The position numbers and the translations under genes are program-made. From Candidatus Komeilibacteria bacterium (lineage in GTDB: Bacteria; Patescibacteriota; Patescibacteriia; UBA1558; UBA10009): DNA of 59,763 nucleotides. The stretch spans positions 1 through 59,763 of the forward strand of contig JAPLWM010000005.1 of the NCBI GenBank assembly GCA_026396575.1. The letters are read 5' to 3'. The notes under the pieces are model-generated. The model was not told where the DNA came from, made no database searches, and was given only the letters and a program-made list of their open reading frames with translations. Positions within the stretch are counted from its first letter, which is position 1. The number at the start of each line of letters is the position of its first letter. Shown piece after piece: positions 1-59,763 of this stretch.

Positions 1-260
1 AAGATATCTTGATTTGGTGGCCTTAGTTAGCTCTTTTTTACCCATGTGAGTCATATTTTAACCATAATTAGTGAATTAATTATGGTTAGATTTTAAATGA
101 CTCAATCGATTAGGCCAAAGTTAGAAATTAGATGACTCAACGCGATTAAATTGATAATTTCCCAAATTTTCAGTATACTATGTATAAGCTCCTCAGCTCG
201 GAAGTGAAAAAGTTTACTTTTTCACTTCTCTCGCTTTACGTCGCTTATAATTACCACAAT

Positions 261-1028
261 ATGGCCAGGGTAATTTCCATTATCAATCAAAAAGGCGGAG
301 TGGGTAAAACCACCACGGCCGTTAATTTGGCAGCTTACTTGGCCGCTTACGGCCAGAAGGTTCTTTTAATTGATATTGACCCGCAAGGCAACGCTTCTTC
401 GGGTTTGGGCGTTAATTACCAGGATTTGGCCAAAGGCATTTACGATGTGATGATGATTGATCCGGTAACTTTTGAAGAAGTGATTTTGGAAACCGAAGTG
501 GATAATTTGCATCTGGCTCCGGCCAATTTGAATTTAGCCGGCGCCAACGTGGAGCTGGTAGGCGTGGATCGCCGAGAATTCCGCTTATTGGATAACCTGC
601 GCCGGATTACCGGCGATTATGATTTTATTTTAATCGACAATCCGCCCAGTTTGGGGCTGTTAACTTTAAACGGCATGGTAGCGGCCGATGAGCTGTTGAT
701 TCCGGTGCAATGCGAATACTATGCCTTGGAGGGTTTATCCCAATTATTATACACCATTAACTTGGTGCAGAATAATTTAAAGCCGGAGCTGAATATTTTG
801 GGTGCGGTGTTAACTATGTTCGACGGTCGGAATAAATTATCGGAAGCGGTCTTTAACGAATTGTATCAGCATTTCCCCAGGAAAATTTTCCGTTCGGTAA
901 TCCCGAGAAGCGTCCGTTTGGCCGAAGCGCCTTCTTACGGCAAATCGATTTTACAATACGATCCGCATTGCCGGGGCGCCAGGGCCTATCAGCGTTTGGC
1001 GGAAGAAGTTATTTTATCTAAGCGATAA
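261..1028 (+). CDS. parA: Chromosome partitioning ATPase ParA/Soj
   Basis: NQKGGVGKTT deviant Walker A, DIDPQGN, PVQCEYYALEG motifs; likely start ATG 261 (MARVISI) rather than 180. Confidence 0.95.
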   Translation: MARVISIINQKGGVGKTTTAVNLAAYLAAYGQKVLLIDIDPQGNASSGLGVNYQDLAKGIYDVMMIDPVTFEEVILETEVDNLHLAPANLNLAGANVELVGVDRREFRLLDNLRRITGDYDFILIDNPPSLGLLTLNGMVAADELLIPVQCEYYALEGLSQLLYTINLVQNNLKPELNILGAVLTMFDGRNKLSEAVFNELYQHFPRKIFRSVIPRSVRLAEAPSYGKSILQYDPHCRGARAYQRLAEEVILSKR

Positions 1029-1032
1029 TTTT

Positions 1033-1920
1033 ATGTTAAAAGGAGGTTTAGGCAGGGGATTAAGCTCGTTAATCCCGCAAAAATTAAATATTACCGGCAT
1101 TGAATCGGATTTTTCTGGTTTGCCACAAACAGTAGCTCAAGATTTGGGCGAGCGGGTCAAAGAAATTGAGCTTGGCAAAATTGCCGTTAATCCCCATCAG
1201 CCACGCGAGAATTTTGACCACGGCGATTTGGAAGATTTGGTTAATTCCATAAAAAAGCACGGCATTTTACAGCCGCTGATTGCGGTGGATTTATCGGGCG
1301 GGCAATATCAGTTGGTTGCCGGCGAGCGTAGATTGCGGGCTGCCCAAATTTTAGAGCTTAAAACCGTGCCCTGTTTGGTGCGCAAAGCCCAAGAGCAGGA
1401 ACAGCTGGAACTGGCCTTGATTGAAAATCTGCAGCGCTCGGACCTTAATTGTTTGGAAGAAGCTCGGGCTTACAAAAAATTAATGGAAGAATTCAATTTA
1501 ACCCAGGAAGAAGTTGGGATTAGAGTCGGAAAAAAGCGCCCCACCATTGCCAATGCCTTGCGATTATTGGATTTGCCCCAAGAAATCCAAACGGCTTTAA
1601 AGGAGGGCCGGATCACTGGAAGCCACGCCAAGGTAATTTTATCGGCCGAAACCGAAGCCGAGCGCTTAAAGTTGTTCCACCAGATTGTTAAGCTTAATTT
1701 AACCGTTAATCAATCAGCTGGCGAAGTAAGGCGGGTGCGGGTAAAAGGCCACGAGCGGATAATTTCCAAAGATTTGGAAACGGCCGAACAGGAAGACGGT
1801 TTGCGTTTGGCTTTGGGCACCAGAGTTTCCATAACCAAAAAAGGCACCGGCGGAACCATTGCCATAGATTTTTATTCAACCGAAGAATTAAGCGGCATTA
1901 TCGGCAAAATTGTAAAATAA
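1033..1920 (+). CDS. parB: ParB/Spo0J partitioning protein
   Basis: GLGRGL N-terminus, AGERRLRA, IENLQR motifs, HTH; follows parA. Confidence 0.95.
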   Translation: MLKGGLGRGLSSLIPQKLNITGIESDFSGLPQTVAQDLGERVKEIELGKIAVNPHQPRENFDHGDLEDLVNSIKKHGILQPLIAVDLSGGQYQLVAGERRLRAAQILELKTVPCLVRKAQEQEQLELALIENLQRSDLNCLEEARAYKKLMEEFNLTQEEVGIRVGKKRPTIANALRLLDLPQEIQTALKEGRITGSHAKVILSAETEAERLKLFHQIVKLNLTVNQSAGEVRRVRVKGHERIISKDLETAEQEDGLRLALGTRVSITKKGTGGTIAIDFYSTEELSGIIGKIVK

Positions 1921-1921
1921 A

Positions 1922-3385
1922 TCAGCCTTTCAGCAGTTTGCTTTTCCGGCTGGTTTCTTTTTTTCTCAAAGTTTGCCTGATTTTTTCCTTGGCGGCGTTG
2001 GTAATAACAAAATTAAGCCAATCTTCATTGGGCGTCGTGCGGTTTTTATTGATTAAAATTTCCACCACGTCGCCGTTTTTTAATTTTGTTTCCAGCGGGG
2101 CGATTTGGTCGTTAATCATGGCGCCGACGCATTTATCGCCGATGTCGGTATGGATGGTATAGGCAAAATCCACCGGGCAGGCGCCTTCGGGCAGGTCAAT
2201 GACGTCGCCTTTGGGGGTAAAAACAAAAATATGATTCTGGAAAAAACCCACTTTTACCTCTTTTAAATAGGCCTGGTTATCGGCCAATTTTTTTTGGACT
2301 TCCAGCAGATTTTTTAACCAATCGGTTTTTTCTTTGGTCAGAGAGCGGTTGGACAGTTCTTTGTAGTGCCAGTGGGCGGCCACGCCGTATTCGGCCAGTT
2401 CGTGCATTTCCAGATCCCGGATTTGGAATTCCACCACTTTGCCTTTATCGGCAAAAACGGTGGTATGCAGGCTTTGGTAGCCGTTTGGCTTGGGCTGGGC
2501 GATGTAATCCTTAATCCGGCCTTTTAACGGCACCCATTTTTTATGGATAATGCCTAAAACCCGGTAGCAGTCGGCCACGTTTTTGGTAATAATCCTGACG
2601 GCGATTAAATCGTAAATTTTATTGATGTCTTTGTCTTTTTCCAGCAGTTTTTTATAGAGCGAGTAAAGGTATTTCATCCGGCCATGGATGGAAATGATTT
2701 CTATTTTGTTTTCCAGCAGTTCCTTTTGGACGATTTTTTTTATTTTTTCAATGTATTTTTTTTCAATTTTCAATTTATCTTCGGAAACGCTTAAAGCCCA
2801 GTCGTATTCCTTTGGATAAGCGTAAGGAAAAGCCAAATCTTCCAAAATGCCGCGCATTTCGCCCATGCCCAGGCGGTTGGCAATGGGCGCGTAAATTTCC
2901 AAGGTTTCCAAGGCCACCCGGCGGCGCTTATCCGGCCGGTTAAAGCTTAAAGTTTCCAAATTGTGCCAGCGGTCGGCGAATTTTATTAAAATCACCCGGA
3001 TATCGTCGCTCATGGCGATAAACATCCGGCGCAAATTTTCGGCATAGCGCTCCAGGCCGCGGTATTTTAAAGTGCCCAGCTTGGTAATGCCTTCCACCAG
3101 TTTGGCCACTTCTTTGCCGAATTTCTTCTTTATGTCCTCCAAAGTATAGCTGGTGTCTTCCGGCACATCATGCAACAATCCGGCCGCCAGGGCCGCCAGG
3201 TCCAATCTCATGTCGGCCAGATGATCAACCGTAGCTAAAGAATGCTGGATGTAATCCTCGCCGGACAGACGCTTTTGGCCGGCATGAGCTTGAGCTGCGA
3301 ATTCGTAGGCTTCCAGCAGCATTTGCGGATCGGCCTGCGGATTATAGCTTTGCACCTTTTTTATGATATCCTCGATAGTTAACAT
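1922..3385 (-). CDS. relA: RelA/SpoT (p)ppGpp synthetase/hydrolase (HD + SYNTH + TGS)
   Basis: LHDVPED, IKFADR, KPNGYQSLHT, VFTPKG-TGS; likely start ATG 3385. Confidence 0.92.
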   Translation of the reverse strand: MLTIEDIIKKVQSYNPQADPQMLLEAYEFAAQAHAGQKRLSGEDYIQHSLATVDHLADMRLDLAALAAGLLHDVPEDTSYTLEDIKKKFGKEVAKLVEGITKLGTLKYRGLERYAENLRRMFIAMSDDIRVILIKFADRWHNLETLSFNRPDKRRRVALETLEIYAPIANRLGMGEMRGILEDLAFPYAYPKEYDWALSVSEDKLKIEKKYIEKIKKIVQKELLENKIEIISIHGRMKYLYSLYKKLLEKDKDINKIYDLIAVRIITKNVADCYRVLGIIHKKWVPLKGRIKDYIAQPKPNGYQSLHTTVFADKGKVVEFQIRDLEMHELAEYGVAAHWHYKELSNRSLTKEKTDWLKNLLEVQKKLADNQAYLKEVKVGFFQNHIFVFTPKGDVIDLPEGACPVDFAYTIHTDIGDKCVGAMINDQIAPLETKLKNGDVVEILINKNRTTPNEDWLNFVITNAAKEKIRQTLRKKETSRKSKLLKG

Positions 3386-3437
3386 AAAGGAGATAATAGT
3401 ATAGTTATTGTAATTATAAAAGTAATTATAGTCAAAT

Positions 3438-3551
3438 AAAAAGGCCCGGCCTTGCCTGACGATAAAATTATAATAAACAATGTAGGGGCACAATATGTTG
3501 TGCCCCTACAATTTAAACGGCGTAATAATTATGGCAAGGCCGGGCCTTTTT
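3438..3551. repeat. Nested palindromes: 19-bp outer inverted repeat enclosing a GTAG-type REP-like hairpin
   Basis: aaaaaggcccggccttgcc (3438-3456) / ggcaaggccgggccttttt (3533-3551); inner tgtaggggcacaa-tatg-ttgtgcccctaca (3481-3510). Confidence 0.85.
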
Positions 3552-4803
3552 AAAAACTGCGCCGTTTTTTAAGGATTTGTTCTTCGGTTAGCCAATGCGT
3601 CCGAAGCTCCCCTGTTAAAAAGAAGGAACCGCAAATAATCAGGCAATCGCGGCGCTTGGTAATTTTTAAGCCATGTTCAAGCGCCTGGTAAGGATCTAAA
3701 TATAATTGGGGTTTTAGTTTAGGTTTAATGTTTTTGGCAATAACAGCCAAATGTTTTAAATCGGCCGTAGTCCTAAAAGGCATTAAAAATCTGGTCAACA
3801 GCAAATTATCGGCTAAGGGCACGATGGTTTTTAAAGAATTATCCAAATCTTTGTTGCCGCTCAAGCCCAAAATAATATTTTTTTTGCCAGGTATGGTTTT
3901 TAACCTATTGGCCAAAAATTTCAGCTTGCTGGGGTTATGCGAGCCGTCTAAAATTACCAGCGGTTCGGTTTGCATTATTTCAAACCTACAGGGCAATTTG
4001 GCGGTTTTTATTCCCTGTTCAATGTAGCGCTCTTCAATTTTTAAATAACGGGCAATGGCTGTCGCTAAGGCGACATTTGGATCGTCTTTCGATTTAATCA
4101 TTGTAAACGGCGTATTCGTAGTCGCGCACTTTTTAGCTAAAAGTTTTAACAGCGGTTTTCTGGTTTCGGCGGTAAAAAAGGCTGAACCCTTTTTAATAAT
4201 CCCGGCTTTATCAACGGCGATTTTTTTCAAAGTTTTGCCTAAAATTTCCTGATGGTCGAAATTAATATTGGTAATGGCCGTAACCAGCGGTTTTAAAATT
4301 ACATTGGTGGCGTCGTGGGTGCCGCCCAAACCAGCTTCCAGCACCACGTATTGGCATTTTTTTTGCTTAAAATACAAAAAAGCCAGGGCCAAAAAAGTTT
4401 CAAAATAAGAAGGCAATCCCAAGGGCGAGGTTTTAGCGCACCGGGCAAGGGCCGGTTTGATTTTTTCCATTAAAGCGGCAAATTCGGCTGGGGCAATATA
4501 TCGGCTGTTCACTTTAATCCGTTCAATGGAGGTGGTGGGATGCGGGGAAAAATAAGCGCCGGTTTTATTGCCCGCGGCGGTTAAAATTTCTTGGATTACA
4601 TTAACGGTCGTGCCTTTGCCGGAAGTGCCCGTAATATGGATATATTTAAAGCCCAAATGTGGATTGCCCAGTAAATTTAAAAAATAACGCAGCCGTTCCA
4701 AATAAACGGAGCGGTCCTTGGCGTTTAGCAAATAGTCCTGAATCGGCAGATTTAACAGCGATTCCAGGAATTTTACCGCTTGTTGGTATTTATTAAAACT
4801 CAT
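3550..4803 (-). CDS. folC: Folylpolyglutamate synthase/dihydrofolate synthase
   Basis: HITGTSGKGT, EAGLGGTHDATN, DGSHNP, CGSFFL motifs. Confidence 0.9.
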   Translation of the reverse strand: MSFNKYQQAVKFLESLLNLPIQDYLLNAKDRSVYLERLRYFLNLLGNPHLGFKYIHITGTSGKGTTVNVIQEILTAAGNKTGAYFSPHPTTSIERIKVNSRYIAPAEFAALMEKIKPALARCAKTSPLGLPSYFETFLALAFLYFKQKKCQYVVLEAGLGGTHDATNVILKPLVTAITNINFDHQEILGKTLKKIAVDKAGIIKKGSAFFTAETRKPLLKLLAKKCATTNTPFTMIKSKDDPNVALATAIARYLKIEERYIEQGIKTAKLPCRFEIMQTEPLVILDGSHNPSKLKFLANRLKTIPGKKNIILGLSGNKDLDNSLKTIVPLADNLLLTRFLMPFRTTADLKHLAVIAKNIKPKLKPQLYLDPYQALEHGLKITKRRDCLIICGSFFLTGELRTHWLTEEQILKKRRSF

Positions 4804-5897
4804 AATTTAAGATAACATTGGTTGCCGAGGTTTTTTACTAGGCCTTTAAGCTCCAGCTGCATTAAACTGGCGTTGATAATCGCTGTATCCAGGGTAGCGT
4901 TTTCAGCTATTTTGTCAATGTGTTGGGGTTCACTGCTAAGCAGTTTGTAAATCATTATTTCTTCGGCCGATAAGTTTGGCAGTTTTAGTTCTATTTCCAT
5001 TTGCCCCGGCTCCAGCCCGAAAATTTCCAAAATATCATTGCTTGAAGTTATAACTTTAGCGCCGTTTTTGATTAAATTATCAACACCCGCGGCATTTAAG
5101 GCATTGATGTTTTGCGGCACGGCTAAAACTTCGCGGTTTTGTTCCAAAGCATAAGCGGCCGTAAGCAAAGCGCCGGATTTTTGGGCGGCTTCCATAATTA
5201 ACACAGCATTGGCCAGGCCGGCGATAATCCGATTGCGCAAAGGAAAATGGAAAGTTTGAGCTTTAAGGTGCGGGGGATATTCGGAAATAATCAAGCCGCC
5301 TTTGGCAATTATTTCTTGCGCCAAGTTAACGTTGCTTTGCGGATAAAAACAGTTCCAGTTTAAACCGGAGCCAATTACGGCAATTGTTTGCCCATTATTG
5401 GCTAGAGCCAATTGATGGGCCAGCGTGTCTACGCCCAAAGCACAACCGGAAATAATGTTAACTCCGCGCGTTATAACCGGATTTAATAGTTTTGGCATAA
5501 CCATTTGGCTGTAAGTGGATATTTTTCTGGAACCAACTACCGCTAAATTAAGTTGCCAATTGAAAAGTTTGGCATTACCACGATAATATAGGGCCAAGGG
5601 TGGAGCATAAATTTCTTTTAACAGCATTGGGTAATTTTTATCGGTTAAAGTGATAACTTGGATATTTTCTTTGGCCAAATAGGCGATAATTTTGTCAGGA
5701 TCGATTTTTTGCCGTTCCGCTATAAAATTATGGATTATTTTTTCTTCCAGGCCGGCCTTTCTTAAATCAAAAAAAGAGGCCTTAAACACGGCTTCAGGGG
5801 AGTTTAATTTTTTAATCAGTTTTTTTAAGGTGGCCGGCCCGATGCTGTTCAGCCAATTTAAAGAAACCAGGTATTTATCCGTTAAATCGCTTTTCAT
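4800..5897 (-). CDS. dprA: DNA processing protein DprA
   Basis: AVVGSR, SGCALGVDTLAH, FPLRNRIIAGL, C-terminal wHTH (LELKGLV). Confidence 0.95.
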   Translation of the reverse strand: MKSDLTDKYLVSLNWLNSIGPATLKKLIKKLNSPEAVFKASFFDLRKAGLEEKIIHNFIAERQKIDPDKIIAYLAKENIQVITLTDKNYPMLLKEIYAPPLALYYRGNAKLFNWQLNLAVVGSRKISTYSQMVMPKLLNPVITRGVNIISGCALGVDTLAHQLALANNGQTIAVIGSGLNWNCFYPQSNVNLAQEIIAKGGLIISEYPPHLKAQTFHFPLRNRIIAGLANAVLIMEAAQKSGALLTAAYALEQNREVLAVPQNINALNAAGVDNLIKNGAKVITSSNDILEIFGLEPGQMEIELKLPNLSAEEIMIYKLLSSEPQHIDKIAENATLDTAIINASLMQLELKGLVKNLGNQCYLKL

Positions 5898-5949
5898 ATG
5901 GCATCAGCTTAGTATATGGGGTAATTTTGTCAAGCAATTTACCCCCTTC

Positions 5950-5979
5950 TTGACAGCAAATCTTGTCTTTTGTTAAGAT
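5950..5979 (+). promoter_or_regulatory. Sigma70-like promoter upstream of a structured intergenic region
   Basis: TTGACA (5950) with 18-nt spacer to TAAGAT (5974), TG extended -10. Confidence 0.5.
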
Positions 5980-6009
5980 AGGGTATCGTTGAAAAATATG
6001 GGGTTTTAC

Positions 6010-6135
6010 TTAAAGTTCTGCTTGCCAGCGGCTCGTAGGCCGGGGTTGCCCTCCTAACTTCCGGCCGGTAGCCACCAAGCTAAGGTTCCGCCTCTTGTAG
6101 GCCGGTTTCTTACGCTGGCAGGTAGTATTTTAGGC
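6010..6135 (+). ncRNA. Candidate structured non-coding RNA (unidentified)
   Basis: GC-rich, no long ORF; closing stem ctgcttgccagcg/cgctggcaggtag, inner ggccgg/ccggcc and gcct/aggc hairpins. Confidence 0.4.
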
Positions 6136-6139
6136 AAAA

Positions 6140-6697
6140 TTAATTGTATTTATTCATCACTTTTTCCAGCGGTTCAGCCATGAGCATTTTTATGGCTTCA
6201 GCCGCCGTATTGATTGCTTCTTTGATTTTATTCTTTTCTGTTAGTCCAAATTTTTGCAGAACGAATTTTTCGGCCGGTTGCTTGGCAGAGTTGCCGTTGC
6301 CAATGCCAATCCGAACTCTTATAAATTTTTTGGTTTTTAAGTGTTCTATAATTGATTTAATGCCATTATGTCCGCCGGCTGATTCAAATTGGCCGATTCT
6401 TATTTTTCCCAAAGGCAAATCCAAATCATCGTAAACTACAAAAATATCTTCGGGTTTTGCTTGATGGTTTTTGGCGGCATAAGCCGCGGCTTCACCGGAG
6501 TTATTCATGAAAGTTAAGGGTTTAATCAATTCAACCGCCATTTCGTTAAGTTGGGTTTTTAAATATAGCAGTTTGGCTTTCTTATTTTCCGCCCATTGTT
6601 CTTGCCTGACTAAAGAATCCAAAACCAGCCAGCCCGTGTTATGGCGGGTTTTTTCGTATTCTTTACCGGGATTGCCTAAGCCCACGATCAGCTTCAT
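6140..6697 (-). CDS. pth: Peptidyl-tRNA hydrolase
   Basis: MKLIVGLGNPG, TRHNTG, KPLTFMNNSG, AGGHNG. Confidence 0.95.
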   Translation of the reverse strand: MKLIVGLGNPGKEYEKTRHNTGWLVLDSLVRQEQWAENKKAKLLYLKTQLNEMAVELIKPLTFMNNSGEAAAYAAKNHQAKPEDIFVVYDDLDLPLGKIRIGQFESAGGHNGIKSIIEHLKTKKFIRVRIGIGNGNSAKQPAEKFVLQKFGLTEKNKIKEAINTAAEAIKMLMAEPLEKVMNKYN

Positions 6698-6701
6698 ATA
6701 T

Positions 6702-8042
6702 TTAGATGCCAAGTTTGCGCACCTTAATTATAATCGGTGTGCCGAAAAAACCAAAATGCTCACGCAAGCGGTTTTCAATAAAGCGAAAATAGGAAAAATG
6801 CAGGTCCGATTGGAAGTCCTTGAGAATTTCAAAACACGGGGGATTGGTGCCGGTTTGCTTTAAGCCGTAAATGCGGGGCTGCTTGGTGCCCTTGCCCCTG
6901 GCCGGCGGCTGGGTAGCTAAGAGTTTCTTTAAAAACTTATCCATGGCATTATCGGTAATTTCCCTGAAGCGTTCCTCATAGGCGGTTTTAGCCGTTTCCA
7001 AAACTTTATTAACCCGCTGTTTTTCCAGAGCCGAAATAAAAATAACCGGAGCAAAGCTTAGAAAAGGGAAGAAGCGTTTGTAGTATTTGGTAAACTTATT
7101 GATGGTTTCGTCGGTTTTATCGCCGATCAAATCCCATTTGTTGGCTAAAATTATCAAGCTGGCCTGGGAACTTAAAATTACATCGGCCAAATGGGCATCC
7201 TGCTTGCTTAATTTTTCGGCAGCGTCCGTTACCAGCACCGTCACATCGGCCTTGGCAATGCGGCTTAAAGCCTGGGCCACGCTGGATTTTTCCAATTTAT
7301 TCTGGATGTGCCCCTGCCTTCTGATGCCGGCGGTATCTATTAAAATGTAGGGCTGGCCGCGGTAATTCAAATAGATATCCTGCGAATCGCGGGTGGTATA
7401 GGGCATGGGGCTGACAATTACCCGTTCTTCGCCCAAAATGGCGTTAACCAAAGAAGACTTGCCCACGTTTGGTTTGCCGATGATGGCGATTTTAATCGGT
7501 TTGATCGTTTCGGCAATTTTGCTTTTGCCTTTCCTTTTTAAGGTTTTGAAAATTTTATAAACTTCGTCCAGCAGATCGCCGGTGCCGCTGCCGGAAATAG
7601 CGGAAACGGCAAAGGCCTCGCCCAAGCCGAACTGGTAAAAATCGGCCAGCTGTTTTTTTAGGCCGGCATTGTCCGCTTTATTGGCCACCACTAAAACTGG
7701 CTTTGTTTGCTTTCTTAAAATATTGGCTACGGTTTTATCCTGGGCGGTTACGCCCAGCTTGGCGTCCACCATGAATAAAATTACGTCGGCTTCGCTGATG
7801 GCAAAATGCGCCTGTTTAACCACTTCTTTCTCCAGCTCTTTTTCATGGACCAAGTCCACCCCGCCGGTATCGATTAAAATAAAAGTTTCGCCGCGCCATA
7901 GCACTTGGCCGTAATTACGGTCGCGGGTAGTGCCGGGAATATTGGAAACAATCGCTTTCTTCTCCTCGGTTAAGCGGTTAAAGAGAGTGGATTTGCCGGT
8001 GTTGGCCCGGCCGACAATGGCAACTTTTATTTGTTTGGTCAT
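6702..8042 (-). CDS. der: Ribosome biogenesis GTPase Der (EngA)
   Basis: Two G-domains (GRANTGKS, GKPNVGKS; DTGG, DTAG), KH-like C-terminus. Confidence 0.95.
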   Translation of the reverse strand: MTKQIKVAIVGRANTGKSTLFNRLTEEKKAIVSNIPGTTRDRNYGQVLWRGETFILIDTGGVDLVHEKELEKEVVKQAHFAISEADVILFMVDAKLGVTAQDKTVANILRKQTKPVLVVANKADNAGLKKQLADFYQFGLGEAFAVSAISGSGTGDLLDEVYKIFKTLKRKGKSKIAETIKPIKIAIIGKPNVGKSSLVNAILGEERVIVSPMPYTTRDSQDIYLNYRGQPYILIDTAGIRRQGHIQNKLEKSSVAQALSRIAKADVTVLVTDAAEKLSKQDAHLADVILSSQASLIILANKWDLIGDKTDETINKFTKYYKRFFPFLSFAPVIFISALEKQRVNKVLETAKTAYEERFREITDNAMDKFLKKLLATQPPARGKGTKQPRIYGLKQTGTNPPCFEILKDFQSDLHFSYFRFIENRLREHFGFFGTPIIIKVRKLGI

Positions 8043-9646
8043 TTGATTACTTTTAAGGTTGAACTGGCAATGTTTAAAGCGGAGGTGGCCGTGAACTGGC
8101 CGGTGGAAGTCGGCGCTGTTTCTTTCAGTTCCGGCAGTTTGAAGGTTTGGGCAAAATCCGCGCCTAAAATAACAATCAGGTCCGGTTTTTCCTTAACCGT
8201 ACTGGCAGCGGCTGTAGTGGCGGCATATTCTTTAAGCAAATAATCTGGCACCGGGCGGGCCAAATAGGCCCCGGTTTCATTTTTCAGCCATTTTAAAGTA
8301 TCGTTTTTTTGCCCGTCGGTTAAATCGTAAATAACCGTTCGCTGGTAATCCTGGGTGGCGGCGTTTCTGAATCTGATAATTTTATAGCCCAGTTTTTCCA
8401 AATGGACGGCGCTCCAATAAGCCAGGCCACCCACGGGCGTGCCGTTTTGAATTTCAATTTTCGCTCCTTCGCTGATAATTTTGCCGGTATTGAAAATATC
8501 GTTCATTTGCCTGGCCAGCGTGTTAAAATTACCTTCTTTTGGCTGTAAAATCCAGGCACCTTCCGCGGTTACGCCGGGTTCCAGTAAACTGTCGGGACCG
8601 TCGTCCAAAACCAGGCGGTAAATTTTACTCTCGTCGGTGTTTTTAACCATCTGGGTAATTTTTAAGCCTTGCCAGATGGACATGTCGGTTTCTACCGATT
8701 TGCCCAAAAGGTTCATGGTGGCGGTAATTTTTTGAGGAGAAAGCAGAGTGGAAAATGTAAACAATTTATCTTTCACTGCCTGCAAAATCAGCTGCTGCCT
8801 GCGGCTGCGGGCAAAATCCGAACCTTCAAAATTGTTGCCGTGCCGGCTGCGGGCGTAAATTAAAGCAGTGGGGCCGTCCATTAATTGCATACCTTTTTTA
8901 AAGCTGACGGTTTGCACTTTATAATCATCGGTCGGATAGGTGTTGTCGGCAAAGGCGTTGGGCACATCAATGGTAATGCCGCCGATTTCATCGATGAATT
9001 TGCTGAAGCCGTCAAAGGTTAAGAGGGCAGAGTAATGGATGGGGATTTTTAAAGTGTCTTCAACGGTTTTGGTAATAGCAACGGCGCCTTGGTTGCCAGC
9101 GGCTCTGCCCAAAGAATAAATTTCATTGATTTTATGCCACTGCCCGTCGGTATACTTAACCGCCATATCGCGGGGAATGGAGAGCAGGCCCACTTCGCCG
9201 GTGGAGGGTTTAATGCTGATGACGATAATCGTGTCGGTTAAGTAGGGGCCGTCGTGGCCCTCGCCGCCGATGCCCAAAGCCAGAATATTCACGCGGTCGG
9301 TAAACTCGCCGGCCACGCGGCGGTCATCGCCCGCTAAAAAACCGGCCAATTGGATAAAAGGATTAAAGCGGTTAAGGCCGGTTAAGCCGCTGCCGCTGGG
9401 CGAGAATAATCTTTCCGAAAGGTACATGGTGCCGGAAATAAGCAAAATAAACAAGCTGATTAAAACAATTTTGATAATCAAATGTTTTTTAAGCCGGGGC
9501 CGTTCCAGGGTTTCCGGCCTTATCCGATCAACCGGCGCGGGAGCGTTTGTTTGTTCCGGTTCACGATGGATTAAAAAATTAATCCGATTTTGCGGTCGGT
9601 AAATTTTATCGCGATTGATTCTTTTTAAGCCGTCCAAAGGAGACAT
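8039..9646 (-). CDS. LCP (LytR-CpsA-Psr) family protein with LytR_C domain
   Basis: Single TM, NILALG, TDTII, LSIPRD, YARSR, DFARSRRQQ; NGT..GLA C-terminal domain. Confidence 0.9.
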   Translation of the reverse strand: MSPLDGLKRINRDKIYRPQNRINFLIHREPEQTNAPAPVDRIRPETLERPRLKKHLIIKIVLISLFILLISGTMYLSERLFSPSGSGLTGLNRFNPFIQLAGFLAGDDRRVAGEFTDRVNILALGIGGEGHDGPYLTDTIIVISIKPSTGEVGLLSIPRDMAVKYTDGQWHKINEIYSLGRAAGNQGAVAITKTVEDTLKIPIHYSALLTFDGFSKFIDEIGGITIDVPNAFADNTYPTDDYKVQTVSFKKGMQLMDGPTALIYARSRHGNNFEGSDFARSRRQQLILQAVKDKLFTFSTLLSPQKITATMNLLGKSVETDMSIWQGLKITQMVKNTDESKIYRLVLDDGPDSLLEPGVTAEGAWILQPKEGNFNTLARQMNDIFNTGKIISEGAKIEIQNGTPVGGLAYWSAVHLEKLGYKIIRFRNAATQDYQRTVIYDLTDGQKNDTLKWLKNETGAYLARPVPDYLLKEYAATTAAASTVKEKPDLIVILGADFAQTFKLPELKETAPTSTGQFTATSALNIASSTLKVIK

Positions 9647-9710
9647 GATGAACCAATTATAATAAAAATAGGGCTAACAGTCAATTCTATTATTTTGAAT
9701 AAAATTTTAG

Positions 9711-9739
9711 TTGACAGGCCAGCGGATATTGTTTAAGAT
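9711..9739 (+). promoter_or_regulatory. Sigma70-like promoter for the NYN gene
   Basis: TTGACA-17 nt-TAAGAT. Confidence 0.6.
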
Positions 9740-9783
9740 ACGGGAAGTAACGGGGTCAAAAGCACATTAACCCTGTTTTATTT

Positions 9784-10284
9784 ATGCAAAATTTAAGCAA
9801 TAATTATGTTTTTATTGACAGTCAGAATCTTAATTTATCAATACGATCCCTGGGCTGGAAATTGGATTTTAAGCGTTTTCGAAAATATCTGTGGGATAAA
9901 TATAAAATAACCAAAGCTTTTTTGTTTATCGGTTATTTGCCTAAATATAAAAATCTATATAATCATTTAAGGCAAAGCGGCTATATTTTAATATTTAAAC
10001 CGGTTTTAGGCGAACAAGCTGGCTATATTAAAGGCAATATTGACGCTGAATTGGTTTTACAGACCATGATAGAATATTGGAATTTTAATCAAGCAATTAT
10101 TATTACCGGCGACGGTGATTTTTATTGCTTAATCCGTTATTTAAACAGGAATAATAAATTACTAAAACTATTGGTGCCAGATGTGCGCAAATATTCGGGC
10201 TTACTTAAAAGATTCGCTCCCAATAAAATAGATTTTATGAATACTTTAAAAAATAAGATAGAGTATAAACAAAACCGCCCGTAA
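9784..10284 (+). CDS. NYN/LabA (DUF88) PIN-fold protein
   Basis: FIDSQNL, KGNIDAELV, ITGDGDF acidic motifs. Confidence 0.88.
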   Translation: MQNLSNNYVFIDSQNLNLSIRSLGWKLDFKRFRKYLWDKYKITKAFLFIGYLPKYKNLYNHLRQSGYILIFKPVLGEQAGYIKGNIDAELVLQTMIEYWNFNQAIIITGDGDFYCLIRYLNRNNKLLKLLVPDVRKYSGLLKRFAPNKIDFMNTLKNKIEYKQNRP

Positions 10285-10390
10285 AGGCGGCTTTGTTAAG
10301 GCAGGCAATTGTATAAGGACTATCCCTTATAAACCTCCTGCCGTGGTGATTATGTTTGAATATTAACAAAATCAACTTCCTTTGTAAATA

Positions 10391-10419
10391 TTGACAAAAA
10401 TCAATAGATATGGTATATT
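10391..10419 (+). promoter_or_regulatory. Sigma70 promoter of the DGR target gene
   Basis: TTGACA-17 nt-TATATT with TG extension. Confidence 0.65.
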
Positions 10420-10457
10420 GATTTATTAAATTGTTCTTTGTTATTATTTTGTTTAAT

Positions 10458-10552
10458 ATTAGCCACGGTTTTTAGCTTACTTGTCCTCCGAAGTCCCGCG
10501 AAGCTGGACGAAGGTGGATTTATTAAAAATTAGGTTAAAAACCGTGGCTAAT
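10458..10552. repeat. Inverted repeat enclosing a GC-rich REP-like hairpin in the leader of the DGR target gene
   Basis: attagccacggttttta / taaaaaccgtggctaat; inner tcctccgaagtcccgcgaagctggacgaaggtgga. Confidence 0.75.
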
Positions 10553-10640
10553 GGTTAGTTCACGGCAACATTCCGTTTGGGGCGTTTCCTAGGTCCTAGG
10601 GTGGAAACGTGAGGAGCGGATATTTTTTAAAGAGGTCAAA

Positions 10641-11342
10641 ATGGGAAAGCCGAATACATCGGCGATTGTCGCTGCTTCTGGACATATGTCCAGTATTTGG
10701 ATTAGTTTAGTCAGGGGTGTCGCCAAGCATGGCGGTACGGACGAAGACATTATCCGACTGAACACTCCGGAAGGAGAGGAGACTTTGGATCGGGTCGCTG
10801 AACTGATCGCCAATGCCAACAGGAAAGCGGTCGAGCCAATTCAACTGCAACCGTTACTCAAGCTTCTCGGCACCGTTTCTATTCCGAAAACGACCGAGCC
10901 ATTCGTGGTTGCCGACCATTTCAAGAAGGGCAACGCCGACGGCGTCGCTATCTCAATCATCTGGGAAAATTTTCAGACCTTGTGTGGCGGCGTGGTAGAG
11001 GAGCCGATCAAAGAGGCGATTGAACTTCGCTACTACAAACTCCTTCGTCCGGAAGATGACGAGCCAATCATCGTTGAACTCAGCGGTGAAGCAACGGTTG
11101 AAACATTTTTCGCCGCGATTTGGGAGTCGCTGAAACTCCAGAAGAACGGTGGAAAGGGCAAGCTTTTAACAACCGACGGAGCGAATATTTTCTATATTCG
11201 CGTAGGCGGCGTTTTGCTGGCGGTTCGCGTCCGCTGGGATTACTTCGGCTGGCGTGCCAGCGCCGACTCGGTGGAGTACCCGCACTGGTGGAGTGCCGGC
11301 TTCCGGGTCTTTTCCGGCAATTCAGTATCTTTGGCGGCATAG
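10641..11342 (+). CDS. DGR target protein with C-terminal variable region (probably CLec-like fold)
   Basis: 3' end aligns to the TR at 11672-11787; ends GFRVFSGNS like DGR VRs; SD-like gagg; no signal peptide. Confidence 0.88.
   Translation: MGKPNTSAIVAASGHMSSIWISLVRGVAKHGGTDEDIIRLNTPEGEETLDRVAELIANANRKAVEPIQLQPLLKLLGTVSIPKTTEPFVVADHFKKGNADGVAISIIWENFQTLCGGVVEEPIKEAIELRYYKLLRPEDDEPIIVELSGEATVETFFAAIWESLKLQKNGGKGKLLTTDGANIFYIRVGGVLLAVRVRWDYFGWRASADSVEYPHWWSAGFRVFSGNSVSLAA
11205..11320 (+). repeat. DGR variable repeat (VR)
   Basis: 116-bp ungapped match to the TR; 21 mismatches, 18 at TR adenines. Confidence 0.93.
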
Positions 11343-11373
11343 AACTTCCAGTTCTTTGTCCCTTGGATACCCA

Positions 11374-11420
11374 GACCCTCTGACAGTTTCGCGAGAGATT
11401 GTCAGAGGGTCGCTTTTTTA
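11374..11420 (+). terminator. Hairpin 3' of the VR (terminator and/or DGR target-recognition cruciform)
   Basis: gaccctctgaca..GCGA loop..tgtcagagggtc followed by a T-run. Confidence 0.8.
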
Positions 11421-11433
11421 TCTCAAAGTTTTT

Positions 11434-11442
11434 TGCTATAAT
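11434..11442 (+). promoter_or_regulatory. Extended -10 promoter, candidate for the TR RNA
   Basis: TGCTATAAT immediately after the target-gene terminator. Confidence 0.55.
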
Positions 11443-11671
11443 ATTTACGAAATCATTTTCTGCGGAACGGCTACGGCTTTTCCGCCATGGTTTTAGAAAA
11501 TTTTAAATCAGATTCGCGTCGGGCACGCCTTACACGAGAGCGTTTAAAATTTTTCTTTTAAAAAAGACAAGAATTGGCGCTTAAAATTGGCGGACTTTTA
11601 GGTCCCAAATCAGATACAGTCCATTTGAGCATTCAAAGGGCAGTGGCCTGGATGGTTTTTAGCGCGATACT

Positions 11672-11787
11672 GGCGGCGTTTTGCTGGCGGTTAACGTCAA
11701 CTGGAATAACAACGGCTGGAACGTCAACGCCAACTCGGTGAAGAACCCGAACAGGTGGAATGCCGGCCACCGGGTCTTTTCCGGCAA
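11672..11787 (+). repeat. DGR template repeat (TR)
   Basis: AAC/AAT-rich frame (VNVNWNNNGWNVNANSVKNPNRWNAGHRVFSG) matching the VR except mainly at adenines. Confidence 0.93.
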
Positions 11788-11807
11788 CTGTTGTTTTTCT
11801 CCCGCTT

Positions 11808-12055
11808 TTAACGAGCGGGAGTTTTGCTTAACAGGCCTTTTTTCCAACCGCCCAGCATGCGGCCTATTTCTTGCAGTTTAGACGACAGTTCAAGGTATTT
11901 TTCAGCGGGGATTAATTTATTTTCCCAGGCAATTTGTAAAAAGAGCTTTAAAACATCAAGGCGGGTGATGGCTTTGCTTAACATTATTATTTTTTGATCA
12001 ACTGGGAGATAGGAAGAGATGAAGCTTAATTCAATCATTTCCAAAAACATTAGAT
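11808..12055 (-). pseudogene. avd: Avd-like four-helix-bundle DGR accessory protein, 5'-truncated
   Basis: AITRLDVLKLFLQIAWE..KYLELSSKLQEIGRMLGGW is Avd-like; upstream of about 12055 the frame no longer resembles Avd. Confidence 0.75.
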
Positions 12056-12243
12056 AATTTATTATCGGCCTGGCCGTCAAATATCTCCTAATGATCTGTC
12101 TCTGGTGGAACTGGCACATTTGCGCTGGCAGGCCGTTAAAGACCGCTCTAATGCCAGGTCTGCCGTCTAAAACGACAGCCTTGATATGGAAAACACCTTA
12201 TTCTAAATGATTTTTGCCGAGCGAATAACTCCTAAAGGCGCGC

Positions 12244-12272
12244 TTGATTTTATGTTTTTTAGCTGTTATAAT
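12244..12272 (+). promoter_or_regulatory. Promoter of tRNA-Val
   Basis: TTGATT-17 nt-TATAAT with TG extension. Confidence 0.65.
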
Positions 12273-12305
12273 TAGCATAATTTTGCGGAAAATACGGGGT
12301 TAGAT

Positions 12306-12382
12306 GGGCAATTAGCTCAGCTGGTTAGAGCGCTGCATTCACATTGCAGAGGTCGCAGGTTCGATTCCTGCATTGCCCACCA
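12306..12382 (+). tRNA. tRNA-Val(CAC)
   Basis: Acceptor GGGCAAT/ATTGCCC, anticodon stem CTGCA/TGCAG with loop TTCACAT, GGTTCGATTCC T-arm, encoded CCA. Confidence 0.96.
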
Positions 12383-12420
12383 CAGCGGGCAAATTAAATT
12401 TACAGGTTTAATTTTAATTT

Positions 12421-12726
12421 ATGGATCAAGCTGAAAACAATAAAGAAGTAATCGATCTAAGCGGTAGGCGCGATAATTCCGGCGCCGGCCTAAAATTTAA
12501 GGATGAACAGCAGATGCCCGGCCGAATATTTCAGCCCGGAACTTCAAAAATCATCCAGCTGGTTATAAAGTATTCCGGCGGATTAATTAAAAATAAAAGG
12601 CAGGCGAATCATGTTTTAATCGGATTTATACTGTTGGCGGTTATCGTTTCGCTGTTTTTGATTTTTAACGGAGGAGGAACGGCCGGTAGCCCGAAAGACA
12701 TAAAAATATTGCCTGCCGTATTTTGA
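12421..12726 (+). CDS. Small single-TM hypothetical protein
   Basis: 101-aa ORF with C-terminal hydrophobic helix, directly upstream of the pilin. Confidence 0.65.
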   Translation: MDQAENNKEVIDLSGRRDNSGAGLKFKDEQQMPGRIFQPGTSKIIQLVIKYSGGLIKNKRQANHVLIGFILLAVIVSLFLIFNGGGTAGSPKDIKILPAVF

Positions 12727-12731
12727 TTTTT

Positions 12732-13244
12732 ATGAATAATAAAACAAAAACCAAGGGTTTTACATTAATTGAATTATTAGTGGTAATTGCCATTATCGGT
12801 TTGCTTTCCACTTTAGCCGCGGTTAGTTTAAATTTTGCCAAAGCCAGGGCCAGAGACGGGAAAAGATTATCCGACATGCATCAAATGCAAATTGCGCTGG
12901 AGCTTTATTACGATTCTTTCGGCAGATTTCCCGATTCGGATTTTGCCGGCTGCGGCGGTTGGGATTCATCGGGAAACGGCACTTTTATTACGCCATTAGT
13001 GGCAAATCATTTTTTACCAGCGCACCTGCTGGATCCCGCCATCAACGACAGTTGTGGAAATTATGCCTATTACCGCTATGGCGCCGGAACTTATAGTTGC
13101 TATTCTTCAAGCGCCGCTTTCTACGTTTTAGGAGTCAGAGATATGGAAACCAGCGGCAATCCTTATCCGGCAAGCCCCGGTTGGAGCTGTTCAGGGCGTA
13201 ATTGGCAGGGTGAATTTGATTATGTAGTTGGAAAGCTTGAGTAA
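12732..13244 (+). CDS. Type IV pilin / GspG-like prepilin
   Basis: KG-FTLIELLVVIAIIGLL N-methylation motif; ARDGKRLSDMHQMQIALELY; 4 Cys in head. Confidence 0.92.
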   Translation: MNNKTKTKGFTLIELLVVIAIIGLLSTLAAVSLNFAKARARDGKRLSDMHQMQIALELYYDSFGRFPDSDFAGCGGWDSSGNGTFITPLVANHFLPAHLLDPAINDSCGNYAYYRYGAGTYSCYSSSAAFYVLGVRDMETSGNPYPASPGWSCSGRNWQGEFDYVVGKLE

Positions 13245-13315
13245 TAATTTTTTAAACATCTTTGCTTTTACTTTGGTTTTCTGTTAAAGTGAAAATAATA
13301 TTTTTAACCGTTTTT

Positions 13316-13969
13316 ATGAACAATATTCTTGATTTAAGGGATAAAAAAGAAGAAAAAACAGAAGTTGAACCGGAACAGGCGGTTTTGGAAGAAGTGCCCG
13401 AGCAGCCTTCGCCTTGGCAGAAGTTTAAGGAATATTTTTGGGAGATTTTAAAAATCGTGGTTATCTCCTTAATTATTATCGTCCCCATCCGCTTGTACGT
13501 TATCCAGCCGTTTATAGTGGAAGGCGATTCCATGGTGCCCAATTTCCATAACGGCGAATATTTGATCGTTGATGAAATCAGCTATCGTTTTAGCGAACCG
13601 GTCCGGGGCGAGGTAATTATTTTTCATCCGCCGCAGGATCCTAAAACTTATTATATTAAAAGAATCATCGGCTTGCCCGGCGAAACCGTGGAATTTAAAA
13701 ACGGTAAAATTTATATTTATAATACCGAATTTCCCCAGGGCCAGCTGTTGGACGAAAAACTTTATTTAGCGGACAGTTTGGCTAACGAAGAAGTCAAGGT
13801 TACGCTTAAAGGCAAGGAATATTTCGTGATGGGCGATAACCGCAATAACAGTTTGGATTCCCGCAGATTGGGCCCGATCGCTTTTGACCATATTAGGGGC
13901 CGGGCCATGCTGCGCGCTTTTCCTTTCAACGAATTTACGGTTTTTAAGTCACCGAACTATAATTTTTAA
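13316..13969 (+). CDS. lepB: Signal peptidase I
   Basis: GDSMVPNF (Ser), YIKRIIGLPG (Lys), GDNRNNSLDSR; likely start 13316. Confidence 0.95.
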   Translation: MNNILDLRDKKEEKTEVEPEQAVLEEVPEQPSPWQKFKEYFWEILKIVVISLIIIVPIRLYVIQPFIVEGDSMVPNFHNGEYLIVDEISYRFSEPVRGEVIIFHPPQDPKTYYIKRIIGLPGETVEFKNGKIYIYNTEFPQGQLLDEKLYLADSLANEEVKVTLKGKEYFVMGDNRNNSLDSRRLGPIAFDHIRGRAMLRAFPFNEFTVFKSPNYNF

Positions 13970-13971
13970 TT

Positions 13972-15333
13972 ATGCAACAAAAAAAAGAAGTAAAAAAGAA
14001 AAAGGCCTTTCAGCTGGTTAAGGGCATGCGCGATATTTTGCCTGAAGAGCAGCGCTATTGGGATTTTTTGCGCGATTTAATCAATAAAATCGCCAAAACT
14101 TACGGATTCAGCCGTTTGGATACGCCCCTGGTGGAAGCGGCAGATTTGTTCGTTAGGGGCATCGGCCAGGTTACCGATATCGTGGAAAAAGAAATGTACG
14201 CTTTCGTGGATCAGGGCGGCGACCATTTGGCCTTGCGGCCCGAAGGCACGGCCGGTCTAGCTCGTGCTTACGTTGAACACGGCATGCATAACTTGCCCCA
14301 GCCCGTTAAATTATTTTATTTCGGGCCGATGTTCAGGCACGATAAGCCGCAAACCGGGCGCTATCGCCAGCACTGGCAATTCGGCTTTGAAATTTTAGGC
14401 GAAGCCGACCCGATTGTTGATGCCCAGGTAATTTTGGTTGCCTATAAAATTTATCAAAGCTTGAATTTACCCGTTAATATTCAAATCAACAGCATCGGCT
14501 GCCCCGGTTGCCGTCCGGATTACGAAAACGAACTCAAGGATTATTTTAAAAAGCATAAAAACCGCTTAAGCGAGCTTTCCCAGCATCGCTTGCTTAAAAA
14601 TCCTTTAAGAATTTTGGATTCCAAAGAAAAAGAAGACCTGCCGATTATTGCCGACGCTCCCCAGCAGATTGATTTTTTATGCGAGGATTGCCGCAATCAT
14701 TTTATGCTCCTTTTTGAATATTTGGATGATCTGGGCATTCCTTACGCTTTAAACCCCACCATTGTGAGGGGTTTGGATTATTACGGCCGGACCACTTTTG
14801 AAATTTGGACGGCCGAAGAAGAGGAGAACTCGCCTCGAGAAGCCGGAGGTGAAGCTGGCAGGCTCACTGATTCGGCTGGCAGGCAAAGCGCCTTGGGCGG
14901 CGGCGGCCGTTATGACGGCTTGGTTGAATTATTGGGCGGCAATCCTACGCCGGCCGTGGGTTTTGCCGGTGGCGTGGAACGTTTGATCGCCCAAATGAAG
15001 GAAAAGGATATTAAAGTGCCGGAACGGGAAAAGCCGGAAATCTTCTTGGCCCAGCTGGGCAGCGAAGCCAGAAAAAAAGCCCTGGTTTTATTTGAAGAAT
15101 TAAAAGAAGCCGGCTTGGCTGTTTCGGAGAACCTTTCCAAAAGCGGGCTTAAGGTCCAGCTGGAAAATGCCGACAAGCAAAAGGTTAAGTTCACTTTAAT
15201 TTTGGGCCAGAAAGAAATCGTGGATGGCACTATTATGATCAGGGATATGGAAAACGGCATTCAGGAAGTGGTTGATTTTACCAAGGTGGTGGCCGAAGTT
15301 AAAAAGCGCTTGGAGAAATCCAATGTCAAATAA
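13972..15333 (+). CDS. hisS: Histidyl-tRNA synthetase
   Basis: LRPEGTAG, GRYRQH, RGLDYY, GGGRYDGL motifs. Confidence 0.96.
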   Translation: MQQKKEVKKKKAFQLVKGMRDILPEEQRYWDFLRDLINKIAKTYGFSRLDTPLVEAADLFVRGIGQVTDIVEKEMYAFVDQGGDHLALRPEGTAGLARAYVEHGMHNLPQPVKLFYFGPMFRHDKPQTGRYRQHWQFGFEILGEADPIVDAQVILVAYKIYQSLNLPVNIQINSIGCPGCRPDYENELKDYFKKHKNRLSELSQHRLLKNPLRILDSKEKEDLPIIADAPQQIDFLCEDCRNHFMLLFEYLDDLGIPYALNPTIVRGLDYYGRTTFEIWTAEEEENSPREAGGEAGRLTDSAGRQSALGGGGRYDGLVELLGGNPTPAVGFAGGVERLIAQMKEKDIKVPEREKPEIFLAQLGSEARKKALVLFEELKEAGLAVSENLSKSGLKVQLENADKQKVKFTLILGQKEIVDGTIMIRDMENGIQEVVDFTKVVAEVKKRLEKSNVK

Positions 15334-15454
15334 TTTTGAATTTGACTTTGTGCATAAAATATGTTTTACTATATTAAGATATAGCAGTTTATTTTTTAAT
15401 CATTGGCCTGCGTTGTTAGGCCTAAAATCTTAAAGAAAGGAAGGTGAAAAGGCA

Positions 15455-15712
15455 GTGTTAGAGGTAAAAAAGAAGGATAATGAGAGTTTTGAGTCTTTAA
15501 TCAGAAGGTTTACCAGAAAAACCATCCAAAGCGGCAAGATAATTCAGGCGAAAAAAATCAGATTTTATCAAAAGCCGATCAGCAAAAGAGCTCAAAAAGC
15601 CAAGGCCTTAAGAAGAGAAGAAATCAAAAAACAGCGTGAATATTTGCGGAAGATCGGCAAATTGGACGATATTTTGGATAATAATCGCCGATCCGGCAAT
15701 AAGCGTAAATAA
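15455..15712 (+). CDS. rpsU: 30S ribosomal protein S21
   Basis: ESFESLIRRF, FYQKP, basic; GTG start with strong SD-like aaggaaggtga. Confidence 0.85.
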   Translation: MLEVKKKDNESFESLIRRFTRKTIQSGKIIQAKKIRFYQKPISKRAQKAKALRREEIKKQREYLRKIGKLDDILDNNRRSGNKRK

Positions 15713-15723
15713 ACGTTTTTTAA

Positions 15724-16167
15724 ATGGCCAAATTATCAAGCTTAATTGAAGCGGATGTTGTTTTAGCCATGAAAGGCAGGGCAGAAGTAAAGTTAGCCGC
15801 TTTGCGTTTATTAAAGGCGGCCTTGAAAGATGCTCAAATTGCCAAAAGAGGCGAGTTAACGGAAGAAGACGAGTTAAAGGTGCTGCGCCGCGAAGTTAAA
15901 AAAAGAAAAGAATCGATAGACAATTTTAAGGCCGGCGCCAGAGAGGATTTGGCGGCCAAAGAAACGGCCGAACTGGCTTACTTAACGGTTTATTTGCCGC
16001 CGGAACTTACCGCTGAAGAAATAAACAAGGTTATTGAAAAAACTATCAAGGAAAATAATTTCAGCCCGGCTGATTTTGGCCAAGTAATGAAGTTAGTTGC
16101 CGCGGAGTTAAAGGGCCAAGCCGATGGCGCCCGTTTGTCCGGTTTGGTTAAAGCCAGATTGGTTTAA
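15724..16167 (+). CDS. GatB/YqeY domain protein
   Basis: KKRKESI..F..GAREDL..E..YLP, FGQVMK; follows rpsU. Confidence 0.9.
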   Translation: MAKLSSLIEADVVLAMKGRAEVKLAALRLLKAALKDAQIAKRGELTEEDELKVLRREVKKRKESIDNFKAGAREDLAAKETAELAYLTVYLPPELTAEEINKVIEKTIKENNFSPADFGQVMKLVAAELKGQADGARLSGLVKARLV

Positions 16168-16191
16168 ACAAAAAATACAAAAGAAAAATCC

Positions 16192-18021
16192 ATGCCGTTT
16201 TCTTTCAACTTTTTTTCTAAAAAGACAGCTGTTGCCCTGGCCGTTTTTATGGCCCTAGCAGCTGTTTTTGTTTTTCTGCCCCAACTGGCTTCGGCGCAAG
16301 CTTCTCTGGGTTTGGAAATTACCGGTTCCACCGGCTTGGGCACCAGGGATTTAAAGGATTTAATCGTTCAGATCGTTAATATTGTTTTGGGCTTTTTGGG
16401 CATTGTCGCGGTCATTGTTATTTTATACGGCGGTTTTATTTGGATGACGGCAGGTGGCGAAGCGGAAAAAATTGAAAAAGCTAAAAAAATCATTATTAAT
16501 GCCGCCATCGGCTTGGCTATTATTTTATCCGCTTACGGCATTGTGATGTTTGTGGTAAGCCGTTTTGGCGCCGCTACCGAACAACCGCTTAATGGTCCGG
16601 GCGGGAATCAGGGCGGTTATGAACAGGGCTGGGGCGCTTTAGGCGCCGGGGTTTTAAAGGAAGTTTATCCAGAACCGGGCGCCGGAGAAGTGCCGCGCAA
16701 TACTTTGATTATGGTAACTTTTAAAGAGGAAATGGCTACCAGCAGCATTATTGATACGGCCAATCTGCCGGCAGTTTGCCAGGGTTTGCCCCAAGGCGAT
16801 TGCGGATTTTTAAAAACAGCCCATAACCAGCCTACCGTCAGGATTATCAATCGTTCGGATAATAACAATGTTTTAGCGGCCAATCAGGTGGTGGTAATGA
16901 CCAACAACCGCAAAAGTTTTGTATTTAATCCGGAGCCGCTCTTGGGCAATGCCGGCGGCTATACCGATTATTCCGTTAATTTAACGGACCAAATTGCCAA
17001 AGCGGGCGGCCAGCCGGCTTTTATGGCTGGCGGCTATACCTGGTCTTTCCAGGTTTCCAATATTACCGACGTTACTCCGCCGAAAATAATCAGCGTCGTG
17101 CCCGCGAGCGGCCAAACGGTTTTTAGAAACGCCGTGGTGCAAATAAATTTCAGCGAAGCCATGAACGTTATCGGCGCCACCGGGCAGGCTATGGTTAGCC
17201 AGGATAACCAGTTAACCGGCGAGAGCTTTAAGAACATCAATTTTCGTTATCCGGAAAATAATCAAACCAAGTTTTTAAGCGGCAATTTTGGCATTAGCAA
17301 CCAATTCAGGACAGTGGAATTTGTTACCGATTCGCCTTGCCCCTTGCCTGAAGGCCAGCGCGTTAATTCCTGCGGCGAAGTGCCGTATTGCCTGCCCCCC
17401 AGCGCCCAGCTGGCCGCCTTGGCCAAAGCCGCCATCGTTTCCGCCCAAACCAAAGAAACCCTGGATATTTTTTCCGGCTTAACCGATGCCGCCGGCAATT
17501 CTTTGGATGGCGGCGGCTTAAACGGTGCGGCCAGCAATGGCCAAGCCGACGGCCGGCCGGCCGATGATCAGGATCAATTTGTTGCCGAGAATAATGATAA
17601 TTATTGGTGGAGTTTTAGCACCAATAATCGGCTGGATTTAACGCCGCCCCGGATTTCCAACATTGAGCCGGTTCAGGGTTCTGCCTTGGTGCCTAAAAAT
17701 TCGCAAATTAAAGCCGATTTTAATAAATTAATCAGGAGCGAAACTTTATCCAGCGATAATTTTAAGGTTTTCAAATTTGAGTGCAATGGCGACGACTTTC
17801 CTGAAGATTTAAGCTGCTATCCGGTTGGCGGCTTTAGCATTGCCAAAGAAAATGCCGGCGAAGGCACTGCCGCGATTTTAAGAACCTACGCGCCTTATTT
17901 GGATCCTTTGACGGTTTATAATCCGCGCCTGACCGCCGGGATTCAGGATTTATACCAAAATTGCTTTAAGCCTTCTCGCGGTCCTTGCACGGCCGGGCAA
18001 GTTAGTCCGAACTGTCAATAG
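16192..18021 (+). CDS. VirB2/TrbC-like pilin domain fused to Ig-like (Big_5-type) domains
   Basis: Signal peptide (ASA-Q), two TM with YGGFIWMTAGGEAEKIEKAKK, repeated P..V..N..I.V.F Ig starts. Confidence 0.8.
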   Translation: MPFSFNFFSKKTAVALAVFMALAAVFVFLPQLASAQASLGLEITGSTGLGTRDLKDLIVQIVNIVLGFLGIVAVIVILYGGFIWMTAGGEAEKIEKAKKIIINAAIGLAIILSAYGIVMFVVSRFGAATEQPLNGPGGNQGGYEQGWGALGAGVLKEVYPEPGAGEVPRNTLIMVTFKEEMATSSIIDTANLPAVCQGLPQGDCGFLKTAHNQPTVRIINRSDNNNVLAANQVVVMTNNRKSFVFNPEPLLGNAGGYTDYSVNLTDQIAKAGGQPAFMAGGYTWSFQVSNITDVTPPKIISVVPASGQTVFRNAVVQINFSEAMNVIGATGQAMVSQDNQLTGESFKNINFRYPENNQTKFLSGNFGISNQFRTVEFVTDSPCPLPEGQRVNSCGEVPYCLPPSAQLAALAKAAIVSAQTKETLDIFSGLTDAAGNSLDGGGLNGAASNGQADGRPADDQDQFVAENNDNYWWSFSTNNRLDLTPPRISNIEPVQGSALVPKNSQIKADFNKLIRSETLSSDNFKVFKFECNGDDFPEDLSCYPVGGFSIAKENAGEGTAAILRTYAPYLDPLTVYNPRLTAGIQDLYQNCFKPSRGPCTAGQVSPNCQ

Positions 18022-18402
18022 AAGTTAGTTATGAATTTAAAGCCTAAAACAAAAATCATTTTCCTAGCCTTGTTGGTTTTGGCTTTGGGTATTTTAATAG
18101 TTCCCCAATTTGTTTCCGCTCAAGCGTCTTTAGGCTTGGAAAACGCCGGTTCCACCGGTTTGGGCACCAGGGATTTAAAGGATTTGATAACTTTAATCGT
18201 TAGGATCTTTTTGGGCTTTTTGGGTTTGATTGCCGTCAGCTTAATTTTATATGGCGGTTTTACCTGGATGACGGCGGCCGGCGAAGCCGAAAAAATTGAA
18301 AAAGCCAAAAAGATTTTAATCAACGCCGTTATCGGCTTGGTTATTATTTTATCCGCTTATGGCATTGTGATGTTTGTGGTAAGTAAGTTTGGCGGCGCTA
18401 CC
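16294..18402 (+). repeat. Direct repeat of the pilin-domain coding sequence (16294-16578 and 18118-18402)
   Basis: Shared blocks such as ccggttccaccgg.ttgggcaccagggatttaaaggattt and attattttatccgctta.ggcattgtgatgtttgtggtaag. Confidence 0.85.
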
Positions 18403-21400
18403 GGCGGCAACGTCAATGTCAATGTCAATGAAAACGGCGGCGGGGGAGGCGGCGGCTTTGAACAAAATATTTTCAGAGTGACCGGCATTCAGCCGAGCGG
18501 CCAACTAAGAATCAGGAATGTGGTGGTTCAGGTTTCTTTTAATAAGGAAATCAATCAAGAATTAATCAATCAGGACGGGACTTTAACCAATCAGCAGGGG
18601 ATTTTAGTGGAAAGGCCCGATGCTAACGGCCAATATCAAAGTGTCCAGGGCGTTTTTGCCATTGCTCCCAATAATCAGAGAAGGGTGATCTTTACGCCGG
18701 CGGATAATTGTCCGGAGCCGCACCGGGACTTGCATTGTTTTGCCTACGACGCCGATAACAATAATTTAAACAGTTATCGCGTGACCGTTGTTTCCGACCC
18801 GGCAACTTCCTTAAAAAGCGTTGGCGGCTTGGCGGTTACTTGCCAGGATAACAGCTGCCAGGGCCAATTTATCGTTGGGCCTAATCTTGATTTGGAAAAT
18901 CCGCGGGTTCATTTGGTTGAAGCCATTAATCGGGCCGGTGATCACTTGGCCTTGCGGAACGGTTTGGTTTTATCAATTGATGAATTGTATCAATTATTGG
19001 CTGCCGCCACCGATGACGGCGGCATAACCGGCGTGGATTTTTACGTGGCCGGCCGGCTCTTGGATTCCGCTATTCCACAAGGCGCGCCGCCGCTGGAATT
19101 TTCCGCGTCTGCCAGCTGGCCGACTGTTGATTTGCAACCGCAAACTTTTGAGCTTTCCGCCCGCGCTTATGACATTGCTTTCAGGGAATCCGCTTTAGAC
19201 ACGGTAAGCGTGGTCATCAGGCCGGCCCATTGCTTTAACGGCCAGTTGGATAATAATTTAGGCGAAACGAATATTGATTGCGGCGGCGAATGTGGCGCTT
19301 GCGGCGGCGAACTCTGCGGCAATGTTGTGGCCGAGCAATGCCAGCAGCCGAATAATCAGGCTTGCGCTTCGGGCGTTTGCGATAATCAAAGCTGCCGCTG
19401 CGCCGACTTGCCGCAAATTAGGGAAATGAGCCCGGACAATGCCGCGCCAGGCAATTGGGTAACCATTTTTGGCCAGCATTTTGGCGCTATTAAGGGTACT
19501 GTAAAGGTAGGCGGGCGCGAGGCCGCCGTGGTGGCTGAGCTTAATAATTGCCAAGGCACCTGGCAGGATGACCAGATTGTTATTGAACTGCCCGCTGGCT
19601 TGGAACAGGGCAACCGGCAGGCCCAGGTTATTACCGCCCAGTCATTGGCCAGTAATTTTACCGATTTTTTGGTTAACGACGTTTCCCGTCCGGCTATTTG
19701 CTTTATGTTCCCGCGTGAAGGCGGGCAGGATCAAGGTTTTGGCATTATCGGCAAAAGATTCGGCGATCAAAACGCCACTCGAGATGTTTACTTTGGTTCG
19801 CCGCAAAACGCCATTTCCGCCACTAATCAAACTTGGTTAAGCGTTGCTAATCGGGAAATAGCCAATTCCAAGGTGCCTAATTTAACGGCTGGCCAAACTT
19901 TGGTTAGAATTAAAGTTAACGGCCAGGACAGCAACGCTTTAAATTTCAAGGTTTTGCCTTCGGCTAATCAGCAAATGGCGATTTCGGATTTTAGTCCCAA
20001 GAGCGGGCCGGTGGGCCAATATGTTTATATTTACGGCCATGGTTTTGGCAGCTATCAAGCCAACCAGAGCCGGGTTAAATTTTCCACCGATGTTTTAGGC
20101 AGCTTTGATTTTCCGGCCGAATGCTTGGCTGATAACGGTTTTTGGAACGATACCAGGATTATCGTAAAAGTGCCGGCTGGCAGCATTACCGGGCCCATTA
20201 CCGTTGTTAATCAAAACGGCCAGACCGCTGTTTCGGCCGGTAATTTTAATTTTCAGGAAAACGCCGCTTTAACGCCCGGCTTATGCAGTTTGCATCCGCA
20301 AGAAGGCGCCATTGGTTCAACTTTTGATGTGGCCGGCGAATATTTTACCAATGCCAATCTTTATTTAGGGAATTTGCGCATCCAAGCATCGCCCGATAAT
20401 GAAGGCAAGCATTTTACCGGCGTGGCTGTGCCCGAGGGCGCCGTTTCCGGACCAATGACAGTTAAAAAAGGAGAGGCCATAAGCAATGCTTTGGATTTTG
20501 CTGTCACCGGCGGCCAGGCGCCCGGCCATAATCAAGTAAGCGATTATTACCAGTGGCAATTCACTACCTGTGCCAATTGCTTGGTACCACAAGTGGTGGA
20601 AAACGGCAGCTGCCAAGCGGCCATGGCTTCGCCTTCGCCTTTAAAAAACAGCCAGAATAATTTTAGCGATGCCGTAATCTCCGTCACTTTTAATACAACG
20701 ATGAAACAGGAATTATTCCAGCTTGGCCAAACCGCGGTTATTAAAGCCTGCGGCCAAGCTGATCAGCCCGCCGCTTGCCAGGCCGTAAATTTAAACGGCA
20801 ATTTTACTTTTGGCGAGGCCGGCGCTAACCAGCAATTTTTTACCTTAACCTTAGCCAGCCCTTTAAGCCAAAATACCTGGTATCAAATAACTTTGCAGGA
20901 TTTAAGAAGCGCCGTGGAAAATTTACCCATGAACGGCCCTTACAGCTGGCAATTTAAAACCAGAGCCGATAATAACCGCTGTGTTATTTCCCGGGTTCAG
21001 GTTAATCCGGCCGAGCGCACCGTTGCCGCCGATAATCCATTAATGCTCGGCCAAAGATTACGATATCAATCAGCCGGTTTAAACGGAGAAAATTGCAATG
21101 TTTGCCCCGGTAATTTCAATTGGACATGGAGCTCTTCGGACCAGAGCAATGCGGCTATTGATCAAACTTCCAAAGTTAGTTCCAGTTGGTTGGAGGCCAA
21201 GCATCTTACCAGTCAGACGGCGCAAATTACCGCGGCTGCCACTATTTTAGGCCAGCAAAAAAGCGGCACAGCCGATCTGGATATCGTGCCTTTTGATCCC
21301 GGAGCCATTAAAGGGCAAGCGATTATTACTTATCAGCCAACCGGAGACAATGTTTGCACCAATGCGCTGGCGCAAGTGCAGTTCAATCTGCCTTTAAGCG

Positions 21401-24400
21401 TTGATTCAATTTCCGAGGCAAATTTTGAAATCTTAAAATATAATGCCGATTGCCCCAACGGCTGTTCGGTGGCCGCTCATTTATTCAGCAATCAAGACCG
21501 CAATATCGTTAATCTGCAGCCGCTTGATAATCAAGGGCGGTTTAACGGCCAAGCAAATTACGGCATCAAAGTCCATGGCGGAGCCGGCGGGGTAAAAACC
21601 GCCAGCGGAGAAATTTTAAGCGAAGCCGGCTGTGCCCAAGGGTTAACTTGGGCAGGGGGAGCGTGCAGCTGGCAATTTACTACCCAAGCAAACGCTTGCG
21701 CCGTAAAAACCATCCAAGTTTATCCAACAGCGGCTTCCATTAACATAGGCGATAAGCAGGGCTGGCAAGCCACAGCCGTGGCGGAAAACAATCAGCCCTT
21801 ATCGGATGAAATCCAAAATTGGCATTCGCTGAATTCGGACGTGGCCGATGCGGCCGTTGTTCAAGGAAATAGCCATTTGGCTATTTCCACCGGTTTAAGC
21901 GAAGGGACGGCTAAAATAGCTGCCGGCATTGATCAAACCAGCGGCAGCGCCGAGCTAGAAGTTAAAAAAGTTCCCCAGGGCCCGCAGGTTTTAAGCAGCC
22001 AGCCGGTCGGCGATAATGTTTGCCGCAACGCTTTGATTCAAATTAATTTTGACCAGGTAATTGATCCTCAAACTATAGCCACCAGTACTTTAAAAGTTCA
22101 ATATATTTCCACCGAGGCCAAGCCGGGCTGCGAGGAAATAATCGCCAAAGCGTCCTCTTTTAATCAGTCGTTATTATCTAAAACTTTAATCGGCCGCCTG
22201 GTTAATTGGCTGGCGGGCAACTTGGCCGGTTCTTTAATTAAATCGGTTAGCGCCGCGGATTTAACTAAAACTTATTTTTGCCCGTTGGCCGGCGATTGGG
22301 CCAGGGATATTTCCCAGGGCATGAGCCAATTGAAGTTTGTTTTAAAACAAGCCTTGCCGCCTATTTCCGATATCAAGGTTACGGTTAAAGGGGGAGCAGA
22401 CGGCGTTAAAGCCGATAACTTGCCGCTTAATGGCAATAATTTAAACGGCGCAGGCGATTTTGTTTATACTTTTAAAACCCGGGGTGATGTTTGCACATTA
22501 AGCACGGTTACCCTGATGGCCGATCCTTTGAATAATAAAAAGGACTGGACTTTTACCACCAGCTTTGATAATCCGACTGATAATTCCGGCAATAAGTTTG
22601 ATTCCATTAATGATGCGGATAAAAAATTTACCGCCTCCGGCTTTAGCGCCACGGGCGAGAGTTTAATTTCCATTCCCGGAGTTTATGAATGGGCTTGGAG
22701 CTGGAATAGCGCCGATCAAACCATTGCCCAGGTGCAAACTCCGTGGGATAATTTTGCGGTTACCCGCGCCCAGAATAAAAACGGCCAGACCGATATTACG
22801 GTTATTGCCGGTTTTCCGGATTGGTACCAGCAGCCGGCTTTGGCAGCTTCGGCTTTGGCCAAGGTTGATATTTGCGAAAACCGCTGGAATCCAGTTGGCG
22901 ATCGCAATCCAGATTATCGGTTTATTGACCAGGATTTTAACTTTTCTTTAAGCTATTGCCGCGATTTCGGGGCTGCCGGGCAAGCCGATGATTTGCCGGC
23001 TTTGGAAATGCCTCTGCCGGTTAACCAACGCGAGGTTAGAAATGTTAATGGGGGATCGGCAATCGATACCTTGTTGAGAGAATATTTATTGCCCGTGCCC
23101 ACTACCGGCGATGTTATCGGCATTAGAATTTATTCCAATCTTACCCATCTTTCGCCCACCGAATGGTATCAATCAAATATCAAGGTAAAGGGCCAGCCCA
23201 TTGCCGCCACGGTTGACGGCTATCAAGCCATTCAGGACGGCCGGACAACTTACGTGGCGGCGGCTAATGCAGTGCCACAAGAATTGGCGTTAAATAGCGT
23301 TTCCCCGTCATGGCTCGGGCAACTCTGGCATAAATTATTAAGCTATTTCAACCATTCAGCCATTGCTAAAGTTTTGGCCTCCACTATTAATATTAACCTT
23401 AATTTGAATCAAAATACCAATAGTTCCACCAACACTAATTCTTCCGCTAATACCAATTCCTCTACCAATAATAATACCAATACCAATCCTAATTTAAACC
23501 TTAATCAAAATACCAATAGTTCCACCAACACTAATTCCTCTACCAATAATAACAATAATTCTAATTCCAACGGCAACTCTAATGTCAATAATAGTAGTAA
23601 TACTTTCGTTAATACCGATGCTAATGGCAATAATAATGCCAACACTTTTTATAACAATGTTAATTTTAACAATTTAGTTAATCAAACGCCCCAGGAAAAT
23701 CAACTGCAATATAATTTTAACGCCGGTAATTATCGCTTGGTTAACACTCAATATAAAGCCCAGCGCATTCAATCGGGTTATACCAATATCTATCTTTTTT
23801 CCTATAACCAAAATGCCGATCCTAAAACCCAAGAACTGTTAAAGCGGTTAATGGAAAAATGGCAGTTTAACGTTAATATCGATAATCCGGCGCTTAAAGC
23901 CAAGCTGCAGCATGATGTTATTCGGCTGGCCGATTTAAACAGGATGAGCCGAAGCTTGGACAGTTATCAATCCAGCCATAACGGCCAATATCCCAGATTA
24001 CTGGCCGGCAGCTTTATTTCGGGCATGACTACCAGCAAATGGCCTTCCTGGAATCAGGGTTTGGGCAGTGCCTTGGGCATTGGCTTGCCCAATGATCCGA
24101 TTAACAAGTTCAATGCCTGTATTGAGTGCCAAGAGCCCCAGCTGTTAAATCCCGGTTTTGAAGCCGGCCAAGCCAATTGGCATTTGGAAGAACCTGGGAA
24201 AATATATGATAATTATAATGTGGAAAATACCATCACCCCGCAGTTTATCAAGGCTGGCAGCGAATCGTTGCATTTTAACGTTAATGGAGCCGATAGCGGC
24301 ATTTCCCAGCTGATCAGCCTGCAAACCAGCACCACTTACGAAATGAGCGCCTGGGTTTATATCAATTCTGGCCGGGTTGATTTAACTTTCTGGGGCGATG

Positions 24401-25347
24401 ATTACGGCAATGAGTGGATCAGTCCGCCCGACCACCAGGGCTGGTATTTATTAAAGAACCGCTTAGTGACCAATCCTGATCGCCGGAGCAGGCCTAATAC
24501 TCCGGAAAACGGCCAGTGGATCCGTTCTTATGGCGGAGCGGCGGATTTTTACGTGGACGAAGTAACCATAGCCACGGCCGGCGGCAATTGCGGTTATGAC
24601 AAAGAAACCTGTTGGAATCCGCAAATCAACAACGGCCAGGGATCTTTTGCCTGCGACGGCGATTCTTATTTTTATTCCTATCAAACTTTAGGCCCGAGCA
24701 ATTATTCTTTATCGGCTAAAATGGAAACTACGGCCGATTGGCGTCCAGCTGAAACTTTGGATCGGCATTTAAATTTAAGTACCGATTTGGTGAAGGGCTG
24801 TACAAAAGAAGTTTTTGGCGCTTATTGCGGCGATGGCCAGGTTCAAGGCGGGGAACTGTGCGAACCGGGCATGTCTAAAAATTTATGCAACGCCGCTTTT
24901 CCTTGGTACGCGCCGGTTAATTCAAGCTGCCAAGCCGCGGGATCGGCTAATCAATGCCAGTGGTTTAATCCTTTAACCGACGTCACTAACGACTGCAATG
25001 GCAAAAGCAATGCTCAATGTTGCGGCGGCTATTGCGGCGACGGCATTTTAAACACCGTGGCCGGCGGTTACCGTTTAAGCGTTAACGAGCAATGCGACGC
25101 TTCAGTTAAAGGCGCTGAAGATGGTTTTTCCAATGGCCACATCAATGGCAGTTCTCAAACTAATCAGTATGCCTGCAGCGCGGGCTGCCGGGATATCGGC
25201 GGCTGGTGCGGCGACGGTTTGGTGGAAGAACAGTATGGCGAAGAGTGCGATGGCAGCGCCATCAATTGGGTTTGCGATGATAATGACACTCCAGAATGTA
25301 ATGGTTGTAAGGTTACTTGTCCTAATGGCGGCGGCCATCACAAGTAA
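18031..25347 (+). CDS. Giant (2438 aa) pilin-anchored surface protein with Ig/IPT-TIG repeats, Asn-rich linker, pilin-like helix, CBM-like domain and Cys-rich repeats
   Basis: Same N-terminal VirB2-like module; IPT motifs (P.SGPVGQYVYIYGHGFG); NPGFEAG CBM-like start; CGDG..E.CD repeats. Confidence 0.8.
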   Translation: MNLKPKTKIIFLALLVLALGILIVPQFVSAQASLGLENAGSTGLGTRDLKDLITLIVRIFLGFLGLIAVSLILYGGFTWMTAAGEAEKIEKAKKILINAVIGLVIILSAYGIVMFVVSKFGGATGGNVNVNVNENGGGGGGGFEQNIFRVTGIQPSGQLRIRNVVVQVSFNKEINQELINQDGTLTNQQGILVERPDANGQYQSVQGVFAIAPNNQRRVIFTPADNCPEPHRDLHCFAYDADNNNLNSYRVTVVSDPATSLKSVGGLAVTCQDNSCQGQFIVGPNLDLENPRVHLVEAINRAGDHLALRNGLVLSIDELYQLLAAATDDGGITGVDFYVAGRLLDSAIPQGAPPLEFSASASWPTVDLQPQTFELSARAYDIAFRESALDTVSVVIRPAHCFNGQLDNNLGETNIDCGGECGACGGELCGNVVAEQCQQPNNQACASGVCDNQSCRCADLPQIREMSPDNAAPGNWVTIFGQHFGAIKGTVKVGGREAAVVAELNNCQGTWQDDQIVIELPAGLEQGNRQAQVITAQSLASNFTDFLVNDVSRPAICFMFPREGGQDQGFGIIGKRFGDQNATRDVYFGSPQNAISATNQTWLSVANREIANSKVPNLTAGQTLVRIKVNGQDSNALNFKVLPSANQQMAISDFSPKSGPVGQYVYIYGHGFGSYQANQSRVKFSTDVLGSFDFPAECLADNGFWNDTRIIVKVPAGSITGPITVVNQNGQTAVSAGNFNFQENAALTPGLCSLHPQEGAIGSTFDVAGEYFTNANLYLGNLRIQASPDNEGKHFTGVAVPEGAVSGPMTVKKGEAISNALDFAVTGGQAPGHNQVSDYYQWQFTTCANCLVPQVVENGSCQAAMASPSPLKNSQNNFSDAVISVTFNTTMKQELFQLGQTAVIKACGQADQPAACQAVNLNGNFTFGEAGANQQFFTLTLASPLSQNTWYQITLQDLRSAVENLPMNGPYSWQFKTRADNNRCVISRVQVNPAERTVAADNPLMLGQRLRYQSAGLNGENCNVCPGNFNWTWSSSDQSNAAIDQTSKVSSSWLEAKHLTSQTAQITAAATILGQQKSGTADLDIVPFDPGAIKGQAIITYQPTGDNVCTNALAQVQFNLPLSVDSISEANFEILKYNADCPNGCSVAAHLFSNQDRNIVNLQPLDNQGRFNGQANYGIKVHGGAGGVKTASGEILSEAGCAQGLTWAGGACSWQFTTQANACAVKTIQVYPTAASINIGDKQGWQATAVAENNQPLSDEIQNWHSLNSDVADAAVVQGNSHLAISTGLSEGTAKIAAGIDQTSGSAELEVKKVPQGPQVLSSQPVGDNVCRNALIQINFDQVIDPQTIATSTLKVQYISTEAKPGCEEIIAKASSFNQSLLSKTLIGRLVNWLAGNLAGSLIKSVSAADLTKTYFCPLAGDWARDISQGMSQLKFVLKQALPPISDIKVTVKGGADGVKADNLPLNGNNLNGAGDFVYTFKTRGDVCTLSTVTLMADPLNNKKDWTFTTSFDNPTDNSGNKFDSINDADKKFTASGFSATGESLISIPGVYEWAWSWNSADQTIAQVQTPWDNFAVTRAQNKNGQTDITVIAGFPDWYQQPALAASALAKVDICENRWNPVGDRNPDYRFIDQDFNFSLSYCRDFGAAGQADDLPALEMPLPVNQREVRNVNGGSAIDTLLREYLLPVPTTGDVIGIRIYSNLTHLSPTEWYQSNIKVKGQPIAATVDGYQAIQDGRTTYVAAANAVPQELALNSVSPSWLGQLWHKLLSYFNHSAIAKVLASTININLNLNQNTNSSTNTNSSANTNSSTNNNTNTNPNLNLNQNTNSSTNTNSSTNNNNNSNSNGNSNVNNSSNTFVNTDANGNNNANTFYNNVNFNNLVNQTPQENQLQYNFNAGNYRLVNTQYKAQRIQSGYTNIYLFSYNQNADPKTQELLKRLMEKWQFNVNIDNPALKAKLQHDVIRLADLNRMSRSLDSYQSSHNGQYPRLLAGSFISGMTTSKWPSWNQGLGSALGIGLPNDPINKFNACIECQEPQLLNPGFEAGQANWHLEEPGKIYDNYNVENTITPQFIKAGSESLHFNVNGADSGISQLISLQTSTTYEMSAWVYINSGRVDLTFWGDDYGNEWISPPDHQGWYLLKNRLVTNPDRRSRPNTPENGQWIRSYGGAADFYVDEVTIATAGGNCGYDKETCWNPQINNGQGSFACDGDSYFYSYQTLGPSNYSLSAKMETTADWRPAETLDRHLNLSTDLVKGCTKEVFGAYCGDGQVQGGELCEPGMSKNLCNAAFPWYAPVNSSCQAAGSANQCQWFNPLTDVTNDCNGKSNAQCCGGYCGDGILNTVAGGYRLSVNEQCDASVKGAEDGFSNGHINGSSQTNQYACSAGCRDIGGWCGDGLVEEQYGEECDGSAINWVCDDNDTPECNGCKVTCPNGGGHHK
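23385..23720 (+). repeat. Asn/Thr/Ser low-complexity tract with a 35-bp direct repeat
   Basis: aatcaaaataccaatagttccaccaacactaattc at 23407-23441 and 23503-23537. Confidence 0.85.
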
Positions 25348-25396
25348 GATCTCGCTAAGTTGTATATTTTAATATATAATTAAATAGTAATTTTAA

Positions 25397-25428
25397 ATTT
25401 TTCCCAAAGGGATCCCTTCGGGAAAATT
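25397..25428. other. Intergenic hairpin
   Basis: aattttccc-aaagggatccctt-cgggaaaatt dyad. Confidence 0.5.
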
Positions 25429-25441
25429 AAACATTATCCGT

Positions 25442-26362
25442 ATGTTTGACCAAAATCCCAATAATCAATCAGGCGTTGGTTTTAGCGGCAATCCGCCGGT
25501 AAGCCCCAAAGTCGGCCGCGATTTGCCCGGCACAGAAGATATTTTTGCCGATACCGACCAAACGGCCGCTGCTCCCAAATTCGTGGGGTCTGCTCCAGCC
25601 GTGGCTGAACCGGTGGTTATGCCCGAGCTTGGCCGAGCCGGCAGTTTGCCGCCCGAGTTAAAAATAAGGCCGAAAATGGCCGATATCAGCTCAAATATCG
25701 GGCCGGTTGAACCGCTGTCCAAATTGCCCGACGATTTGGAAGAGCGCCCAGGCGGCCATAAATTTTTAGGAATCGGCGTGGCTATTGCCGTGGTGGTTTT
25801 GGGCGTCGGCGGTTATTTTGCTTACAGTGAATTTTTTGCTTCTTCAACGCTTAAAGCGCCCACCCTTAATTTAAACATTTTAACTCCCGGCGAGCTTAAT
25901 CAAAAATACCAAGGCGAAGTGGCTAATCTTAATTTAGCCGGTAATGCCAACCAAAATGCCAATGTTAATGTTAATGATAATGCCAATGCCGGCACTACCA
26001 CTGTTGAATTTCCTTGTCCGCAGCCGGCGCCCACGGCTCCGGATTTTTGTTCTGACGGTAAAATTGTTTCCGGCGGAGTTGACGAGCATGGCTGCCAGCT
26101 GGCGCCAACATGCCAAAGAGCCGATACCGCTTTGGACAGCGACGGCGACGGTTTGACTAACGTTGAAGAACAGGCCTTAGGCACTAATCCTAATAGCGCG
26201 GACAGCGATAACGACGGTTTGTCCGATCGGGAAGAGGTTAAGGTTTATAAAACCGATCCTTTAAATCCCGATACTGATAGCGACGGTTATTTGGACGGCG
26301 CCGAAGTTAAGGCCGGTTATAACCCTAACGGTACGGGCAAATTATTGCCTTCAAATTTTTAA
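25442..26362 (+). CDS. Single-TM protein with bacterial TSP3-like Ca-binding repeats
   Basis: TM, N-x-N tract, 4-Cys module, DSDGDGLTN.EE..LGTNP repeats. Confidence 0.8.
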   Translation: MFDQNPNNQSGVGFSGNPPVSPKVGRDLPGTEDIFADTDQTAAAPKFVGSAPAVAEPVVMPELGRAGSLPPELKIRPKMADISSNIGPVEPLSKLPDDLEERPGGHKFLGIGVAIAVVVLGVGGYFAYSEFFASSTLKAPTLNLNILTPGELNQKYQGEVANLNLAGNANQNANVNVNDNANAGTTTVEFPCPQPAPTAPDFCSDGKIVSGGVDEHGCQLAPTCQRADTALDSDGDGLTNVEEQALGTNPNSADSDNDGLSDREEVKVYKTDPLNPDTDSDGYLDGAEVKAGYNPNGTGKLLPSNF

Positions 26363-26370
26363 TTTTTATC

Positions 26371-27696
26371 ATGTTTACTCCGCCAAATAATAATCCAGCC
26401 GATAATTCGGGCAATGATCAGCAACCTAACCAGGCGGCTGATTTGCCTTTTAACGAAGAGTCGGTGCCCGAAGAAGACATTCATACCATGCCTGATAAGT
26501 TTTTACAGCCGAGTTCTTCCGCTGCGCCGGGGCGCGGCCGGGTTAATTGGCTCATTTTAGGGATCGTGATTTTTTTGGCTTTAGGCGGGGTGATTGTTAC
26601 TGTTATTTTGTTTTTAGGCCGCTCCCAAGCGCCGGCAGCGGTGGTTTTGCCGCCAGCCAATCAAACTCAATTAAATGCCAATGCCGCTACGACTACGAAT
26701 GATAATCTTAACTTAAACGGCAATCTTAATCAGAACGCCAATATCAACTTGGATTCGGCCGCGGCCCGCGATGCCCGGCGTTTGTCCGATCTAGCCGGTT
26801 TGGCTAGCGCTTTAAATTTATACTTTGCCACTTATCAGATATTTCCCAGCTCATTGAATAATTTGGTCAGTGAATTTTTAAACGAACTGCCTTTAAATCC
26901 GGCCACCGGCACTGCGCCGGCCGTTTATAATTATCAGCCGGGCGAGGGTCAGCAAAGCTATCAAATTGCTTTTAGTTTGGAAAACGGCGGCAATTGGGGG
27001 ATTGTTAAGCTGCCGGCTGGCAATTATTATTTAACGCCTATCGGCGTTGCGCCGCAAAGTTTAGGCGGCAATAACAATAATAATACCAATGCCAATATTT
27101 CTTCAACCGCTACGCCGCCCATCATTTCCAGCGTACCTGGCAAAGGCTTGGATAGCGATAATGACGGTTTAAGCGATATTGAAGAAAATCTCTATCGCAC
27201 CAACCCCGCTCTGGCCGATACCGATAATGACGGCTATGCCGATGCGGCGGAAATTTTAGGCCTTTACGACCCCTTAAAGCCAAATGCCCGTTTAATGGCT
27301 TCCGGCTTAATTAAAGTTTACCAAAATCCCAATTACCATTACTCCTTGTTTTATCCGGCTGCTTGGTCGTATCGGGCTTTGGGCGCGGATAACAGCGAAG
27401 TTATTTTTACCGCCACCACCGGCGAATTTATAAAAGTCGGCGTGGTGGCTAATCCCCTAAGCTTATCGGCGGTAAATTGGTATTTGGCGCAGAATAAAAC
27501 CGCGGACCCCGCTACTTTAAAAAAAGTCACCGTGGCCGATTTTCCGGCTATCCAGTCGCCGGACGGCTTAATTGCCTATTTGGCCGCTGGTTCCAATATT
27601 TACACCATTGCTTACGATATCGGCAGCCAGCAGCAAATGAATTTTTATACCACCTATCAGTTGTTTTTAAAGAGTTTCATCTTTGTTAACCCCTGA
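26371..27696 (+). CDS. Single-TM protein with pilin-like helix, TSP3-like repeats and a C-terminal domain
   Basis: ARDARRLSDL..LASALNLY, DSDNDGLSDIEE, YQNPNYHYSLFYPAAW (PsbP-like start). Confidence 0.75.
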   Translation: MFTPPNNNPADNSGNDQQPNQAADLPFNEESVPEEDIHTMPDKFLQPSSSAAPGRGRVNWLILGIVIFLALGGVIVTVILFLGRSQAPAAVVLPPANQTQLNANAATTTNDNLNLNGNLNQNANINLDSAAARDARRLSDLAGLASALNLYFATYQIFPSSLNNLVSEFLNELPLNPATGTAPAVYNYQPGEGQQSYQIAFSLENGGNWGIVKLPAGNYYLTPIGVAPQSLGGNNNNNTNANISSTATPPIISSVPGKGLDSDNDGLSDIEENLYRTNPALADTDNDGYADAAEILGLYDPLKPNARLMASGLIKVYQNPNYHYSLFYPAAWSYRALGADNSEVIFTATTGEFIKVGVVANPLSLSAVNWYLAQNKTADPATLKKVTVADFPAIQSPDGLIAYLAAGSNIYTIAYDIGSQQQMNFYTTYQLFLKSFIFVNP

Positions 27697-27698
27697 TT

Positions 27699-28109
27699 AT
27701 GGTTAAAGTTGAGGTAAATTTTGCAGTTAAAGTGCCTGCGGTTACTCGGGCACTTTTTGAAAAATTAGCCGGGGTTACGGCGAGTACTCTAAAGGTAAAA
27801 GCCGACTATAATTTATCGGTCGCTTTGGTCAGTCCGGCTGCCATTAAAAAGCTCAATCAAAAGTATCGCCTTAAAAATAAAGCCACCGATGTTTTATCGT
27901 TTGATGACGTGGCGGAAATTATTATTTGCCCCTACCAAGCCGCGGCCAATGCCAAAAAGTTCAGGCATTCGGTTAAAAGGGAAGTGGCGTTTCTGTTCGT
28001 TCACGGCTTTTTGCATCTTTTGGGTCATAACGATCAAACGGCTGGGGCGGCTTTAAAAATGAAAGAGCTGGGAGATAAAATTTTAATCAAATTTGGCTTA
28101 CCCAAGTGA
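27699..28109 (+). CDS. ybeY: rRNA maturation RNase YbeY
   Basis: ATDVLSF, HGFLHLLGH. Confidence 0.92.
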   Translation: MVKVEVNFAVKVPAVTRALFEKLAGVTASTLKVKADYNLSVALVSPAAIKKLNQKYRLKNKATDVLSFDDVAEIIICPYQAAANAKKFRHSVKREVAFLFVHGFLHLLGHNDQTAGAALKMKELGDKILIKFGLPK

Positions 28110-28243
28110 ACACTTTTTTTGTTCTAAGTGTGGAAAAGTTTTTTTCTTGCCTTTCTAGCAGTTTTTCATTATAATTAAGGGCAGCTAATCAAGAAAATCG
28201 ATTTTAGATAAACTTTAAACAGTTATCATTTTTTAATATCTCC

Positions 28244-29494
28244 ATGGCAAACGCCGAAATCATTACCGGTTTGGATATCGGCTCTAACAACATTAGAGCG
28301 GTAATTTTACAGCAGTCGTACGCCGGCAATTGGCAAATTATCGGCGCGGCCGAACGGGCGGCCGAAGGCATGGCCAAGGGCATGGTTACCAATATAGAAG
28401 ACCTGGTTTCTTCCATTTCCGAAGTTTTGGAGCAAGCCGAACGCATGACCGGCTTGCCGGTAGAACGGGCGGTGGTGGGCATTTCCGGCACTCATATTAA
28501 AACTTTAAACAGCACCGGCGTCGTGGCGGTGGCCAAGGCCGATAAGGAAATTACCGAAGAAGACGTGGAGCGGGCTATTGAAGCGGCTCAAGCCGTAGCC
28601 ACGCCGGCTAATTACGAAATTTTACACGTTATTCCCAAGGATTTTACGGTGGATAGCCAAACCGGCATCAAGGATCCGGTCGGCATGACCGGCGTTCGGC
28701 TGGAAGTGGCCACGCAGATAATTATCGGCCTGTCTTCCCAAATTAAAAATTTAACCAAATGCGTTTACCGCACCGGCGTGGATATTGCCGATTTGGTTTT
28801 TGGCATTTTAGCCGCCGCCGAAAGCACTTTAACCAAAAAGCAGAAAGAGCTGGGCGTGGCTTTGGTTAATTTCGGCGCCCAAACCACCAGCTTGATTGTT
28901 TATGAAGAAGGCGATGTTTTGCATACGGCGGTTTTGCCCGTGGGCTCCAACCATATTACGGCCGATATCGCCATCGGACTCCGAACTTCCATTGAAACGG
29001 CCGAAGCCATAAAATTGGAAGCGGCCAGCGCCGATTTGAAAAAAGTTTCCAAGCGCGATGAAATCGATCTGGCCAAGTTTTCCACTACCGAAACCGAGCG
29101 CACCCTGGTGCCTTTAAAAAATATTACCGAAATTATCCAAGCCCGGGCCGAGGAAATTTTAGGCATGGTTGATAAGGAATTGAAAAAAATCAATCGTTCG
29201 GGCTTATTGCCTTCGGGCGTGGTTTTAACCGGCGAGGGCGCCAAGCTGCCTGGCTTGCTGGAGCTGGCCAAGGAAAAATTAAAATTGCCGGTTTTTGCCG
29301 GTTTGCCTTTGGGCTTGGAGGAAAATCCCATTGATAAAATTAACGATCCGGCTTATACCACGGCCTTGGGTTTGGCCTTATGGGGCACGCATGGATTAAG
29401 CGGACGCGCCAAACCGCACTTTACGCCCTTTCAGGGTTCGGTGGATCAGGTGGTGGATAAAATTAAAGATTGGTTTAAATCGCTGTTGCCTTAG
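28244..29494 (+). CDS. ftsA: Cell division protein FtsA
   Basis: GLDIGS, DPVGMTGVRLE, GVVLTGEGAKL, C-terminal amphipathic WFKSLLP. Confidence 0.95.
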   Translation: MANAEIITGLDIGSNNIRAVILQQSYAGNWQIIGAAERAAEGMAKGMVTNIEDLVSSISEVLEQAERMTGLPVERAVVGISGTHIKTLNSTGVVAVAKADKEITEEDVERAIEAAQAVATPANYEILHVIPKDFTVDSQTGIKDPVGMTGVRLEVATQIIIGLSSQIKNLTKCVYRTGVDIADLVFGILAAAESTLTKKQKELGVALVNFGAQTTSLIVYEEGDVLHTAVLPVGSNHITADIAIGLRTSIETAEAIKLEAASADLKKVSKRDEIDLAKFSTTETERTLVPLKNITEIIQARAEEILGMVDKELKKINRSGLLPSGVVLTGEGAKLPGLLELAKEKLKLPVFAGLPLGLEENPIDKINDPAYTTALGLALWGTHGLSGRAKPHFTPFQGSVDQVVDKIKDWFKSLLP

Positions 29495-29539
29495 AGCGGG
29501 AAGTTTGACTTATTATCTTTTACCTTTTAAATTACCAAT

Positions 29540-30739
29540 ATGACCAAAGTTAAACCCATGGAAATTAAGCCCGAATTGGAAACCTTTGCCAAAATAAAAG
29601 TTTTAGGCGTGGGCGGATCCGGCGGCAGCGCCATTAACCGGATGATTAAATCAAAAATCAGAGGGGTGGAATTTGTGGCCATTAACACCGACGCCCAGGC
29701 CTTAAACAGCAATAATGCCACTAAAAAAGTCCATATCGGCCGGGCTACTACCAGGGGTTTGGGCGCGGGCATGGATCCGGAGCTGGGGGCGCAAGCCGCT
29801 GAAGAAAACGAGGAAGACATCAAAAACGCCATTGATGAAGCGGATATGGTATTTATTACTTGCGGTTTGGGCGGCGGCACCGGTACCGGCGCGGCGCCGA
29901 TTGTGGCCGATATTGCCAGGGAGGCCGGCGCTTTAACCATTGCCGTTGTTACCAAGCCTTTTAGTTTTGAGGGCGCCCAAAGGCGGAACATTGCCGATCG
30001 GGGTTTGGACAGCTTAATCGATAAGGTGGATACCATTATTACCATTCCCAACGACCGCTTGTTGCAGGTTATTGATAAAAAAACTTCACTCTTGGACGCT
30101 TTTGCCATTGTGGACGAGGTTTTGCACCAGGGCGTGCAGGGCATTTCCGAAATTATTACCATTCCCGGCTTGGTGAATGTGGATTTTGCCGATGTTAAAG
30201 CCATTATGAAGGATGCCGGCAGCGCCTTGATGGGCATTGGCCGAAGTAGCGGCGAGAATCGAGCCGTGGAAGCGGCCCGCAGCGCCATCGATAGCCCGCT
30301 CTTGGAACTTTCCATTAAAGGCGCCAAAGGCGTGTTGTTCACCATTGCCGGCGGCAGCGATTTATCCATGCACGAAGTTAACGAAGCGGCCGAAGTGATT
30401 ACTTCTTCCATTGACCAAAACGCCAAAGTTATTTTTGGCGCGATCATCGACGAATCTTTGGGCGAGGAGATTAAAATCACCGTGATCGCCACCGGCTTCA
30501 GCCCGCACGTTCGGGCGGAAATGGAAAACGAAAGAATGCCAGTGGAAGAGAAAAAGGTTTACGCTCCGGCTTCCGCCGTTCATAAAGTTATGGAAGACAA
30601 GCAATCATTGGCCATGAAAAATCTTTTTTCCAAAAGAACTAAACCCGTGGAAATAAACAAAGTTGACCTGCCTCCCCGCTCCAAGGAAGAGGAGGAGCTG
30701 GACATCCCCGCCTTTATCAGGAAAAAGATGGGAAAATAA
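29540..30739 (+). CDS. ftsZ: Cell division protein FtsZ
   Basis: GGGTGTG tubulin motif, LDIPAFIRKK tail. Confidence 0.97.
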   Translation: MTKVKPMEIKPELETFAKIKVLGVGGSGGSAINRMIKSKIRGVEFVAINTDAQALNSNNATKKVHIGRATTRGLGAGMDPELGAQAAEENEEDIKNAIDEADMVFITCGLGGGTGTGAAPIVADIAREAGALTIAVVTKPFSFEGAQRRNIADRGLDSLIDKVDTIITIPNDRLLQVIDKKTSLLDAFAIVDEVLHQGVQGISEIITIPGLVNVDFADVKAIMKDAGSALMGIGRSSGENRAVEAARSAIDSPLLELSIKGAKGVLFTIAGGSDLSMHEVNEAAEVITSSIDQNAKVIFGAIIDESLGEEIKITVIATGFSPHVRAEMENERMPVEEKKVYAPASAVHKVMEDKQSLAMKNLFSKRTKPVEINKVDLPPRSKEEEELDIPAFIRKKMGK

Positions 30740-30745
30740 TTTTTT

Positions 30746-31198
30746 ATGCGCTGCCCGGTTTGCTTAACGCAAGATACCAAAGTTAACGATTCGCGGCTGG
30801 CGGAAGACGGTTTTGTCATTAAACGCCGGCGAGAATGCCAAAAATGCGGTTTTCGGTTTTCCACTTTTGAACAGCCGGAGATTTTAAATTTGGTGGTCAT
30901 TAAGAGAAACGGCGGCAAGGAGCCGTATTTGCGGGAAAAGCTGGAGGGCGGCTTAAAGAAGTCTTTGGAAAAGCGGCCTTATACCCAGGAGCGGTTCAAA
31001 AAACTGATCAATACCGTGGAGCGGGATATCCAAAAAAGAAAAGACGACGAAATTACCAGCAACGAGATCGGAGAGATTGTGATGAAGCGTTTGAAAACTT
31101 TCGATAAAATCGCCTATATCCGCTTTGCCTCGGTTTACCGGGCTTTTGAAGACGTTAAAACTTTTCAGCGGGAATTAAACAGCTTGTTAAAAAAATAA
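30746..31198 (+). CDS. nrdR: Transcriptional repressor NrdR
   Basis: MRCPVC, RRRECQKCGFRFSTFE, AYIRFASVY. Confidence 0.95.
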   Translation: MRCPVCLTQDTKVNDSRLAEDGFVIKRRRECQKCGFRFSTFEQPEILNLVVIKRNGGKEPYLREKLEGGLKKSLEKRPYTQERFKKLINTVERDIQKRKDDEITSNEIGEIVMKRLKTFDKIAYIRFASVYRAFEDVKTFQRELNSLLKK

Positions 31199-31203
31199 GC
31201 CAT

Positions 31204-31680
31204 ATGTTCGAGCATTTTAACAGGACCACGGGCATAATTATCGCCCTGGCCATGGCGGTAATTGTTTGGACTGCCGGAGTAATTATCGGCCAGGAGCAAA
31301 CCTTAATCATTTTAAATCCGGATCAGGATTTAACGGCAATTTTTAGCCGTTCGCCTAAAATTACCGTTAATTTGATGCTGGATTATCAAGACGGCCGGGT
31401 CCAAGTTTTTCCCGAGGCGCCCTTAACTTACGGCCAGTCCGTTTTTAATTTATTGAACCAATTGGCTCAAAATCCGGCTAACCAACTGGATTTTAGTTAT
31501 AATTTAAATTCCGCCACCGGCCAGTTGGAAAATTTTTCCATTAGCGGGCTGACTAACTCGGCCGGCGGGCGAAAATAGCAGATCTGGCTTAATAACGGCT
31601 TGCAAACCAAAGCCCTGACGGCGGTTAAACTTAAAGCCCGCGATCTGATTGAATTAAAATATATTAAATTAAAAGAATAA
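31204..31680 (+). pseudogene. DUF4430-like exported protein interrupted by an in-frame TAG (31576-31578)
   Basis: Frame continues GGRK*QIWLNNG..LKARDLIELKY to TAA 31680, resembling the W.YWVNG motif; likely TGG>TAG. Confidence 0.6.
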
Positions 31681-31683
31681 CCT

Positions 31684-32055
31684 ATGACCAACTTTCAAGG
31701 CGCTCCTTTGGAAGACCAGATAAAAAAATTATTGGAGCAGAATCTGGCCTATTCGCAGCAGATTTATTTGATTACCAAAAAGCTGAAAAGCTACATGTTC
31801 TGGGGCCGGATTATGGGCTATGTCAGCATTGCCTTGGTGGTACTGCCGATTATTATCAGCATTATTTTTCTGCCCACCCTGCTTAACGGGCTGATGGGTA
31901 CCATTGCTCCCGGCGGTTTGGAATCATCAAGCGGCGGAGTCAATAGTTTATTGCAAGGCACCAACCTTAATCAGAGCGATTTATTGAATAGCATTAAAAA
32001 TAACGGCGGCATCATCAATTCTTATAAGAGCATTTTGGATTCCTATAAACAATAA
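31684..32055 (+). CDS. Hypothetical membrane protein
   Basis: 123-aa ORF with a central hydrophobic segment, operonic spacing. Confidence 0.7.
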   Translation: MTNFQGAPLEDQIKKLLEQNLAYSQQIYLITKKLKSYMFWGRIMGYVSIALVVLPIIISIIFLPTLLNGLMGTIAPGGLESSSGGVNSLLQGTNLNQSDLLNSIKNNGGIINSYKSILDSYKQ

Positions 32056-32066
32056 CCGTTAAATAT

Positions 32067-33365
32067 ATGGAAAAAGAAAAACCTATCTCCGCTTCCTGGC
32101 GGGGATATTTCATCCCAATCATTATCGTCAGTTTAATTGTCGGCGCTTTGAGCGGCGGCATTGCCGGATTGGTTTCGGCCAGTTTATTTTCCGGCTCCTT
32201 GGGGCAATGGATAAATAATCCCTTGGGCCTGGCCAAAAAAATCATTACTTTGCCAAATCAAAACCAAAATACCAACGGCAGTTTAACGGTGCCGCCTAAA
32301 GTTTTGGATGAAGAATCGGCCACCACCGCGGCCGTAACTCATGTTTCGCCGGCCGTGGTTTCGGTGGTTATCTCCAAAGAGGTTTCGCAGAATACCAATA
32401 TTATTGACCCCAACTCGCCTTTTAACAATGATTTTTTCAACCAGTTTTTTAATACCGCCCCTACGCCCCAGCAGCCTTCCAGCGGCACTCCGCAAAAACA
32501 AGTAGTGGGCGGCGGCACCGGTTTTATTGTTACGTCCGACGGTTTGATCGTGACCAACAAGCACGTGGTGGCCGACACGGCCGCCGATTATTCGGTGGTT
32601 AGAAACGACGGCAAGAGCTATCCGGCCAAAGTGGTGGCGCGCGATCCCTTTAACGACGTGGCTTTCTTAAAAATTGAAGCCAGCGGTTTGCCCACGGTTA
32701 GCCTGGGTGATTCCGATAAAGTTCAAGTCGGCCAAACGGTGATTGCCATCGGCTTTTCTTTGGGCGAATATTCCAACTCGGTTACCAAAGGCATAATTTC
32801 TGGCATTGGCCGGAGCATTGTGGCCGGCTCCTCGGGCGGCAGTGAAAATCTGCAAAACGTCATTCAAACCGATGCAGCCATTAATCCTGGCAATTCCGGC
32901 GGCCCGTTGATTAACTTGCAAGGCCAGGTAATCGGCATTAACACGGCTATCAATCAATCCGGCCAGCTGGTGGGTTTTGCTTTGCCCATTAACCAGGTTA
33001 AGCAGGTTATTCAGAGCGTTAAAGCCACCGGCAAAATCGTCAGGCCGTATTTGGGCGTTAGATACGTGGCCATTACCGAGGATTTGGCCGGCAAGAACAA
33101 TTTGCCTTATAAATACGGCGTCTTAATTACCCGCGGGCAAACCAGTTCGGAACTGGCCATTATGCCGGGCTCACCCGCTAACCTTGCCGGTTTGGAAGAA
33201 AACGATATTATTTTGTCCATTAACGGCATTAAGCTGGATGCCGATCATTCTTTGGCCGACGAAGTGGCCAAAAAAAAGCCGGGCGACAGCATTAAATTGC
33301 GCGTTTATCATAAAGGCCAGGAAAAAGATGTGACTATTATTTTGGCCGAATATCCCAATTCTTAA
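32067..33365 (+). CDS. HtrA/DegP-family serine protease with PDZ domain
   Basis: TNKHVV, QTDAAINPGNSGGPL, C-terminal PDZ. Confidence 0.93.
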   Translation: MEKEKPISASWRGYFIPIIIVSLIVGALSGGIAGLVSASLFSGSLGQWINNPLGLAKKIITLPNQNQNTNGSLTVPPKVLDEESATTAAVTHVSPAVVSVVISKEVSQNTNIIDPNSPFNNDFFNQFFNTAPTPQQPSSGTPQKQVVGGGTGFIVTSDGLIVTNKHVVADTAADYSVVRNDGKSYPAKVVARDPFNDVAFLKIEASGLPTVSLGDSDKVQVGQTVIAIGFSLGEYSNSVTKGIISGIGRSIVAGSSGGSENLQNVIQTDAAINPGNSGGPLINLQGQVIGINTAINQSGQLVGFALPINQVKQVIQSVKATGKIVRPYLGVRYVAITEDLAGKNNLPYKYGVLITRGQTSSELAIMPGSPANLAGLEENDIILSINGIKLDADHSLADEVAKKKPGDSIKLRVYHKGQEKDVTIILAEYPNS

Positions 33366-34457
33366 ATGAGTGAAATTCTAAGCAAGGTCAAGGAATTGCA
33401 GGAAAAAATTTCCGGTTTAAAAAGCCGGGTGAATTTGGCGTCCAAGCAGGGCGAGATTAAAAGTTTGGAGAGCGAAATGAATGAACCTTCTTTTTGGCAA
33501 GACCGGGCAAGGGCGCGTTTTATTTCCCAGCAAGTGGCCGATTTAAAAAATGAAGTTGCCGTTTGGGAGAATCTAGAGCGGGAAGCCAACGATTTATTGG
33601 CTTTGGCCTGGGAAGACGATCAAGATAAAACCGTTGATTTAACTCCGGAAGTGGCGGAGCAATTCAATAAAATCAGCCGGCGGTTTGCCGAATTGGAACT
33701 GCAAACCGTCTTAACAGGAAAATATGATGCCTTAAACGCCGTTATTTCCATTTATGCCGGCGCCGGCGGCACCGAAGCGCAGGATTGGGCGGAAATGCTG
33801 CTTAGGATGTATTTGCGGTTTTGTGAAAAGCGGAAATGGCAAGCCAAGGTTATTGACGAATCCCGCGGCTTGGAAGCCGGCTTAAAAAGCGTAACTTTGG
33901 AAATCAAAGGCAGCTATGTTTACGGCTATTTAAAAGCCGAATCCGGCGTGCATCGTTTGGTGCGCCTTTCGCCGTTTGACGCCGACCATGCCCGGCACAC
34001 TTCCTTTGCCATGGCGGAAGTAACGCCCGAGGTGGAACAGGCCTCTTTTGAAATCAAGGACGAGGATTTAAAAATCGAAACCAATACCGCCACTGGCCAT
34101 GGCGGCCAAAGCGTTAACACCACTTATTCCGCCATCAGGATTACCCATCTTCCTACCGGCATTAAAACTTCCTGCCAAAACGAAAGATCCCAGTCGCAAA
34201 ACAAGGAAACGGCCATGAAAGTTTTAAAAGGCAAGCTGGCCAAATATTACGAAACCCAGGTGGAAGAGGAGCGTTTGCGTTTGCGCGGCGAACTGACCGA
34301 GGCGGCCTGGGGCAACCAGATCCGCTCTTATGTTTTGCATCCCTACAAAATGGTCAAGGATCATCGCACCGATTACGAGGAGCACGATCCGGAGCGCGTG
34401 CTGGGCGGCGAGCTGGATAATTTTATTGAACAGTATTTAAAGAGCCAAGTAAAATAA
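33366..34457 (+). CDS. prfB: Peptide chain release factor 2
   Basis: SPF anticodon motif, GGQ, WGNQIRSY; uninterrupted frame. Confidence 0.95.
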   Translation: MSEILSKVKELQEKISGLKSRVNLASKQGEIKSLESEMNEPSFWQDRARARFISQQVADLKNEVAVWENLEREANDLLALAWEDDQDKTVDLTPEVAEQFNKISRRFAELELQTVLTGKYDALNAVISIYAGAGGTEAQDWAEMLLRMYLRFCEKRKWQAKVIDESRGLEAGLKSVTLEIKGSYVYGYLKAESGVHRLVRLSPFDADHARHTSFAMAEVTPEVEQASFEIKDEDLKIETNTATGHGGQSVNTTYSAIRITHLPTGIKTSCQNERSQSQNKETAMKVLKGKLAKYYETQVEEERLRLRGELTEAAWGNQIRSYVLHPYKMVKDHRTDYEEHDPERVLGGELDNFIEQYLKSQVK

Positions 34458-34463
34458 ATTTAT

Positions 34464-34498
34464 AAAAAAAGGGCAGTGTTGCAACTGTCCTTTGTTTT
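34464..34498. terminator. Bidirectional intrinsic terminator
   Basis: A-run gggcag..ctgtcc T-run between convergent genes. Confidence 0.7.
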
Positions 34499-34504
34499 GC
34501 CTGG

Positions 34505-34633
34505 TTAGGGGGCCGGCTGGCCGCTGATGAGTGAAAAAATCGAGGGAGCGAAGATAATCACGGCCATGAAAACGACAATCGTGATGATTACCGTCCAGAT
34601 TGAATTTTTGCCGTCTTGTTTTGCGGAATCCAT
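34505..34633 (-). CDS. Unannotated 42-aa single-TM small protein
   Basis: MDSAKQDGKNSIWTVIITIVVFMAVIIFAPSIFSLISGQPAP; AAGGAG SD 6 nt upstream; TTGACA-17-TAAGAT promoter at 34709-34681. Confidence 0.75.
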   Translation of the reverse strand: MDSAKQDGKNSIWTVIITIVVFMAVIIFAPSIFSLISGQPAP

Positions 34634-34737
34634 TGTTTACTCCTTGGGAAATGCAAATGATACGATGTTCAATTTAATGTATCTTATTCTTAAATCATCT
34701 CTTTGTCAAGGTATATTATTTGTTGTAGAATAAACCT

Positions 34738-36141
34738 ATGCAACTTAATTTATATAACACCTTAATCCGCCAAAAAGGCGAGTTTAAACCTTTGCACGGC
34801 AAAAAAGTGGGTTTATACACCTGCGGACCAACGGTTTACAACTATGCCCATCTTGGCAATTTGCGCACCTATATTTTTGAAGATGTTTTGCGCCGGGTTT
34901 TGGAATACAATAATTACAAAGTTAAGCAGGTAATGAACATTACCGACGTCGGTCATTTAACTTCAGATGCCGATACCGGTGAAGATAAATTGGAAAAAGG
35001 CGCGCACCGGGAAGGCAAATCGGTTTGGGAAATTGCCGAATTTTATACCAAAGCGTTTAAGCAGGATTTAAAAGATTTGAATATTGAAGAACCGTCTGTT
35101 TGGTGCAAAGCCACGGATTATATTAAAGAGCAGATTGATTTTGTAAAAAAACTTGAAAAAAAGGGTTTAACCTATAAAATTTCGGATGGCATTTATTTTG
35201 ATACTGCAAAATATCCGGATTACGTTAAACTGGCCAAGCTTAATTTGGCCGGCCAGCAGGCAGGCGCGCGCGTGGAAGTTAATAATGAAAAGAAAAATCC
35301 CACCGATTTTGCTTTATGGAAATTCAGTCCAAAAGATTCACCCTTCGACGCGGCTCAGGATGACGCCGCCAAGCGGCGTCAAATGGAATGGCAGTCGCCT
35401 TGGGGTATGGGTTTTCCGGGCTGGCATTTGGAATGCAGCGCCATGAGCATAAAAAAATTGGGCAAAGAATTTGATATCCATTGCGGCGGCATAGACCACG
35501 TGCCGGTTCATCACACCAACGAACGCGCTCAAAATTGGGGTTTATCGGGCCAGGAAGTTGTTAAATGGTGGCTGCATGGTGAATTTTTAGTTTTAGGCGA
35601 AGGTAAAATGGCCAAGTCCGAAGGCAATTTTATTACCTTGCAAACTTTAAAAGAAAAAAATATCAATCCCTTGGCTTACCGTTATTTTTGTTTGCAGGCG
35701 CATTATAGGTCCAAGCTTAATTTTTCATGGGAAGCGCTAACAGCGGCGCAAAACGGTTATGATAATCTAATTAAAGAAATTTCAATTTTAGATAAATCGA
35801 AAGGTGCTTGTAAAGAATTGGAAGAAAAGTTTCAAGCCGCCATTAATGACGATTTAAATATGCCTATGGCTTTAGCGGTATTGCAGGAAGTTTTAAAGTG
35901 CGCTTGCCCGTCCGCAGCCAAGCGGGCCAGCATAATTAAATTTGACAAAGTTTTGGGTTTGGAGTTAAATCAGTATAAAGTTGCCAAAACCATTAGTCCG
36001 GAAATTCAACAATTAATTGATGAGCGGCAAGCGGCTAGAAAAAACAAGGATTACCAGAAAGCCGATGAATTGCGGCAAATCCTTGAACAAAAGGGGATTA
36101 GGGTTAAGGATCTACCAGGTGGCGGGCACGAAATTGAGTAG
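34738..36141 (+). CDS. cysS: Cysteinyl-tRNA synthetase
   Basis: [23 protein letters not shown]. Confidence 0.96.
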
Positions 36142-36215
36142 CCGCCTTAACATCCTTAGGTTACGGTATAAGATTATTATGTAGAGAGTTTTTAACTTAA
36201 TTTATTTATAAACTT

Positions 36216-37394
36216 ATGTCTATTGAAAGCATTAAAAACAGCGAACCATCAAACCAGGACGTAAAATTTTCTCCTGAAGCTCAGGATAGCTCTAAAAAAG
36301 GCGGAAGCATTGATGATGCAGTAAACCGCTTGGAAGCAAAAGTTTTACTCTCTCTCAGCGAAACTGAAAAATTACTTGAGGCCAAAGTTGTTGAACACGA
36401 TCAGTTACAGTTAAAATTAAAAGACATTGAAGCATTAAATGGAAATGCTCAAACTAATTATGAAAGATTAAAAAAACTTCAAGAATTGTCCTCCAATGAT
36501 CAGGAAGTTAAAGAGCTCTTAGAAAGAGTAGAAGGCGATTTAATTGAGTTAGCCGGCCAACGTAAGGATATTGAAGGTCGGTTGACAGGCATTAAAGCCG
36601 TACCGGAGGTGGCTGAAAAAATATTTAAGAAAGCTCAAACCAAACGTGAACAAGAAGGTAAGGATCTTGAGGCATTTATTGATCAAATGAAAAAGAAAGT
36701 TTTAGCCAAAGCGGATGAGCTGGTCCAAAAGATTTTTGTCTTGGGCGTAGAAGCGAGAAAAATTTATCTTGAAAATGGTCAACAAAGCCAAAAACAGACT
36801 AAAGAACAGCGCTTGCTTTACGGGATTTGTGATCAAGTCAGGTAGGATTTGGGGTCTAAAGAAGCCGAGGTGCCGGAGCTGCAACAATTTTTTAAACACA
36901 CCAGCGCAGACAATGCCGAGGCTTTATTACGCGCGGCAGAAGGCATCAAAGTCGGTTGGTTTGGCAACAAAGGCTTAAAACAGTTATCATCAGCGGAAAC
37001 CAAATCAGCTTTGCAAAATTTTATCGTTGAAACTAGAAAATATGAGGAAACTTCAAAAGCTTCGGGCAAGGCCACGTCTGCTGAATTCGGCCAAGCCGCC
37101 TATGAGGACGCGGAGCGCCTTCTTTTAAACTCCGTAACGGAGGAAGAATATCAAAAAATAATTAAGTATAATCAAAACACTAGCGATTTAAGAAGCAGTG
37201 TAATGAGGGATGTAGAAAAATATATAAATTCGGCTGTGGGGAAATTAAAGCAAGCTCCCGAAGTCCAAAAATCTTTGCAAGATAACAATTGGAACAGCTG
37301 GGGTAATATTTTGGATGGGGTAAATAACGCTATCAGGAGCACAACGTATGGAGTCCCTAAGGGTTTTAAAGGAAAGGAAAAAGCGGAAAATTAA
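36216..37394 (+). pseudogene. Coiled-coil hypothetical protein split by one in-frame TAG (36843-36845)
   Basis: ORFs 36216-36845 and 36849-37394 share a frame; the second has only a weak TTG start. Confidence 0.55.
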
Positions 37395-37409
37395 ATAGTA
37401 TAATATTAT

Positions 37410-37468
37410 AAAAAACAGGGTCAAATTTAGGGCAATTCGTGAATTGCCCTTACACGGCTCTGTTTTTT
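37410..37468. repeat. Terminator-like inverted repeat with an inner REP-like palindrome
   Basis: aaaaaacagggtc / ggctctgtttttt enclosing agggcaattc-gt-gaattgccct (37429-37450). Confidence 0.75.
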
Positions 37469-37475
37469 TATTTTT

Positions 37476-38042
37476 ATGACCCTATTCAGAAATAAATATC
37501 GCGTGGAATCGATTAGGTTGAAAGAATATGATTATTCGCAACCCGGTTATTATTTTATAACCATATGTATCAGGCAACGTAAATGTATTTTTGGGGAAAT
37601 TGTTGATAATTATATGCAATTATCGGTCAGGGGTATGATTATTAAAAAATTTTTCCAGCAAATTGGACAATATTTTAATAATGTGGGAATTGATATATAT
37701 GCGATAATGCCGAATCACATTCACGCCATAATTATCATTAAAGATGTTGTTGATGTGGATAATGGTGTTGTTAATTATTGTAGAGACGGGGTTATCCCGT
37801 CTCTACAAATGGAAAAATCCGCAATTAATAAACCAACATTGGGTCAAATTATAGGATATTTTAAATACCAAACAACAAAAAATATTAATCAAATTAATAA
37901 AACAGTTGGGATAAAAATATGGCAACCACGATATTATGAACATATTATTCGCGATGATGATGGTTTGAATAAAATACGGCAATACATCCTTAATAATCCT
38001 AAAAATTGGAATTTAGATAAAAATAATCCGGAACATTGTTAA
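37476..38042 (+). mobile_element. REP-associated tyrosine transposase (RAYT, IS200/Y1 family)
   Basis: RLKEYDYSQPGYYFITIC, MPNHIH (HUH), WQPRYYEHIIR, YILNNP; internal palindrome ttgtagagacggg-gttat-cccgtctctacaa (37778-37808). Confidence 0.9.
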
Positions 38043-38043
38043 T

Positions 38044-39411
38044 ATGGAATTCCGTAAATCCCAATTGGTATTTTACAGTTGCTTGGCTTTTGTTTTAGGC
38101 GTGGCCGTTGCTTCGTTTTTTTACATCCCTTGGCTGATTGTTTATTTTATCGTTTTGGCCGGCATTAATTTGCTTATTTTCGGCCGATCGAAATCATTAT
38201 TGCTGCTTTCAGCTTTTTGTTTATTATTTTTCGCTTTCGGCCTGGCTCGCTATCAATTGTCTTTACCTATTATTGATAAAAATCATTTGATATTTTACAA
38301 CGGCCAACAAATCACTTTCCAGGGCATCGTCTCTGATGAACCGGATATTAGAGTTGATCACGTTAAATTAAAAATCAAAGGCCTAAACTTAAAAGGCAAT
38401 GTTTTGGTTAAAGCGGCATTAATTCCCCAATATAATTATGGCGACGTTTTGGAAATCAAATGTTTGTTAAACCGGCCGGAGCCGATAGAGGATTTTGAAT
38501 ACGATAAATATCTGGCCAAGTCGGATATTTATTCCACCTGTTATAACGGCCAAATCAAGTTAGTGGCTGCCGGCCGCGGCGGTTTGCTTAAAACCGCGAT
38601 TTTTAAAATTAAAAACAAAATGGTGGCAATCGCCGGGCAAATCTTGCCCGAGCCCCAAAGTTCTTTTTTAGGCGGTTTGCTCTGGGGCGCTAAAAAGGGC
38701 ATGCCCCAGGAGATTTTGGACAATTTTAACCGCACCGGCGTTACCCATATTATCGCGGTTTCCGGCTATAACATTACCATTATTGCCGCGGCTTTAAGCG
38801 GCTTATTTATCGGTTTGGGCTTAAGCAAAAGGCGCGCTTTTTGGCTGATTGTTTTAGTGATCGCTTTTTTTGTGATTATTACCGGCTGGCCCGCTTCCAT
38901 TATCCGAGCCGGCTTAATGGGCGTTATTTTTTTAATGTCGCAAGTAGTTGGCCGGGCGGCGAAAATGCAAAATACCTTGGCCTTAACCGGCCTGATTATG
39001 CTGTTGATCAATCCCAAGATATTAATTTGGGATGCCGGTTTTCAGCTGTCTTTTGTTTCCACCTTGGGCTTGATTTATTTATCGCCGCATTTGGCCAAGC
39101 GCTTAAATTTTTTGCCTAATTTTTTAGGCCTCAAAGATTCCTTAAGCACAACTTTAAGCGCCATTATTTTCACCAGCCCTTTAATTTTGTGGCAGTTTGG
39201 CCGGTTTTCCGTAGTGGCGCCGCTGACCAATTTATTGATTTTGCCGGTTATTCCCTTGGTTATGTTTTTGGGTTTTATCTCCGTGATTTTAGGTTTAATT
39301 TATTTGCCAATTGGCCAAATTATGGCTTGGCCGACCTGGCTGGTTTTAACCTATATTTTAAAAGCTATCGGCATTTTGGCCGGTTGGCGTTGGTCGGCGA
39401 TTTCTTTGTGA
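38044..39411 (+). CDS. comEC: ComEC/Rec2 competence channel (DUF4131 + Competence domain)
   Basis: GVTHIIAVSGYN, SIIRAGLM, GFQLSF. Confidence 0.93.
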   Translation: MEFRKSQLVFYSCLAFVLGVAVASFFYIPWLIVYFIVLAGINLLIFGRSKSLLLLSAFCLLFFAFGLARYQLSLPIIDKNHLIFYNGQQITFQGIVSDEPDIRVDHVKLKIKGLNLKGNVLVKAALIPQYNYGDVLEIKCLLNRPEPIEDFEYDKYLAKSDIYSTCYNGQIKLVAAGRGGLLKTAIFKIKNKMVAIAGQILPEPQSSFLGGLLWGAKKGMPQEILDNFNRTGVTHIIAVSGYNITIIAAALSGLFIGLGLSKRRAFWLIVLVIAFFVIITGWPASIIRAGLMGVIFLMSQVVGRAAKMQNTLALTGLIMLLINPKILIWDAGFQLSFVSTLGLIYLSPHLAKRLNFLPNFLGLKDSLSTTLSAIIFTSPLILWQFGRFSVVAPLTNLLILPVIPLVMFLGFISVILGLIYLPIGQIMAWPTWLVLTYILKAIGILAGWRWSAISL

Positions 39412-39413
39412 AG

Positions 39414-40322
39414 ATGAAAAAAAGTTTTAAAATTTTAATCGGCAGCTTGGTAGTGATTGCGGTTTTATTCGGTTTGGTTTGGCATACCGGTTCGGATCAA
39501 AACCTGGAAGTTTATTTTTTCAATGTCGGCCAGGGCGACGGCATTTTAATTAGAACGCCGAGCCAGCAGAATATTATTATTGACGGCGGGCCGGACAATG
39601 CTTTTATCACCAAGCTGGGCCAGGCCCTGCCGTTTTACGATCAGCAGATCGACTTGATGGTTTTAACCCATCCGCACGCCGACCATTTGTTCGGCTTAAT
39701 CGAGGTTTTAAAAAGGTATCGGGTTAAGCGGGTTCTTTATTCCGGCGTGGTTTTTAACAATAGCGCTTACGACGAGTGGTTAAAACAGATCAAGCAAAAA
39801 CAGATTCCCCTTGTTTTCGCTCGGGCCGGGCAGGATTATCGGTTCGGCCAAGTTGAATTAAAAGTTTTGTTTCCCATTAAAAGTGAGGCCGGCCAAGTTA
39901 TCAAGGAAACCGCCGGCGAGGGGTCGGTTGCCGGCCAGGAAAATTTGAATAACACCTCGGTAGTTACTCAACTGATTTATGGCCAGACCAAAATATTGTT
40001 TATGGGCGATCTGGAAGCGCCCGGAGAAGAGGAAATTTTAAAATCCAATCCAGCCGGTTTGGCCAGCCAGGTTATTAAAATCGGCCATCACGGCAGCGCC
40101 ACTGCCAGCAGCCAGCGGTTTTTAGCCCAAGTTAAGCCGCAAGACGCCGTTATTCAGGTAGGCCTGGATAATAAATTCAATTTGCCCAATGCGTGGGTCT
40201 TAGGCCGGCTCAAGCGGCTAAAAATAGGCATTTGGCGCACGGATCTATTGGGGGACATTAAGCTGTTTGCCGACGGTTTTAAGCTTAAGCTGGGCCCTGT
40301 TTTTAAACAGAGTTCGCCTTGA
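39414..40322 (+). CDS. ComEC-type metallo-beta-lactamase domain protein
   Basis: NVGQGD, LTHPHADH, GDLE, KIGHHGS; true start ATG 39414. Confidence 0.9.
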   Translation: MKKSFKILIGSLVVIAVLFGLVWHTGSDQNLEVYFFNVGQGDGILIRTPSQQNIIIDGGPDNAFITKLGQALPFYDQQIDLMVLTHPHADHLFGLIEVLKRYRVKRVLYSGVVFNNSAYDEWLKQIKQKQIPLVFARAGQDYRFGQVELKVLFPIKSEAGQVIKETAGEGSVAGQENLNNTSVVTQLIYGQTKILFMGDLEAPGEEEILKSNPAGLASQVIKIGHHGSATASSQRFLAQVKPQDAVIQVGLDNKFNLPNAWVLGRLKRLKIGIWRTDLLGDIKLFADGFKLKLGPVFKQSSP

Positions 40323-40401
40323 TTTTTTAGGTGATTTTGTTATACTAGGAGTGCCTTGAAGAATCCTCAAGGTTTGATAATTTAATTAAAAATAAATAGC
40401 T

Positions 40402-40779
40402 ATGCCCGAAAAACAATACAATGTGCTTCTTATCGAAGACGAAGAAATGCTCGCCAATATGTACGAGACCAAGTTTAAAAACGAGGGCTATCAGATCAGG
40501 AAAGCTCTGGACGGCGAAACCGGCTTAAAAATGGCGCAAGAGGCCAAGCCCGATATTATTTTATTGGATATCATTATGCCCAAGCTGGACGGTTTTTCGG
40601 TTTTAAAAAGGCTTAAAGCCGACAGCAAATTGAAAAACGTGCCAGTCATTTTATTAACCAACCTGGGCCAGGATGAGGATGTTAAAAAGGGCCAGACCTT
40701 GGGCGTGGCCGGTTATTTGGTTAAAGCCAACCTGACGCCGATTGAAGTGGTTAATAAGGTCAAGGAACTCCTTAAATAA
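40402..40779 (+). CDS. Stand-alone response regulator receiver
   Basis: IEDE, LLDIIMPKLDG, conserved T and K. Confidence 0.92.
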   Translation: MPEKQYNVLLIEDEEMLANMYETKFKNEGYQIRKALDGETGLKMAQEAKPDIILLDIIMPKLDGFSVLKRLKADSKLKNVPVILLTNLGQDEDVKKGQTLGVAGYLVKANLTPIEVVNKVKELLK

Positions 40780-40797
40780 TTTTTAATTTTTAAATTT

Positions 40798-41265
40798 ATG
40801 GAAAGAACTTTAATTATCATCAAGCCGGACGCTTTACAAAGAAGTTTGGTGGGTGAAATTATCGGCCGCTTTGAAAAAAAGGGTTTAAAAATCGCGGGCC
40901 TGAAAATGATGGAACTGGATGATTTAAAATTGGAAGAGCATTACGCCCATCATAAGGATAAGCCGTTTTTCGGCAACTTGAAAAAATTCATGACCAGTTC
41001 GCCGGTTTTGTTAATGGCCTTGGAAGGCGCGGACGTGATCAAGGCCGTCCGCATTATCGTCGGTTCTACTAGGCCGATTGAAGCTGATAGCGGCACCATT
41101 CGGGGCGATTTGGCCATGACCAACTGGAACTTAGTCCATGCTTCGGATTCCTTGGAAACCGCGGCAGCGGAAATCAAGCGCTTTTTTGCCGAAGACGAAT
41201 TATTCAATTACAACAAAGTCGGCTGGGAAATGGTTTACGAGGAGGAATTTAACAAAGAGCTTTAA
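40798..41265 (+). CDS. ndk: Nucleoside diphosphate kinase
   Basis: ERTLIIIKPD, GTIRGD, NLVHASDS. Confidence 0.95.
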   Translation: MERTLIIIKPDALQRSLVGEIIGRFEKKGLKIAGLKMMELDDLKLEEHYAHHKDKPFFGNLKKFMTSSPVLLMALEGADVIKAVRIIVGSTRPIEADSGTIRGDLAMTNWNLVHASDSLETAAAEIKRFFAEDELFNYNKVGWEMVYEEEFNKEL

Positions 41266-41268
41266 TTT

Positions 41269-41904
41269 ATGAAGCTAAGTTTTTTTTTACCAAAGCAGCC
41301 GATTTTTTTTGATTTATTTATCGGCCAAACCAGGGAAATCTTGGAGATTGCCCAGTTGCTCCAGGATTTAACCAAGCTTAATCATACCGGCGAGTTGCCG
41401 GCTTTTTCGGTTAAAGCCAAAAATATCGAGCATCAGGCCGACGACCTTACCCACGAAGTTATTAAGCGTTTAAACCTTACTTTTATTACGCCCATCGATC
41501 GGGAGGATATTTACGATTTGGCCGTGGAACTGGACGATATCGTGGATAAGCTGGAAAACGTTATCCATAATATCGAAATTTACCAGGTTAAGCCGCAGGA
41601 AAAATTTTTAGCGGAATTTTCCGCCATTATATTGCCGGCCGCCCAAAAATTGGGGCATTTAATGGAATCGTTAAAGCTGCAGCAATATTCTGAACTTTTT
41701 ATAAAAACGGTCAGGGATATTCATGATTTGGAAGATCAGGGCGACGAGCTGTTTTTAAATACTTTAAGCCATTTGTTCAGTAATGGCGCTGATGCCATTT
41801 CCATTATTAAGTTAAAGGATATTGCCGAGGATTTGGAAAGAGTGGTGGATAAGTTCCAATCGGCCAGCAATACCGTTGAAAATATTTTAGTTAAATCACA
41901 ATAA
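41269..41904 (+). CDS. DUF47/PhoU-like phosphate transport regulator
   Basis: IEHQADD, TFITPIDREDI, LEDQGD; upstream of pit. Confidence 0.9.
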   Translation: MKLSFFLPKQPIFFDLFIGQTREILEIAQLLQDLTKLNHTGELPAFSVKAKNIEHQADDLTHEVIKRLNLTFITPIDREDIYDLAVELDDIVDKLENVIHNIEIYQVKPQEKFLAEFSAIILPAAQKLGHLMESLKLQQYSELFIKTVRDIHDLEDQGDELFLNTLSHLFSNGADAISIIKLKDIAEDLERVVDKFQSASNTVENILVKSQ

Positions 41905-41938
41905 AATTGATTGCGGTTAAAATAGGGCGCGTCAGTTT

Positions 41939-42937
41939 ATGTTTGATCAAAGCTTAATTTTCATCATCTTCATTATTGCCATTGCCCTGCTTTTTGATTT
42001 TACCAACGGCATCCACGATGCCGCCAATTCCATTGCCACCATTGTTTCCACCAGAGTTTTAACGCCGCGCCAGGCCGTGGCCTGGGCGGCTTTTTTTAAT
42101 TTCGTGGCTTTCTTGATTTTTGGCACGGGCGTGGCCGCTACCGTGGGCAAGGGTTTGGTTGATATTAAGATTGTTACCCCGACCGTTATTTTAGCCGCCT
42201 TAATCGGGGCAATTGCCTGGAATTTAATTACTTGGTGGCTGGGCTTGCCGGTTAGCTCTTCCCACGGCTTAATCGGCGGCTATGCCGGCGCCGCCATGGC
42301 CAAAGCCGGCTTTGGGGTTTTAATTTTAAGCGGCTGGTATAAAATTATTTTGTTTATATTTTTAGCGCCCTTGATCGGCTTAATTTTAGGCATGCTCTTT
42401 TTTATCGCGGCCAATTGGCTGGTTTATAAAAAAGCCCCGGCTGCGGTTAGCCGGCTGTTCCGGCATTTGCAGATCGTTTCCGCCGCTTTATACAGTTTGG
42501 GCCATGGCGGCAATGATGCCCAAAAAACCATGGGCATTATCGTGTCTTTGCTTTTTTCCGCCGGGTTGGTTTCCAGTTTTCATGTGCCATTATGGGTGGT
42601 GTTAAGCGCTCAAGCGGCCATTGCCTTAGGCACATTATTAGGCGGTTGGCGGATCGTTAAAACCATGGGCCAACAAATTACCAAACTTAGAACTATTGAT
42701 GGCTGTTGCGCCGAAACGGCCAGCGCCATCAGCATTTTTTTTGCCACCAGCTTGGGCGTGCCGGTTAGCACTACTCATGTAATTACCGGAGCCATTTCCG
42801 GCGTGGGCGCGGCCAAAAAGTTTTCAGCCGTTAGATGGGACATGGCCTTAAAAATCGTTTGGGCCTGGGTGTTAACCATTCCCGCTGCCGCTTTAATTGC
42901 CGCTTTGCTTTTTAAATTGTTAAAACTTTTTATTTAA
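41939..42937 (+). CDS. pit: Inorganic phosphate transporter (PiT family)
   Basis: GIHDAANSIAT, PVSSSH, HGGNDAQKTMG, PVSTTH. Confidence 0.93.
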   Translation: MFDQSLIFIIFIIAIALLFDFTNGIHDAANSIATIVSTRVLTPRQAVAWAAFFNFVAFLIFGTGVAATVGKGLVDIKIVTPTVILAALIGAIAWNLITWWLGLPVSSSHGLIGGYAGAAMAKAGFGVLILSGWYKIILFIFLAPLIGLILGMLFFIAANWLVYKKAPAAVSRLFRHLQIVSAALYSLGHGGNDAQKTMGIIVSLLFSAGLVSSFHVPLWVVLSAQAAIALGTLLGGWRIVKTMGQQITKLRTIDGCCAETASAISIFFATSLGVPVSTTHVITGAISGVGAAKKFSAVRWDMALKIVWAWVLTIPAAALIAALLFKLLKLFI

Positions 42938-42946
42938 ATTTATACT

Positions 42947-42985
42947 AAAGCCGCTCTCATTATTATTTTGAGAACGGCTCTTTTT
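42947..42985. terminator. Probable bidirectional terminator
   Basis: aaagccgctctca..tgagaacggctctttt between convergent genes. Confidence 0.6.
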
Positions 42986-42996
42986 AATTTTATTTT

Positions 42997-43605
42997 TTAA
43001 GCGGCTAGCGGCAAATCTTCGGGTTCACCCTGATCTACCGGTGCAGCGGCTGGCTCGCTAGGATTTTTGTAATTTCCAATATTGCTTTGAGGTGCGGAAT
43101 TTATCGGTGCCGCCTTGGTTATTGGTAAAGGTTCAGCGGTTAAAGGCGAAGGCGTAAATTCCAAATAACGCGGCTCGGTTAATGGTTCCGGGGGTTTAGC
43201 AAACTTTGCAGCTTCAGTTTCTCTTTCTTTAGCCATGACTTCCTGCCGCCGGCGGATCATTAAATTTTGTCTTAAAATTCCTTCTTTAATTTTTTCCTGC
43301 TTGCTTTCTCGGTTATCGGCTTGGTGTTTAATAAAACGGTTTACTTCGCCGGCCACGTCCGGAACATTTTTTAAAAGTTTGTTCGTTTTAAGGCCGCGCA
43401 GCACGGCAATGGTTTTTTCTTTGGATAATTTGGCCGTGCCGGATCTTAAACCTTCGGCGATTTTTTTGGCTTGAACTTCTCCAATGCCAGGAGTTTTCCT
43501 TAAAGTTTCTTCAACTTTTTTTTTAAATTCAAGAGTGCTCAAGCCGGTTTGCTTGGACCGTTTGGCAATGCCGCCGACCAATTCTTTTAAGGATATTTCG
43601 GACAT
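42997..43605 (-). CDS. Hypothetical protein (basic helical N-terminus, Pro-rich tail)
   Basis: 202-aa ATG ORF, no recognised motif. Confidence 0.65.
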   Translation of the reverse strand: MSEISLKELVGGIAKRSKQTGLSTLEFKKKVEETLRKTPGIGEVQAKKIAEGLRSGTAKLSKEKTIAVLRGLKTNKLLKNVPDVAGEVNRFIKHQADNRESKQEKIKEGILRQNLMIRRRQEVMAKERETEAAKFAKPPEPLTEPRYLEFTPSPLTAEPLPITKAAPINSAPQSNIGNYKNPSEPAAAPVDQGEPEDLPLAA

Positions 43606-43796
43606 ATCGGTATTTTACCATAATATTCAAGCTTTGCCCAGTTTATGCTATACTTAAATGGCCTTACTAAATAGGCAGATTGGAGCTCTACTTTTATGCC
43701 CGCGCCACGGTAGGGCTTTTGTATTTTGTAACAAAATCGCTGTTTTTCCGTCTTATTATATAGAGGGTCATGGCGTTTAGGCCATTTTTTACTTTT

Positions 43797-45566
43797 ATGA
43801 ATAAGAATTTCACTAAAGAGACATTTAAAATTTTTTGGCAACACGCCAAAAAATACCGCTGGCTTGGGCCGATTATGTTTTTTTCGGTTGTTTTCGCCTC
43901 AATCGCCAATATTATGACCCCGCTTTTTTACAAGCAATTTTTTGATATTTTAGCGGGGCCGGGGGATGTTTTTTCCCGAGAGCCGGTTTTAATCGGACTC
44001 TTGGTTAAAATATTGATTATTTACGCCATCGGCTGGGTATTTTGGCGCGGCAGCAGTTTTGCCATTGCTTATTTTGAAAATAAAGTGATGGTTGATTTGA
44101 ATAATTCCTGCTTTGCTTACCTGCACCGGCATTCAATTTCTTTTTTTAACAATACTTTTGTCGGCTCGTTGGTTAAAAAAGTCAATCGTTTCGGCCGCGC
44201 CTTTGAAGGCATCGCCGATATTTTTATTTTTGAATTTCTGCCGGTTTTTGTTGATTTGTTTTTTGTCATCTGGATTTTGTCCTTAAGAAATTTAACCTAC
44301 GGCCTTATCATTGCCGCCTGGGCGGTTGTTTATCTGCTGATTAATTATTATTTCAGTTTGTATAAATTGAAATATGATTTTAAGCGGAGCGAAGCCGATT
44401 CCCGTTCAACCGCCGTTTTAGCCGATAGCATTACCAATCATCAAAATATCAAATTATTCAACGGCTATGAGCGGGAGATCGGTTTTTTTAAGTCGGTGAA
44501 TTTGGAACTTAAAAAAATCCGCCAGTTTTGCTGGAATTTAGGCAATATTTTTGAAGCGCTGCAGTCGGTTTTGATGATTTTTTTGGAAATCGGCATTTTT
44601 TATTTCGCCCTTAAGCTGTGGCAAAAGGGTTTGGCCACCATTGGAGATTTTGTTTTGATCCAATCCTATATTTTGACTGTTTTCAACCGTTTGTGGAATT
44701 TCGGCAAGGTAATCAGGCACTATTACGAGCATTTGGCCGATGCCAACGAAATGACGGAAATTTTGCAAACGCCCCACGAAATTCAAGATGTAAAAAACGC
44801 TATGCCTTTAACGGTTTCCGCCGGGGGTATTGAATTTAAAAAAGTTACTTTCAGCTATAATCAAACCCGGCGGGTAATTAAAGATTTAAATTTAATTATC
44901 AAGCCCAAGGAAAAAGTGGGTTTGATTGGCCCGTCCGGCGCCGGCAAATCTACCATTGTTAATTTATTGCTTAGAAGCTACGATTTGGAATATGGCAAAA
45001 TTTTAATCGACGGCCAAAAAGTTTCAGCCGTAGCCAGGGAAAGCTTATGGCAGAATATCAGCTTAATGCCGCAGGATCCCATTTTATTCCACCGCTCTTT
45101 AATGGAAAATATCCGCTATGGCAAGCCGGAAGTAACCGCTGAACAAGTTATAGCAGCGGCCAAGTTGGCCAATGCCCATGAGTTCATTGTTAATTTTAAC
45201 GAGGGTTATGACACTTTCGTGGGCGAGCGGGGCGTAAAGCTGTCCGGCGGCGAGCGCCAGCGCGTGGCTATTGCCCGGGCGATTTTAAAGAACGCGCCGA
45301 TTTTACTGATGGATGAAGCAACAAGCAGTTTGGACAGTGAATCGGAGTATTTAATCCAGCAGGCCCTAAGCGTTTTAATGGCAGAAAAAACAGTGATTGC
45401 CATTGCCCATCGTTTATCTACCATTATGAAAATGGACCGGATTATTGTTTTGGATAACGGCCAAATTGTGGAGCAGGGGACTCACGCCCAGCTGTTAAGG
45501 AAAAACGGTTTGTATAAGCAGTTATGGAAACGCCAGGTTGGGGGATTCATTGGCGACGCAGAGTGA
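43797..45566 (+). CDS. ABC exporter, fused permease-ATPase
   Basis: TM domain, GPSGAGKS, LSGGERQR, DEATS; likely start 43797. Confidence 0.93.
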   Translation: MNKNFTKETFKIFWQHAKKYRWLGPIMFFSVVFASIANIMTPLFYKQFFDILAGPGDVFSREPVLIGLLVKILIIYAIGWVFWRGSSFAIAYFENKVMVDLNNSCFAYLHRHSISFFNNTFVGSLVKKVNRFGRAFEGIADIFIFEFLPVFVDLFFVIWILSLRNLTYGLIIAAWAVVYLLINYYFSLYKLKYDFKRSEADSRSTAVLADSITNHQNIKLFNGYEREIGFFKSVNLELKKIRQFCWNLGNIFEALQSVLMIFLEIGIFYFALKLWQKGLATIGDFVLIQSYILTVFNRLWNFGKVIRHYYEHLADANEMTEILQTPHEIQDVKNAMPLTVSAGGIEFKKVTFSYNQTRRVIKDLNLIIKPKEKVGLIGPSGAGKSTIVNLLLRSYDLEYGKILIDGQKVSAVARESLWQNISLMPQDPILFHRSLMENIRYGKPEVTAEQVIAAAKLANAHEFIVNFNEGYDTFVGERGVKLSGGERQRVAIARAILKNAPILLMDEATSSLDSESEYLIQQALSVLMAEKTVIAIAHRLSTIMKMDRIIVLDNGQIVEQGTHAQLLRKNGLYKQLWKRQVGGFIGDAE

Positions 45567-45694
45567 GTGGAATAGAAAAGCGAAGCTTTTATATTTCCTA
45601 ACCGAGGAGCCGATATACGCTTATTTTCAAAAATCGCCAAAAGAGGCGATTTTTGGTATAATTATAGCTGATGTTTTAACAGCCGATCGGTATT

Positions 45695-47554
45695 ATGATG
45701 GAAAAATTTTTTAATTATTTTGACAGGGGTTTGCTGGTAATTTTACTGATTCCTTTAATAATTTTTAATTTTCCTATTTTTCCAAAATCATTGAGTGAAA
45801 TTATTTTTATTGCCGCTTCAATTATCGGCACAATTCCAGTATTAATCAGCGGCATAAAATCCATTAAAGGCAAGCGGATTTCCGTTGATTTGCTGGCCAG
45901 CGTTGCTTTAATCGCCTCCATGGTGGCGCAAGAATGGACTTCAGCCGCCTTCATTAACTTAATGCTTACTTCGGCCAGGATTTTTGGCAATTACACCAAG
46001 AATAAAGCGCGCTCATCAATAGAAAGTTTGCTAAAATTGCGCCCTAAAACCGCTAAGGTAAAAAGAGGCAATAATATTTTGGAAATACCGATTGAGCAGA
46101 TAAAAGTTGATGATTTGATCGTGGTGGAATCAGGGGAAAGATTATCGGTTGATGGCACGGTTATTCAAGGCGAAGCAGCGATTAACCAGGCTTCTTTAAC
46201 CGGCGAATCAGTGCCGGTAAATAAAAAAGCCGGGGATCAGGTTTTTAGCTCTACTTTAAACGAATCAGGTTCGCTGGTTGTTAAAGCGGAAAAAGTCGGC
46301 AAAGACACGACTTTGGAAAAAATCGTGCAGCTGGTGGAAGAATCGCAAAAAGGCAAGCCTAAAATCCGTTCCATTGGCGATGCGTTTGCCAGCCGCTATA
46401 TTGTAATCACCGTGAGCATCGCTATTTTGGTTTATTTGATTACCAATGATTTTAATTTGGTTTTAGCTTTATTGTTAGTTGCCTGCGCCGATGATATTGC
46501 CGTAGCTATCCCCATGGTTTTTTGGGCGGCCATTGGTTATGCGGCGCATCGCGGCGTAATTATTAAAGGCGGAGAATTCTTGGAAGGTTTGGCTCATGTT
46601 AAAACAATTGTTTTTGACAAAACAGGCACGCTCACCCGCGGCAAGCTTAAAGTTCAGCAAGTTCATTTTTATAAAGGATTCACTAAAGAAATTTTATTGC
46701 ATTATGCCGCTTCGGCAGAATGCGTTTCCAATCATCCGATTGCCAAATCCATCATGGAATACGTGGTTAATGAAAAAGTTTCTTATAAAAAGCCGGAAAT
46801 TTTTAAAGAAATTCCAGGTAAAGGCTTGGCCGTGGTTTACGATTCAAAAAAAATATTTTCCGGCCATTTAAGCTTTATTAAGGAGTCAAAAATTAAAATT
46901 ACCGCTGAACAGTCGCGTGAAATTGAAGGAATTGAAGCGCAAGGTTATACGGTAACCATCGTCGGCTGTAATGATAAATTAGTCGGCTATATTGCTTTAG
47001 CTGATGAATTAAGGCATAACAGTTTATTGGTTATGCAGCAGCTTAAACAGGCAGGCGTAGAAAAATTAATCATGCTAACCGGAGATAATAAAAGCGTAGC
47101 CGCGCGAGTGGCTAAGGAATTAGTTTTGGATGAATTCCATGCCGGCTTAATGCCGCAGGATAAATTAAAATACATCAAAGGCGCTCTGCAAAAAGATTCT
47201 AAAATGGCTATGGTGGGGGACGGAGTTAATGACGCTGCCGCCTTATCTCTGGCTGATGTTGGCATTTCCATGGGCGCGATTGGCTCGGACGCTGCCATAG
47301 AAGCGGCTGATATAGCTTTAATGCGCGATGATTTGAGGGAAATCCCGGAAATGGTGCGTTTAAGCCGCTACACGCTAAAAATAGCGCACCAGGATTTTTG
47401 GATTTGGGGCGCAGTTAACGTTATCGGTTTTGCTTTGGTTTTTGGCCATGTAATTGGTCCCGTTGGCGCGGCAGCCTATAATTTTATTACCGACTTTTTG
47501 CCTTTATTGAATTCGGCGCGGCTGTTTAAGCTGCATTTGCAGCTTAAAAAATAA
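45695..47554 (+). CDS. P1B-type heavy-metal ATPase with atypical CADD membrane motif
   Basis: TGES, DKTGTLT, HP, GDGVND; LVACADD where CPx is expected. Confidence 0.9.
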   Translation: MMEKFFNYFDRGLLVILLIPLIIFNFPIFPKSLSEIIFIAASIIGTIPVLISGIKSIKGKRISVDLLASVALIASMVAQEWTSAAFINLMLTSARIFGNYTKNKARSSIESLLKLRPKTAKVKRGNNILEIPIEQIKVDDLIVVESGERLSVDGTVIQGEAAINQASLTGESVPVNKKAGDQVFSSTLNESGSLVVKAEKVGKDTTLEKIVQLVEESQKGKPKIRSIGDAFASRYIVITVSIAILVYLITNDFNLVLALLLVACADDIAVAIPMVFWAAIGYAAHRGVIIKGGEFLEGLAHVKTIVFDKTGTLTRGKLKVQQVHFYKGFTKEILLHYAASAECVSNHPIAKSIMEYVVNEKVSYKKPEIFKEIPGKGLAVVYDSKKIFSGHLSFIKESKIKITAEQSREIEGIEAQGYTVTIVGCNDKLVGYIALADELRHNSLLVMQQLKQAGVEKLIMLTGDNKSVAARVAKELVLDEFHAGLMPQDKLKYIKGALQKDSKMAMVGDGVNDAAALSLADVGISMGAIGSDAAIEAADIALMRDDLREIPEMVRLSRYTLKIAHQDFWIWGAVNVIGFALVFGHVIGPVGAAAYNFITDFLPLLNSARLFKLHLQLKK

Positions 47555-47607
47555 CAGAAAAGAAAAAATAATTTTAAAATATTTAATAATTAATCAATCG
47601 TCAATTT

Positions 47608-48639
47608 ATGAAAAATAAAAACAGCCACATTTTGCAGATTATAAGTTTTTTTGTAATTTTGTCTGTATTCATAATTTTAGCCGTTTTTTTAGCCTTGCCT
47701 TTTTTAAAGCTGTTATTTTTAGCCGTTATTTTAACGATTCTTTTCTTGCCTATGCAAAATTGGCTGGCTAAAAAGTTCAATAACGAATCTTTGGCGGCTT
47801 TGGCGATCATTGCGGCAATTTTAATCGTTATTGTTGTGCCGTTGTATTTTATTGTTCAATCAACAATCGCCAATGCGGTTGATTTTTACGGGCAATATAA
47901 AGAAGGCAATATTAGAATCGATTCTCAATTGTTAATCAACCGTTTGCCGGAAAGATGGCAGGAAAGAGCCTTATATTTAATTGGCGATGTTTCCAGAATA
48001 GCCGGTGAATGGGTAAATAGTTTCAGTTTGGATTTTCAAGCCCTGCTCTCCAATATTGCCGCTTTTCTTTTTTCTTTCTTGCTATTCTTTTTGAGCCTTT
48101 TTTATTTATTAAAGGATCATCATGAAATTAAAAGTTATTTGGAAAAAATATTTCCTTTTTCCACTTCCGATGAAAGTTTATTTATTGATAAAACAACCAA
48201 AGCGGTCAATGGCGTTATTAAAGGTGATTTTATAATTGCTTTAATGCAAGGCACGGCAGCAGCCAGCGGGTTTATTTTGGCCGGATTGCCGCAACCGTTA
48301 TTTTTCGGATTTGTTACGGTTATTTCGTCTTTTATCCCGACCGTTGGAACCAGCTTGGTAATTATCCCGGCAATTATTTATTTATTGCTTTTTAAGTCTT
48401 TACTTTCCGCTTTGCTTTTAGCTATTTGGTATATCTTAATACATCTAACGATAGATAATGTGGTAGCGCCAAAACTGATCGGTTCCAGAACTCATATCCA
48501 TCCGCTGATAATTTTATTCAGCGTGGTCGGCGGCATAAAATTATTCGGCGTTTTCGGCTTTTTATTCGGCCCGATCGCCATGACTATCCTGGTTTCTTTG
48601 GTTGATGTTTACTTGATAAATCAACAGCAAGCTAAATAA
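47608..48639 (+). CDS. AI-2E (PerM) family transporter
   Basis: FIPTVG, DNVVAPKLIG, GFLFGP motifs. Confidence 0.88.
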   Translation: MKNKNSHILQIISFFVILSVFIILAVFLALPFLKLLFLAVILTILFLPMQNWLAKKFNNESLAALAIIAAILIVIVVPLYFIVQSTIANAVDFYGQYKEGNIRIDSQLLINRLPERWQERALYLIGDVSRIAGEWVNSFSLDFQALLSNIAAFLFSFLLFFLSLFYLLKDHHEIKSYLEKIFPFSTSDESLFIDKTTKAVNGVIKGDFIIALMQGTAAASGFILAGLPQPLFFGFVTVISSFIPTVGTSLVIIPAIIYLLLFKSLLSALLLAIWYILIHLTIDNVVAPKLIGSRTHIHPLIILFSVVGGIKLFGVFGFLFGPIAMTILVSLVDVYLINQQQAK

Positions 48640-48673
48640 GTGGCAGGACTCTGAAAAAACGGAAAGTTTAAGG

Positions 48674-48862
48674 TGGTCGTCTCTCCTAGACGAAGCACGA
48701 ACCTTTTTTACAGAAAACAGCTAGCTGTTTTCTGATTTTTTAGGGCGGGGCGGAAGGGGGGTCTGGGGGGAATTCCGCCCTGCCCTCGCTTCCCGCCGGC
48801 CTTTGGCCGGCATTTTATCCGCCTATCGGCGGGCTTTCTTTTCGCCGCCGCAATTTGGCCGT
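48674..48862 (+). repeat. Island left end (attL arm); inverted copy at 57412-57600
   Basis: 189 bp, 1 mismatch seen (48781); GC-rich hairpins, palindrome cagaaaacagctagctgttttctg. Confidence 0.92.
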
Positions 48863-48966
48863 GCCAGCAAAGCTGGTGCGCCACCTTTTACATTGCTTAC
48901 TTTATCAACTTTCACTAATTAAATCAATTCTTCGATAATTCCTTTCAATCCTGTTGTTTTACTATT

Positions 48967-50889
48967 TCAATTTATTATTGGTTGAATATCCTTATTATTT
49001 TGCGTTAACTCACTATTCCATGCACCCTCTAAATTTACTGTTCCACTATTTGGTCTTTTTTCCATTTCAAGTAAATCAATATCAACTTTTACCGGAATAT
49101 CAGATGCCAATCCAGCAACAAAGCAACTACCTACAGACAAAATTGGAATACTCTGAAACGAAAGTTTGTCTAAATAAGCAACTGCCTTTTCTACGGCATT
49201 AATGTCGTTGTCGTTAATTAGTCTATGAATAAAGTAATTATGAAGCTGAGAAATAATGGTTGCTGAGATATCGTATGGCCTTTGGCTCGCAATCGTTAGA
49301 AAGACTCCGAATTTTCTACCCTCTTTAATAATCTCTTCAAAAGTTTCCAAACGATAATCTTTCCATGTCTCACTTTCTCTTTGTGACATAGTTGAGAGTA
49401 TATTGTGAGCCTCATCAATAACTATATGTAGTGATTTTTTGTCTGATTCTTTTTTATTTTCATATAACTGTTTTGCAATGATTAAAGGAATTATTTTTTT
49501 CATCTCAATATTCACATCTCTAAGACATATAATTGATAGATTTTTAGATTCCGTATTTTCATTTATATCAATTAGTTTTTCTAACATGTCAAATTTTCTG
49601 AACATCCTGCCTATCAGCGGGCCTATATGTTCCTGATTAGAGTATCCTTTTATGATTTCATGAAAATAGTTAAAAACAATCTTTAATTTTAGCTTGCTAA
49701 ACTCATCACTTTTAAAAACCAAATTTTCAACTAAGGTCTTTAAGTGGGTAGTATATATGGGACTTGTATTATTAAAATTTGTAGAATTAGTATTATCCCA
49801 ATAATATTCCTCGTTTTTAGAATGATAATGCAAATTATTTTCTACTTCTTTCTTGAGATTGGTTATGGCATCCTTCTTTTCATCCGTAACTAAATTTATA
49901 AGATCTCTAAAAAGCTCAATAATTAATCCTTCTCTTAAATTTCTATCTTTTTTATCAATAACGCTCGTACATGTATCCTCTATACTTGTAATAACACGGG
50001 CATTAAATGTTGCATTGTCATCTAAAAAGTCGTTGCGGATAACTCTGTCTAAAAATGGTTTCTGTGTTTTTTCAGTTGCCTCTAATAAAACTGATAAAAT
50101 TTCAGTTTTATGTATACTATCTTTTGAAATGGGATATTTTTTCTTGCTAACTTTTTTGCCTGTAGAAAGTTCGTAAACAACCTTATCTTTTGTTATCATT
50201 TCATCCCCGATATATTCGCCATTAAAATCTACTACAACAAAATCAGATTTAGTTTTAAAATCATTATTATTGGAAAATACTTTAAAAAGTTCCGTGTAAA
50301 TCTTTGCAAGCGTGTTTGATTTACCACTACCAGTATTGCCAAAAATACCAATATGACTAGCAAATAAATTATTTACTCCTATTTTTATTTTCTGTGACGG
50401 TTCCTCGGTAAGATTGCCTATAGTTATTGTCTTTTCTCCGTTTTTATAAAAATGATGTAGTGAGTTAAATTCATCTCTATTTAAGAGGTAACATTCATTA
50501 TCAATAAGGGGCATCTCTTTGATACCCTGTTTAAAATGAGTGCCCTCAAAATGGCCAAAAAGAGAAACTTGTAATATCCTATTGATTTTAGCTTCCTCCT
50601 TATTATATTCCTTGTTGTAGTATTTTTCTTCTGAAGTAAATTCTCCTTCAACTTTGCCTATAATACTAACAAATCCTTTAACTACTTTTATATAGCTCCC
50701 AACGGAAACATTCTTCACTGTTTTTCCTTCATACAAAATATGGGAGTGATTTTTGTTTTTGTTTAGTTTTATTTTTATAATCCTTCCGTCAACAGACAAA
50801 ACATGACCAATTATAAAAATTGACTCCTTTATTAATTCCTCTTCAATACTCTTAGTTTTTGCAATCATCTTTACATTCATGGGTGGCAC
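48967..50889 (-). CDS. HerA-like (DUF87) ATPase
   Basis: HAS-barrel-like N-terminus, GNTGSGKS, IDEAH, EGRKFG, SQRP; start may be 50868. Confidence 0.9.
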   Translation of the reverse strand: MPPMNVKMIAKTKSIEEELIKESIFIIGHVLSVDGRIIKIKLNKNKNHSHILYEGKTVKNVSVGSYIKVVKGFVSIIGKVEGEFTSEEKYYNKEYNKEEAKINRILQVSLFGHFEGTHFKQGIKEMPLIDNECYLLNRDEFNSLHHFYKNGEKTITIGNLTEEPSQKIKIGVNNLFASHIGIFGNTGSGKSNTLAKIYTELFKVFSNNNDFKTKSDFVVVDFNGEYIGDEMITKDKVVYELSTGKKVSKKKYPISKDSIHKTEILSVLLEATEKTQKPFLDRVIRNDFLDDNATFNARVITSIEDTCTSVIDKKDRNLREGLIIELFRDLINLVTDEKKDAITNLKKEVENNLHYHSKNEEYYWDNTNSTNFNNTSPIYTTHLKTLVENLVFKSDEFSKLKLKIVFNYFHEIIKGYSNQEHIGPLIGRMFRKFDMLEKLIDINENTESKNLSIICLRDVNIEMKKIIPLIIAKQLYENKKESDKKSLHIVIDEAHNILSTMSQRESETWKDYRLETFEEIIKEGRKFGVFLTIASQRPYDISATIISQLHNYFIHRLINDNDINAVEKAVAYLDKLSFQSIPILSVGSCFVAGLASDIPVKVDIDLLEMEKRPNSGTVNLEGAWNSELTQNNKDIQPIIN

Positions 50890-51889
50890 TATTTGAAATC
50901 TCTTTAAAGACTAGCTCATTTATTTTTTCAAGACTAAATTTATTTCTTTGTTCATCGTCGGTTGGCTCAATTATTTCTATATTAGAATATCTTAATTTCC
51001 CTATATGCATTTTTTCTTTCATTTTTGAATCCTTATCTTGTTCATGGCAAAAAATATAAATTTTTAGCGTTGGGTTGGAATTAGCAGTTCTTAGGGTAAT
51101 TTCTCGTATATGTTCGTCTTCCATTGAAAAACCCATGACAAATAAAACCACATTCTCTTTCTCTAATTCACTTGAATACATCCTTAACAATTCATAATAG
51201 GTTAAATCAATAACCGTTTCCTCAAATTTTTTCTTTTCAGGATTAATGATCGCTATTTTACCATATCTTTCGTCAAAATTCTTTCCACTTTTGTTTAGTA
51301 TCGTTTTGTCAAAATGTTTTAATTTTGAAAAATATATATTGTCTTTAATTTTTTCCCATGTAAGCGATCCGTGTATCTTCATTAGGTTGAAAATTGGTAT
51401 CTCAGAAATATTTTCAAAATGCAGACTTCTTTTTAAAATTGATTTCTTAAAATTACTTAAGCTAAATACTGAATTTAATCGACCAGTAAAACCATCGTTA
51501 TATTCCAAACCGCTCTCTTCCAAAACGACCTCCATTAATATGTCGATATTTGTAGTAAAAATATTTGTTTGTTTACTTAAAATAGTATTTTTCCTTTTTA
51601 ATAAAATGTGACTTATTAATTCGAAGAAATTTTTATAAGCTTTACATGTTGAATTAAATTCTGCTTGTTTTATTGCCTCGATGTTACCGGAGATGACGTC
51701 AAGATTTGGCATCATGATTTTCTCAAAATATTCCTTTTTGATTTTTATCCGTTCAGGCTTCCTAGTTTCGATTGAAAGCCTTGTTTCTATATCACCTAAC
51801 AAAGGTAAAAAAGGGGTCGATAATCCAGCTCCAAAAAGGAAATTGATATGTGAACTTTGTACCGCCTCTTTAATTTCTTGAATATTCAT
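50852..51889 (-). CDS. SIR2-like (SIR2_2) NADase
   Basis: FLFGAGLS, FTTNID, KIHGSL, GFSMEDEHI; overlaps the HerA gene. Confidence 0.88.
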   Translation of the reverse strand: MNIQEIKEAVQSSHINFLFGAGLSTPFLPLLGDIETRLSIETRKPERIKIKKEYFEKIMMPNLDVISGNIEAIKQAEFNSTCKAYKNFFELISHILLKRKNTILSKQTNIFTTNIDILMEVVLEESGLEYNDGFTGRLNSVFSLSNFKKSILKRSLHFENISEIPIFNLMKIHGSLTWEKIKDNIYFSKLKHFDKTILNKSGKNFDERYGKIAIINPEKKKFEETVIDLTYYELLRMYSSELEKENVVLFVMGFSMEDEHIREITLRTANSNPTLKIYIFCHEQDKDSKMKEKMHIGKLRYSNIEIIEPTDDEQRNKFSLEKINELVFKEISNSATHECKDDCKN

Positions 51890-51919
51890 AATTTTAAATC
51901 TTAGGTAATTTAGTTTCTA

Positions 51920-53452
51920 CTACGTGCAATACAGTGTATTTCTATTTTCTATGTGAGTCAAAAACTCCTCAATGGTTTTCGGTAAAATTGAAAGGTTCTC
52001 TTTTTCTTTAACATAGTTAATCTGCATTACAGAATCCTTGAATATACTAGGGGCCACAAAGTAGCACATTGAATCCTTTGTTCCTTTTTGGAATTGTCCT
52101 AAATGCCTTGAAATCGGCCACACTTCCATCATTGTTTGCATGCGTCCTTCTGACATCGTAACTTCAACCAATATACCCTTAACATCCTCGAAACATTCAA
52201 TATCGCCCTTATCTCCAACGCCTCCAGCCGTTGATGTTGGGAGGCCTTCATCATCATAAGGATAATTTGGTATTACTCTAACATTTGGAAATTTAGATTT
52301 AATAGCCAAAGACACAAGAAATTCTAATCTGACTGGGTTTGATAAATATTTCAAAACATCATCTTTGGTTAATTTTTTCTTAGCTAAATTTAACATTTCA
52401 TCCTTAATCCTGTTCCAAGGATAAACACCGATCCACTTGGCCAAAAAGGCGTCTCTCTCGCTAATGCTCAACGGCTTGGCAACAAATGAGATAAGATTTT
52501 TATCCACAGTCGACATATATTCAAAATATGACTCCTCCGTGGTGTATTTTTTATAATCAGAATAAGTTGCTAAAGCATAATCAACCTTTGTTTGTTCATT
52601 CCTGTTTATATCAATAAAACGACCAGCACCCCTTAATGAGATTAATCCCGTTAGTCTCATTTTTCTAATAAACTCATCCGGATAATCAACCATTATTGAC
52701 TTCGGATTAAATTTCTTAAAATCATCGTTCATGATCTGGTTAACACAAATATCCACAATAACTTCCCAGCTCGGGGTATAGCCGTGTTCCTTTCTTATTT
52801 TCTTTATGAGTTTGTATAGCTTCTCTGCGTCGTTATCTTTCCAAAAAATAACTAAGGGCAATTCTAATTTTGAAATTCCGGTCCCGTTAAGCTCTTTATC
52901 AGCATTTATTTTATTGATCACGCTCAATAATAAAATCAGCGGTACATTTTCATTGAGCACTCGTCTAAATGGACTATTGCTTTGATATTTTATAAAGGCA
53001 TTAAGAAAAGCCTGCTGTTCAAATTCTGGGTGCTCGTTATCAACCAATTTTAATCCGATATCAGAAAATCTTATTTTTTCACCATTTTTGTAATAGACAA
53101 AACCAAGCTCTTTAGCAATCTTAAACCAAGTATCGAATCGGGAAGCCCAGCCCTTACTAAATCCGGCTTCTTTATGGTTTTGCGGATTATCCTCAAGAGA
53201 CTTTTTCACTTCGGCATTGGATAATGGTTCTTTTGCTTCAATTTTTTTCTTTACAATAGCACTTATATTGGTCGGCTTGTATAATCCAACCCGAATAACT
53301 TCACCGGAAATTTCTTCAGCCAACTGATCGTCAAGAACTTTTCCATCATAATCCTTTAAGACCCCTAAAAACCACTTAAGCCTTTCCGGGTTTCTAAGTG
53401 TGGTAGTAAATAATAATGGTTTATATTCCGATTCTCTTGTTTTTGTTTTCAT
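51920..53452 (-). CDS. AlwI-family type IIS restriction endonuclease
   Basis: FTTTLRNPER N-terminus; DDEGLPTSTAGG..GDIE..LVEVT catalytic-like C-terminus; follows two MTases. Confidence 0.82.
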   Translation of the reverse strand: MKTKTRESEYKPLLFTTTLRNPERLKWFLGVLKDYDGKVLDDQLAEEISGEVIRVGLYKPTNISAIVKKKIEAKEPLSNAEVKKSLEDNPQNHKEAGFSKGWASRFDTWFKIAKELGFVYYKNGEKIRFSDIGLKLVDNEHPEFEQQAFLNAFIKYQSNSPFRRVLNENVPLILLLSVINKINADKELNGTGISKLELPLVIFWKDNDAEKLYKLIKKIRKEHGYTPSWEVIVDICVNQIMNDDFKKFNPKSIMVDYPDEFIRKMRLTGLISLRGAGRFIDINRNEQTKVDYALATYSDYKKYTTEESYFEYMSTVDKNLISFVAKPLSISERDAFLAKWIGVYPWNRIKDEMLNLAKKKLTKDDVLKYLSNPVRLEFLVSLAIKSKFPNVRVIPNYPYDDEGLPTSTAGGVGDKGDIECFEDVKGILVEVTMSEGRMQTMMEVWPISRHLGQFQKGTKDSMCYFVAPSIFKDSVMQINYVKEKENLSILPKTIEEFLTHIENRNTLYCT

Positions 53453-53456
53453 ATAT

Positions 53457-54362
53457 TTAATAATTGGTAATTAATACTTCTTTAATCTGCTTCTTACCGT
53501 TATTGTGGTAGCTGATGTAATTGCTTTCGATTTTGTGTGTCTTATATTTTTTCATCCAATTAATTAGCAAATCATTCGTGCTACCGTTATAATGGGTTAC
53601 ATTTGATAGAGCAAACTTAACATCTTTTTTATCTAAATTATCAATCATTTTTAGTAAGTCAGCTTCAGCTTTTTGATCCCACCGCTTATTATATTCACTT
53701 GATGTTATTAGATATGGCGGGTCTAAATAAACAAAGTCATTCTTAGAATATTTTCTGTTGGCAAAATATGTTCTAAAATCCTTTGAACTTAAAGTTATCT
53801 TTTTATCTTGGACAAAATCAAAATAGCCATTAAGGGCGTTAACAACATTTTTGTTAAAATCAACATTACCAACCGGCAAATTAAATTTGCCACCGCCATT
53901 AAACCTCAACATTCTGTTAAAACCATAAATAAGCAAAATATACAGAATTAGAGGATCATTCTTTATGTTCTTGTTTACACAAACTCTTAATTTTTCGTAA
54001 CCCTCTTTATTAAATTTGGCAAAATAGGTCTTTTTCCATTCTTTTTTTAATGAGGCCGGAATTACATCTTCTTTATAAGATCGTGAAAGATGATATTTTT
54101 TGATTATCTTTTCTACATTCTTAAAAAATAAAGCTGGGTTACTCGCATTGCTAATCAAGAAACGATGTATGTTAATTAGGTTTTTATCGTTATCGTTTAA
54201 GTAATATTTATTTGCCTGGATATTTAAAAAAACCGTACCGCCACCGACAAATGGCTCATAAAAATTGTTTATCTCCTGCGGAAATAAAACGATCAATTGC
54301 TTCATTAGTTTATATTTATCTCCAACGTAAAACAGTGGGGATCTTTTGATTTTATTACTCAT
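53457..54362 (-). CDS. N6-adenine DNA methyltransferase (Dam/D12 class)
   Basis: SPLFYVGDK, EPFVGGG, YLDPPY, EVLITNY. Confidence 0.93.
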   Translation of the reverse strand: MSNKIKRSPLFYVGDKYKLMKQLIVLFPQEINNFYEPFVGGGTVFLNIQANKYYLNDNDKNLINIHRFLISNASNPALFFKNVEKIIKKYHLSRSYKEDVIPASLKKEWKKTYFAKFNKEGYEKLRVCVNKNIKNDPLILYILLIYGFNRMLRFNGGGKFNLPVGNVDFNKNVVNALNGYFDFVQDKKITLSSKDFRTYFANRKYSKNDFVYLDPPYLITSSEYNKRWDQKAEADLLKMIDNLDKKDVKFALSNVTHYNGSTNDLLINWMKKYKTHKIESNYISYHNNGKKQIKEVLITNY

Positions 54363-56169
54363 TTTTTACTTTTGTTACGAACAAATATTCTTTATGATTA
54401 TTAAAATTTGTATTACCTGTGTTGAAATGTCTGTAATTTTTTTCAAAAACTTTGGTTGACCCCTTGGTCTTTAGAATTCTTTCTATTTCTTGAAGAGTAA
54501 TTTTATTTCGCGATGAATTGCTTTTTGAGTCATAAGTGTTGTTATATGAAACAACTAGATATTTGGCGTCTAGATCTTTTACCAGTTCTGCGAGTTTATC
54601 TTTGGCGTTATTTCGGCAATAATCACTCATGTTTTCTGATTCTGGCTTTAACGCAACGCCATAAAGTTTTGGTTTATCCCATTTAGTTAATGTCTCAAGG
54701 ACATGGTAAAATCTACTGTATTGCCTAGAATTGTAAGGCGGATCAATGTAAACAACATCGGCCTTTATTTTTTTAGCTAAAATATTCGTATCTTCTTGGA
54801 AAATAGATATTTCTTGGGTATCAATCGGATCAATAGGTTTCATGAAAAAACTATCATTTACAAATTCTTTTTTAAAATAGGCGTCAAAATGTCCGACGGT
54901 ATTAGCAATTTTATCAGCAGTATAAAGCAATGAAGCAATTAACATGTAATATTCTCTTTGAGTCAAATTATTTTTATTTTCTTCAATATTTTCTCTAATA
55001 AAACCGATGATTTTAGCCGAATTATTGCTGAAAAATTTACCCCCAAAACTTTTAGAAAAATAATTATCCTCTAAATCATCAGCGTAAATATTATTATAGT
55101 TTTTAATAATACCATCTACTTTATTTTTATCCCAAACTTCATTTCCAAAAAAGGCGCGATATATCGCGTAATTGGAATGTAAGAAATCATTTAATAACAC
55201 TTTTTTGAATTGTTTTGTAGCCACGGCCGAAACCACACCTGTCCCAGCAAATATATCCGCAAAAGAATTTCCACTACATTCTTTATTGATAATAGAAAAA
55301 ATCCATTCAATTAACTTGTGCTTATTACCTATATATCTGCGGTTATGTAATTGAATATGATTTTCCTTTACTTGCGGAATATAAAAGTAATTTTCTTGAA
55401 TTTTTTCCGCGGTTATTTCGTAGGATGGTTTTTTGACTTCAAATAATGTAAAAAGTGTGGCCTGCATCCCGCCGTCGGCAACATAATCAAGGCCCTCTTT
55501 TTGTTTTTGTAACTTTTCGTGAAAACTATAATGATTATTCTCAGAAACAATAATAAAATCAATTACAGGTATCCCCATTATTTCTCCAGCTTGTACAATT
55601 TTTTCAACTATTTGATTATCTTTTTCACTTGGCGATGAGTCGCCTGATGGGTGATTGTGAATTAAGATGACGCTGGCGGCATTTAATTCCGTAGCTGGGT
55701 AAAAAATTTCTCTTGGATGTAGAAGTGCCTTATCTAATAGTCCAACACTAACGATTTCTTTTTTGAGTAGAGAATTTCTCGCATTAAGATATAAGCAAAC
55801 TAAATACTCTTTTTTCTTATCTCTTAAATCATAAGTAAATGATAAAACATCTTGAGAATTTTTAATAATAATTTCATTTGATTTTTCATCCGCATAAAAT
55901 CTTTTTACCAAAGAAATCGCCGAAGAAATTTGTAACGCCTTTGCTTGACCAATCCCGGAAATTTCCAAAAGATCATTAACTGTTATATTTAAAAAGTTTT
56001 TTCCAAATTTTTTTATAATACCCTCTGAGAGCTGCTTAACATTTTTACCTTTTATGCCGCTACCTAAAATAATTGCTAAAAGATCGCTTTTAGAAAGTGC
56101 ATCTGGACCTTTTTCTAAAAACCTTTCGCGAGGTCTATCAATTTTTGGGATATCCTTTAACTTTCCCAT
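54355..56169 (-). CDS. RadC (JAB) domain fused to an N6-adenine DNA methyltransferase
   Basis: RPRER, HPREIF, HNHPSGD..PS..D then RRYIGNK, DIFAGTG, YIDPPY. Confidence 0.88.
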   Translation of the reverse strand: MGKLKDIPKIDRPRERFLEKGPDALSKSDLLAIILGSGIKGKNVKQLSEGIIKKFGKNFLNITVNDLLEISGIGQAKALQISSAISLVKRFYADEKSNEIIIKNSQDVLSFTYDLRDKKKEYLVCLYLNARNSLLKKEIVSVGLLDKALLHPREIFYPATELNAASVILIHNHPSGDSSPSEKDNQIVEKIVQAGEIMGIPVIDFIIVSENNHYSFHEKLQKQKEGLDYVADGGMQATLFTLFEVKKPSYEITAEKIQENYFYIPQVKENHIQLHNRRYIGNKHKLIEWIFSIINKECSGNSFADIFAGTGVVSAVATKQFKKVLLNDFLHSNYAIYRAFFGNEVWDKNKVDGIIKNYNNIYADDLEDNYFSKSFGGKFFSNNSAKIIGFIRENIEENKNNLTQREYYMLIASLLYTADKIANTVGHFDAYFKKEFVNDSFFMKPIDPIDTQEISIFQEDTNILAKKIKADVVYIDPPYNSRQYSRFYHVLETLTKWDKPKLYGVALKPESENMSDYCRNNAKDKLAELVKDLDAKYLVVSYNNTYDSKSNSSRNKITLQEIERILKTKGSTKVFEKNYRHFNTGNTNFNNHKEYLFVTKVKNE

Positions 56170-56171
56170 AG

Positions 56172-57020
56172 TTATTTTTTATACACTTCTTCTAAAGTTT
56201 TGCCACTTTCAGTTTTCCATTTTTTCCATCCGCTAGTTGAATTTCCTAAAATAATATCAGATGCGGCGCTTGGACTATTAAAGACATAATCTTTAATAAA
56301 TGCATACAAATTATTATCTTTTTTCCTAAGATATTTATTTAACAAAAGCTTTTCTATAATTTTTTGATTACGTTCAATTACCGCTTTTGAAATATCATTT
56401 GACGCAGTTGAATCTTTATAAACAACAAACCCATCATTCGTCATGCGGCCTGTTGCTAAAGCGTTTTTACCTTTGCAAGTAAAAAGAGGATCTGATATAT
56501 TTTTTTGTTCTTTAGAAATAACTTCTTGTAGAATAGGATATCCTAGGGCGGAAAGAAGCAATTTTAAATTTTCCAAAAATTCTTCTATTTCGGCGATGTC
56601 AGCTTCAGACAAAGAGGGCAAAGTAGATTCTGTGCCATTTTCTAAATTAAATCGTTTTGCTTGGGTTGCTAAAGCTAAACATCTGCTTTCTAAATATCTA
56701 ACATGAGCCTTTGTTAAATTATTATCTTTACTCACAAACGCCACTGCGGTTTGCCAAAAATCTTTTGAACTATCATGAGTAGACAGTCTATTCCATAAAT
56801 TTTCTGCCTCACCGATATATGCAGTAGGTAAAAGAGCATCTTCACTTTCTTTACCAACAAGAAAATATATAGCCGGCTTATTACATTCGGGACGTTGTTT
56901 GGTTTCTTTTAACTTATTTCTAGGAATAACAATTGCTTGACCAACCCAATTACTTAATTCAGCGGTTTTTAAGCCATTTGGTTCGCCGTCAATTAAAAAT
57001 ATTTTTATTGTCTTTGCCAT
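56172..57020 (-). CDS. GIY-YIG nuclease with DUF4357-like domain
   Basis: AIYFL..AYIGEAE..RL..H; FNSPSAAS..ILG..SGWKKWK. Confidence 0.85.
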   Translation of the reverse strand: MAKTIKIFLIDGEPNGLKTAELSNWVGQAIVIPRNKLKETKQRPECNKPAIYFLVGKESEDALLPTAYIGEAENLWNRLSTHDSSKDFWQTAVAFVSKDNNLTKAHVRYLESRCLALATQAKRFNLENGTESTLPSLSEADIAEIEEFLENLKLLLSALGYPILQEVISKEQKNISDPLFTCKGKNALATGRMTNDGFVVYKDSTASNDISKAVIERNQKIIEKLLLNKYLRKKDNNLYAFIKDYVFNSPSAASDIILGNSTSGWKKWKTESGKTLEEVYKK

Positions 57021-57024
57021 AGAA

Positions 57025-57225
57025 TTATTTAATTAAATCATCGACGCCAACTTCAAGCGCTTTGGCAATCTTAGTCAATGTTTCAATTGTTGGGTTTTGA
57101 TTAACGCCATTTTCAACCTTTACAATGGTATTAAGCGACAAATCAGCCAAGCGGGCTATTCTTTCAAGTGAAAGACCTTTTTTACCCCGCAGTTTCTTTA
57201 AGTTTTCGGAAATGTTATTTGACAT
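57025..57225 (-). CDS. XRE/HTH regulator, probable R-M controller (C) protein
   Basis: 66-aa HTH_3 pattern (ENG..NPTIETL.KIAKALEV) leading the R-M operon. Confidence 0.85.
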   Translation of the reverse strand: MSNNISENLKKLRGKKGLSLERIARLADLSLNTIVKVENGVNQNPTIETLTKIAKALEVGVDDLIK

Positions 57226-57237
57226 AGTTATTGAAAA

Positions 57238-57258
57238 TATATACTATTATAGTATATA
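57238..57258. promoter_or_regulatory. C-box-like operator palindrome
   Basis: tatatactat-t-atagtatata just upstream of the HTH start. Confidence 0.55.
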
Positions 57259-57411
57259 GAATATAATATAAAGGATTCTTTCTTGGTATTACAATGATAA
57301 TGAATTTTTAGGTTTTTGTCTATTACTAGGGAGTTCCTAAATATTGCCCGCGCACGGGTGGGTGGGGCAAGGGCAATATATTAAAAGTGGCGCATTCCGC
57401 GTAAGCGGAAT

Positions 57412-57744
57412 ACGGCCAAATTGCGGCGGCGAAAAGAAAGCCCGCCGATAGGCGGATAAAATGCCGGCCAAAGGCCGGCGGGAAGCGAGGGCGGGGCGGA
57501 ATTCCCCCCAGACCCCCCTTCCGCCCCGCCCTAAAAAATCAGAAAACAGCTAGCTGTTTTCTGTAAAAAAGGTTCGTGCTTCGTCTAGGAGAGACGACCA
57601 TTCAATACATTCAAAACTTTTATCCTTACGCCCCAGCGTAGCTGGGGCGCTACCCGCGCCGCCAAAACCTATATATTTAGGGATTAAATTGTAAGGCGAA
57701 ACAAAATCCAGCAGAGCTTTTTTCTGGAACAGGCGGCGGTTCGT
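57412..57744 (-). repeat. Internal inverted copy of the island circle junction (attP-like)
   Basis: Reverse complement equals 59269-59418 joined through TGGTCG to 48680-48862; one mismatch per arm. Confidence 0.92.
57550..57744 (-). pseudogene. Orphan recombinase 3' end encoding the attP-form C-terminus
   Basis: TNRRL..FECIEWSSLLDEARTFFTENS* versus ..FECIEWSGMPDL.. in the full gene. Confidence 0.8.
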
Positions 57745-57900
57745 AAAGCGCCGGAGGCGCTTAAAGCACAAATAATTTAATCCTAGATCATTAAATTATT
57801 TTGCTTGCCAATTTTTTCCGCTTTCCCGCCTTTGGCGGGAAAACAAAGCAAGTTTTCCCATAATAGGCCAAAAGCCACTTAAAATAACAAACTAAACACT

Positions 57901-59496
57901 ATGAAAACAAAATACTTTCTTTATGCCAGAAAATCAACAGAAGACGAGGAACGGCAAGTAATGAGCATTGAAGCTCAATTAACGGAGTTGGCTGACTTTG
58001 CTAAAAGAGAAAATATTGAAATTGTGGAAACTTTCATTGAATCTAAAAGCGCAAAGAAACCGGGCAGAGAAATATTTAACCAAATGATGAGTAAGGTATA
58101 TTCCAGCAAAGAGCCTATCGGCTTAATCGCTTGGCATCCGGATAGATTGGCTCGTAATAGCGTTGATGGAGGACAAATCATTTATTGTATAGATTTAGGT
58201 AAAATAGTTTCTTTGCGCTTTCCAACATTTTGGTTTGAGCCAACTCCGCAAGGATTATTTATGCTTCAAGTGGCTTTTGGCCAATCTAAGTATTACTCTG
58301 ACAATTTAAGTGAAAATGTTAAGCGTGGAATCAGGCAAAAACTCAGGCGCGGAGAGTGTCCGCACTTTGCTCCGTTTGGCTATATTAATAATCCTAAAAC
58401 AAGGAACCTTGAACCGGATGAAGTTAAAGCTAAAATCGTTAAAAAAGCGTTTGAAGAGTTTGCCACCGGCAAACACACCTTGGAATCTCTAAGCGAGTGC
58501 CTGAGTTTTTGGGGCATTACGAGCAAGACAGGAAAACCGCCTTGTAAAGCCACTATTCAAAGGATGTTAAATAACATTACCTATTTAGGTATTATTAAGC
58601 ATAACGGTGAAAGCTATGAGGGCGTTTTTCCTGCTCTAGTTGACAGAGCGACTTTTGAAGCTGTTCAGAAAGTCCAAAAACAACGAGCAAGGCCCAGGAA
58701 GTCCAAAAAGAGGCATAACTTCCCATTTATTGGGTTTTTAAGCTGTGGCGAATGCAAGGCCTCTATTACTGCTCAATTTGCCCACGGCAACGGCGGAACT
58801 TACAGGTATTACCGCTGTACCAAAAGATTGGGGCCTTGCGGGCAAAAATACTTACAAGAGGGCTTGCTGGCCGAACAGTTAAAAGATCAGCTTCAAAAAG
58901 TCGCTCTGCCTGATGATTGGGCTAAGAATATGTTAGCTAAAGTAGATGTTTGGGAAAAAGAAACTAGGCAGTCCAGTCAATCTTTCGCCCAAAATCTTAA
59001 TGACAAAATTAATGAAACAGAGCAGAAATTAGATAGATTGGTAAATACCTTTTTAGAGGGAAATATTGAAAAAGAAATATACCTAATTAAAAAAGATGAA
59101 TTGATTAAAACAAAAACAGACCTTAATAACAAAAAGTCTGATTTTGGGCGAAAGGGCAATTATTGGATTGAACCTTTGCGAAACTGGATAAACACTGCCA
59201 ATCATTGCGGAAAACTTGCTTTGTCCAATGATTTTTACGAAATTAAATCATTGGCGGAAAAAATTAGAACGAACCGCCGCCTGTTCCAGAAAAAAGCTCT
59301 GCTGGATTTTGTTTCGCCTTACAATTTAATCCCTAAATATATAGGTTTTGGCGGCGCGGGTAGCGCCCCAGTTACGCTGGGGCGTAAGGATAAAAGTTTT
59401 GAATGTATTGAATGGTCGGGGATGCCGGATTTGAACCGGCGACCTCACGCACCCCATGCGTGCGCGCTAGCCAACTGCGCTAATCCCCGTTATTGA
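57901..59496 (+). CDS. Large serine recombinase (integrase)
   Basis: YARKS catalytic Ser, DRLAR, recombinase domain, CGEC..YYRC Zn ribbon, coiled coil; 3' end overlaps the tRNA antisense. Confidence 0.95.
   Translation: MKTKYFLYARKSTEDEERQVMSIEAQLTELADFAKRENIEIVETFIESKSAKKPGREIFNQMMSKVYSSKEPIGLIAWHPDRLARNSVDGGQIIYCIDLGKIVSLRFPTFWFEPTPQGLFMLQVAFGQSKYYSDNLSENVKRGIRQKLRRGECPHFAPFGYINNPKTRNLEPDEVKAKIVKKAFEEFATGKHTLESLSECLSFWGITSKTGKPPCKATIQRMLNNITYLGIIKHNGESYEGVFPALVDRATFEAVQKVQKQRARPRKSKKRHNFPFIGFLSCGECKASITAQFAHGNGGTYRYYRCTKRLGPCGQKYLQEGLLAEQLKDQLQKVALPDDWAKNMLAKVDVWEKETRQSSQSFAQNLNDKINETEQKLDRLVNTFLEGNIEKEIYLIKKDELIKTKTDLNNKKSDFGRKGNYWIEPLRNWINTANHCGKLALSNDFYEIKSLAEKIRTNRRLFQKKALLDFVSPYNLIPKYIGFGGAGSAPVTLGRKDKSFECIEWSGMPDLNRRPHAPHACALANCANPRY
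59269..59418 (+). repeat. Island right end (attR arm); inverted copy at 57595-57744
   Basis: 150 bp, 1 mismatch (ccagttacg vs ccagctacg). Confidence 0.92.
59413..59489 (-). tRNA. tRNA-Pro(GGG)
   Basis: CGGGGAT/ATCCCCG acceptor, CACGC/GCGTG stem with loop ATGGGGT, GGTTCAAATCC, CCA. Confidence 0.95.
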
Positions 59497-59542
59497 TATT
59501 AATTTAAGCACCTTTACCCGCCAGAGCGATAGCGACGGCGGG

Positions 59543-59578
59543 CCATGCATGCGCGCTAGCCAACTGCGCCACACCCCG
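59543..59578 (-). pseudogene. 5' half of a second tRNA-Pro, broken in the anticodon loop
   Basis: CGGGGTGTGGCGCAGTTGGCTAGCGCGCATGCATGG then unrelated hairpin; TATAAT just upstream. Confidence 0.75.
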
Positions 59579-59763
59579 ATATTAGTGTTATTATAATCAT
59601 AAATCTAAATTTTACAAGCTTTTTAGGCTCTACGCCAAATAGTGTGGTGGAAAAGTCAAAAGCAGTGGTAATATTAGCTTGAAAACAGAGTTTCTCAACT
59701 CAAGGCTAAAATTAATCACTGCTTCTATGAAAAAATGTATCAGTAAAATGTTAAATCTGCAAG

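Follow-up and report, generated by a model that had tools for sequence, protein, structure and literature searches.

In the diversity-generating retroelement (DGR) of Bordetella phage BPP-1, which is the prototype, the elements follow one another in the order mtd-VR, avd, TR, spacer, and brt. As in the locus described here, the BPP-1 TR is embedded in a structured RNA with a stem-loop just downstream, according to 10.1101/2023.10.23.563531. DGRs of Patescibacteria/CPR have been described as clade 2 by Roux et al. 2021 (PMC8144416) and as the "CPR set" by Wu et al. 2017 (PMC5758913). Because both surveys, as described there, start from the RT gene, RT-less cassettes would not have been collected by them, and PMC8144416 itself states that remote targets are missed. 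Damaged loci have been reported in Thiohalocapsa PB-PSB1 (Dore et al. 2024, PMC10907252), whose genome carries several DGRs and where mobile elements have interrupted or replaced RT genes. This report raises the question whether degraded DGR loci receive service in trans or are mere relics, and describes one such target as invariant. Transposon-degraded and possibly trans-served DGR loci are known already from this source. Finally, the RNA motifs RT-1 to RT-19 were described near RT genes, and some of them were speculated to act in DGRs (Weinberg et al. 2017, PMC5737381).

The locus studied here lies on a 59,763-nt contig (JAPLWM010000005.1) of Candidatus Komeilibacteria bacterium (assembly GCA_026396575.1, 995,563 bases in total), and we refer to this whole stretch of DNA as the window. 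It shares with BPP-1 the adenine-specific TR/VR differences, a target ORF that carries the VR at its 3' end, a GC-rich hairpin 3' of the VR with a loop of 4 nt, and an Avd accessory protein, of which the window contains a remnant. Unlike in BPP-1, the TR RNA forms a transcription unit of its own, with about 225 nt of structured RNA 5' of the TR; an 8-nt repeat array separates the VR from the hairpin, which stands 53 nt past it; no RT is present, and Avd is truncated. Cassettes of the window type also differ from the BPP-1 layout given above in that avd is convergent and RT divergent. Like the Patescibacteria/CPR DGRs of PMC8144416 and PMC5758913, the locus is a chromosomal cassette in a small-genome host, and its target has no known domain. 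It differs from Thiohalocapsa PB-PSB1 in phylum and in its genome of roughly 1 Mb; furthermore, in the trans cases described in PMC10907252 the VRs match the TR of another locus, whereas the window VR matches its own TR only. The features of the locus are the following.

10391 to 10419, + strand: promoter-like site 5' of the target gene, TTGACA-17-TATATT (a consensus match only, at 11 of 12 positions)
10641 to 11342, + strand: DGR target gene, 233 aa, of an unnamed large family, with AGAGG 7 nt 5' of the ATG
11205 to 11320, + strand: VR, codons 189 to 227 of the 233-codon target ORF, a hypervariable stretch among homologs
11321 to 11373, + strand: array of TTGA/TTGG/CAGA-type motifs at about 8-nt spacing between VR and hairpin, a candidate VR-side recognition element
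11374 to 11411, + strand: GC-rich hairpin of 17 pairs with a GACCC...GGGTC base and a GCGA loop, and with a T run behind it
11434 to 11442, + strand: putative extended -10 box TGcTATAAT of the TR-RNA gene, read by eye
11448 to 11671, + strand: structured TR-RNA leader of about 225 nt with six helices, from covariance models R1 and R2
11672 to 11787, + strand: TR with 28 A, holding in the VR frame 11 AAC, 2 AAT, AAG, AGG, and CAC codons
11799 to 11821, + strand: stem-loop CUCCCGC...GCGGGAG followed by UUUU, 11 nt 3' of the TR (z = -6.5)
11808 to 12119, - strand: chimeric ORF of 103 aa, its C-terminal ~80 residues being Avd helices 2 to 4 and its first ~20 coming from a transposase fragment
12060 to 12233, - strand: internal fragment (174 nt) of a transposase of the IS256 family (Zn-binding variant), with one TAA inside, marking the breakpoint
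12306 to 12382, + strand: tRNA-Val(CAC), the first ordinary chromosomal gene past the scar, with a promoter-like site at 12244 to 12272

VR and TR align over 116 nt without gaps and with 21 mismatches, 18 of which fall on TR adenines. Thus, 18 of the 28 adenines are changed, against 3 of the 88 other positions (Fisher exact test, p = 2.3e-11), and all 14 internal A-containing TR codons are altered in the VR, which confirms the DGR-type TR/VR pair of the original prediction. The final 22 nt are identical in both copies. When the whole genome was compared with itself by BLAST, each copy was the sole partner of the other; the TR is placed in a non-coding RNA unit, outside the target gene. The mismatch pattern shows that adenine-mutagenic reverse transcription of the window TR once produced the VR sequence. 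The three mismatches outside adenines are C>T, T>C, and C>T. As a clock, such mismatches do not discriminate: RT-linked cassettes, whose pairs had been pre-filtered for at least 75% A bias, show 0 to 5 of them (at least 3 in 2 of 24), and the window lies at the high end of this range, yet within it.

The window had been predicted to hold no RT, and indeed a search of the whole 995,563-base assembly with RVT_1 gave two matches, on contigs C19 and C29, and none in the window. Extending the search to avd and further VRs revealed a single intact DGR RT-Avd pair, on C19, together with two VRs (C19:25552-25674 and C19:28111-28218). The C19 RT (359 aa, RVT_1 80 bits) shows LGNLTSQ and YTDD motifs, and its Avd (116 aa, bAvd 62.5 bits) is likewise intact. 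The RT of the second DGR (C3/C29), whose VR is at C3:1320-1443, is split by an IS3-family element, the C29 match being its C-terminal part. In total, the genome thus holds three TR-RNA genes and three unrelated target families for one intact RT-Avd pair. The identity of the C19 RT to 23 RTs of the window's cassette family has a median of 45% (33 to 47%), while the median among the family RTs is 58%. Judged from these identity figures, on which alone we base RT relatedness, the C19 RT is of a different sub-type from the window cassette, that is, heterologous. In a midpoint-rooted FastTree tree, drawn without support values, the C19 RT sits on a long branch beside L031 and L087.

Homologs of the target protein share 35 to 64% identity with it; 96 relatives were confirmed in genome contigs, and 80 were kept. 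Adenine-biased TR/VR pairs occur in 27 of these 80 loci, with the TR at most 1 kb downstream of the VR in 26 of the 27. An RT match lies in the locus for 24 of the 27, usually as avd(-)/RT(+) directly after the TR. The layout common to 26 of the 80 loci, mostly from Patescibacteria MAGs, reads target-VR, 8-nt array, GACCC..GGGTC hairpin, TGnTATAAT promoter, ~225-nt leader, TR, CUCC..GGAG stem-loop, avd(-), and RT(+). Compared with it, the window cassette is complete as far as mid-avd, and the 5' part of avd and the whole RT are gone. The locus is most likely the target-proximal part of a Patescibacteria-type DGR, whose complete form has the RT divergent from avd and avd convergent to the TR-RNA gene.

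The TG.TAtA.T columns of the putative -10 box are conserved in the family alignment, and the promoter scan, finding no -35 match, did not list the box. For the leader, 17 RT-linked loci, with the window excluded, served to build R1 and R2. RT-less or cut loci (the window, L029, L076, and L083) were deliberately kept out of alignments A3 to A5; also left out were L023, L046, L056, and L075, whose leaders are divergent, L065 and L087, which align poorly, and L077, which has another gene order and lies outside the cassette set. L078 was left out of A6 owing to an in-frame stop. The window leader matches both models at full length (R1 at 11448 to 11554, 100.7 bits; R2 at 11556 to 11672, 101.3 bits), within the range of the RT-linked training sequences (65 to 114 and 62 to 124 bits, respectively). 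The structure is paired in 96% of cells, with compensatory changes in 34 of 44 pairs, a level reached by none of 500 shuffles. The window keeps 30 of the 32 invariant and all 22 near-invariant columns, and the two altered columns are the two sides of one U-A pair, now a compensated C-G.

We also compared the leader with Rfam RT-9 (RF03080). The first hairpin and the following CAUG and A-rich stretches align, with a match at 11460 to 11578 of 29.7 bits, below the gathering score of 46.1; among other family loci, RT-9 matched none of 12 at the gathering score and none of 9 at E <= 1. Being sub-threshold in the window and absent from these 21 loci, RT-9 was dropped as the leader's family, and as far as tested the leader family appears to lie outside Rfam 15. 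Downstream of the TR, a stem-loop (mostly CUCC..GGAG-UUUU) is present in most of the 25 cassettes listed. The window copy may act as the terminator of the TR RNA, and by its position it would be the counterpart of the Avd-binding stem-loop of 10.1101/2023.10.23.563531. The TR RNA is predicted to run from about 11448 to about 11825. One RNA-library contig of 195 nt lies on leader and TR (11496 to 11690) with no difference, at a depth of 2.9, and the bins of the target ORF are uncovered.

On the VR side, the array motif is enriched: it occurs 44 times 3' of the VRs in 27 cassettes, where shuffled sequence gives 6.2 +/- 2.5. Both C19 VRs are followed by it as well, and the three TRs are not. The GNRA-capped hairpin that had been predicted after the VR is present, its stem folding as DNA at -14 kcal/mol (z = -5.8). 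Hairpins with mostly GACCC..GGGTC stems stand about 44 to 67 nt 3' of the VR in most of the 27 cassettes. That of the window is likely the terminator of the target gene and also the DGR target-site hairpin; by sequence, the 3' target-site elements of the VR, namely the 22-nt TR-identical stretch followed by the hairpin, are present.

Many DGRs, though not all, have an Avd. The adjacent avd remnant also turned out to be real, the chimeric ORF matching the C-terminal part of Avd models only. It aligns with positions 52 to 106 of 107 of Pfam bAvd (38.5 bits, cut-off 40) and with positions 37 to 104 of 104 of NCBIfam DivGenRetAVD (44.3 bits, cut-off 80), and it also matches the C-terminal part of the PHROG "Avd protein of DGR". 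What is left of avd, namely its 3' three quarters, has no stop or frameshift; the native start and helix 1 of Avd have been lost. The junction falls within about 12050 to 12090, and DNA homology of the window to the family cassettes stops at 12049 to 12077. There, the scar matches NCBIfam NF048019 (E = 1.8e-15, profile positions 126 to 183 of 304), the only such match in the genome; with 55.6 bits against a cut-off of 150, a partial profile, and an internal TAA, it is a fragment and not a gene. Pfam Transposase_mut matched neither the fragment nor any other part of the genome, and the assignment is made with NF048019 alone. Contigs from runs X1 (3417 nt) and X4 (2572 nt) span avd remnant, scar, and tRNA with 0 differences. 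Since these independent contigs cross the junction unchanged, it is no assembly artefact.

The strain is present in existing lake metagenomes and in a metatranscriptome: all of the sampled window words (100%) occur in six runs, which come from four samples of two studies. No VR variant was seen in the contigs of the two studies or in the protein collection, rare variants being invisible in contigs. In bins wholly inside the VR region (11223 to 11364), the depth is exactly the mean of one spanning contig (30.8 in X4 and 8.73 in X1); therefore, no further contig of at least 80% likeness lies on the VR. TR bins, unlike VR bins, carry extra contigs. In the 90% cluster of the target protein, the sole other member (2 Logan contigs) is identical at 233 of 233 residues. 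All the same, an invariant VR is only weakly shown by these data, because contigs hide rare variants and because the independence of the samples is uncertain. In run X7, of low depth (3 to 4), the stretch 11180 to 11693 is uncovered, a gap from which we draw no conclusion. One relative differs at 8 of 205 residues, all in the VR. As for the other targets of the genome, the protein-collection cluster of C19 target 1 has 1 member and that of the C3 target has 2, of 227 and 192 residues; C19 target 2 was not found in this collection under either start tried. These look-ups recorded no variants and thus provide no control within the genome.

The original prediction left a choice between a recently crippled element and a satellite that borrows its enzyme. 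On the evidence, crippling is the more likely of the two, and the satellite is less favored. With a little more than even confidence, we consider the locus a recently crippled DGR, whose VR would be frozen unless another element supplies the enzyme. Because an IS256-family fragment sits at the breakpoint, in place of the 5' part of avd and the RT, an insertion with subsequent deletions most likely removed the RT. Lacking its cognate RT and having only a truncated Avd, the cassette would most likely no longer diversify, and the VR would be a frozen allele. The loss would be recent enough that RNA gene and avd remnant show no decay, and the intactness of all cis elements makes a long-dead element unlikely and counts against a frozen relic. 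The crippled element is further suggested by the lack of VR variants in any assembly, by the IS3-split RT of the second DGR of the genome, and by the C19 RT, which is of another sub-type (about 45% versus 58%) and whose own leader is only weakly matched by the family models.

A last argument for the crippled element comes from related loci, where similar remnants recur in the same cassette type. In six loci (L037, L038, L044, L060, L069, and L078), the target has no TR/VR pair next to it but is accompanied by a remnant of the leader RNA or of the RT. Judging from these sequences, decay is common in this cassette type. In the taxonomic family of the window, RVT_1 is above the cut-off in 4 of 11 genomes, and one single-contig family relative with a target homolog has no RVT_1 or bAvd match.

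Alternatively, the C19 RT-Avd could bind the window TR RNA, make mutagenized cDNA from it, and, at least occasionally, rewrite the window VR in trans, which we regard as possible but less likely. In agreement with this, the cis elements of the window are all intact, down to the compensated leader base pair, the RNA-library contig lies on the leader, and RT and Avd of C19 are intact. C19 already works on a TR RNA unit placed apart, on the strand opposite to the RT and 1.8 kb off, and the VR flanks on the window contig (C1) and on C19 both have the 8-nt array and the hairpin. The C19 leader matches R2 at the expected place, abutting the C19 TR (C19:25087-25249), and keeps the CGGCUAAGG hairpin loop as well as the AAUAAAAUUCAG and CGGUG motifs. 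However, this match reaches 24.2 bits, against about 100 for the window, all matches to R1 stay below the threshold (8.2 bits at most, E >= 0.13), and the stem-loop of the C19 TR differs in sequence. RT identity, at 45% against the family median of 58%, also speaks against such service, and so does the absence of VR variants in any assembly. According to 10.1101/2023.10.23.563531, the prototype RNP has many essential RNA-protein contacts, and according to PMC5758913 the components of a DGR for the most part evolve together as one cassette. PMC10907252, on the other hand, proposes that incomplete DGR loci use an RT and/or a TR in trans.

Two other genomes (G061 and G062) also pair an RT-less TR/VR cassette of the window type with a complete DGR elsewhere. 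This association of RT-less TR/VR cassettes with an RT elsewhere (3 of 3) is uninformative against a background of 30 of 42 genomes, namely those with a target homolog lacking an adjacent full RT or TR/VR pair, counted when RVT_1 was above the cut-off. Two further cassettes with a flank long enough to tell (L029 and L076) are likewise RT-less; if the window cassette were served in trans, they would be further cases. That the arrangement is moreover a selected, working one, in which a single RT of a 1-Mb genome, that of C19, serves three TR RNAs and as many unrelated target families, seems to us a shade more doubtful still. Against service in trans in general, erosion and not design is what the IS scar and the IS-split second RT suggest.

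It is also conceivable, but quite improbable, that rare cells with an intact avd-RT coexist with the dominant deleted form and do any diversifying. Such polymorphism has been seen with long reads at transposon-degraded DGR loci (PMC10907252), and contigs drop rare variants. Nevertheless, the single joint observed comes from a related element, whose contig (depth 4.9) jumps over 89 nt of leader, and none of the joints or loose ends listed links the avd remnant to other sequence. The extra contigs listed on TR and avd differ by about 12 to 22% from the window and hence belong to other organisms or elements, and a metagenome scan with the target protein found no relative. Finally, an ordinary degenerate duplication of 116 nt with an A bias by chance, for which nothing more than the absent RT in the window would speak, is practically negligible given p = 2.3e-11 and the whole cassette architecture (a leader of about 100 bits per model, the Avd remnant, and the hairpins).

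Taken as a single locus, a DGR that loses its RT to mobile-element damage would be an ordinary outcome, known from another bacterium. The value lies in the configuration of three TR-RNA genes, three target families, and one intact RT-Avd in one small genome. Together with the available lake data, it makes the specificity of an RT-Avd for its own template RNA directly testable, and it bears on the persistence of TR-plus-target modules as non-autonomous units. The covarying ~225-nt leader family, the post-TR stem-loop, and the 8-nt array specific to VR flanks are items that RT-anchored surveys would miss.

The target protein belongs to a large family (4186 cluster representatives at E <= 0.001), yet one without any Pfam model: the window protein has no Pfam, NCBIfam, PHROG, or PADLOC family, and none of 35 family members matched a Pfam family at E <= 0.01. 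PDB sequence-profile matches were at chance level (E about 0.6) and were disregarded, and structural neighbors in the Atlas were unnamed clusters only. The protein had been predicted to lack a signal peptide and hence perhaps to be a cytoplasmic hypervariable binder. With the first point the hydropathy script, the one test applied, agrees: the maximum 19-residue Kyte-Doolittle mean is 1.25, there is no TM-like segment, and the N-terminus is not hydrophobic, so that a cytoplasmic binder is a candidate role. The VR has a GFRV-like end, which we take to resemble that of CLec VRs.

Realignment of the two repeats confirmed the adenine bias on which the original prediction was built. The variable repeat (VR, 11205-11320) and the template repeat (TR, 11672-11787) align without gaps over 116 nt with 21 mismatches, 18 of which fall at TR adenines (18 of 28 A) and three at its 88 other bases (p = 2.3e-11, Fisher exact test). 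The final 22 nt are identical in both repeats. The TR is non-coding and, read in the VR frame, abounds in AAC codons. Neither repeat had a further partner by self-BLAST of the whole assembly. The predicted GNRA-capped hairpin after the VR and the avd remnant were likewise recovered, and RVT_1 found no match in the window, in keeping with the claimed lack of a reverse transcriptase (RT). The earlier observation held in every point that could be tested, and the window carries a genuine DGR cassette, of a type that can be defined for Patescibacteria. Besides the TR, the following features were located.

11205-11320, plus strand: VR, codons 189-227 of the 233-codon target ORF 10641-11342
11374-11411: hairpin with a GCGA loop behind the VR, matching the family consensus
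11434-11442: -10 box TGcTATAAT, of the extended -10 type
11799-11821: stem-loop after the TR, matching the family consensus
11808-12119, minus strand: Avd-remnant ORF, 103 aa, matched by Avd models in their C-terminal part only
12060-12233, minus strand: transposase fragment, IS256 family (Zn-binding variant), NF048019

The target protein has no named family in Pfam, NCBIfam, PHROG or PADLOC. A word-indexed search gave 8 homologs, 96 relatives were confirmed in one-genome-per-species contigs (80 were kept), and 4186 cluster representatives matched at E<=0.001 (1128 even at E<=1e-30). Judged by these matches, the protein is a member of a large family despite the absence of a named model. Record titles place the relatives mostly in Patescibacteria groups and some in other phyla, and the hypervariable part among the homologs is the VR stretch. 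Tandem target domains occur in two related proteins, P0013 (926 aa, five matched stretches) and P0014 (379 aa, two). Upstream, the region of the target promoter (10385-10472) shares 82% identity with 19323-19407 of C19, another contig of the same genome, and a long hairpin (10458-10552) lies within the 5' UTR of about 220 nt; an RNA-library run showed low cover over 10371-10512, in this region. Immediately upstream of the cassette is a gene for an NYN-domain (LabA-like nuclease) protein (9784-10284; Pfam 44.4 bits, PADLOC NYN 30.5).

The 80 related loci were scanned for adenine-biased repeats, RT and Avd. Such a pair was present in 27, with the TR at most 1 kb downstream of the VR in 26 of these and an RT match in 24 of the 27. 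The usual layout is target and VR on the plus strand, a spacer of about 260 to 380 nt, the TR (plus), avd (minus) and the RT (plus). Behind the VR, the order is conserved as a motif array, a hairpin, an extended -10 box, a leader of about 225 nt, the TR and a stem-loop. TTGA-like motifs at a spacing of about 8 nt gave 44 matches behind the VRs, versus 6.2 ± 2.5 in shuffles; the stem of the following hairpin mostly starts with GACCC and ends with GGGTC before a T run, and the TR stem-loop lies 5 to 12 nt past the TR, mostly as CUCC...GGAG followed by UUUU. One study describes, in its accessible part, putative stem-loops for Avd binding shortly after the TR in 207 of 278 DGRs, CPR included (10.1101/2023.10.23.563531), and the stem-loop at 11799-11821 fits this description. 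The array (TTGA/CTTTGA-like) occupies 11321-11373 in the window, filling the gap between VR and hairpin, and also occurs behind both C19 VRs and in 27 related cassettes. It is absent behind all three TRs of the genome and may mark the VR as the target.

The leader is a structured RNA. An alignment of 17 RT-linked sequences, folded by RNAalifold, gave six helices with 44 pairs, 34 of which show compensatory changes, and 96% of the cells are paired; none of 500 shuffles reached the observed measures, and slid controls gave at most 15 pairs. Covariance models of the 5' half (R1) and 3' half (R2) were built with the window excluded. The window leader matched both over their full length at 100.7 and 101.3 bits, respectively, within the range of the training sequences (65-114 and 62-124 bits). 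It retains 30 of 32 invariant and all 22 near-invariant columns; the two altered columns pair with each other, as C-G in the window where the pair is otherwise always U-A. Rfam gave only a sub-threshold RT-9 match in the window leader (29.7 versus 46.1 bits), and no RT-9 match in 12 family loci at gathering or in 9 at E<=1. The leader of the related loci (L019-L098) is thus a strongly covarying RNA family for which none of the tested loci gave an Rfam match above threshold. In the portion available, Weinberg et al. place RT-n motifs near RT genes and speculate on a role of some in DGRs (PMC5737381).

DNA homology to complete cassettes ends at 12049-12077, and the remnant lacks Avd helix 1. The adjoining transposase fragment, the only NF048019 match in the genome, covers profile positions 126-183 of 304 (55.6 bits, E = 1.8e-15) with one TAA inside. 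Pfam Transposase_mut had no match. As read from these matches, the 103-aa ORF is chimeric, joining about 20 residues derived from the transposase to Avd helices 2-4. Beyond this scar come tRNA-Val and then housekeeping genes. The junction is real, since assembled contigs from two sequencing runs, X1 (3417 nt) and X4 (2572 nt), span all of this stretch and show 0 differences. From sequence comparison, then, the RT and the 5' end of avd have been lost beside the scar. The missing parts and the adjoining fragment suggest that an IS256-type element inserted in or beside avd/RT, and that subsequent deletions took away most of it together with the RT and the 5' end of avd.

The genome assembly (995,563 bases, 40 contigs, rated 97% complete) has 43% G+C, against 53% in the target gene and 58% in the TR. 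It contains three DGR cassettes, each with a target family unrelated to the other two, and its RTs are one intact, one split by an IS and one deleted. The genome-wide search located the intact RT and Avd on C19, where the cassette is complete: the RT (359 aa, RVT_1 80 bits) displays LGNLTSQ and YTDD, which we take to be DGR hallmarks, the Avd has 116 aa (bAvd 62.5 bits), and one TR (24970-25089, minus strand) accompanies two VRs with 12/13 and 18/19 mismatches at A. The cassette on contig C3 comprises a TR, a VR (14/14 mismatches at A), an Avd that looks intact and the N-terminal part of the RT, while the start of contig C29 encodes the C-terminus of the same RT. Between the two parts is an IS3-family element (orfA/orfB, inverted ends TGGCATGCACCC, full copy at 40527-41736 of contig C9) with a CAC duplication of 3 bp, as seen at the C3 and C29 contig ends; it splits the RT at ...KGTH|RAV... 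(C3:1-141 / C29:1-141). Additional copies lie at several contig ends, and many assembly breaks are therefore probably due to this element. An Avd-like sequence over two frames on contig C6 (61881-62128; bAvd positions 8-51 and 66-107) may be the relic of a fourth and older DGR, or else an unrelated gene for a four-helix bundle. Of 11 genomes in the window's taxonomic family, 4 had an RVT_1 match over the cut-off. Target homologs occur in three relatives, and one of these relatives, a single-contig genome, had no RVT_1 or bAvd match.

We lean toward reading the window locus as a frozen relic that arose recently. Several observations speak against present-day rewriting of the VR. Six runs, from four samples of two studies, contained every 31-mer sampled from 10300-12400. 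Bins lying wholly in the VR (11223-11364) have exactly the mean depth of the single spanning contig, 30.8 in X4 and 8.73 in X1, so that no second contig of at least 80% likeness covers the VR; contigs hide rare variants, and the samples are perhaps not independent. Extra contigs do lie on the TR and avd bins, and the listed ones (records 18-24) differ by about 12 to 22% from the window and hence stem from related elements of other organisms. The one other member of the 90% protein cluster (two Logan contigs) is identical at 233/233 residues. This protein collection is able to capture VR variation, because P0005 and P0006, two nearly identical relatives that come from different sources, show 8 differences in 205 residues, every one of them within the first half of the VR, likely a snapshot of partial VR rewriting. 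Protein look-ups recorded no VR variants of the other targets of this genome. In favour of a locus that is still alive, an RNA-library run on the sample that also gave X4 yielded a 195-nt contig with 0 differences (11496-11690), covering the leader and the first 19 nt of the TR, and no cover on the target ORF bins; as a single contig at depth 2.9, it is a weak hint of leader/TR transcription.

It is rather doubtful, if conceivable, that the cassette is a satellite served in trans by the C19 RT and Avd. In C19, too, the TR RNA stands apart, on the opposite strand 1.8 kb away from the RT and with a -10-like box and a terminator of its own; a free-standing RNA is thus what this RT uses in any case. 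R2 finds the C19 leader precisely where expected, abutting the TR (24.2 bits; E = 0.0011 over 9 kb, 0.12 genome-wide); this leader retains several single-stranded motifs and the CGGCUAAGG loop of the first hairpin, and the C19 VRs are flanked by the same 8-nt array and by a hairpin. However, R1 gave only sub-threshold matches on the C19 leader (<=8.2 bits, E >= 0.13), the C19 TR stem-loop differs in sequence, and the C19 RT has a median identity of 45% (33-47%) to 23 full-length window-type RTs, against a median of 58% among these. Moreover, as far as the available text of the two studies goes, the prototype RNP relies on many RNA-protein contacts (10.1101/2023.10.23.563531), and DGR parts coevolve largely as a cassette (PMC5758913).

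In the accessible part of their study, Doré et al. 2024 describe a multi-DGR genome with RT genes interrupted or replaced by transposons and incomplete loci possibly served in trans; the population also contains intact variants, and a target of this kind proved invariant (PMC10907252). The window is a further case of this sort, in a very different host. Rare intact variants of the window locus in its population are very improbable. The literature searched, available in part, gave no proof of a heterologous RT serving a locus's own TR RNA.

RT-less cassettes also occur among the related loci. L029 has a target, a VR/TR pair (17/17 at A), a leader (79 + 102 bits) and a full 148-aa Avd, with a housekeeping gene at the expected place of the RT. 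L076 has a VR/TR pair (21/23 at A) and a leader (107 + 104 bits), with no Avd or RT match by tblastn and no stem-loop after the TR; L083 is cut by a contig end. The L029 and L076 genomes encode DGR-type RTs at other places, which is uninformative because 30 of 42 genomes without a full RT or TR/VR pair beside the target homolog likewise have an RVT_1 match over the cut-off. Later stages of decay are visible in six loci (L037, L038, L044, L060, L069 and L078), where remnants of the leader or of the RT lie next to a target that has no TR/VR pair adjoining it.

Follow-up and report, generated by a model that had tools for sequence, protein, structure and literature searches.

Why should a small island integrated at a tRNA gene carry, between its cargo and its recombinase gene, an inverted copy of the attachment site that is expected only in its excised circle? 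The question is raised by a 10.7-kb island with defence cargo (48674-59418) at a proline tRNA gene in the window, i.e., the whole analyzed stretch of 59,763 nucleotides from Candidatus Komeilibacteria.

In a repeat search of positions 47000-59763, two inverted pairs were the sole inverted repeats of at least 30 nt, which excludes a chance origin of the arms. The first pair (48674-48862 and 57412-57600) has a length of 189 nt and the second (57595-57744 and 59269-59418) of 150 nt, the copies being 99% alike in both, and the pairs overlap by 6 nt (57595-57600, CGACCA). The hexamer TGGTCG, common to both pairs and corresponding to the tRNA-Pro(ggg) 3′-end, was identified at 48674-48679 and 59413-59418, and its reverse complement at 57595-57600. 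From this geometry and the common hexamer it follows that the inner block consists of the right end, the core and the left end of the island in inverted orientation. The sequence-only reading had described the block as such an inverted attP junction, and arms, core and tRNA 3′-end agreed with it to the base. Its arm lengths of 189 and 150 nt, its single mismatch per arm and its divergent flanks were likewise recovered: the copies of arm a differ by T or C within CCGCCC(T/C)GCCC, those of arm b by G at 57641 and A in the other copy, and the sequences outside the arms are unlike. The two modules, which had been called nested, were instead found side by side with the inner core common to both.

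The left junction (attL) carries the core at 48674-48679 on the plus strand, a displaced copy of the tRNA 3′-end detected by the repeat search, and the crossover dinucleotide is inferred to be CG at 48678-48679. The outer copy of arm a (P′ arm; 48680-48862, plus strand; repeat search) starts with a recombinase half-site of about 30 nt ending in CGAACC, followed by three terminator-like hairpins that point inward from the core and a GC-rich hairpin with a G-rich loop. Its inner inverted copy a′ is located at 57412-57594 on the minus strand, as are its terminator-like hairpins, and adjoins the inner core CGACCA (57595-57600, minus strand), the center of the inverted attP, which reads b-core-a on the minus strand. 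Arm b′ (57601-57744, minus strand), the inner inverted copy of the P arm, repeats the last ~50 codons of the recombinase ORF (tblastn matched residues 457-513 to 57744-57574). A GC hairpin at 57747-57763 lies just past arm b′, and the boundary motif next to it, CGAACCGCCGCC, recurs in relatives. On the right side, the last 4 nt of the outer arm b (59269-59412, plus strand; repeat search) and the core restore the discriminator base and CCA of tRNA-Pro(ggg), the integration target on the attR side (59413-59489, minus strand), which was found intact by ARAGORN, as had been stated before. Beyond the island, a remnant of a tRNA-Pro 5′ half was observed at 59543-59599.

The recombinase gene (57901-59496, plus strand) encodes 531 aa with the Pfam domains Resolvase, Recombinase and Zn_ribbon_recom, in agreement with its earlier assignment to the large serine recombinases (LSR), and shows a distant full-length match to the SPbeta integrase (2.7e-6). 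Its ORF crosses arm b and the core and stops 78 nt into the tRNA antisense, and the crossover falls within it. The tail of the protein therefore consists of 26 aa of tRNA antisense in the present, "parked" orientation, whereas in the circle or after a flip arm a supplies 16 aa instead. In the parked orientation the gene has no terminator and reads head-on into the tRNA gene; an LSR promoter was not found in a consensus promoter scan. A crossover inside the element's own gene is also known from integration-dependent immunity of mycobacteriophages, where the att site lies in a gene of the element and integration alters the 3′-end of this gene; the integrases there are of the tyrosine type, and a degradation tag or repressor gene plays a part.

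All cargo genes are located on the minus strand. They encode a HerA-type ATPase (48967-50889; Pfam DUF87/HerA 8.6e-19, PADLOC HerA 5.5e-176) and its SIR2-like partner (50852-51889; Pfam SIR2_2 5.9e-12, PADLOC SIR2 2.5e-60), which form a SIR2-HerA defence pair, an AlwI-like type II restriction endonuclease (51920-53452; Pfam RE_AlwI 1.8e-42, PADLOC REase_II 2.5e-127), a D12-class N6-adenine DNA methyltransferase (53457-54362) and a RadC-like JAB domain fused to a D12-class methyltransferase (54355-56169; both by Pfam and PADLOC), and a DUF4357 protein (56172-57020; Pfam) matching the PADLOC candidate defence family PDC-S14. The first gene of the operon encodes an Xre/Cro-type HTH protein of 66 aa (57025-57225; Pfam HTH_3 2e-14) and is divergent from the recombinase gene, with the inner attP in between. 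In 31 related loci, a homologue is encoded at this position and in this orientation. The protein is a conserved component of the family, with repressor, directionality factor or restriction-modification controller as candidate roles.

The motif GAAC is found 15 nt from the core on the tRNA side and 20 nt from it on the a side in the window, and at the same distances in 52 and 47 of 64 relatives, respectively. Such a shift of 5 nt fits an attP/attB pair of a large serine recombinase; for the LI integrase, a zinc-ribbon motif shifted by 5 bp between attB and attP is described in passages of PMC3783163.

A survey for internal inverted attP sites, which the sequence-only reading had suggested, covered 160 related loci of many uncultured bacteria from two public collections. 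The b′/b pair was present in 129 of them (82 of the 88 that offer sufficient flank), and an abutting a/a′ pair in 27 of the 46 loci whose left side extends for 3 kb or more. The contig ends 500 nt or less upstream of the LSR gene in 78 of the 160. Both pairs could be identified in L052 on a 640-kb contig, whereas L078 and L086 (6.2 Mb) have the b′/b pair but lack an a pair within 10 kb. Six evaluable loci showed no detectable b pair, of which four still have a′-core-b′ with diverged arms and conserved half-site motifs at the inner site. An arm end overlaps a tRNA 3′-end in 64 loci (Pro, Gln, Trp, Ala, Arg, Lys, Val, Asp, Ser, Phe), and the arms range between 92 and 608 nt in length. No relatives of the island were found among viral contigs, and it contains no phage genes. 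In the family, attL is composed of flank, core and a, the inner attP of a′, core and b′, and attR of b, core and tRNA, with the inner attP placed between the divergent HTH/cargo operon and the LSR gene. The layout is not peculiar to one island but the standard build of a large family. That this architecture with three att-type sites (attL, inverted attP, attR) instead of two is real and family-wide is almost certain.

During assembly, a false inverted attP could, in principle, have resulted from a chimeric join or from a mixture of the integrated with the excised form. The window spans one entire contig out of 40 in a metagenome-type assembly, with the island 345 nt from the contig end, and no Logan contig bridges 57411/57412 by 31 nt. 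The support by sequencing runs, judged from Logan contigs and not from raw reads, is partial, since contigs in X1, X5 and X6 extend from the cargo to 57432, i.e., 21 nt inside the inner arm and below the bridging rule of 31 nt. Mixed forms, however, lead to branches in the assembly graph instead of an inverted copy whose two flanks are unique, and each arm differs by one base. Moreover, the build recurs in many studies and assemblers, including the 640-kb (both pairs) and 6.2-Mb (b′/b pair) sequences, and a second study (X5, X6) yielded contigs with the same flank from cargo to inner arm. An assembly artefact is thus extremely improbable.

The same genome contains further islands. The one on contig C9, at a tRNA-Asn gene, encodes an LSR with ~45% (45.6%) identity to that of the window and has inverted arms of ~241 nt around its cargo and of 73 nt around the LSR gene; its inner block is likewise composed of end, core and end. 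Its right end has an additional 46 nt in which a-like and b-like remnants were observed. A third island (contig C17), which has a 92% copy of arm a beside a different cargo, breaks off where the inner arm would begin.

Remnants of this kind would be in line with an inner block that is a functionless leftover of a second inverted copy or of an older, mostly deleted nested insertion, as relics of older insertions do occur at such sites (the 46 nt on C9, a tRNA half in L133, the tRNA-Pro remnant at 59543-59599). Yet the same precise block is found in the 129 loci and accompanies recombinases with as little as 45% identity; b has a conserved inner boundary with CGAACCGCCGCC beside the hairpin, and a neutral relic would decay and be lost. 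Within a locus, the copies of arm b have a median identity of 99.5% and those of arm a of 98.4%, compared to 60.5% and 58% between loci; the arms therefore evolve in concert, and their identity is maintained. By the recurrence of the block the relic explanation is close to refuted, and we regard it as very unlikely.

With respect to orientation, the LSR gene reads toward the tRNA in 113 of the 160 loci, compared to nine alternative forms, a skew that excludes fast, balanced (50/50) switching. The loci L102 and L162 are 99.93% identical over 1362 nt, with homology beginning exactly at CGACCA; to the left of it lies tRNA-Pro in L102 and a′ in L162. The order in L153 is tRNA(+)-core-b′-LSR-b-core-a, and in L134 it is LSR-b-core-a-HTH-cargo on a single strand throughout. 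A tRNA(+) immediately upstream of b′ was also found in L054, L065, L105 and L133; in these four and in L102 the far side of the LSR gene is off the contig, where a simple flip and a form with two tRNA genes look the same. In L133, the tRNA 3′ half is duplicated. As the LSR gene lacks 89 N-terminal codons in L153 and its 3′-end in L054, alternative forms with damaged LSR genes may be frozen relics and not working states. In L050 and L037, the LSR gene is located between two tRNA-Pro genes.

These forms bear on several expectations of the sequence-only reading. Of the two modules said to be able to flip, the recombinase occurs in both orientations in close relatives, but none of the 31 loci with a placeable marker HTH gene has this gene at the outer arm, although the arms flanking the cargo are as long as the b arms. 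A free inner attP that recombines with another attB is matched by the second tRNA-Pro footprints in L050 and L037. The predicted excised circle with two attP sites was found neither in Logan contigs nor in a search of viral contigs for relatives. Flip joints of the window's population were absent from the Logan contigs of the sequencing runs, and the b-type variant at 57641 was seen in X6 on one Logan contig only. The inner site is, very probably, recombinationally active in nature.

The arrangement of the sites suggests that the spare inner attP would most likely serve as an orientation switch for the integrase gene. The island belongs to a widespread family of small, tRNA-targeting, LSR-driven islands, and the explanation as a whole, in which the inner attP makes the LSR gene invertible, has, in our estimation, somewhat better than even chances. 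The island would enter by attP × attB recombination at the CG of the tRNA end ...CCCCG-ACCA, and the inner attP would remain a live substrate, turning the LSR gene into an invertible cassette. In the common parked state, the gene would be directed head-on into the tRNA gene without a terminator, its ORF ending in the tRNA antisense. Inversion between the inner attP and attR would bring it onto the strand of the tRNA gene, downstream of the latter, with an ORF ending in arm a and followed by three terminators, exactly like in the excised circle. Orientation could in this way gate LSR expression and hence mobility, and the capture of another attB by the free attP would be a side effect. That the inner site does work as a switch of LSR expression or mobility is a tentative proposal, for which we see less than even chances. 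Either the LSR itself or the homologous recombination machinery of the host, acting on the 150-nt arms, may carry out the flip. Studied LSRs without a directionality factor perform attP × attB recombination and no other pairings, according to PMC3783163, so that an attP × attR inversion by the LSR would break this rule.

A larger role of the host would be given if the arms were substrates of RecA-dependent homologous recombination, with gene conversion keeping them identical and the inner attP having no att function. Occasional crossovers would flip the modules, and the arms would provide homology for swapping cargo or recombinase cassettes between islands, e.g., following natural transformation. 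The arm lengths of 92-608 nt by far exceed the ~50 bp contacted by a serine integrase (passages of PMC3783163), and the identities of ~99% within and ~60% between loci need conversion, which site-specific exchange at the core cannot supply. Contigs of the same metagenomes share the region by the inner arm and diverge at 57193, 57403 and 57773; therefore, the same arms adjoin different neighbours, as does the arm a copy on C17. However, the inner site with its half-site motifs is kept despite diverged arms in the four of six loci, the inner block is invariably an exact b-core-a with a tRNA-derived core, and the two-tRNA forms need an event of the attP × attB type and not homology. Cargo flips, expected equally from RecA, were found in 0 of 31 loci, which is not significant at an expected ~5%. 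Recombination by the host as the whole explanation is thus considered unlikely.

Integration itself, instead of inversion in place, could also give rise to the alternative forms, if a circle with two inverted attP sites integrated via either of them. As a spare, the second attP would then make integration twice as likely or permit events like cassette exchange at paired attB sites. Excision by attL × attR would necessarily yield such a circle, the half-sites are identical in both copies, and the two-tRNA forms indicate that the inner attP can react with attB. Equal use of both sites, however, predicts about half of the islands with both modules reversed, whereas the LSR gene reads into the tRNA in 113 of 160; in L153 and L134, the two loci whose far side can be seen, the LSR is turned with respect to the cargo and not the island as a whole, and the circle itself was not detected in the searches named above. 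Two-site integration is slightly less probable still than the action of RecA.

An orientation switch of the preferred kind would have counterparts in the serine DNA invertases, such as Salmonella Hin, with hin inside the invertible H segment, Gin with the G segment of Mu, and Cin of P1. Like in the island, their serine recombinase gene lies in or beside a segment bounded by inverted repeats, and like in the island family, the recombinase cassette is found both ways round. These invertases are small serine recombinases with sites of 26-34 bp and a Fis-bound enhancer (PMC3798978), whereas the island has an integrase-type LSR, its "sites" are the attP and attR of a mobile island, and one orientation prevails. 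In engineered cassettes (MiMIC/RMCE landing sites, Bxb1/phiC31 memory switches), two inverted attP sites and inversion as a switch are also found; these are synthetic, and their attP × attB pairs turn into attL and attR after one flip. In the island, attP is paired with attR (or attL), so that a flip yields site types identical to those before it and could be reversible. Tycheposons are likewise small, located at tRNA genes and equipped with defence or adaptive cargo, and a minority use a large serine recombinase, but most have tyrosine recombinases and replication genes; an internal inverted attachment site is not mentioned in the passages matched by term (Hackl et al., bioRxiv 10.1101/2020.12.28.424599).

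Among the closest known systems are also the LSR integration systems (SPbeta SprA/YokA, Listeria A118/LI integrase, phiC31, Bxb1), which share the three-domain recombinase, the short core common to attP and attB, the intact target gene and the half-site motif shifted by 5 nt between attP and attB (passages of PMC3783163). In contrast to them, the island targets the 3′-end and T-arm of tRNA genes, has arms of 150-600 nt held identical to its ends, carries no phage genes, and no directionality factor was identified. Whereas these systems have one attP and only attL and attR once integrated, the island keeps a second, inverted attP. The sequence-only reading had named no described element with this layout, and no description of an island with such an internal inverted attP could be found in the literature searched. 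The layout, recurrent in many uncultured bacteria, would thus be new to the record of LSR systems, which have one attP.

A repeat search of positions 47000-59763 returned exactly two inverted pairs. The first joins 48674-48862 to 57412-57600 (189 nt, 99% identity) and the second joins 57595-57744 to 59269-59418 (150 nt, 99% identity), with the six bases CGACCA at 57595-57600 common to both. The hexamer TGGTCG is located at 48674-48679 and 59413-59418, which gives a core of 6 nt. Since a tRNA-Pro(ggg) gene was identified by ARAGORN at 59413-59489 on the minus strand, this hexamer corresponds to the 3′ CGACCA of the tRNA. Read on the minus strand, 57412-57744 consists of arm b (the right end), the core and arm a (the left end), which is the junction expected in the excised circle. 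The inner copies of the arms are termed a′ and b′ here. Each arm pair contains one mismatch, and the sequences beyond the arms are unlike. The internal inverted attP junction and the single mismatches with divergent flanks, both claimed by the sequence-only reading, were thus recovered; the two modules, which it described as nested, instead lie side by side and have the inner core in common. A transposon model, with separate terminal inverted repeats for each module and a 6-bp duplication of the target, was rejected on the orientation of the hexamers, the inner one being reverse-complementary to the outer two and not a direct repeat.

The element has the features of a tRNA island: an intact tRNA gene stands at one boundary with an integrase gene beside it, and the opposite boundary carries a repeat of the tRNA 3′ end. 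The composition of the cargo is foreign (GC content 0.27-0.37 vs 0.33-0.48 in the left flank). A search for the empty site with the left-flank gene in 41 related genomes gave only short matches in four of them, including the source genome, and no genome of the same genus, so that no sufficiently close relative was available for the comparison.

The right module encodes a large serine recombinase (LSR) of 531 aa (57901-59496). A resolvase-type catalytic domain is located at the N-terminus (PF00239, residues 6-152, E-value 8.7e-21) and is followed by the Recombinase domain (PF07508, residues 175-262, 3.4e-12) and the zinc beta-ribbon domain Zn_ribbon_recom (PF13408, residues 275-331, 2.3e-7), the arrangement that defines an LSR. 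SPbeta integrase chains gave a distant full-length match (6-462 vs 16-504). Close to the N-terminus the motif YARKSTEDE was found, whose serine we take to be the nucleophile. In LSRs a coiled-coil insertion within the zinc-ribbon domain controls directionality; here, residues 330-420, approximately, were judged by eye to be helix-prone. The open reading frame continues in frame across arm b and the core, reading the latter as TGG TCG, and its stop lies only 78 nt inside the tRNA antisense. The viral contigs searched contained no relatives of the recombinase, which gives no hint of phage carriage among its close relatives.

The left module is a single minus-strand operon. It comprises, in order, a 66-aa Xre-type HTH protein, a DUF4357 / PDC-S14 protein, a RadC-methyltransferase fusion, a second D12 methyltransferase, an AlwI-like endonuclease, SIR2 and HerA. 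The HTH and LSR genes are divergent, with the inverted attP in between. PADLOC identified HerA (5.5e-176) and SIR2 (2.5e-60), whose genes adjoin and overlap at 50852-50889, and the pair represents a predicted defence system. The AlwI-like endonuclease and the two D12-class methyltransferases within one operon constitute a predicted type II restriction-modification system. The fusion protein is encoded by one 604-aa ORF (54355-56169), in which a RadC-like JAB domain with a UPF0758 N-terminal domain is joined to a D12-class adenine methyltransferase.

Several smaller features were observed around the arms and the tRNA gene. Arm a contains three terminator-like hairpins directed from the core inward, and an Rfam scan of 48500-49000 gave nothing near the gathering score. 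One GC-rich hairpin of arm a (48741-48790 and 57484-57533), also without an Rfam match, recurs in the C9 island (locus L010, on another contig of the source genome) and in many related loci. Its stem covaries between loci, its loop is GGGGG-N2-4-GGGGG and its orientation differs depending on the island; the hairpin may be bound by a protein or may itself be a small mobile element. Between a′ and the HTH gene, a conserved motif TTGCCCCACCCACCCGTGCGCG (57339-57365) lies directly upstream of promoter-like hexamers and was found at the equivalent place in four related loci (L028, L047, L051 and L069), making it a candidate operator or promoter element of the HTH/cargo operon. A small minus-strand ORF across the inner attP (57550-57771, TTG start) is a copy of the last ~50 residues of the recombinase; by eye, no ribosome-binding site was seen and a hairpin occupies its first codons, and it was informally rejected as a gene. 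Beyond the tRNA gene, 59543-59599 is an 81% copy of the tRNA-Pro 5′ half with its upstream bases, which ends in the anticodon loop and has a GC hairpin after it; this copy probably remains from an earlier insertion or from a second tRNA-Pro gene that was broken.

The source genome comprises 996 kb in 40 contigs, the window being the whole of contig C1, and LSR paralogues adjoin other tRNA genes in it. The island at tRNA-Asn on contig C9 has an LSR of 45.6% identity and the same build, with arms of ~241 nt around the cargo and 73 nt around the LSR, and an inner block of end, core and end. Its cargo (L010, C9:27000-45053; positions 11529-15039) contains a MORC-like ATPase, a short TIR-domain fragment, an IS3-type transposase pair and an 8xMP membrane protein, and lacks the HTH gene. 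At its right end, 46 extra nucleotides with a-like and b-like remnants separate arm b from the tRNA. A third island (C17:34954-39656; positions 14954-19656 of locus L008) starts with TAAGG, TGGTCG and arm a (92% identity) and runs off the contig; its minus-strand cargo ends in a 64-aa ORF 213 nt from the contig end, which is where the inner arm would begin. Only tRNA-Pro(ggg) and tRNA-Pro(cgg) were found in the source assembly, and the missing tRNA-Pro(tgg) is probably located beside the unassembled right end of the C17 island. A distant paralogue (31.6% identity) on the 2.4-kb contig C13 has no inverted arms on that contig, which says nothing either way. The last 138 nt of the window (59626-59763) are 100% identical to the ends of contigs C5, C10, C29 and C37 and are a multi-copy element where the assembly breaks. 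Another repeat, in inverted orientation, is common to the start of contig C8 and the end of C9.

A search with the LSR gave 523 relatives in genome contigs and 570 in metagenome contigs, and the best 80 of each were examined. A survey of this kind for internal inverted attP sites had been put forward together with the sequence-only reading, and it revealed an inverted pair around the LSR in 129 of these best 160 of ~1100 loci. Among those 160, the pair was present in 82 of the 88 loci with at least 400 nt upstream and a near-complete gene, and b′ and b were at least 97% identical in 93 of the 129 pairs. A second, abutting pair, defined as lying within −60 to +25 nt of the b′ start (overlap of 0-22 nt in most cases), was identified in 27 of the 46 loci among them with at least 3 kb to the left; at the remaining 19, the cargo may exceed the fetched flank or the locus may have an alternative form. 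Both pairs are present at L052, on a 640-kb contig. At L078 and L086, on a 6.2-Mb contig, only the b′/b pair was found, with no a pair within 10 kb.

These observations bear on the question of whether the layout is an assembly artefact. A contig end lies at most 500 nt upstream of the LSR in 78 of the best 160 of ~1100 loci, which is an effect of such repeats on assemblies. Among 13 sequencing runs, Logan contigs of four were mapped on 48863-59268; no joints were found and none bridged 57411/57412 by at least 31 nt, the unbridged or uncovered parts being uninformative. Three runs, namely the likely source run and two from a second study, have a contig that reaches from the cargo as far as 57432; the depth of a 176-nt arm contig is about double that of its neighbours. 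The layout is very unlikely to be an artefact; the argument against a simple assembly duplication is upheld by the same build in the C9 island, in the surveyed relatives and on the 640-kb contig.

In an LSR system, attL x attR recombination would call for a cognate directionality factor, and the only conserved small partner of the recombinase is an Xre-type HTH protein of 60-80 aa. HTH_3 was detected in eight of ten small ORFs tested; all eight are on the minus strand beside the inner arm, and neither plus-strand ORF matched. An HMM built from these ORFs located a minus-strand gene 216-724 nt left of b′ in 31 loci, with about 58 loci, by count, having at least 900 nt left of b′, and the HMM search found no HTH gene at the outer arm. 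At L061 and L143 the gene lies between b′ and the LSR instead. The cargo of other islands includes type I and type III restriction genes, an AAA_15/DUF2130 pair, transporters and proteins without a family match.

The outer end of b overlaps the tRNA 3′ end by 3-10 nt in 64 of the best 160 loci. The targets are mostly tRNA-Pro, and also Gln, Trp, Ala, Arg, Lys, Val, Asp, Ser and Phe. The sequence GAAC starts at +15 after the core on the tRNA side (T-arm) in 52 of the 64 loci and at +20 on the a side in 47. According to the part of the work of Rutherford et al. (PMC3783163) on the LI integrase, its zinc-ribbon DNA motif is present in both sites and lies 5 bp nearer the centre in attB. By analogy with that account, the short shared core and the 5-bp motif shift point to an orthodox attP/attB pair, in which arm a behaves as a P-type half-site mimicking the tRNA T-arm. 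In LSR sites a non-palindromic central dinucleotide sets the polarity. The dyad-centre test was ambiguous, with 0.364 for the best half-integer centre (−0.5) vs 0.369 for the integer centre −5. The former corresponds to the last two core bases, which are CG for tRNA-Pro targets and would be palindromic, and TG, GG, AG or TC at other targets. At L140 (1950-2260), arm b and its core have neither a tRNA nor arm a after them; unrelated sequence with a convergent HTH-type gene is found there, and the site may have decayed or be a non-tRNA target. At L133 (9580-9700), ~45 nt of the tRNA-Pro 3′ half are duplicated in tandem directly before the core, which suggests that more of the tRNA is carried or copied in some lineages.

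The common state, a minus-strand tRNA at the LSR 3′ end, was found in 113 of the best 160 of ~1100 loci, and in 109 of the 131 among them with at least 150 nt downstream. Nine of the 160 loci show alternative forms. In six (L054, L065, L102, L105, L133 and L153), a plus-strand tRNA is joined to b′ via the core, so that the tRNA and then the LSR are read from one strand. Of these six, only L153 shows its far side, which reads LSR-b-TGGTCG-a; in the other five it lies outside the contig. L134 reads LSR-b-core-a, then the HTH gene and the cargo, with every part on a single strand. The arrangements of L153 and L134 are those predicted from inversion of b′-LSR-b alone. Truncated LSR genes are present in L153 and L054. 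L102 and L162, on different metagenome contigs, are 99.93% identical over 1362 nt, and their homology starts exactly at CGACCA, leftward of which tRNA-Pro is found in L102 and arm a′ in L162.

In L050 and L037, the LSR is located between two inverted tRNA-Pro genes. This would be the product expected from recombination of the inner attP with a second attB, inverting the intervening chromosome, and it agrees with the earlier proposal that the free attP could recombine with another attB. Inversion of the cargo was not seen, the HTH gene never being at the outer arm in the 31 loci placed by HMM. Of the proposal that either module could flip, the part on the LSR cassette is therefore borne out by L153 and L134, and the part on the cargo is not. 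Overall, the sequence-only reading was largely right; it was too narrow in treating as a single element what is a family trait, and too broad in including cargo flips and circles, neither of which was seen in the material searched. Taken together, it is highly probable that the retained, inverted and intact attP of an LSR island has recombined in nature.

The two copies of b had a median identity of 99.5% within loci (37 loci) and b arms of different loci one of 60.5%; for a, the values were 98.4% (31 loci) and 58%, indicating that the arms evolve in concert. Exchange at the core would leave the arms unhomogenised, so gene conversion must act, or else a step that regenerates them. A conserved sequence, CGAACCGCCGCC, marks the inner boundary of b beside a GC hairpin, at about LSR residue 451-457. 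In four of six evaluable loci without a detectable pair, a′-core-b′ is still there with diverged arms, so the inner site is kept even without long homology. An origin by site-specific inversion or integration alone, from simpler precursors, was rejected by reasoning on paper, in which no path led to the inner P-P′ site without prior duplication.

The inner attP would turn the LSR gene into an invertible cassette. In the proposed parked state, which is that of the window and is the stable majority, the LSR gene runs head-on into the tRNA gene without a terminator and ends in the tRNA antisense. In the flipped state it would lie downstream of the tRNA gene on the same strand, and its ORF would end in arm a 16 residues after the core (26 when parked), with three terminators beyond it as the circle would also have. 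A tentative interpretation of this layout is that orientation switches LSR expression and, through it, mobility.

The flip could be made by host RecA, a candidate favoured by the long and homogeneous arms, or by the LSR itself, which would account for the inner site retained without homology, the exact b-core-a design and the two-tRNA products. However, pairings beyond attP x attB are not recombined by the integrases studied, as stated in the relevant part of PMC3783163. That the LSR inverts its own gene via inner attP x attR, as a gate on mobility, is rather unlikely. Such a flip would turn attP and attR into attP and attR again, and the toggle would be reversible without a directionality factor. 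If this is true, the parked gene would be set head-on against the tRNA gene and the armed gene behind the tRNA promoter, the toggle would gate the mobility of the whole defence-cargo island family across CPR and other phyla, and the free attP would also drive chromosomal inversions between tRNA genes. A single-strand self-splint, in which the inner attP pairs with both island ends in imported ssDNA, was rejected, as no workable serine-recombinase reaction was found. Such a fold, for which the attP hairpin of CTX phage and the integron attC are analogues, is at best remotely conceivable.

The Hin/Gin serine DNA invertases consist of a small serine recombinase, a C-terminal HTH, inverted sites of 26-34 bp and an enhancer. 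In contrast, the island has a 531-aa LSR and arms of 150-189 nt and cannot be classed with them; only the layout of a recombinase gene between inverted repeats is common to both. Full-text searches that covered CPR islands, LSRs beside tRNA genes and attP sites occurring internally, inverted or in duplicate gave no natural element so built, in line with the earlier remark that the reader knew of no described element with this layout. Searches on invertible LSR genes and LSR surveys likewise gave no natural element of three-site build, and the only matches were synthetic inverted-attP cassettes and integrase switches. The words tRNA and inverted repeat do not occur in the available main text of Durrant et al. 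2022 (PMC10083194). In the tycheposon preprint (bioRxiv 10.1101/2020.12.28.424599), the relevant passages place LSRs in a minority of elements and contain no internal att site. Neither the recombinase nor the island type is new in kind; as far as these searches show, no description exists of the three-site architecture, the concerted arms or the flipping integrase cassette.

The islands constitute a large, so far undescribed family of tiny elements with a recombinase, a regulator and 1-9 kb of cargo, which spreads restriction, SIR2-HerA and other defence genes among uncultured small-genome bacteria without known conjugative or phage vehicles. Since their repeats break assemblies beside tRNA genes, islands and tRNA genes are systematically lost or split in metagenome-assembled genomes. 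The rule that serine integrases recombine attP x attB only and are then locked underlies phage biology and genome-engineering tools, and an unlocked attP kept after integration, together with a flipped cassette, would imply new integrase regulation or a new site pairing.

Follow-up and report, generated by a model that had tools for sequence, protein, structure and literature searches.

Why would an integrated genomic island keep, upstream of its integrase gene, an inverted copy of that gene's own 3' end, and one that continues into a different coding tail and terminators? We addressed this question for a contig from a Candidatus Komeilibacteria bacterium; the window, as the term is used here, is the whole stretch analyzed, 59,763 nucleotides in length. 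An initial annotation of this DNA had described a recombinase with two interchangeable C-termini and proposed that inversion between the repeats could switch one for the other. The observation is confirmed, with every listed item found where it had been placed, and the interpretation is partly supported.

A defence island inserted at a tRNA-Pro gene

Positions 48674-59418 form a 10.7-kb defence island with the integrase gene as its right end. The island is inserted at the 3' end of tRNA-Pro(GGG) by a large serine recombinase (Int), and it contains three sites with the common core TGGTCG: attL (from 48674), attR (59269-59418), and, between them and inverted, a complete attP (57412-57744). On the left, attL (48674..48862, plus strand) consists of the core (48674-48679) followed by the P' arm, and its 189 nt are 99.5% identical, in inverted orientation, to 57412-57600. 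The attL left flank (48640..48673, plus strand) separates the core from the stop of an AI-2E transporter gene. It is similar to the core-proximal arm found in integrase genes of the family and, translated in the frame of the core, ends in ...RWS; it may be what is left of an earlier island or a natural tRNA flank. On the right, the P arm and core of attR (59269..59418, plus strand) adjoin the B' half of the target, a complete tRNA-Pro(GGG) with an encoded CCA (59413..59489, minus strand; ARAGORN; Rfam tRNA, 61.9 bits). This tRNA was the sole match in an Rfam scan of the island, in which the GC-rich P' arm was assigned to no family.

The cargo, encoded on the minus strand, comprises a HerA-type helicase (48967-50889; Pfam DUF87/HerA, 8.6e-19), a SIR2-like protein (50852-51889; SIR2_2, 5.9e-12), an AlwI-type restriction endonuclease (51920-53452; RE_AlwI, 1.8e-42), a D12 adenine methyltransferase (53457-54362; MethyltransfD12, 7.7e-27), a fusion of RadC-JAB and D12 methyltransferase (54355-56169; RadC, 4.3e-37, and MethyltransfD12, 3.5e-37), and a DUF4357 protein (56172..57020; DUF4357, 2.2e-19). 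The empty target site (48679 joined to 59419) was absent from the contigs of four public runs; such contigs drop rare variants, so this has no bearing on excision. In 40 related genomes, nothing closer than 34% identity to the flanking transporter was found, and hence there was no empty site to compare.

The integrase gene and its two alternative ends

In its integrated (attR) form, the integrase gene (57901..59496, plus strand) encodes 531 amino acids with a resolvase-type catalytic domain that includes the serine nucleophile (PF00239, residues 6-152, 8.7e-21), a recombinase domain (PF07508, 3.4e-12), and a zinc ribbon (PF13408, Zn_ribbon_recom, 2.3e-07). The stretch Y8-A9-R10-K11-S12 was invariant across 28 homologues, and residues 8-442 matched SPbeta YokA (E 1.4e-13) and A118 Int. 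A coiled coil is inserted (helices 338-385 and 391-414 in the predicted fold of a 72%-identical homologue), and about 85 extra C-terminal residues matched no solved structure.

The attachment-site core sits 14 codons ahead of the native stop of Int, so that integration swaps a conserved C-terminal helix for antisense-tRNA sequence. In the window, the integrated-form ORF ends in ...EWS-GMPDLNRRPHAPHACALANCANPRY, and its last 84 nt overlap the tRNA gene, read antisense; the stored form, a minus-strand ORF (57550-57771), ends in ...EWS-SLLDEARTFFTENS. The initial annotation was thus right in placing the core inside the gene, in deriving the integrated tail from antisense tRNA and hence from integration, and in locating the attP-form tail on the opposite strand upstream. 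As to which of the two tails is conserved, a question that it had raised, it is the stored one (x-L-L-N-x-A-R-T-x-F-E), the native end of the gene, whereas the tRNA-derived tails showed no conservation.

Among 71 stored copies, representing 66 distinct DNAs, the stored tail was conserved and its substitutions were of the coding type: across the distinct DNAs, the first, second, and third codon positions had mean entropies of 0.64, 0.47, and 0.98, and synonymous codons were used for leucine. The native tail also ended 28 of the best 120 database homologues, and in the predicted fold of a homologue that carries it, it forms a helix (residues 508-522, pLDDT ~83) beyond a disordered linker. The last 60 residues were predicted to pack on the core with an ipSAE of 0.52, against 0.00 for the best of three controls, which the tool rates as weak support; partner pLDDT was at least 63, and the runs had at least 86% of contacts in common. 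Of 157 solved pairs, 116 reached the mark used for this prediction, as did 2 of 215 mismatches, although values of 0.60 or below accounted for only 18 of the 157 and for both mismatches. Together, these patterns suggest that the native tail is the one under selection. Members of a tRNA-Ala subfamily kept the DNA motif CGAAC and not the tail peptide (in the frame chosen), which indicates that the conservation of the tail is in part a DNA-binding constraint.

The spare site resembles a working attP

The inverted repeat (57595-57744 and 59269-59418) has arms of 150 nt that are 99% complementary, with 1524 nt between them. It is far beyond chance; in the 1-Mb genome, the only other copy of the arm is its partner. 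Both arms end in TGGTCG, the antisense of tRNA positions 71-76 with the CCA included. The spare site is therefore composed, on the minus strand, of a P arm that is an inverted copy of integrase codons ~457-504 (57601..57744), with one mismatch between the repeat arms, at 57641 against 59372, that gives A versus V in the peptide; the core TGGTCG (57595..57600), where both repeat pairs overlap; and a P' arm (57412..57594) that encodes SLLDEARTFFTENS. Three terminator-like hairpins follow the stored tail on the same strand (57563-57540, 57479-57463, and 57456-57441), and the spare site thus keeps the native gene end together with its terminators.

Half-sites of the attP and attB types are told apart in serine integrases by a 5-nt offset of the half-site motif. 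In 44 of the 45 loci that had both motifs (54 examined), the distance from the core to GAAC was exactly 5 nt greater in the P' arm than in the tRNA T-arm, and because of this offset the spare site looks like a working attP. The core common to all three junctions measured 4-7 nt in the nine loci for which every junction was known. The idea that a second site is needed because the crossover dinucleotide (CG) is palindromic was rejected, since the tRNAs always abut the P arm and never P'.

Identity between the arms had a median of 99.1% over 110 repeats, 46 of them perfect, in a region that is otherwise variable between elements, a pattern consistent with exchange of sequence between the two arms. 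A decayed version of the spare site, in which 22 nt identical to the attL left flank stand in for 99 nt of the P arm, was present at genome-like depth in 4 of 4 public runs and was the only form over 57734-57786 in run X5. The spare copy can evidently decay without quick loss of the carrier.

The layout recurs across a family of integrases

Of 159 related loci, 116 carried the inverted repeat, and 54 contigs had the full layout. The same three sites occurred at a 47%-identical paralogue on another contig of the source genome (C9), 20 loci on closed or large contigs included 11 with the repeat next to a tRNA, and four of the five single-contig genomes examined had the layout. A sample of 401 genomes from the phylum had family members in 83, and relatives were binned to several other phyla as well. 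By these comparisons of loci, the layout is a family trait. We found no description of it in the literature searched, which took in passages of the tycheposon preprint and excluded subscription journals and supplements.

The flipped orientation in assemblies

Inverted-state reads had been named in the initial annotation as something to look for, and none of the assemblies supplied that state. Among contigs spanning both repeats and both outer flanks, 54 were in the orientation of the window and 0 were flipped. The 11 loci on closed or large contigs with a repeat and abutting tRNA all had the orientation of the window, as did all loci with repeats of 90-94 nt, which are shorter than common assembly word sizes. 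Seven flipped-looking contigs (L126, L132, L134, L145, L058, L071, and L055) were not counted, as all break in or just after the second repeat. L055 has tRNA flanks on both sides, and L124 and L171 (~2 kb) have attP flanks on both sides; such identical flanks mean that short-read graph walks can explain the flipped-looking contigs. The public-run data (four runs, two studies) were Logan contigs built from 31-letter words, which are shorter than the 150-nt arms, so that both orientations give the same words and these contigs are blind to a flip.

Possible roles of the spare site

The reading we favor, tentatively and with slightly less than even confidence, is that integration removes a functional C-terminal helix and that the spare attP lets inversion rebuild the full gene. 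The truncated Int of the integrated state would be altered or disabled, so that the island would be locked where it is. If the 1.8-kb integrase segment lying between the spare attP and attR inverted, the gene body would regain its native tail, whether through homologous recombination between the 150-nt arms or through Int acting on attP and attR; the geometry of such a tail swap, as proposed in the initial annotation, is correct. Classically, serine integrases do not recombine attP with attR, which counts against the Int-driven route. With a promoter-like site for the tRNA strand at 59617-59590 and a tRNA side on which no terminator was found, transcription at this end of the island is probably convergent; once inverted, the integrase gene would stand downstream of the tRNA promoter and no longer face it. 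The flipped state may be rare or short-lived, which would explain why assemblies show only the locked state. Against this mechanism stand the absence of flipped contigs and the decay of the spare copy in the public runs. In addition, truncation on integration and repair on excision would already follow from one attP within the gene, as in Mx8, so that the need for a spare copy is a matter of argument.

A more specific version, which we regard as unlikely but worth stating, is a self-resetting toggle: Int would recombine the spare attP with attR, and only the flipped state would make full-length, active Int, which would flip the gene back to its truncated, tRNA-opposed state. Since attP and attR carry the same P arm, the reaction would regenerate its own substrates and be freely reversible. 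If true, this would give a serine integrase both directionality and dosage control without a separate directionality factor, and would account for the near-exclusive occurrence of the "off" state in genomes. The remark in the initial annotation that no RDF gene is evident is not safe. A small Xre/Cro-type HTH gene (57025..57225, minus strand; Pfam HTH_3, 2e-14) adjoins the spare site, and a homologue on the same side and strand was present in 23 of the 54 relatives with enough flank; it is a candidate regulator or directionality factor.

A rival account without in situ switching is possible, although we consider it doubtful. Here the free form would be a circle with two identical inverted attP sites separating an integrase arc from a cargo arc, as in the 2-micron plasmid; one site would insert and the other would be carried along, or would serve reassortment of integrase and cargo modules and accretion of islands. 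Consistent with this, inverted P' arms bracket the cargo both here (189 nt) and in 8 of 29 relatives with enough flank (145-305 nt), and elsewhere in the source genome (locus C17) there is a P' arm with 92% identity. In one relative (L047), the P' arm of attL and the stored one differ solely in their first 8 nt. In genome G143, the inner integrase gene of tandem islands at the same tRNA-Ser ends in a P' arm equal to the stored P' arm of the neighboring island, and from this case recombination of attP with an occupied junction seems possible, a point that also counts for the favored reading. The single orientation of reliable assemblies fits as well, but insertion through either attP predicts that both orientations should be common, and they were seen 54 to 0. 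Nor was a free circular form recovered: 0 of 88 pattern matches in viral contigs encoded an integrase relative, and among plasmid and phage records identity to the integrase peaked at 29% and 28%, respectively. The near-identity of the arms is also left without explanation.

Control of expression by complementarity is improbable. Here the inverted copy and the leader would act on RNA or DNA: in a transcript from the HTH-side promoter, the integrase ORF would be preceded by the antisense arm and followed by the sense arm, integrase levels would be kept low, and the stored tail would be a by-product. Divergent promoter-like sites do lie by the HTH gene (57219-57322), including a plus-strand site left of the spare site (57219-57247), and no such site was detected in the leader that separates the spare site from the start codon (57745..57900, plus strand). 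This leader contains three patches complementary to the integrase ORF (57810-57821, 57843-57858, and 57866-57880); comparable patches matched the locus's own ORF in 92 of 98 loci versus 1 of 98 with a shuffled leader, with a median complementarity of 36.5 nt to the own ORF and 8 nt to the ORFs of other loci. Pairing, however, would need neither a complete P' arm nor its 5-nt offset, the outer end of the repeat is the recombination core in every locus, and the tail is conserved in a coding-type manner.

Far less probable still is expression of the stored ORF (57550-57771) alone, as a small protein acting as a C-terminal module in trans or as a directionality factor. Counted from the earliest possible start, the frame has a median open length of 75 codons, and in the window an AGGA stands 9 nt ahead of a TTG start. 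Across 71 loci, however, neither a start codon nor a ribosome-binding site was conserved; the first starts were mostly TTG or GTG, and their distances from the repeat's inner end were scattered. An assembly artefact, a mis-join near a metagenome contig end, is scarcely credible: the whole-contig window does end 267 nt past the gene, in a repeat found at four other contig ends, and the contigs flanked alike on either side show that such a structure is mis-walked by assemblers, but the same layout recurs in loci from many assemblies, in four of the five single-contig genomes, and in contigs with record names that suggest long-read assembly (L067, L069, and L099), and public contigs of the four runs cover both unique junctions of the copy.

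Returning to what either leading account would mean, serine integrases are prized in genome engineering for their one-way action, and to our knowledge their natural reversal or silencing is known for only a few phages. Targeting of the tRNA 3' tip, truncation of the integrase on insertion, and storage of an inverted, complete attachment site are built into the DNA layout itself, which is widespread even though the proposed flip has yet to be seen in assemblies. As a switch, the spare copy would represent a new form of integrase control without a separate directionality factor; as a module-exchange site, it would explain the shuffling of defence cargo in small-genome bacteria. On either reading, the family supplies many natural attP/attB pairs with a universal, conserved target.

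Comparison with known recombination systems

The yeast 2-micron plasmid (Flp/FRT) offers a parallel in form, since an excised island circle would carry two long identical inverted repeats with the recombination site mid-repeat and two unique arcs. Flp is a tyrosine recombinase, and the 2-micron plasmid replicates and uses its flip for copy-number amplification; for the island, in contrast, neither a replication gene nor a free circle was found, and the ~2-kb contigs with attP on both flanks can be graph walks. With Hin, Gin, Pin, and intragenic invertons, the island shares inverted repeats around a segment whose flip would exchange a C-terminal coding end. It differs in having a 531-aa integrase with integrase-type C-terminal domains instead of a ~190-aa invertase with a C-terminal HTH, arms of 150 nt instead of ~26 bp, a recombinase gene that is itself the invertible unit, and a single observed orientation.

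The Mx8 phage integrase is a tyrosine recombinase whose target is the 3' end of a tRNA gene. Mx8 IntP/IntX has the same attP-in-int arrangement, with the core inside the ORF and a C-terminus that changes on integration. This precedent, invoked in the initial annotation, is borne out in a passage of a review, in which attP lies within int, integration makes a new int 3' end, and the behavior of the integrase is reportedly altered (PMC6070905). Int of the island has only resolvase-type domains by Pfam, and is thus Mx8-like in its working and not a member of that group. The spare inverted gene end is a hallmark of the island family, and none is described for Mx8 in the same passage (PMC6070905).

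In protein and site architecture, there is a likeness to the large serine integrases SPbeta SprA/YokA and Listeria A118/LI Int, with which Int has in common the resolvase, recombinase, and zinc-ribbon domains, a long coiled-coil insertion, a short core common to attP and target, and the 5-nt offset between P-type and B-type half-sites. Other large serine integrases include those of phiC31 and Bxb1 and the Ccr recombinases of SCCmec. Enzymes of this class cross over with a 2-nt stagger within a small core and run attP x attB in one direction, which is reversed only when a directionality factor is present. The island Int differs from such enzymes in its ~85 extra C-terminal residues, in targeting the 3' tip of a tRNA gene with a core that is the antisense of the CCA end, and in having attP inside the integrase ORF, and the integrated island differs in keeping a second, inverted, complete attP.

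Integrase gene and its stored tail

At the right end of the window, which is an entire contig of a 40-contig genome of roughly 1 Mb, an ORF termed Int (57901-59496, + strand; 531 aa) encodes resolvase, recombinase, and zinc-ribbon domains (Pfam), which identify it as a large serine recombinase. The final 84 nt of the ORF overlap, in antisense, a complete tRNA-Pro(GGG) gene (59413-59489, - strand; ARAGORN, Rfam). The 150 nt at 59269-59418, which end with the antisense of tRNA positions 71-76, recur inverted and 99% identical at 57595-57744, where the minus-strand copy runs on into 14 different codons and then three terminator-like hairpins. The initial annotation had claimed an inverted 150-nt repeat, read-through of the antisense tRNA, and a differing stored tail, and this layout proved right in every detail.

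A partial tRNA-Pro copy (5' half, 81% identical), which stops within the anticodon loop, was also observed on the same strand at 59543-59599, 54 nt upstream of the intact tRNA, and is a tRNA remnant. One public run contained a contig skipping 59446-59551. The last 138 nt (59626-59763) are identical to the ends of contigs C5, C10, C29, and C37 of the same genome; a multicopy element breaks the assembly at this point.

Three att sites and a defense island

The region past the stored tail (57412-57600) has an inverted copy, 99.5% identical, at 48674-48862, beginning 34 nt past the stop codon of a transporter gene. Because the two repeat pairs overlap at a 6-nt core, TGGTCG, three sites can be assigned: attL (flank-core-P') from 48674, an inverted but complete attP (P-core-P') at 57412-57744, and attR (P-core-tRNA) at 59269-59418, with P and P' denoting the arms on the integrase-gene and stored-tail sides of the core. 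The cargo genes, between attL and the spare attP, encode a HerA-type helicase, a SIR2-like protein, an AlwI-type endonuclease, two D12 methyltransferases (one a RadC fusion), a DUF4357 protein, and a small Xre-type HTH protein. This is a 10.7-kb defense island inserted at the tRNA tip. The HTH neighbor gene was kept in 23 of 54 related loci. The fusion (54355-56169, 604 aa) combines a RadC-like JAB domain (UPF0758 N-terminus) with a D12 adenine methyltransferase, and its gene shares 8 nt with the methyltransferase gene that precedes it.

Several further features were seen around the attL and P' arms. The 34 nt between the transporter stop codon and the attL core (48640-48673) are similar to the core-proximal arm found in integrase genes of the family and, read in frame with the core, end R-W-S; they may be left over from an earlier island at this tRNA, or the P arms may mimic the natural tRNA flank. 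A third P' copy, 92% identical and preceded by the same core, directly abuts a gene start on another contig of this genome (C17:34959-35155, locus L004) and has the appearance of an attL, with the integrase end lying off that contig. Past the 189-nt identity, 48863-48890 and 57385-57411 carry a hairpin at the same place, with differing stem sequences and conserved flanks; the hairpin is also present in the C17 copy and may represent a structured element that closes P' distally.

The layout is a family trait

The genome holds two paralogues of Int (47% and 43% identical) that likewise run into antisense tRNA-Asn and tRNA-Ser; both repeat pairs are present in the one whose flank is long enough. 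Across 159 related loci (80 on genome contigs and 79 on metagenome contigs), the inverted copy was found in 116, and most of the other 43 were cut by contig ends. In all 54 contigs that span both arms and both outer flanks, the left side carries a stored native-type tail and the right side a tRNA in antisense; this tRNA is Pro in 41, the rest being Gln, Trp, Arg, Asp, Val, Lys, Ala, and Phe. The repeat was present in four of five single-contig genomes (degenerate in one of the four) and ended 0-6 nt from a tRNA 3' end in 11 of 20 loci from single-contig genomes or large contigs; the second pair, around the cargo, occurred in 8 of the 29 loci with enough left flank. Sampling of 401 genomes from the phylum found family members in 83. 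The nearest relatives in curated plasmid and phage records were at most 29% identical, and viral contigs yielded no relatives of Int. The layout is thus a family trait and no accident of one contig.

The stored tail is the conserved gene end

The 120 best database homologues were sorted by the sequence after the conserved W-S. Variable antisense-tRNA tails, some with a stop after one codon, made up 72; 28 end in x-[LI]-L-N-x-A-R-T-x-F-E, the class of the stored tail in the window; and 20 were cut or odd. Among 66 distinct stored-tail DNAs, entropy at the three codon positions was 0.64/0.47/0.98, the third varying most, and changes at positions 1 and 3 leave Leu and Ile intact, a pattern that reads as a coding signature. 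Of the two C-termini proposed initially, the stored one is conserved, with coding-type substitutions, and the tRNA-derived ones are variable. In a predicted fold of a native-tail homologue, the tail forms a helix (508-522, pLDDT about 83) following a disordered linker. The solved SPbeta and A118 integrases have nothing that corresponds to the last 85 residues. When the last 60 residues were predicted in complex with the core, the ipSAE was 0.52 (best control, 0.00), which the prediction tool rated as weak support, giving no interface.

Constraint was also evident at the DNA level. The stored-tail Arg codon is always CGA and gives rise to a GAAC. Of 54 loci examined, 45 had both this motif and the T-arm GAAC of the tRNA, and in 44 of these the stored-tail motif was exactly 5 nt more distant from the core. 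A 5-bp offset reportedly tells attP-type from attB-type half-sites in A118 integrase. The offset argues for the spare site being a competent attP whose P' arm would mimic the T-arm.

Loci L206 and L207 of a relative's genome (G143) carry two different family integrases, both targeting tRNA-Ser, and their contig ends have 55 nt in common. The inner integrase gene has a native-type tail end, from a P' arm that equals the stored arm of the neighboring island, and its own spare copy has a different P' allele. This arrangement implies that attP can recombine with an already occupied junction or that islands accrete in tandem, and the pair looks like the latter.

Orientation of the integrase segment

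The geometry of the proposed tail swap holds: recombination of one arm with the other would give the gene body the stored tail and its terminators and leave the tRNA untouched. The inverted state itself did not appear among the fully spanning contigs (54 in window orientation versus 0 flipped). Inversion has indirect support from the arms, which are kept near-identical (median 99.1% over 110 repeats, 46 of them perfect) although no other part of the protein varies as much from element to element as the linker that they encode, so the two copies exchange sequence. The G143 arrangement described above lends further indirect support. In public runs with the source genome, contigs were built from 31-letter words, at which both flip states look alike.

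Seven contigs (L126, L132, L134, L145, L058, L071, and L055) place the tRNA in sense upstream of the leader. All break off in or shortly past the second arm, and tRNA flanks on both sides of L055 and attP flanks on both sides of L124 and L171 indicate that assemblers can mis-walk the symmetric graph; the seven were rejected as evidence of flipping.

Possible roles of the spare site

These loci establish that the island integrates at the tRNA tip, that a conserved C-terminal helix is lost, and that a complete inverted attP is kept along with the native gene end. The tRNA is transcribed convergently with the integrase gene, a promoter-like site being predicted on the tRNA strand. With nearly an even chance in our judgment, the truncated integrase locks the island and rare inversion restores the full gene. 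Truncated Int would be disabled or altered in direction, stabilizing the island; inversion, by homologous recombination through the 150-nt arms or by Int acting on attP x attR, would bring back the full gene, co-directional with the tRNA promoter, in a state that would be short-lived.

All four public runs examined, which come from two studies, contain a contig of genome-like depth in which 48652-48702, reversed, leads into the sequence from 57700 on, with three nearby base changes, at 57734, 57754, and 57786. This variant spare site has 22 nt flanking attL in place of 99 nt of P arm, and run X5 covers 57734-57786 in the variant form only. It could not rebuild an intact gene, which counts against an essential role of the spare copy; it may stem from gene conversion from attL or from another island copy. 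The main rival reading, which we consider less likely, is that the second attP belongs to a free form or to module exchange and is never a switch in the chromosome.

Control of expression through complementarity is improbable as an explanation. It would rest on the leader that separates the spare site from the start codon, in which three patches (57810-57821, 57843-57858, and 57866-57880) are perfect complements of conserved stretches within the integrase ORF (59254-59265, 59209-59224, and 58268-58282). Patches of at least 12 nt occurred in 92 of 98 related loci versus 1 of 98 with shuffled leaders, matched a median of 36.5 nt against their own ORF versus 8 nt against the ORFs of other loci, and had targets concentrated at codons about 110-140 and 430-460.

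Comparison with known systems

In the openly accessible literature searched, which included passages of a tycheposon preprint, no integrase island was found described as carrying an inverted attP internally. Int has three defining features of the large serine integrases and is a member of that group. Its system is not of the Hin invertase type. IntP/IntX of Mx8 behaves similarly (PMC6070905), but its catalytic class differs, which places Int outside the Mx8 group.
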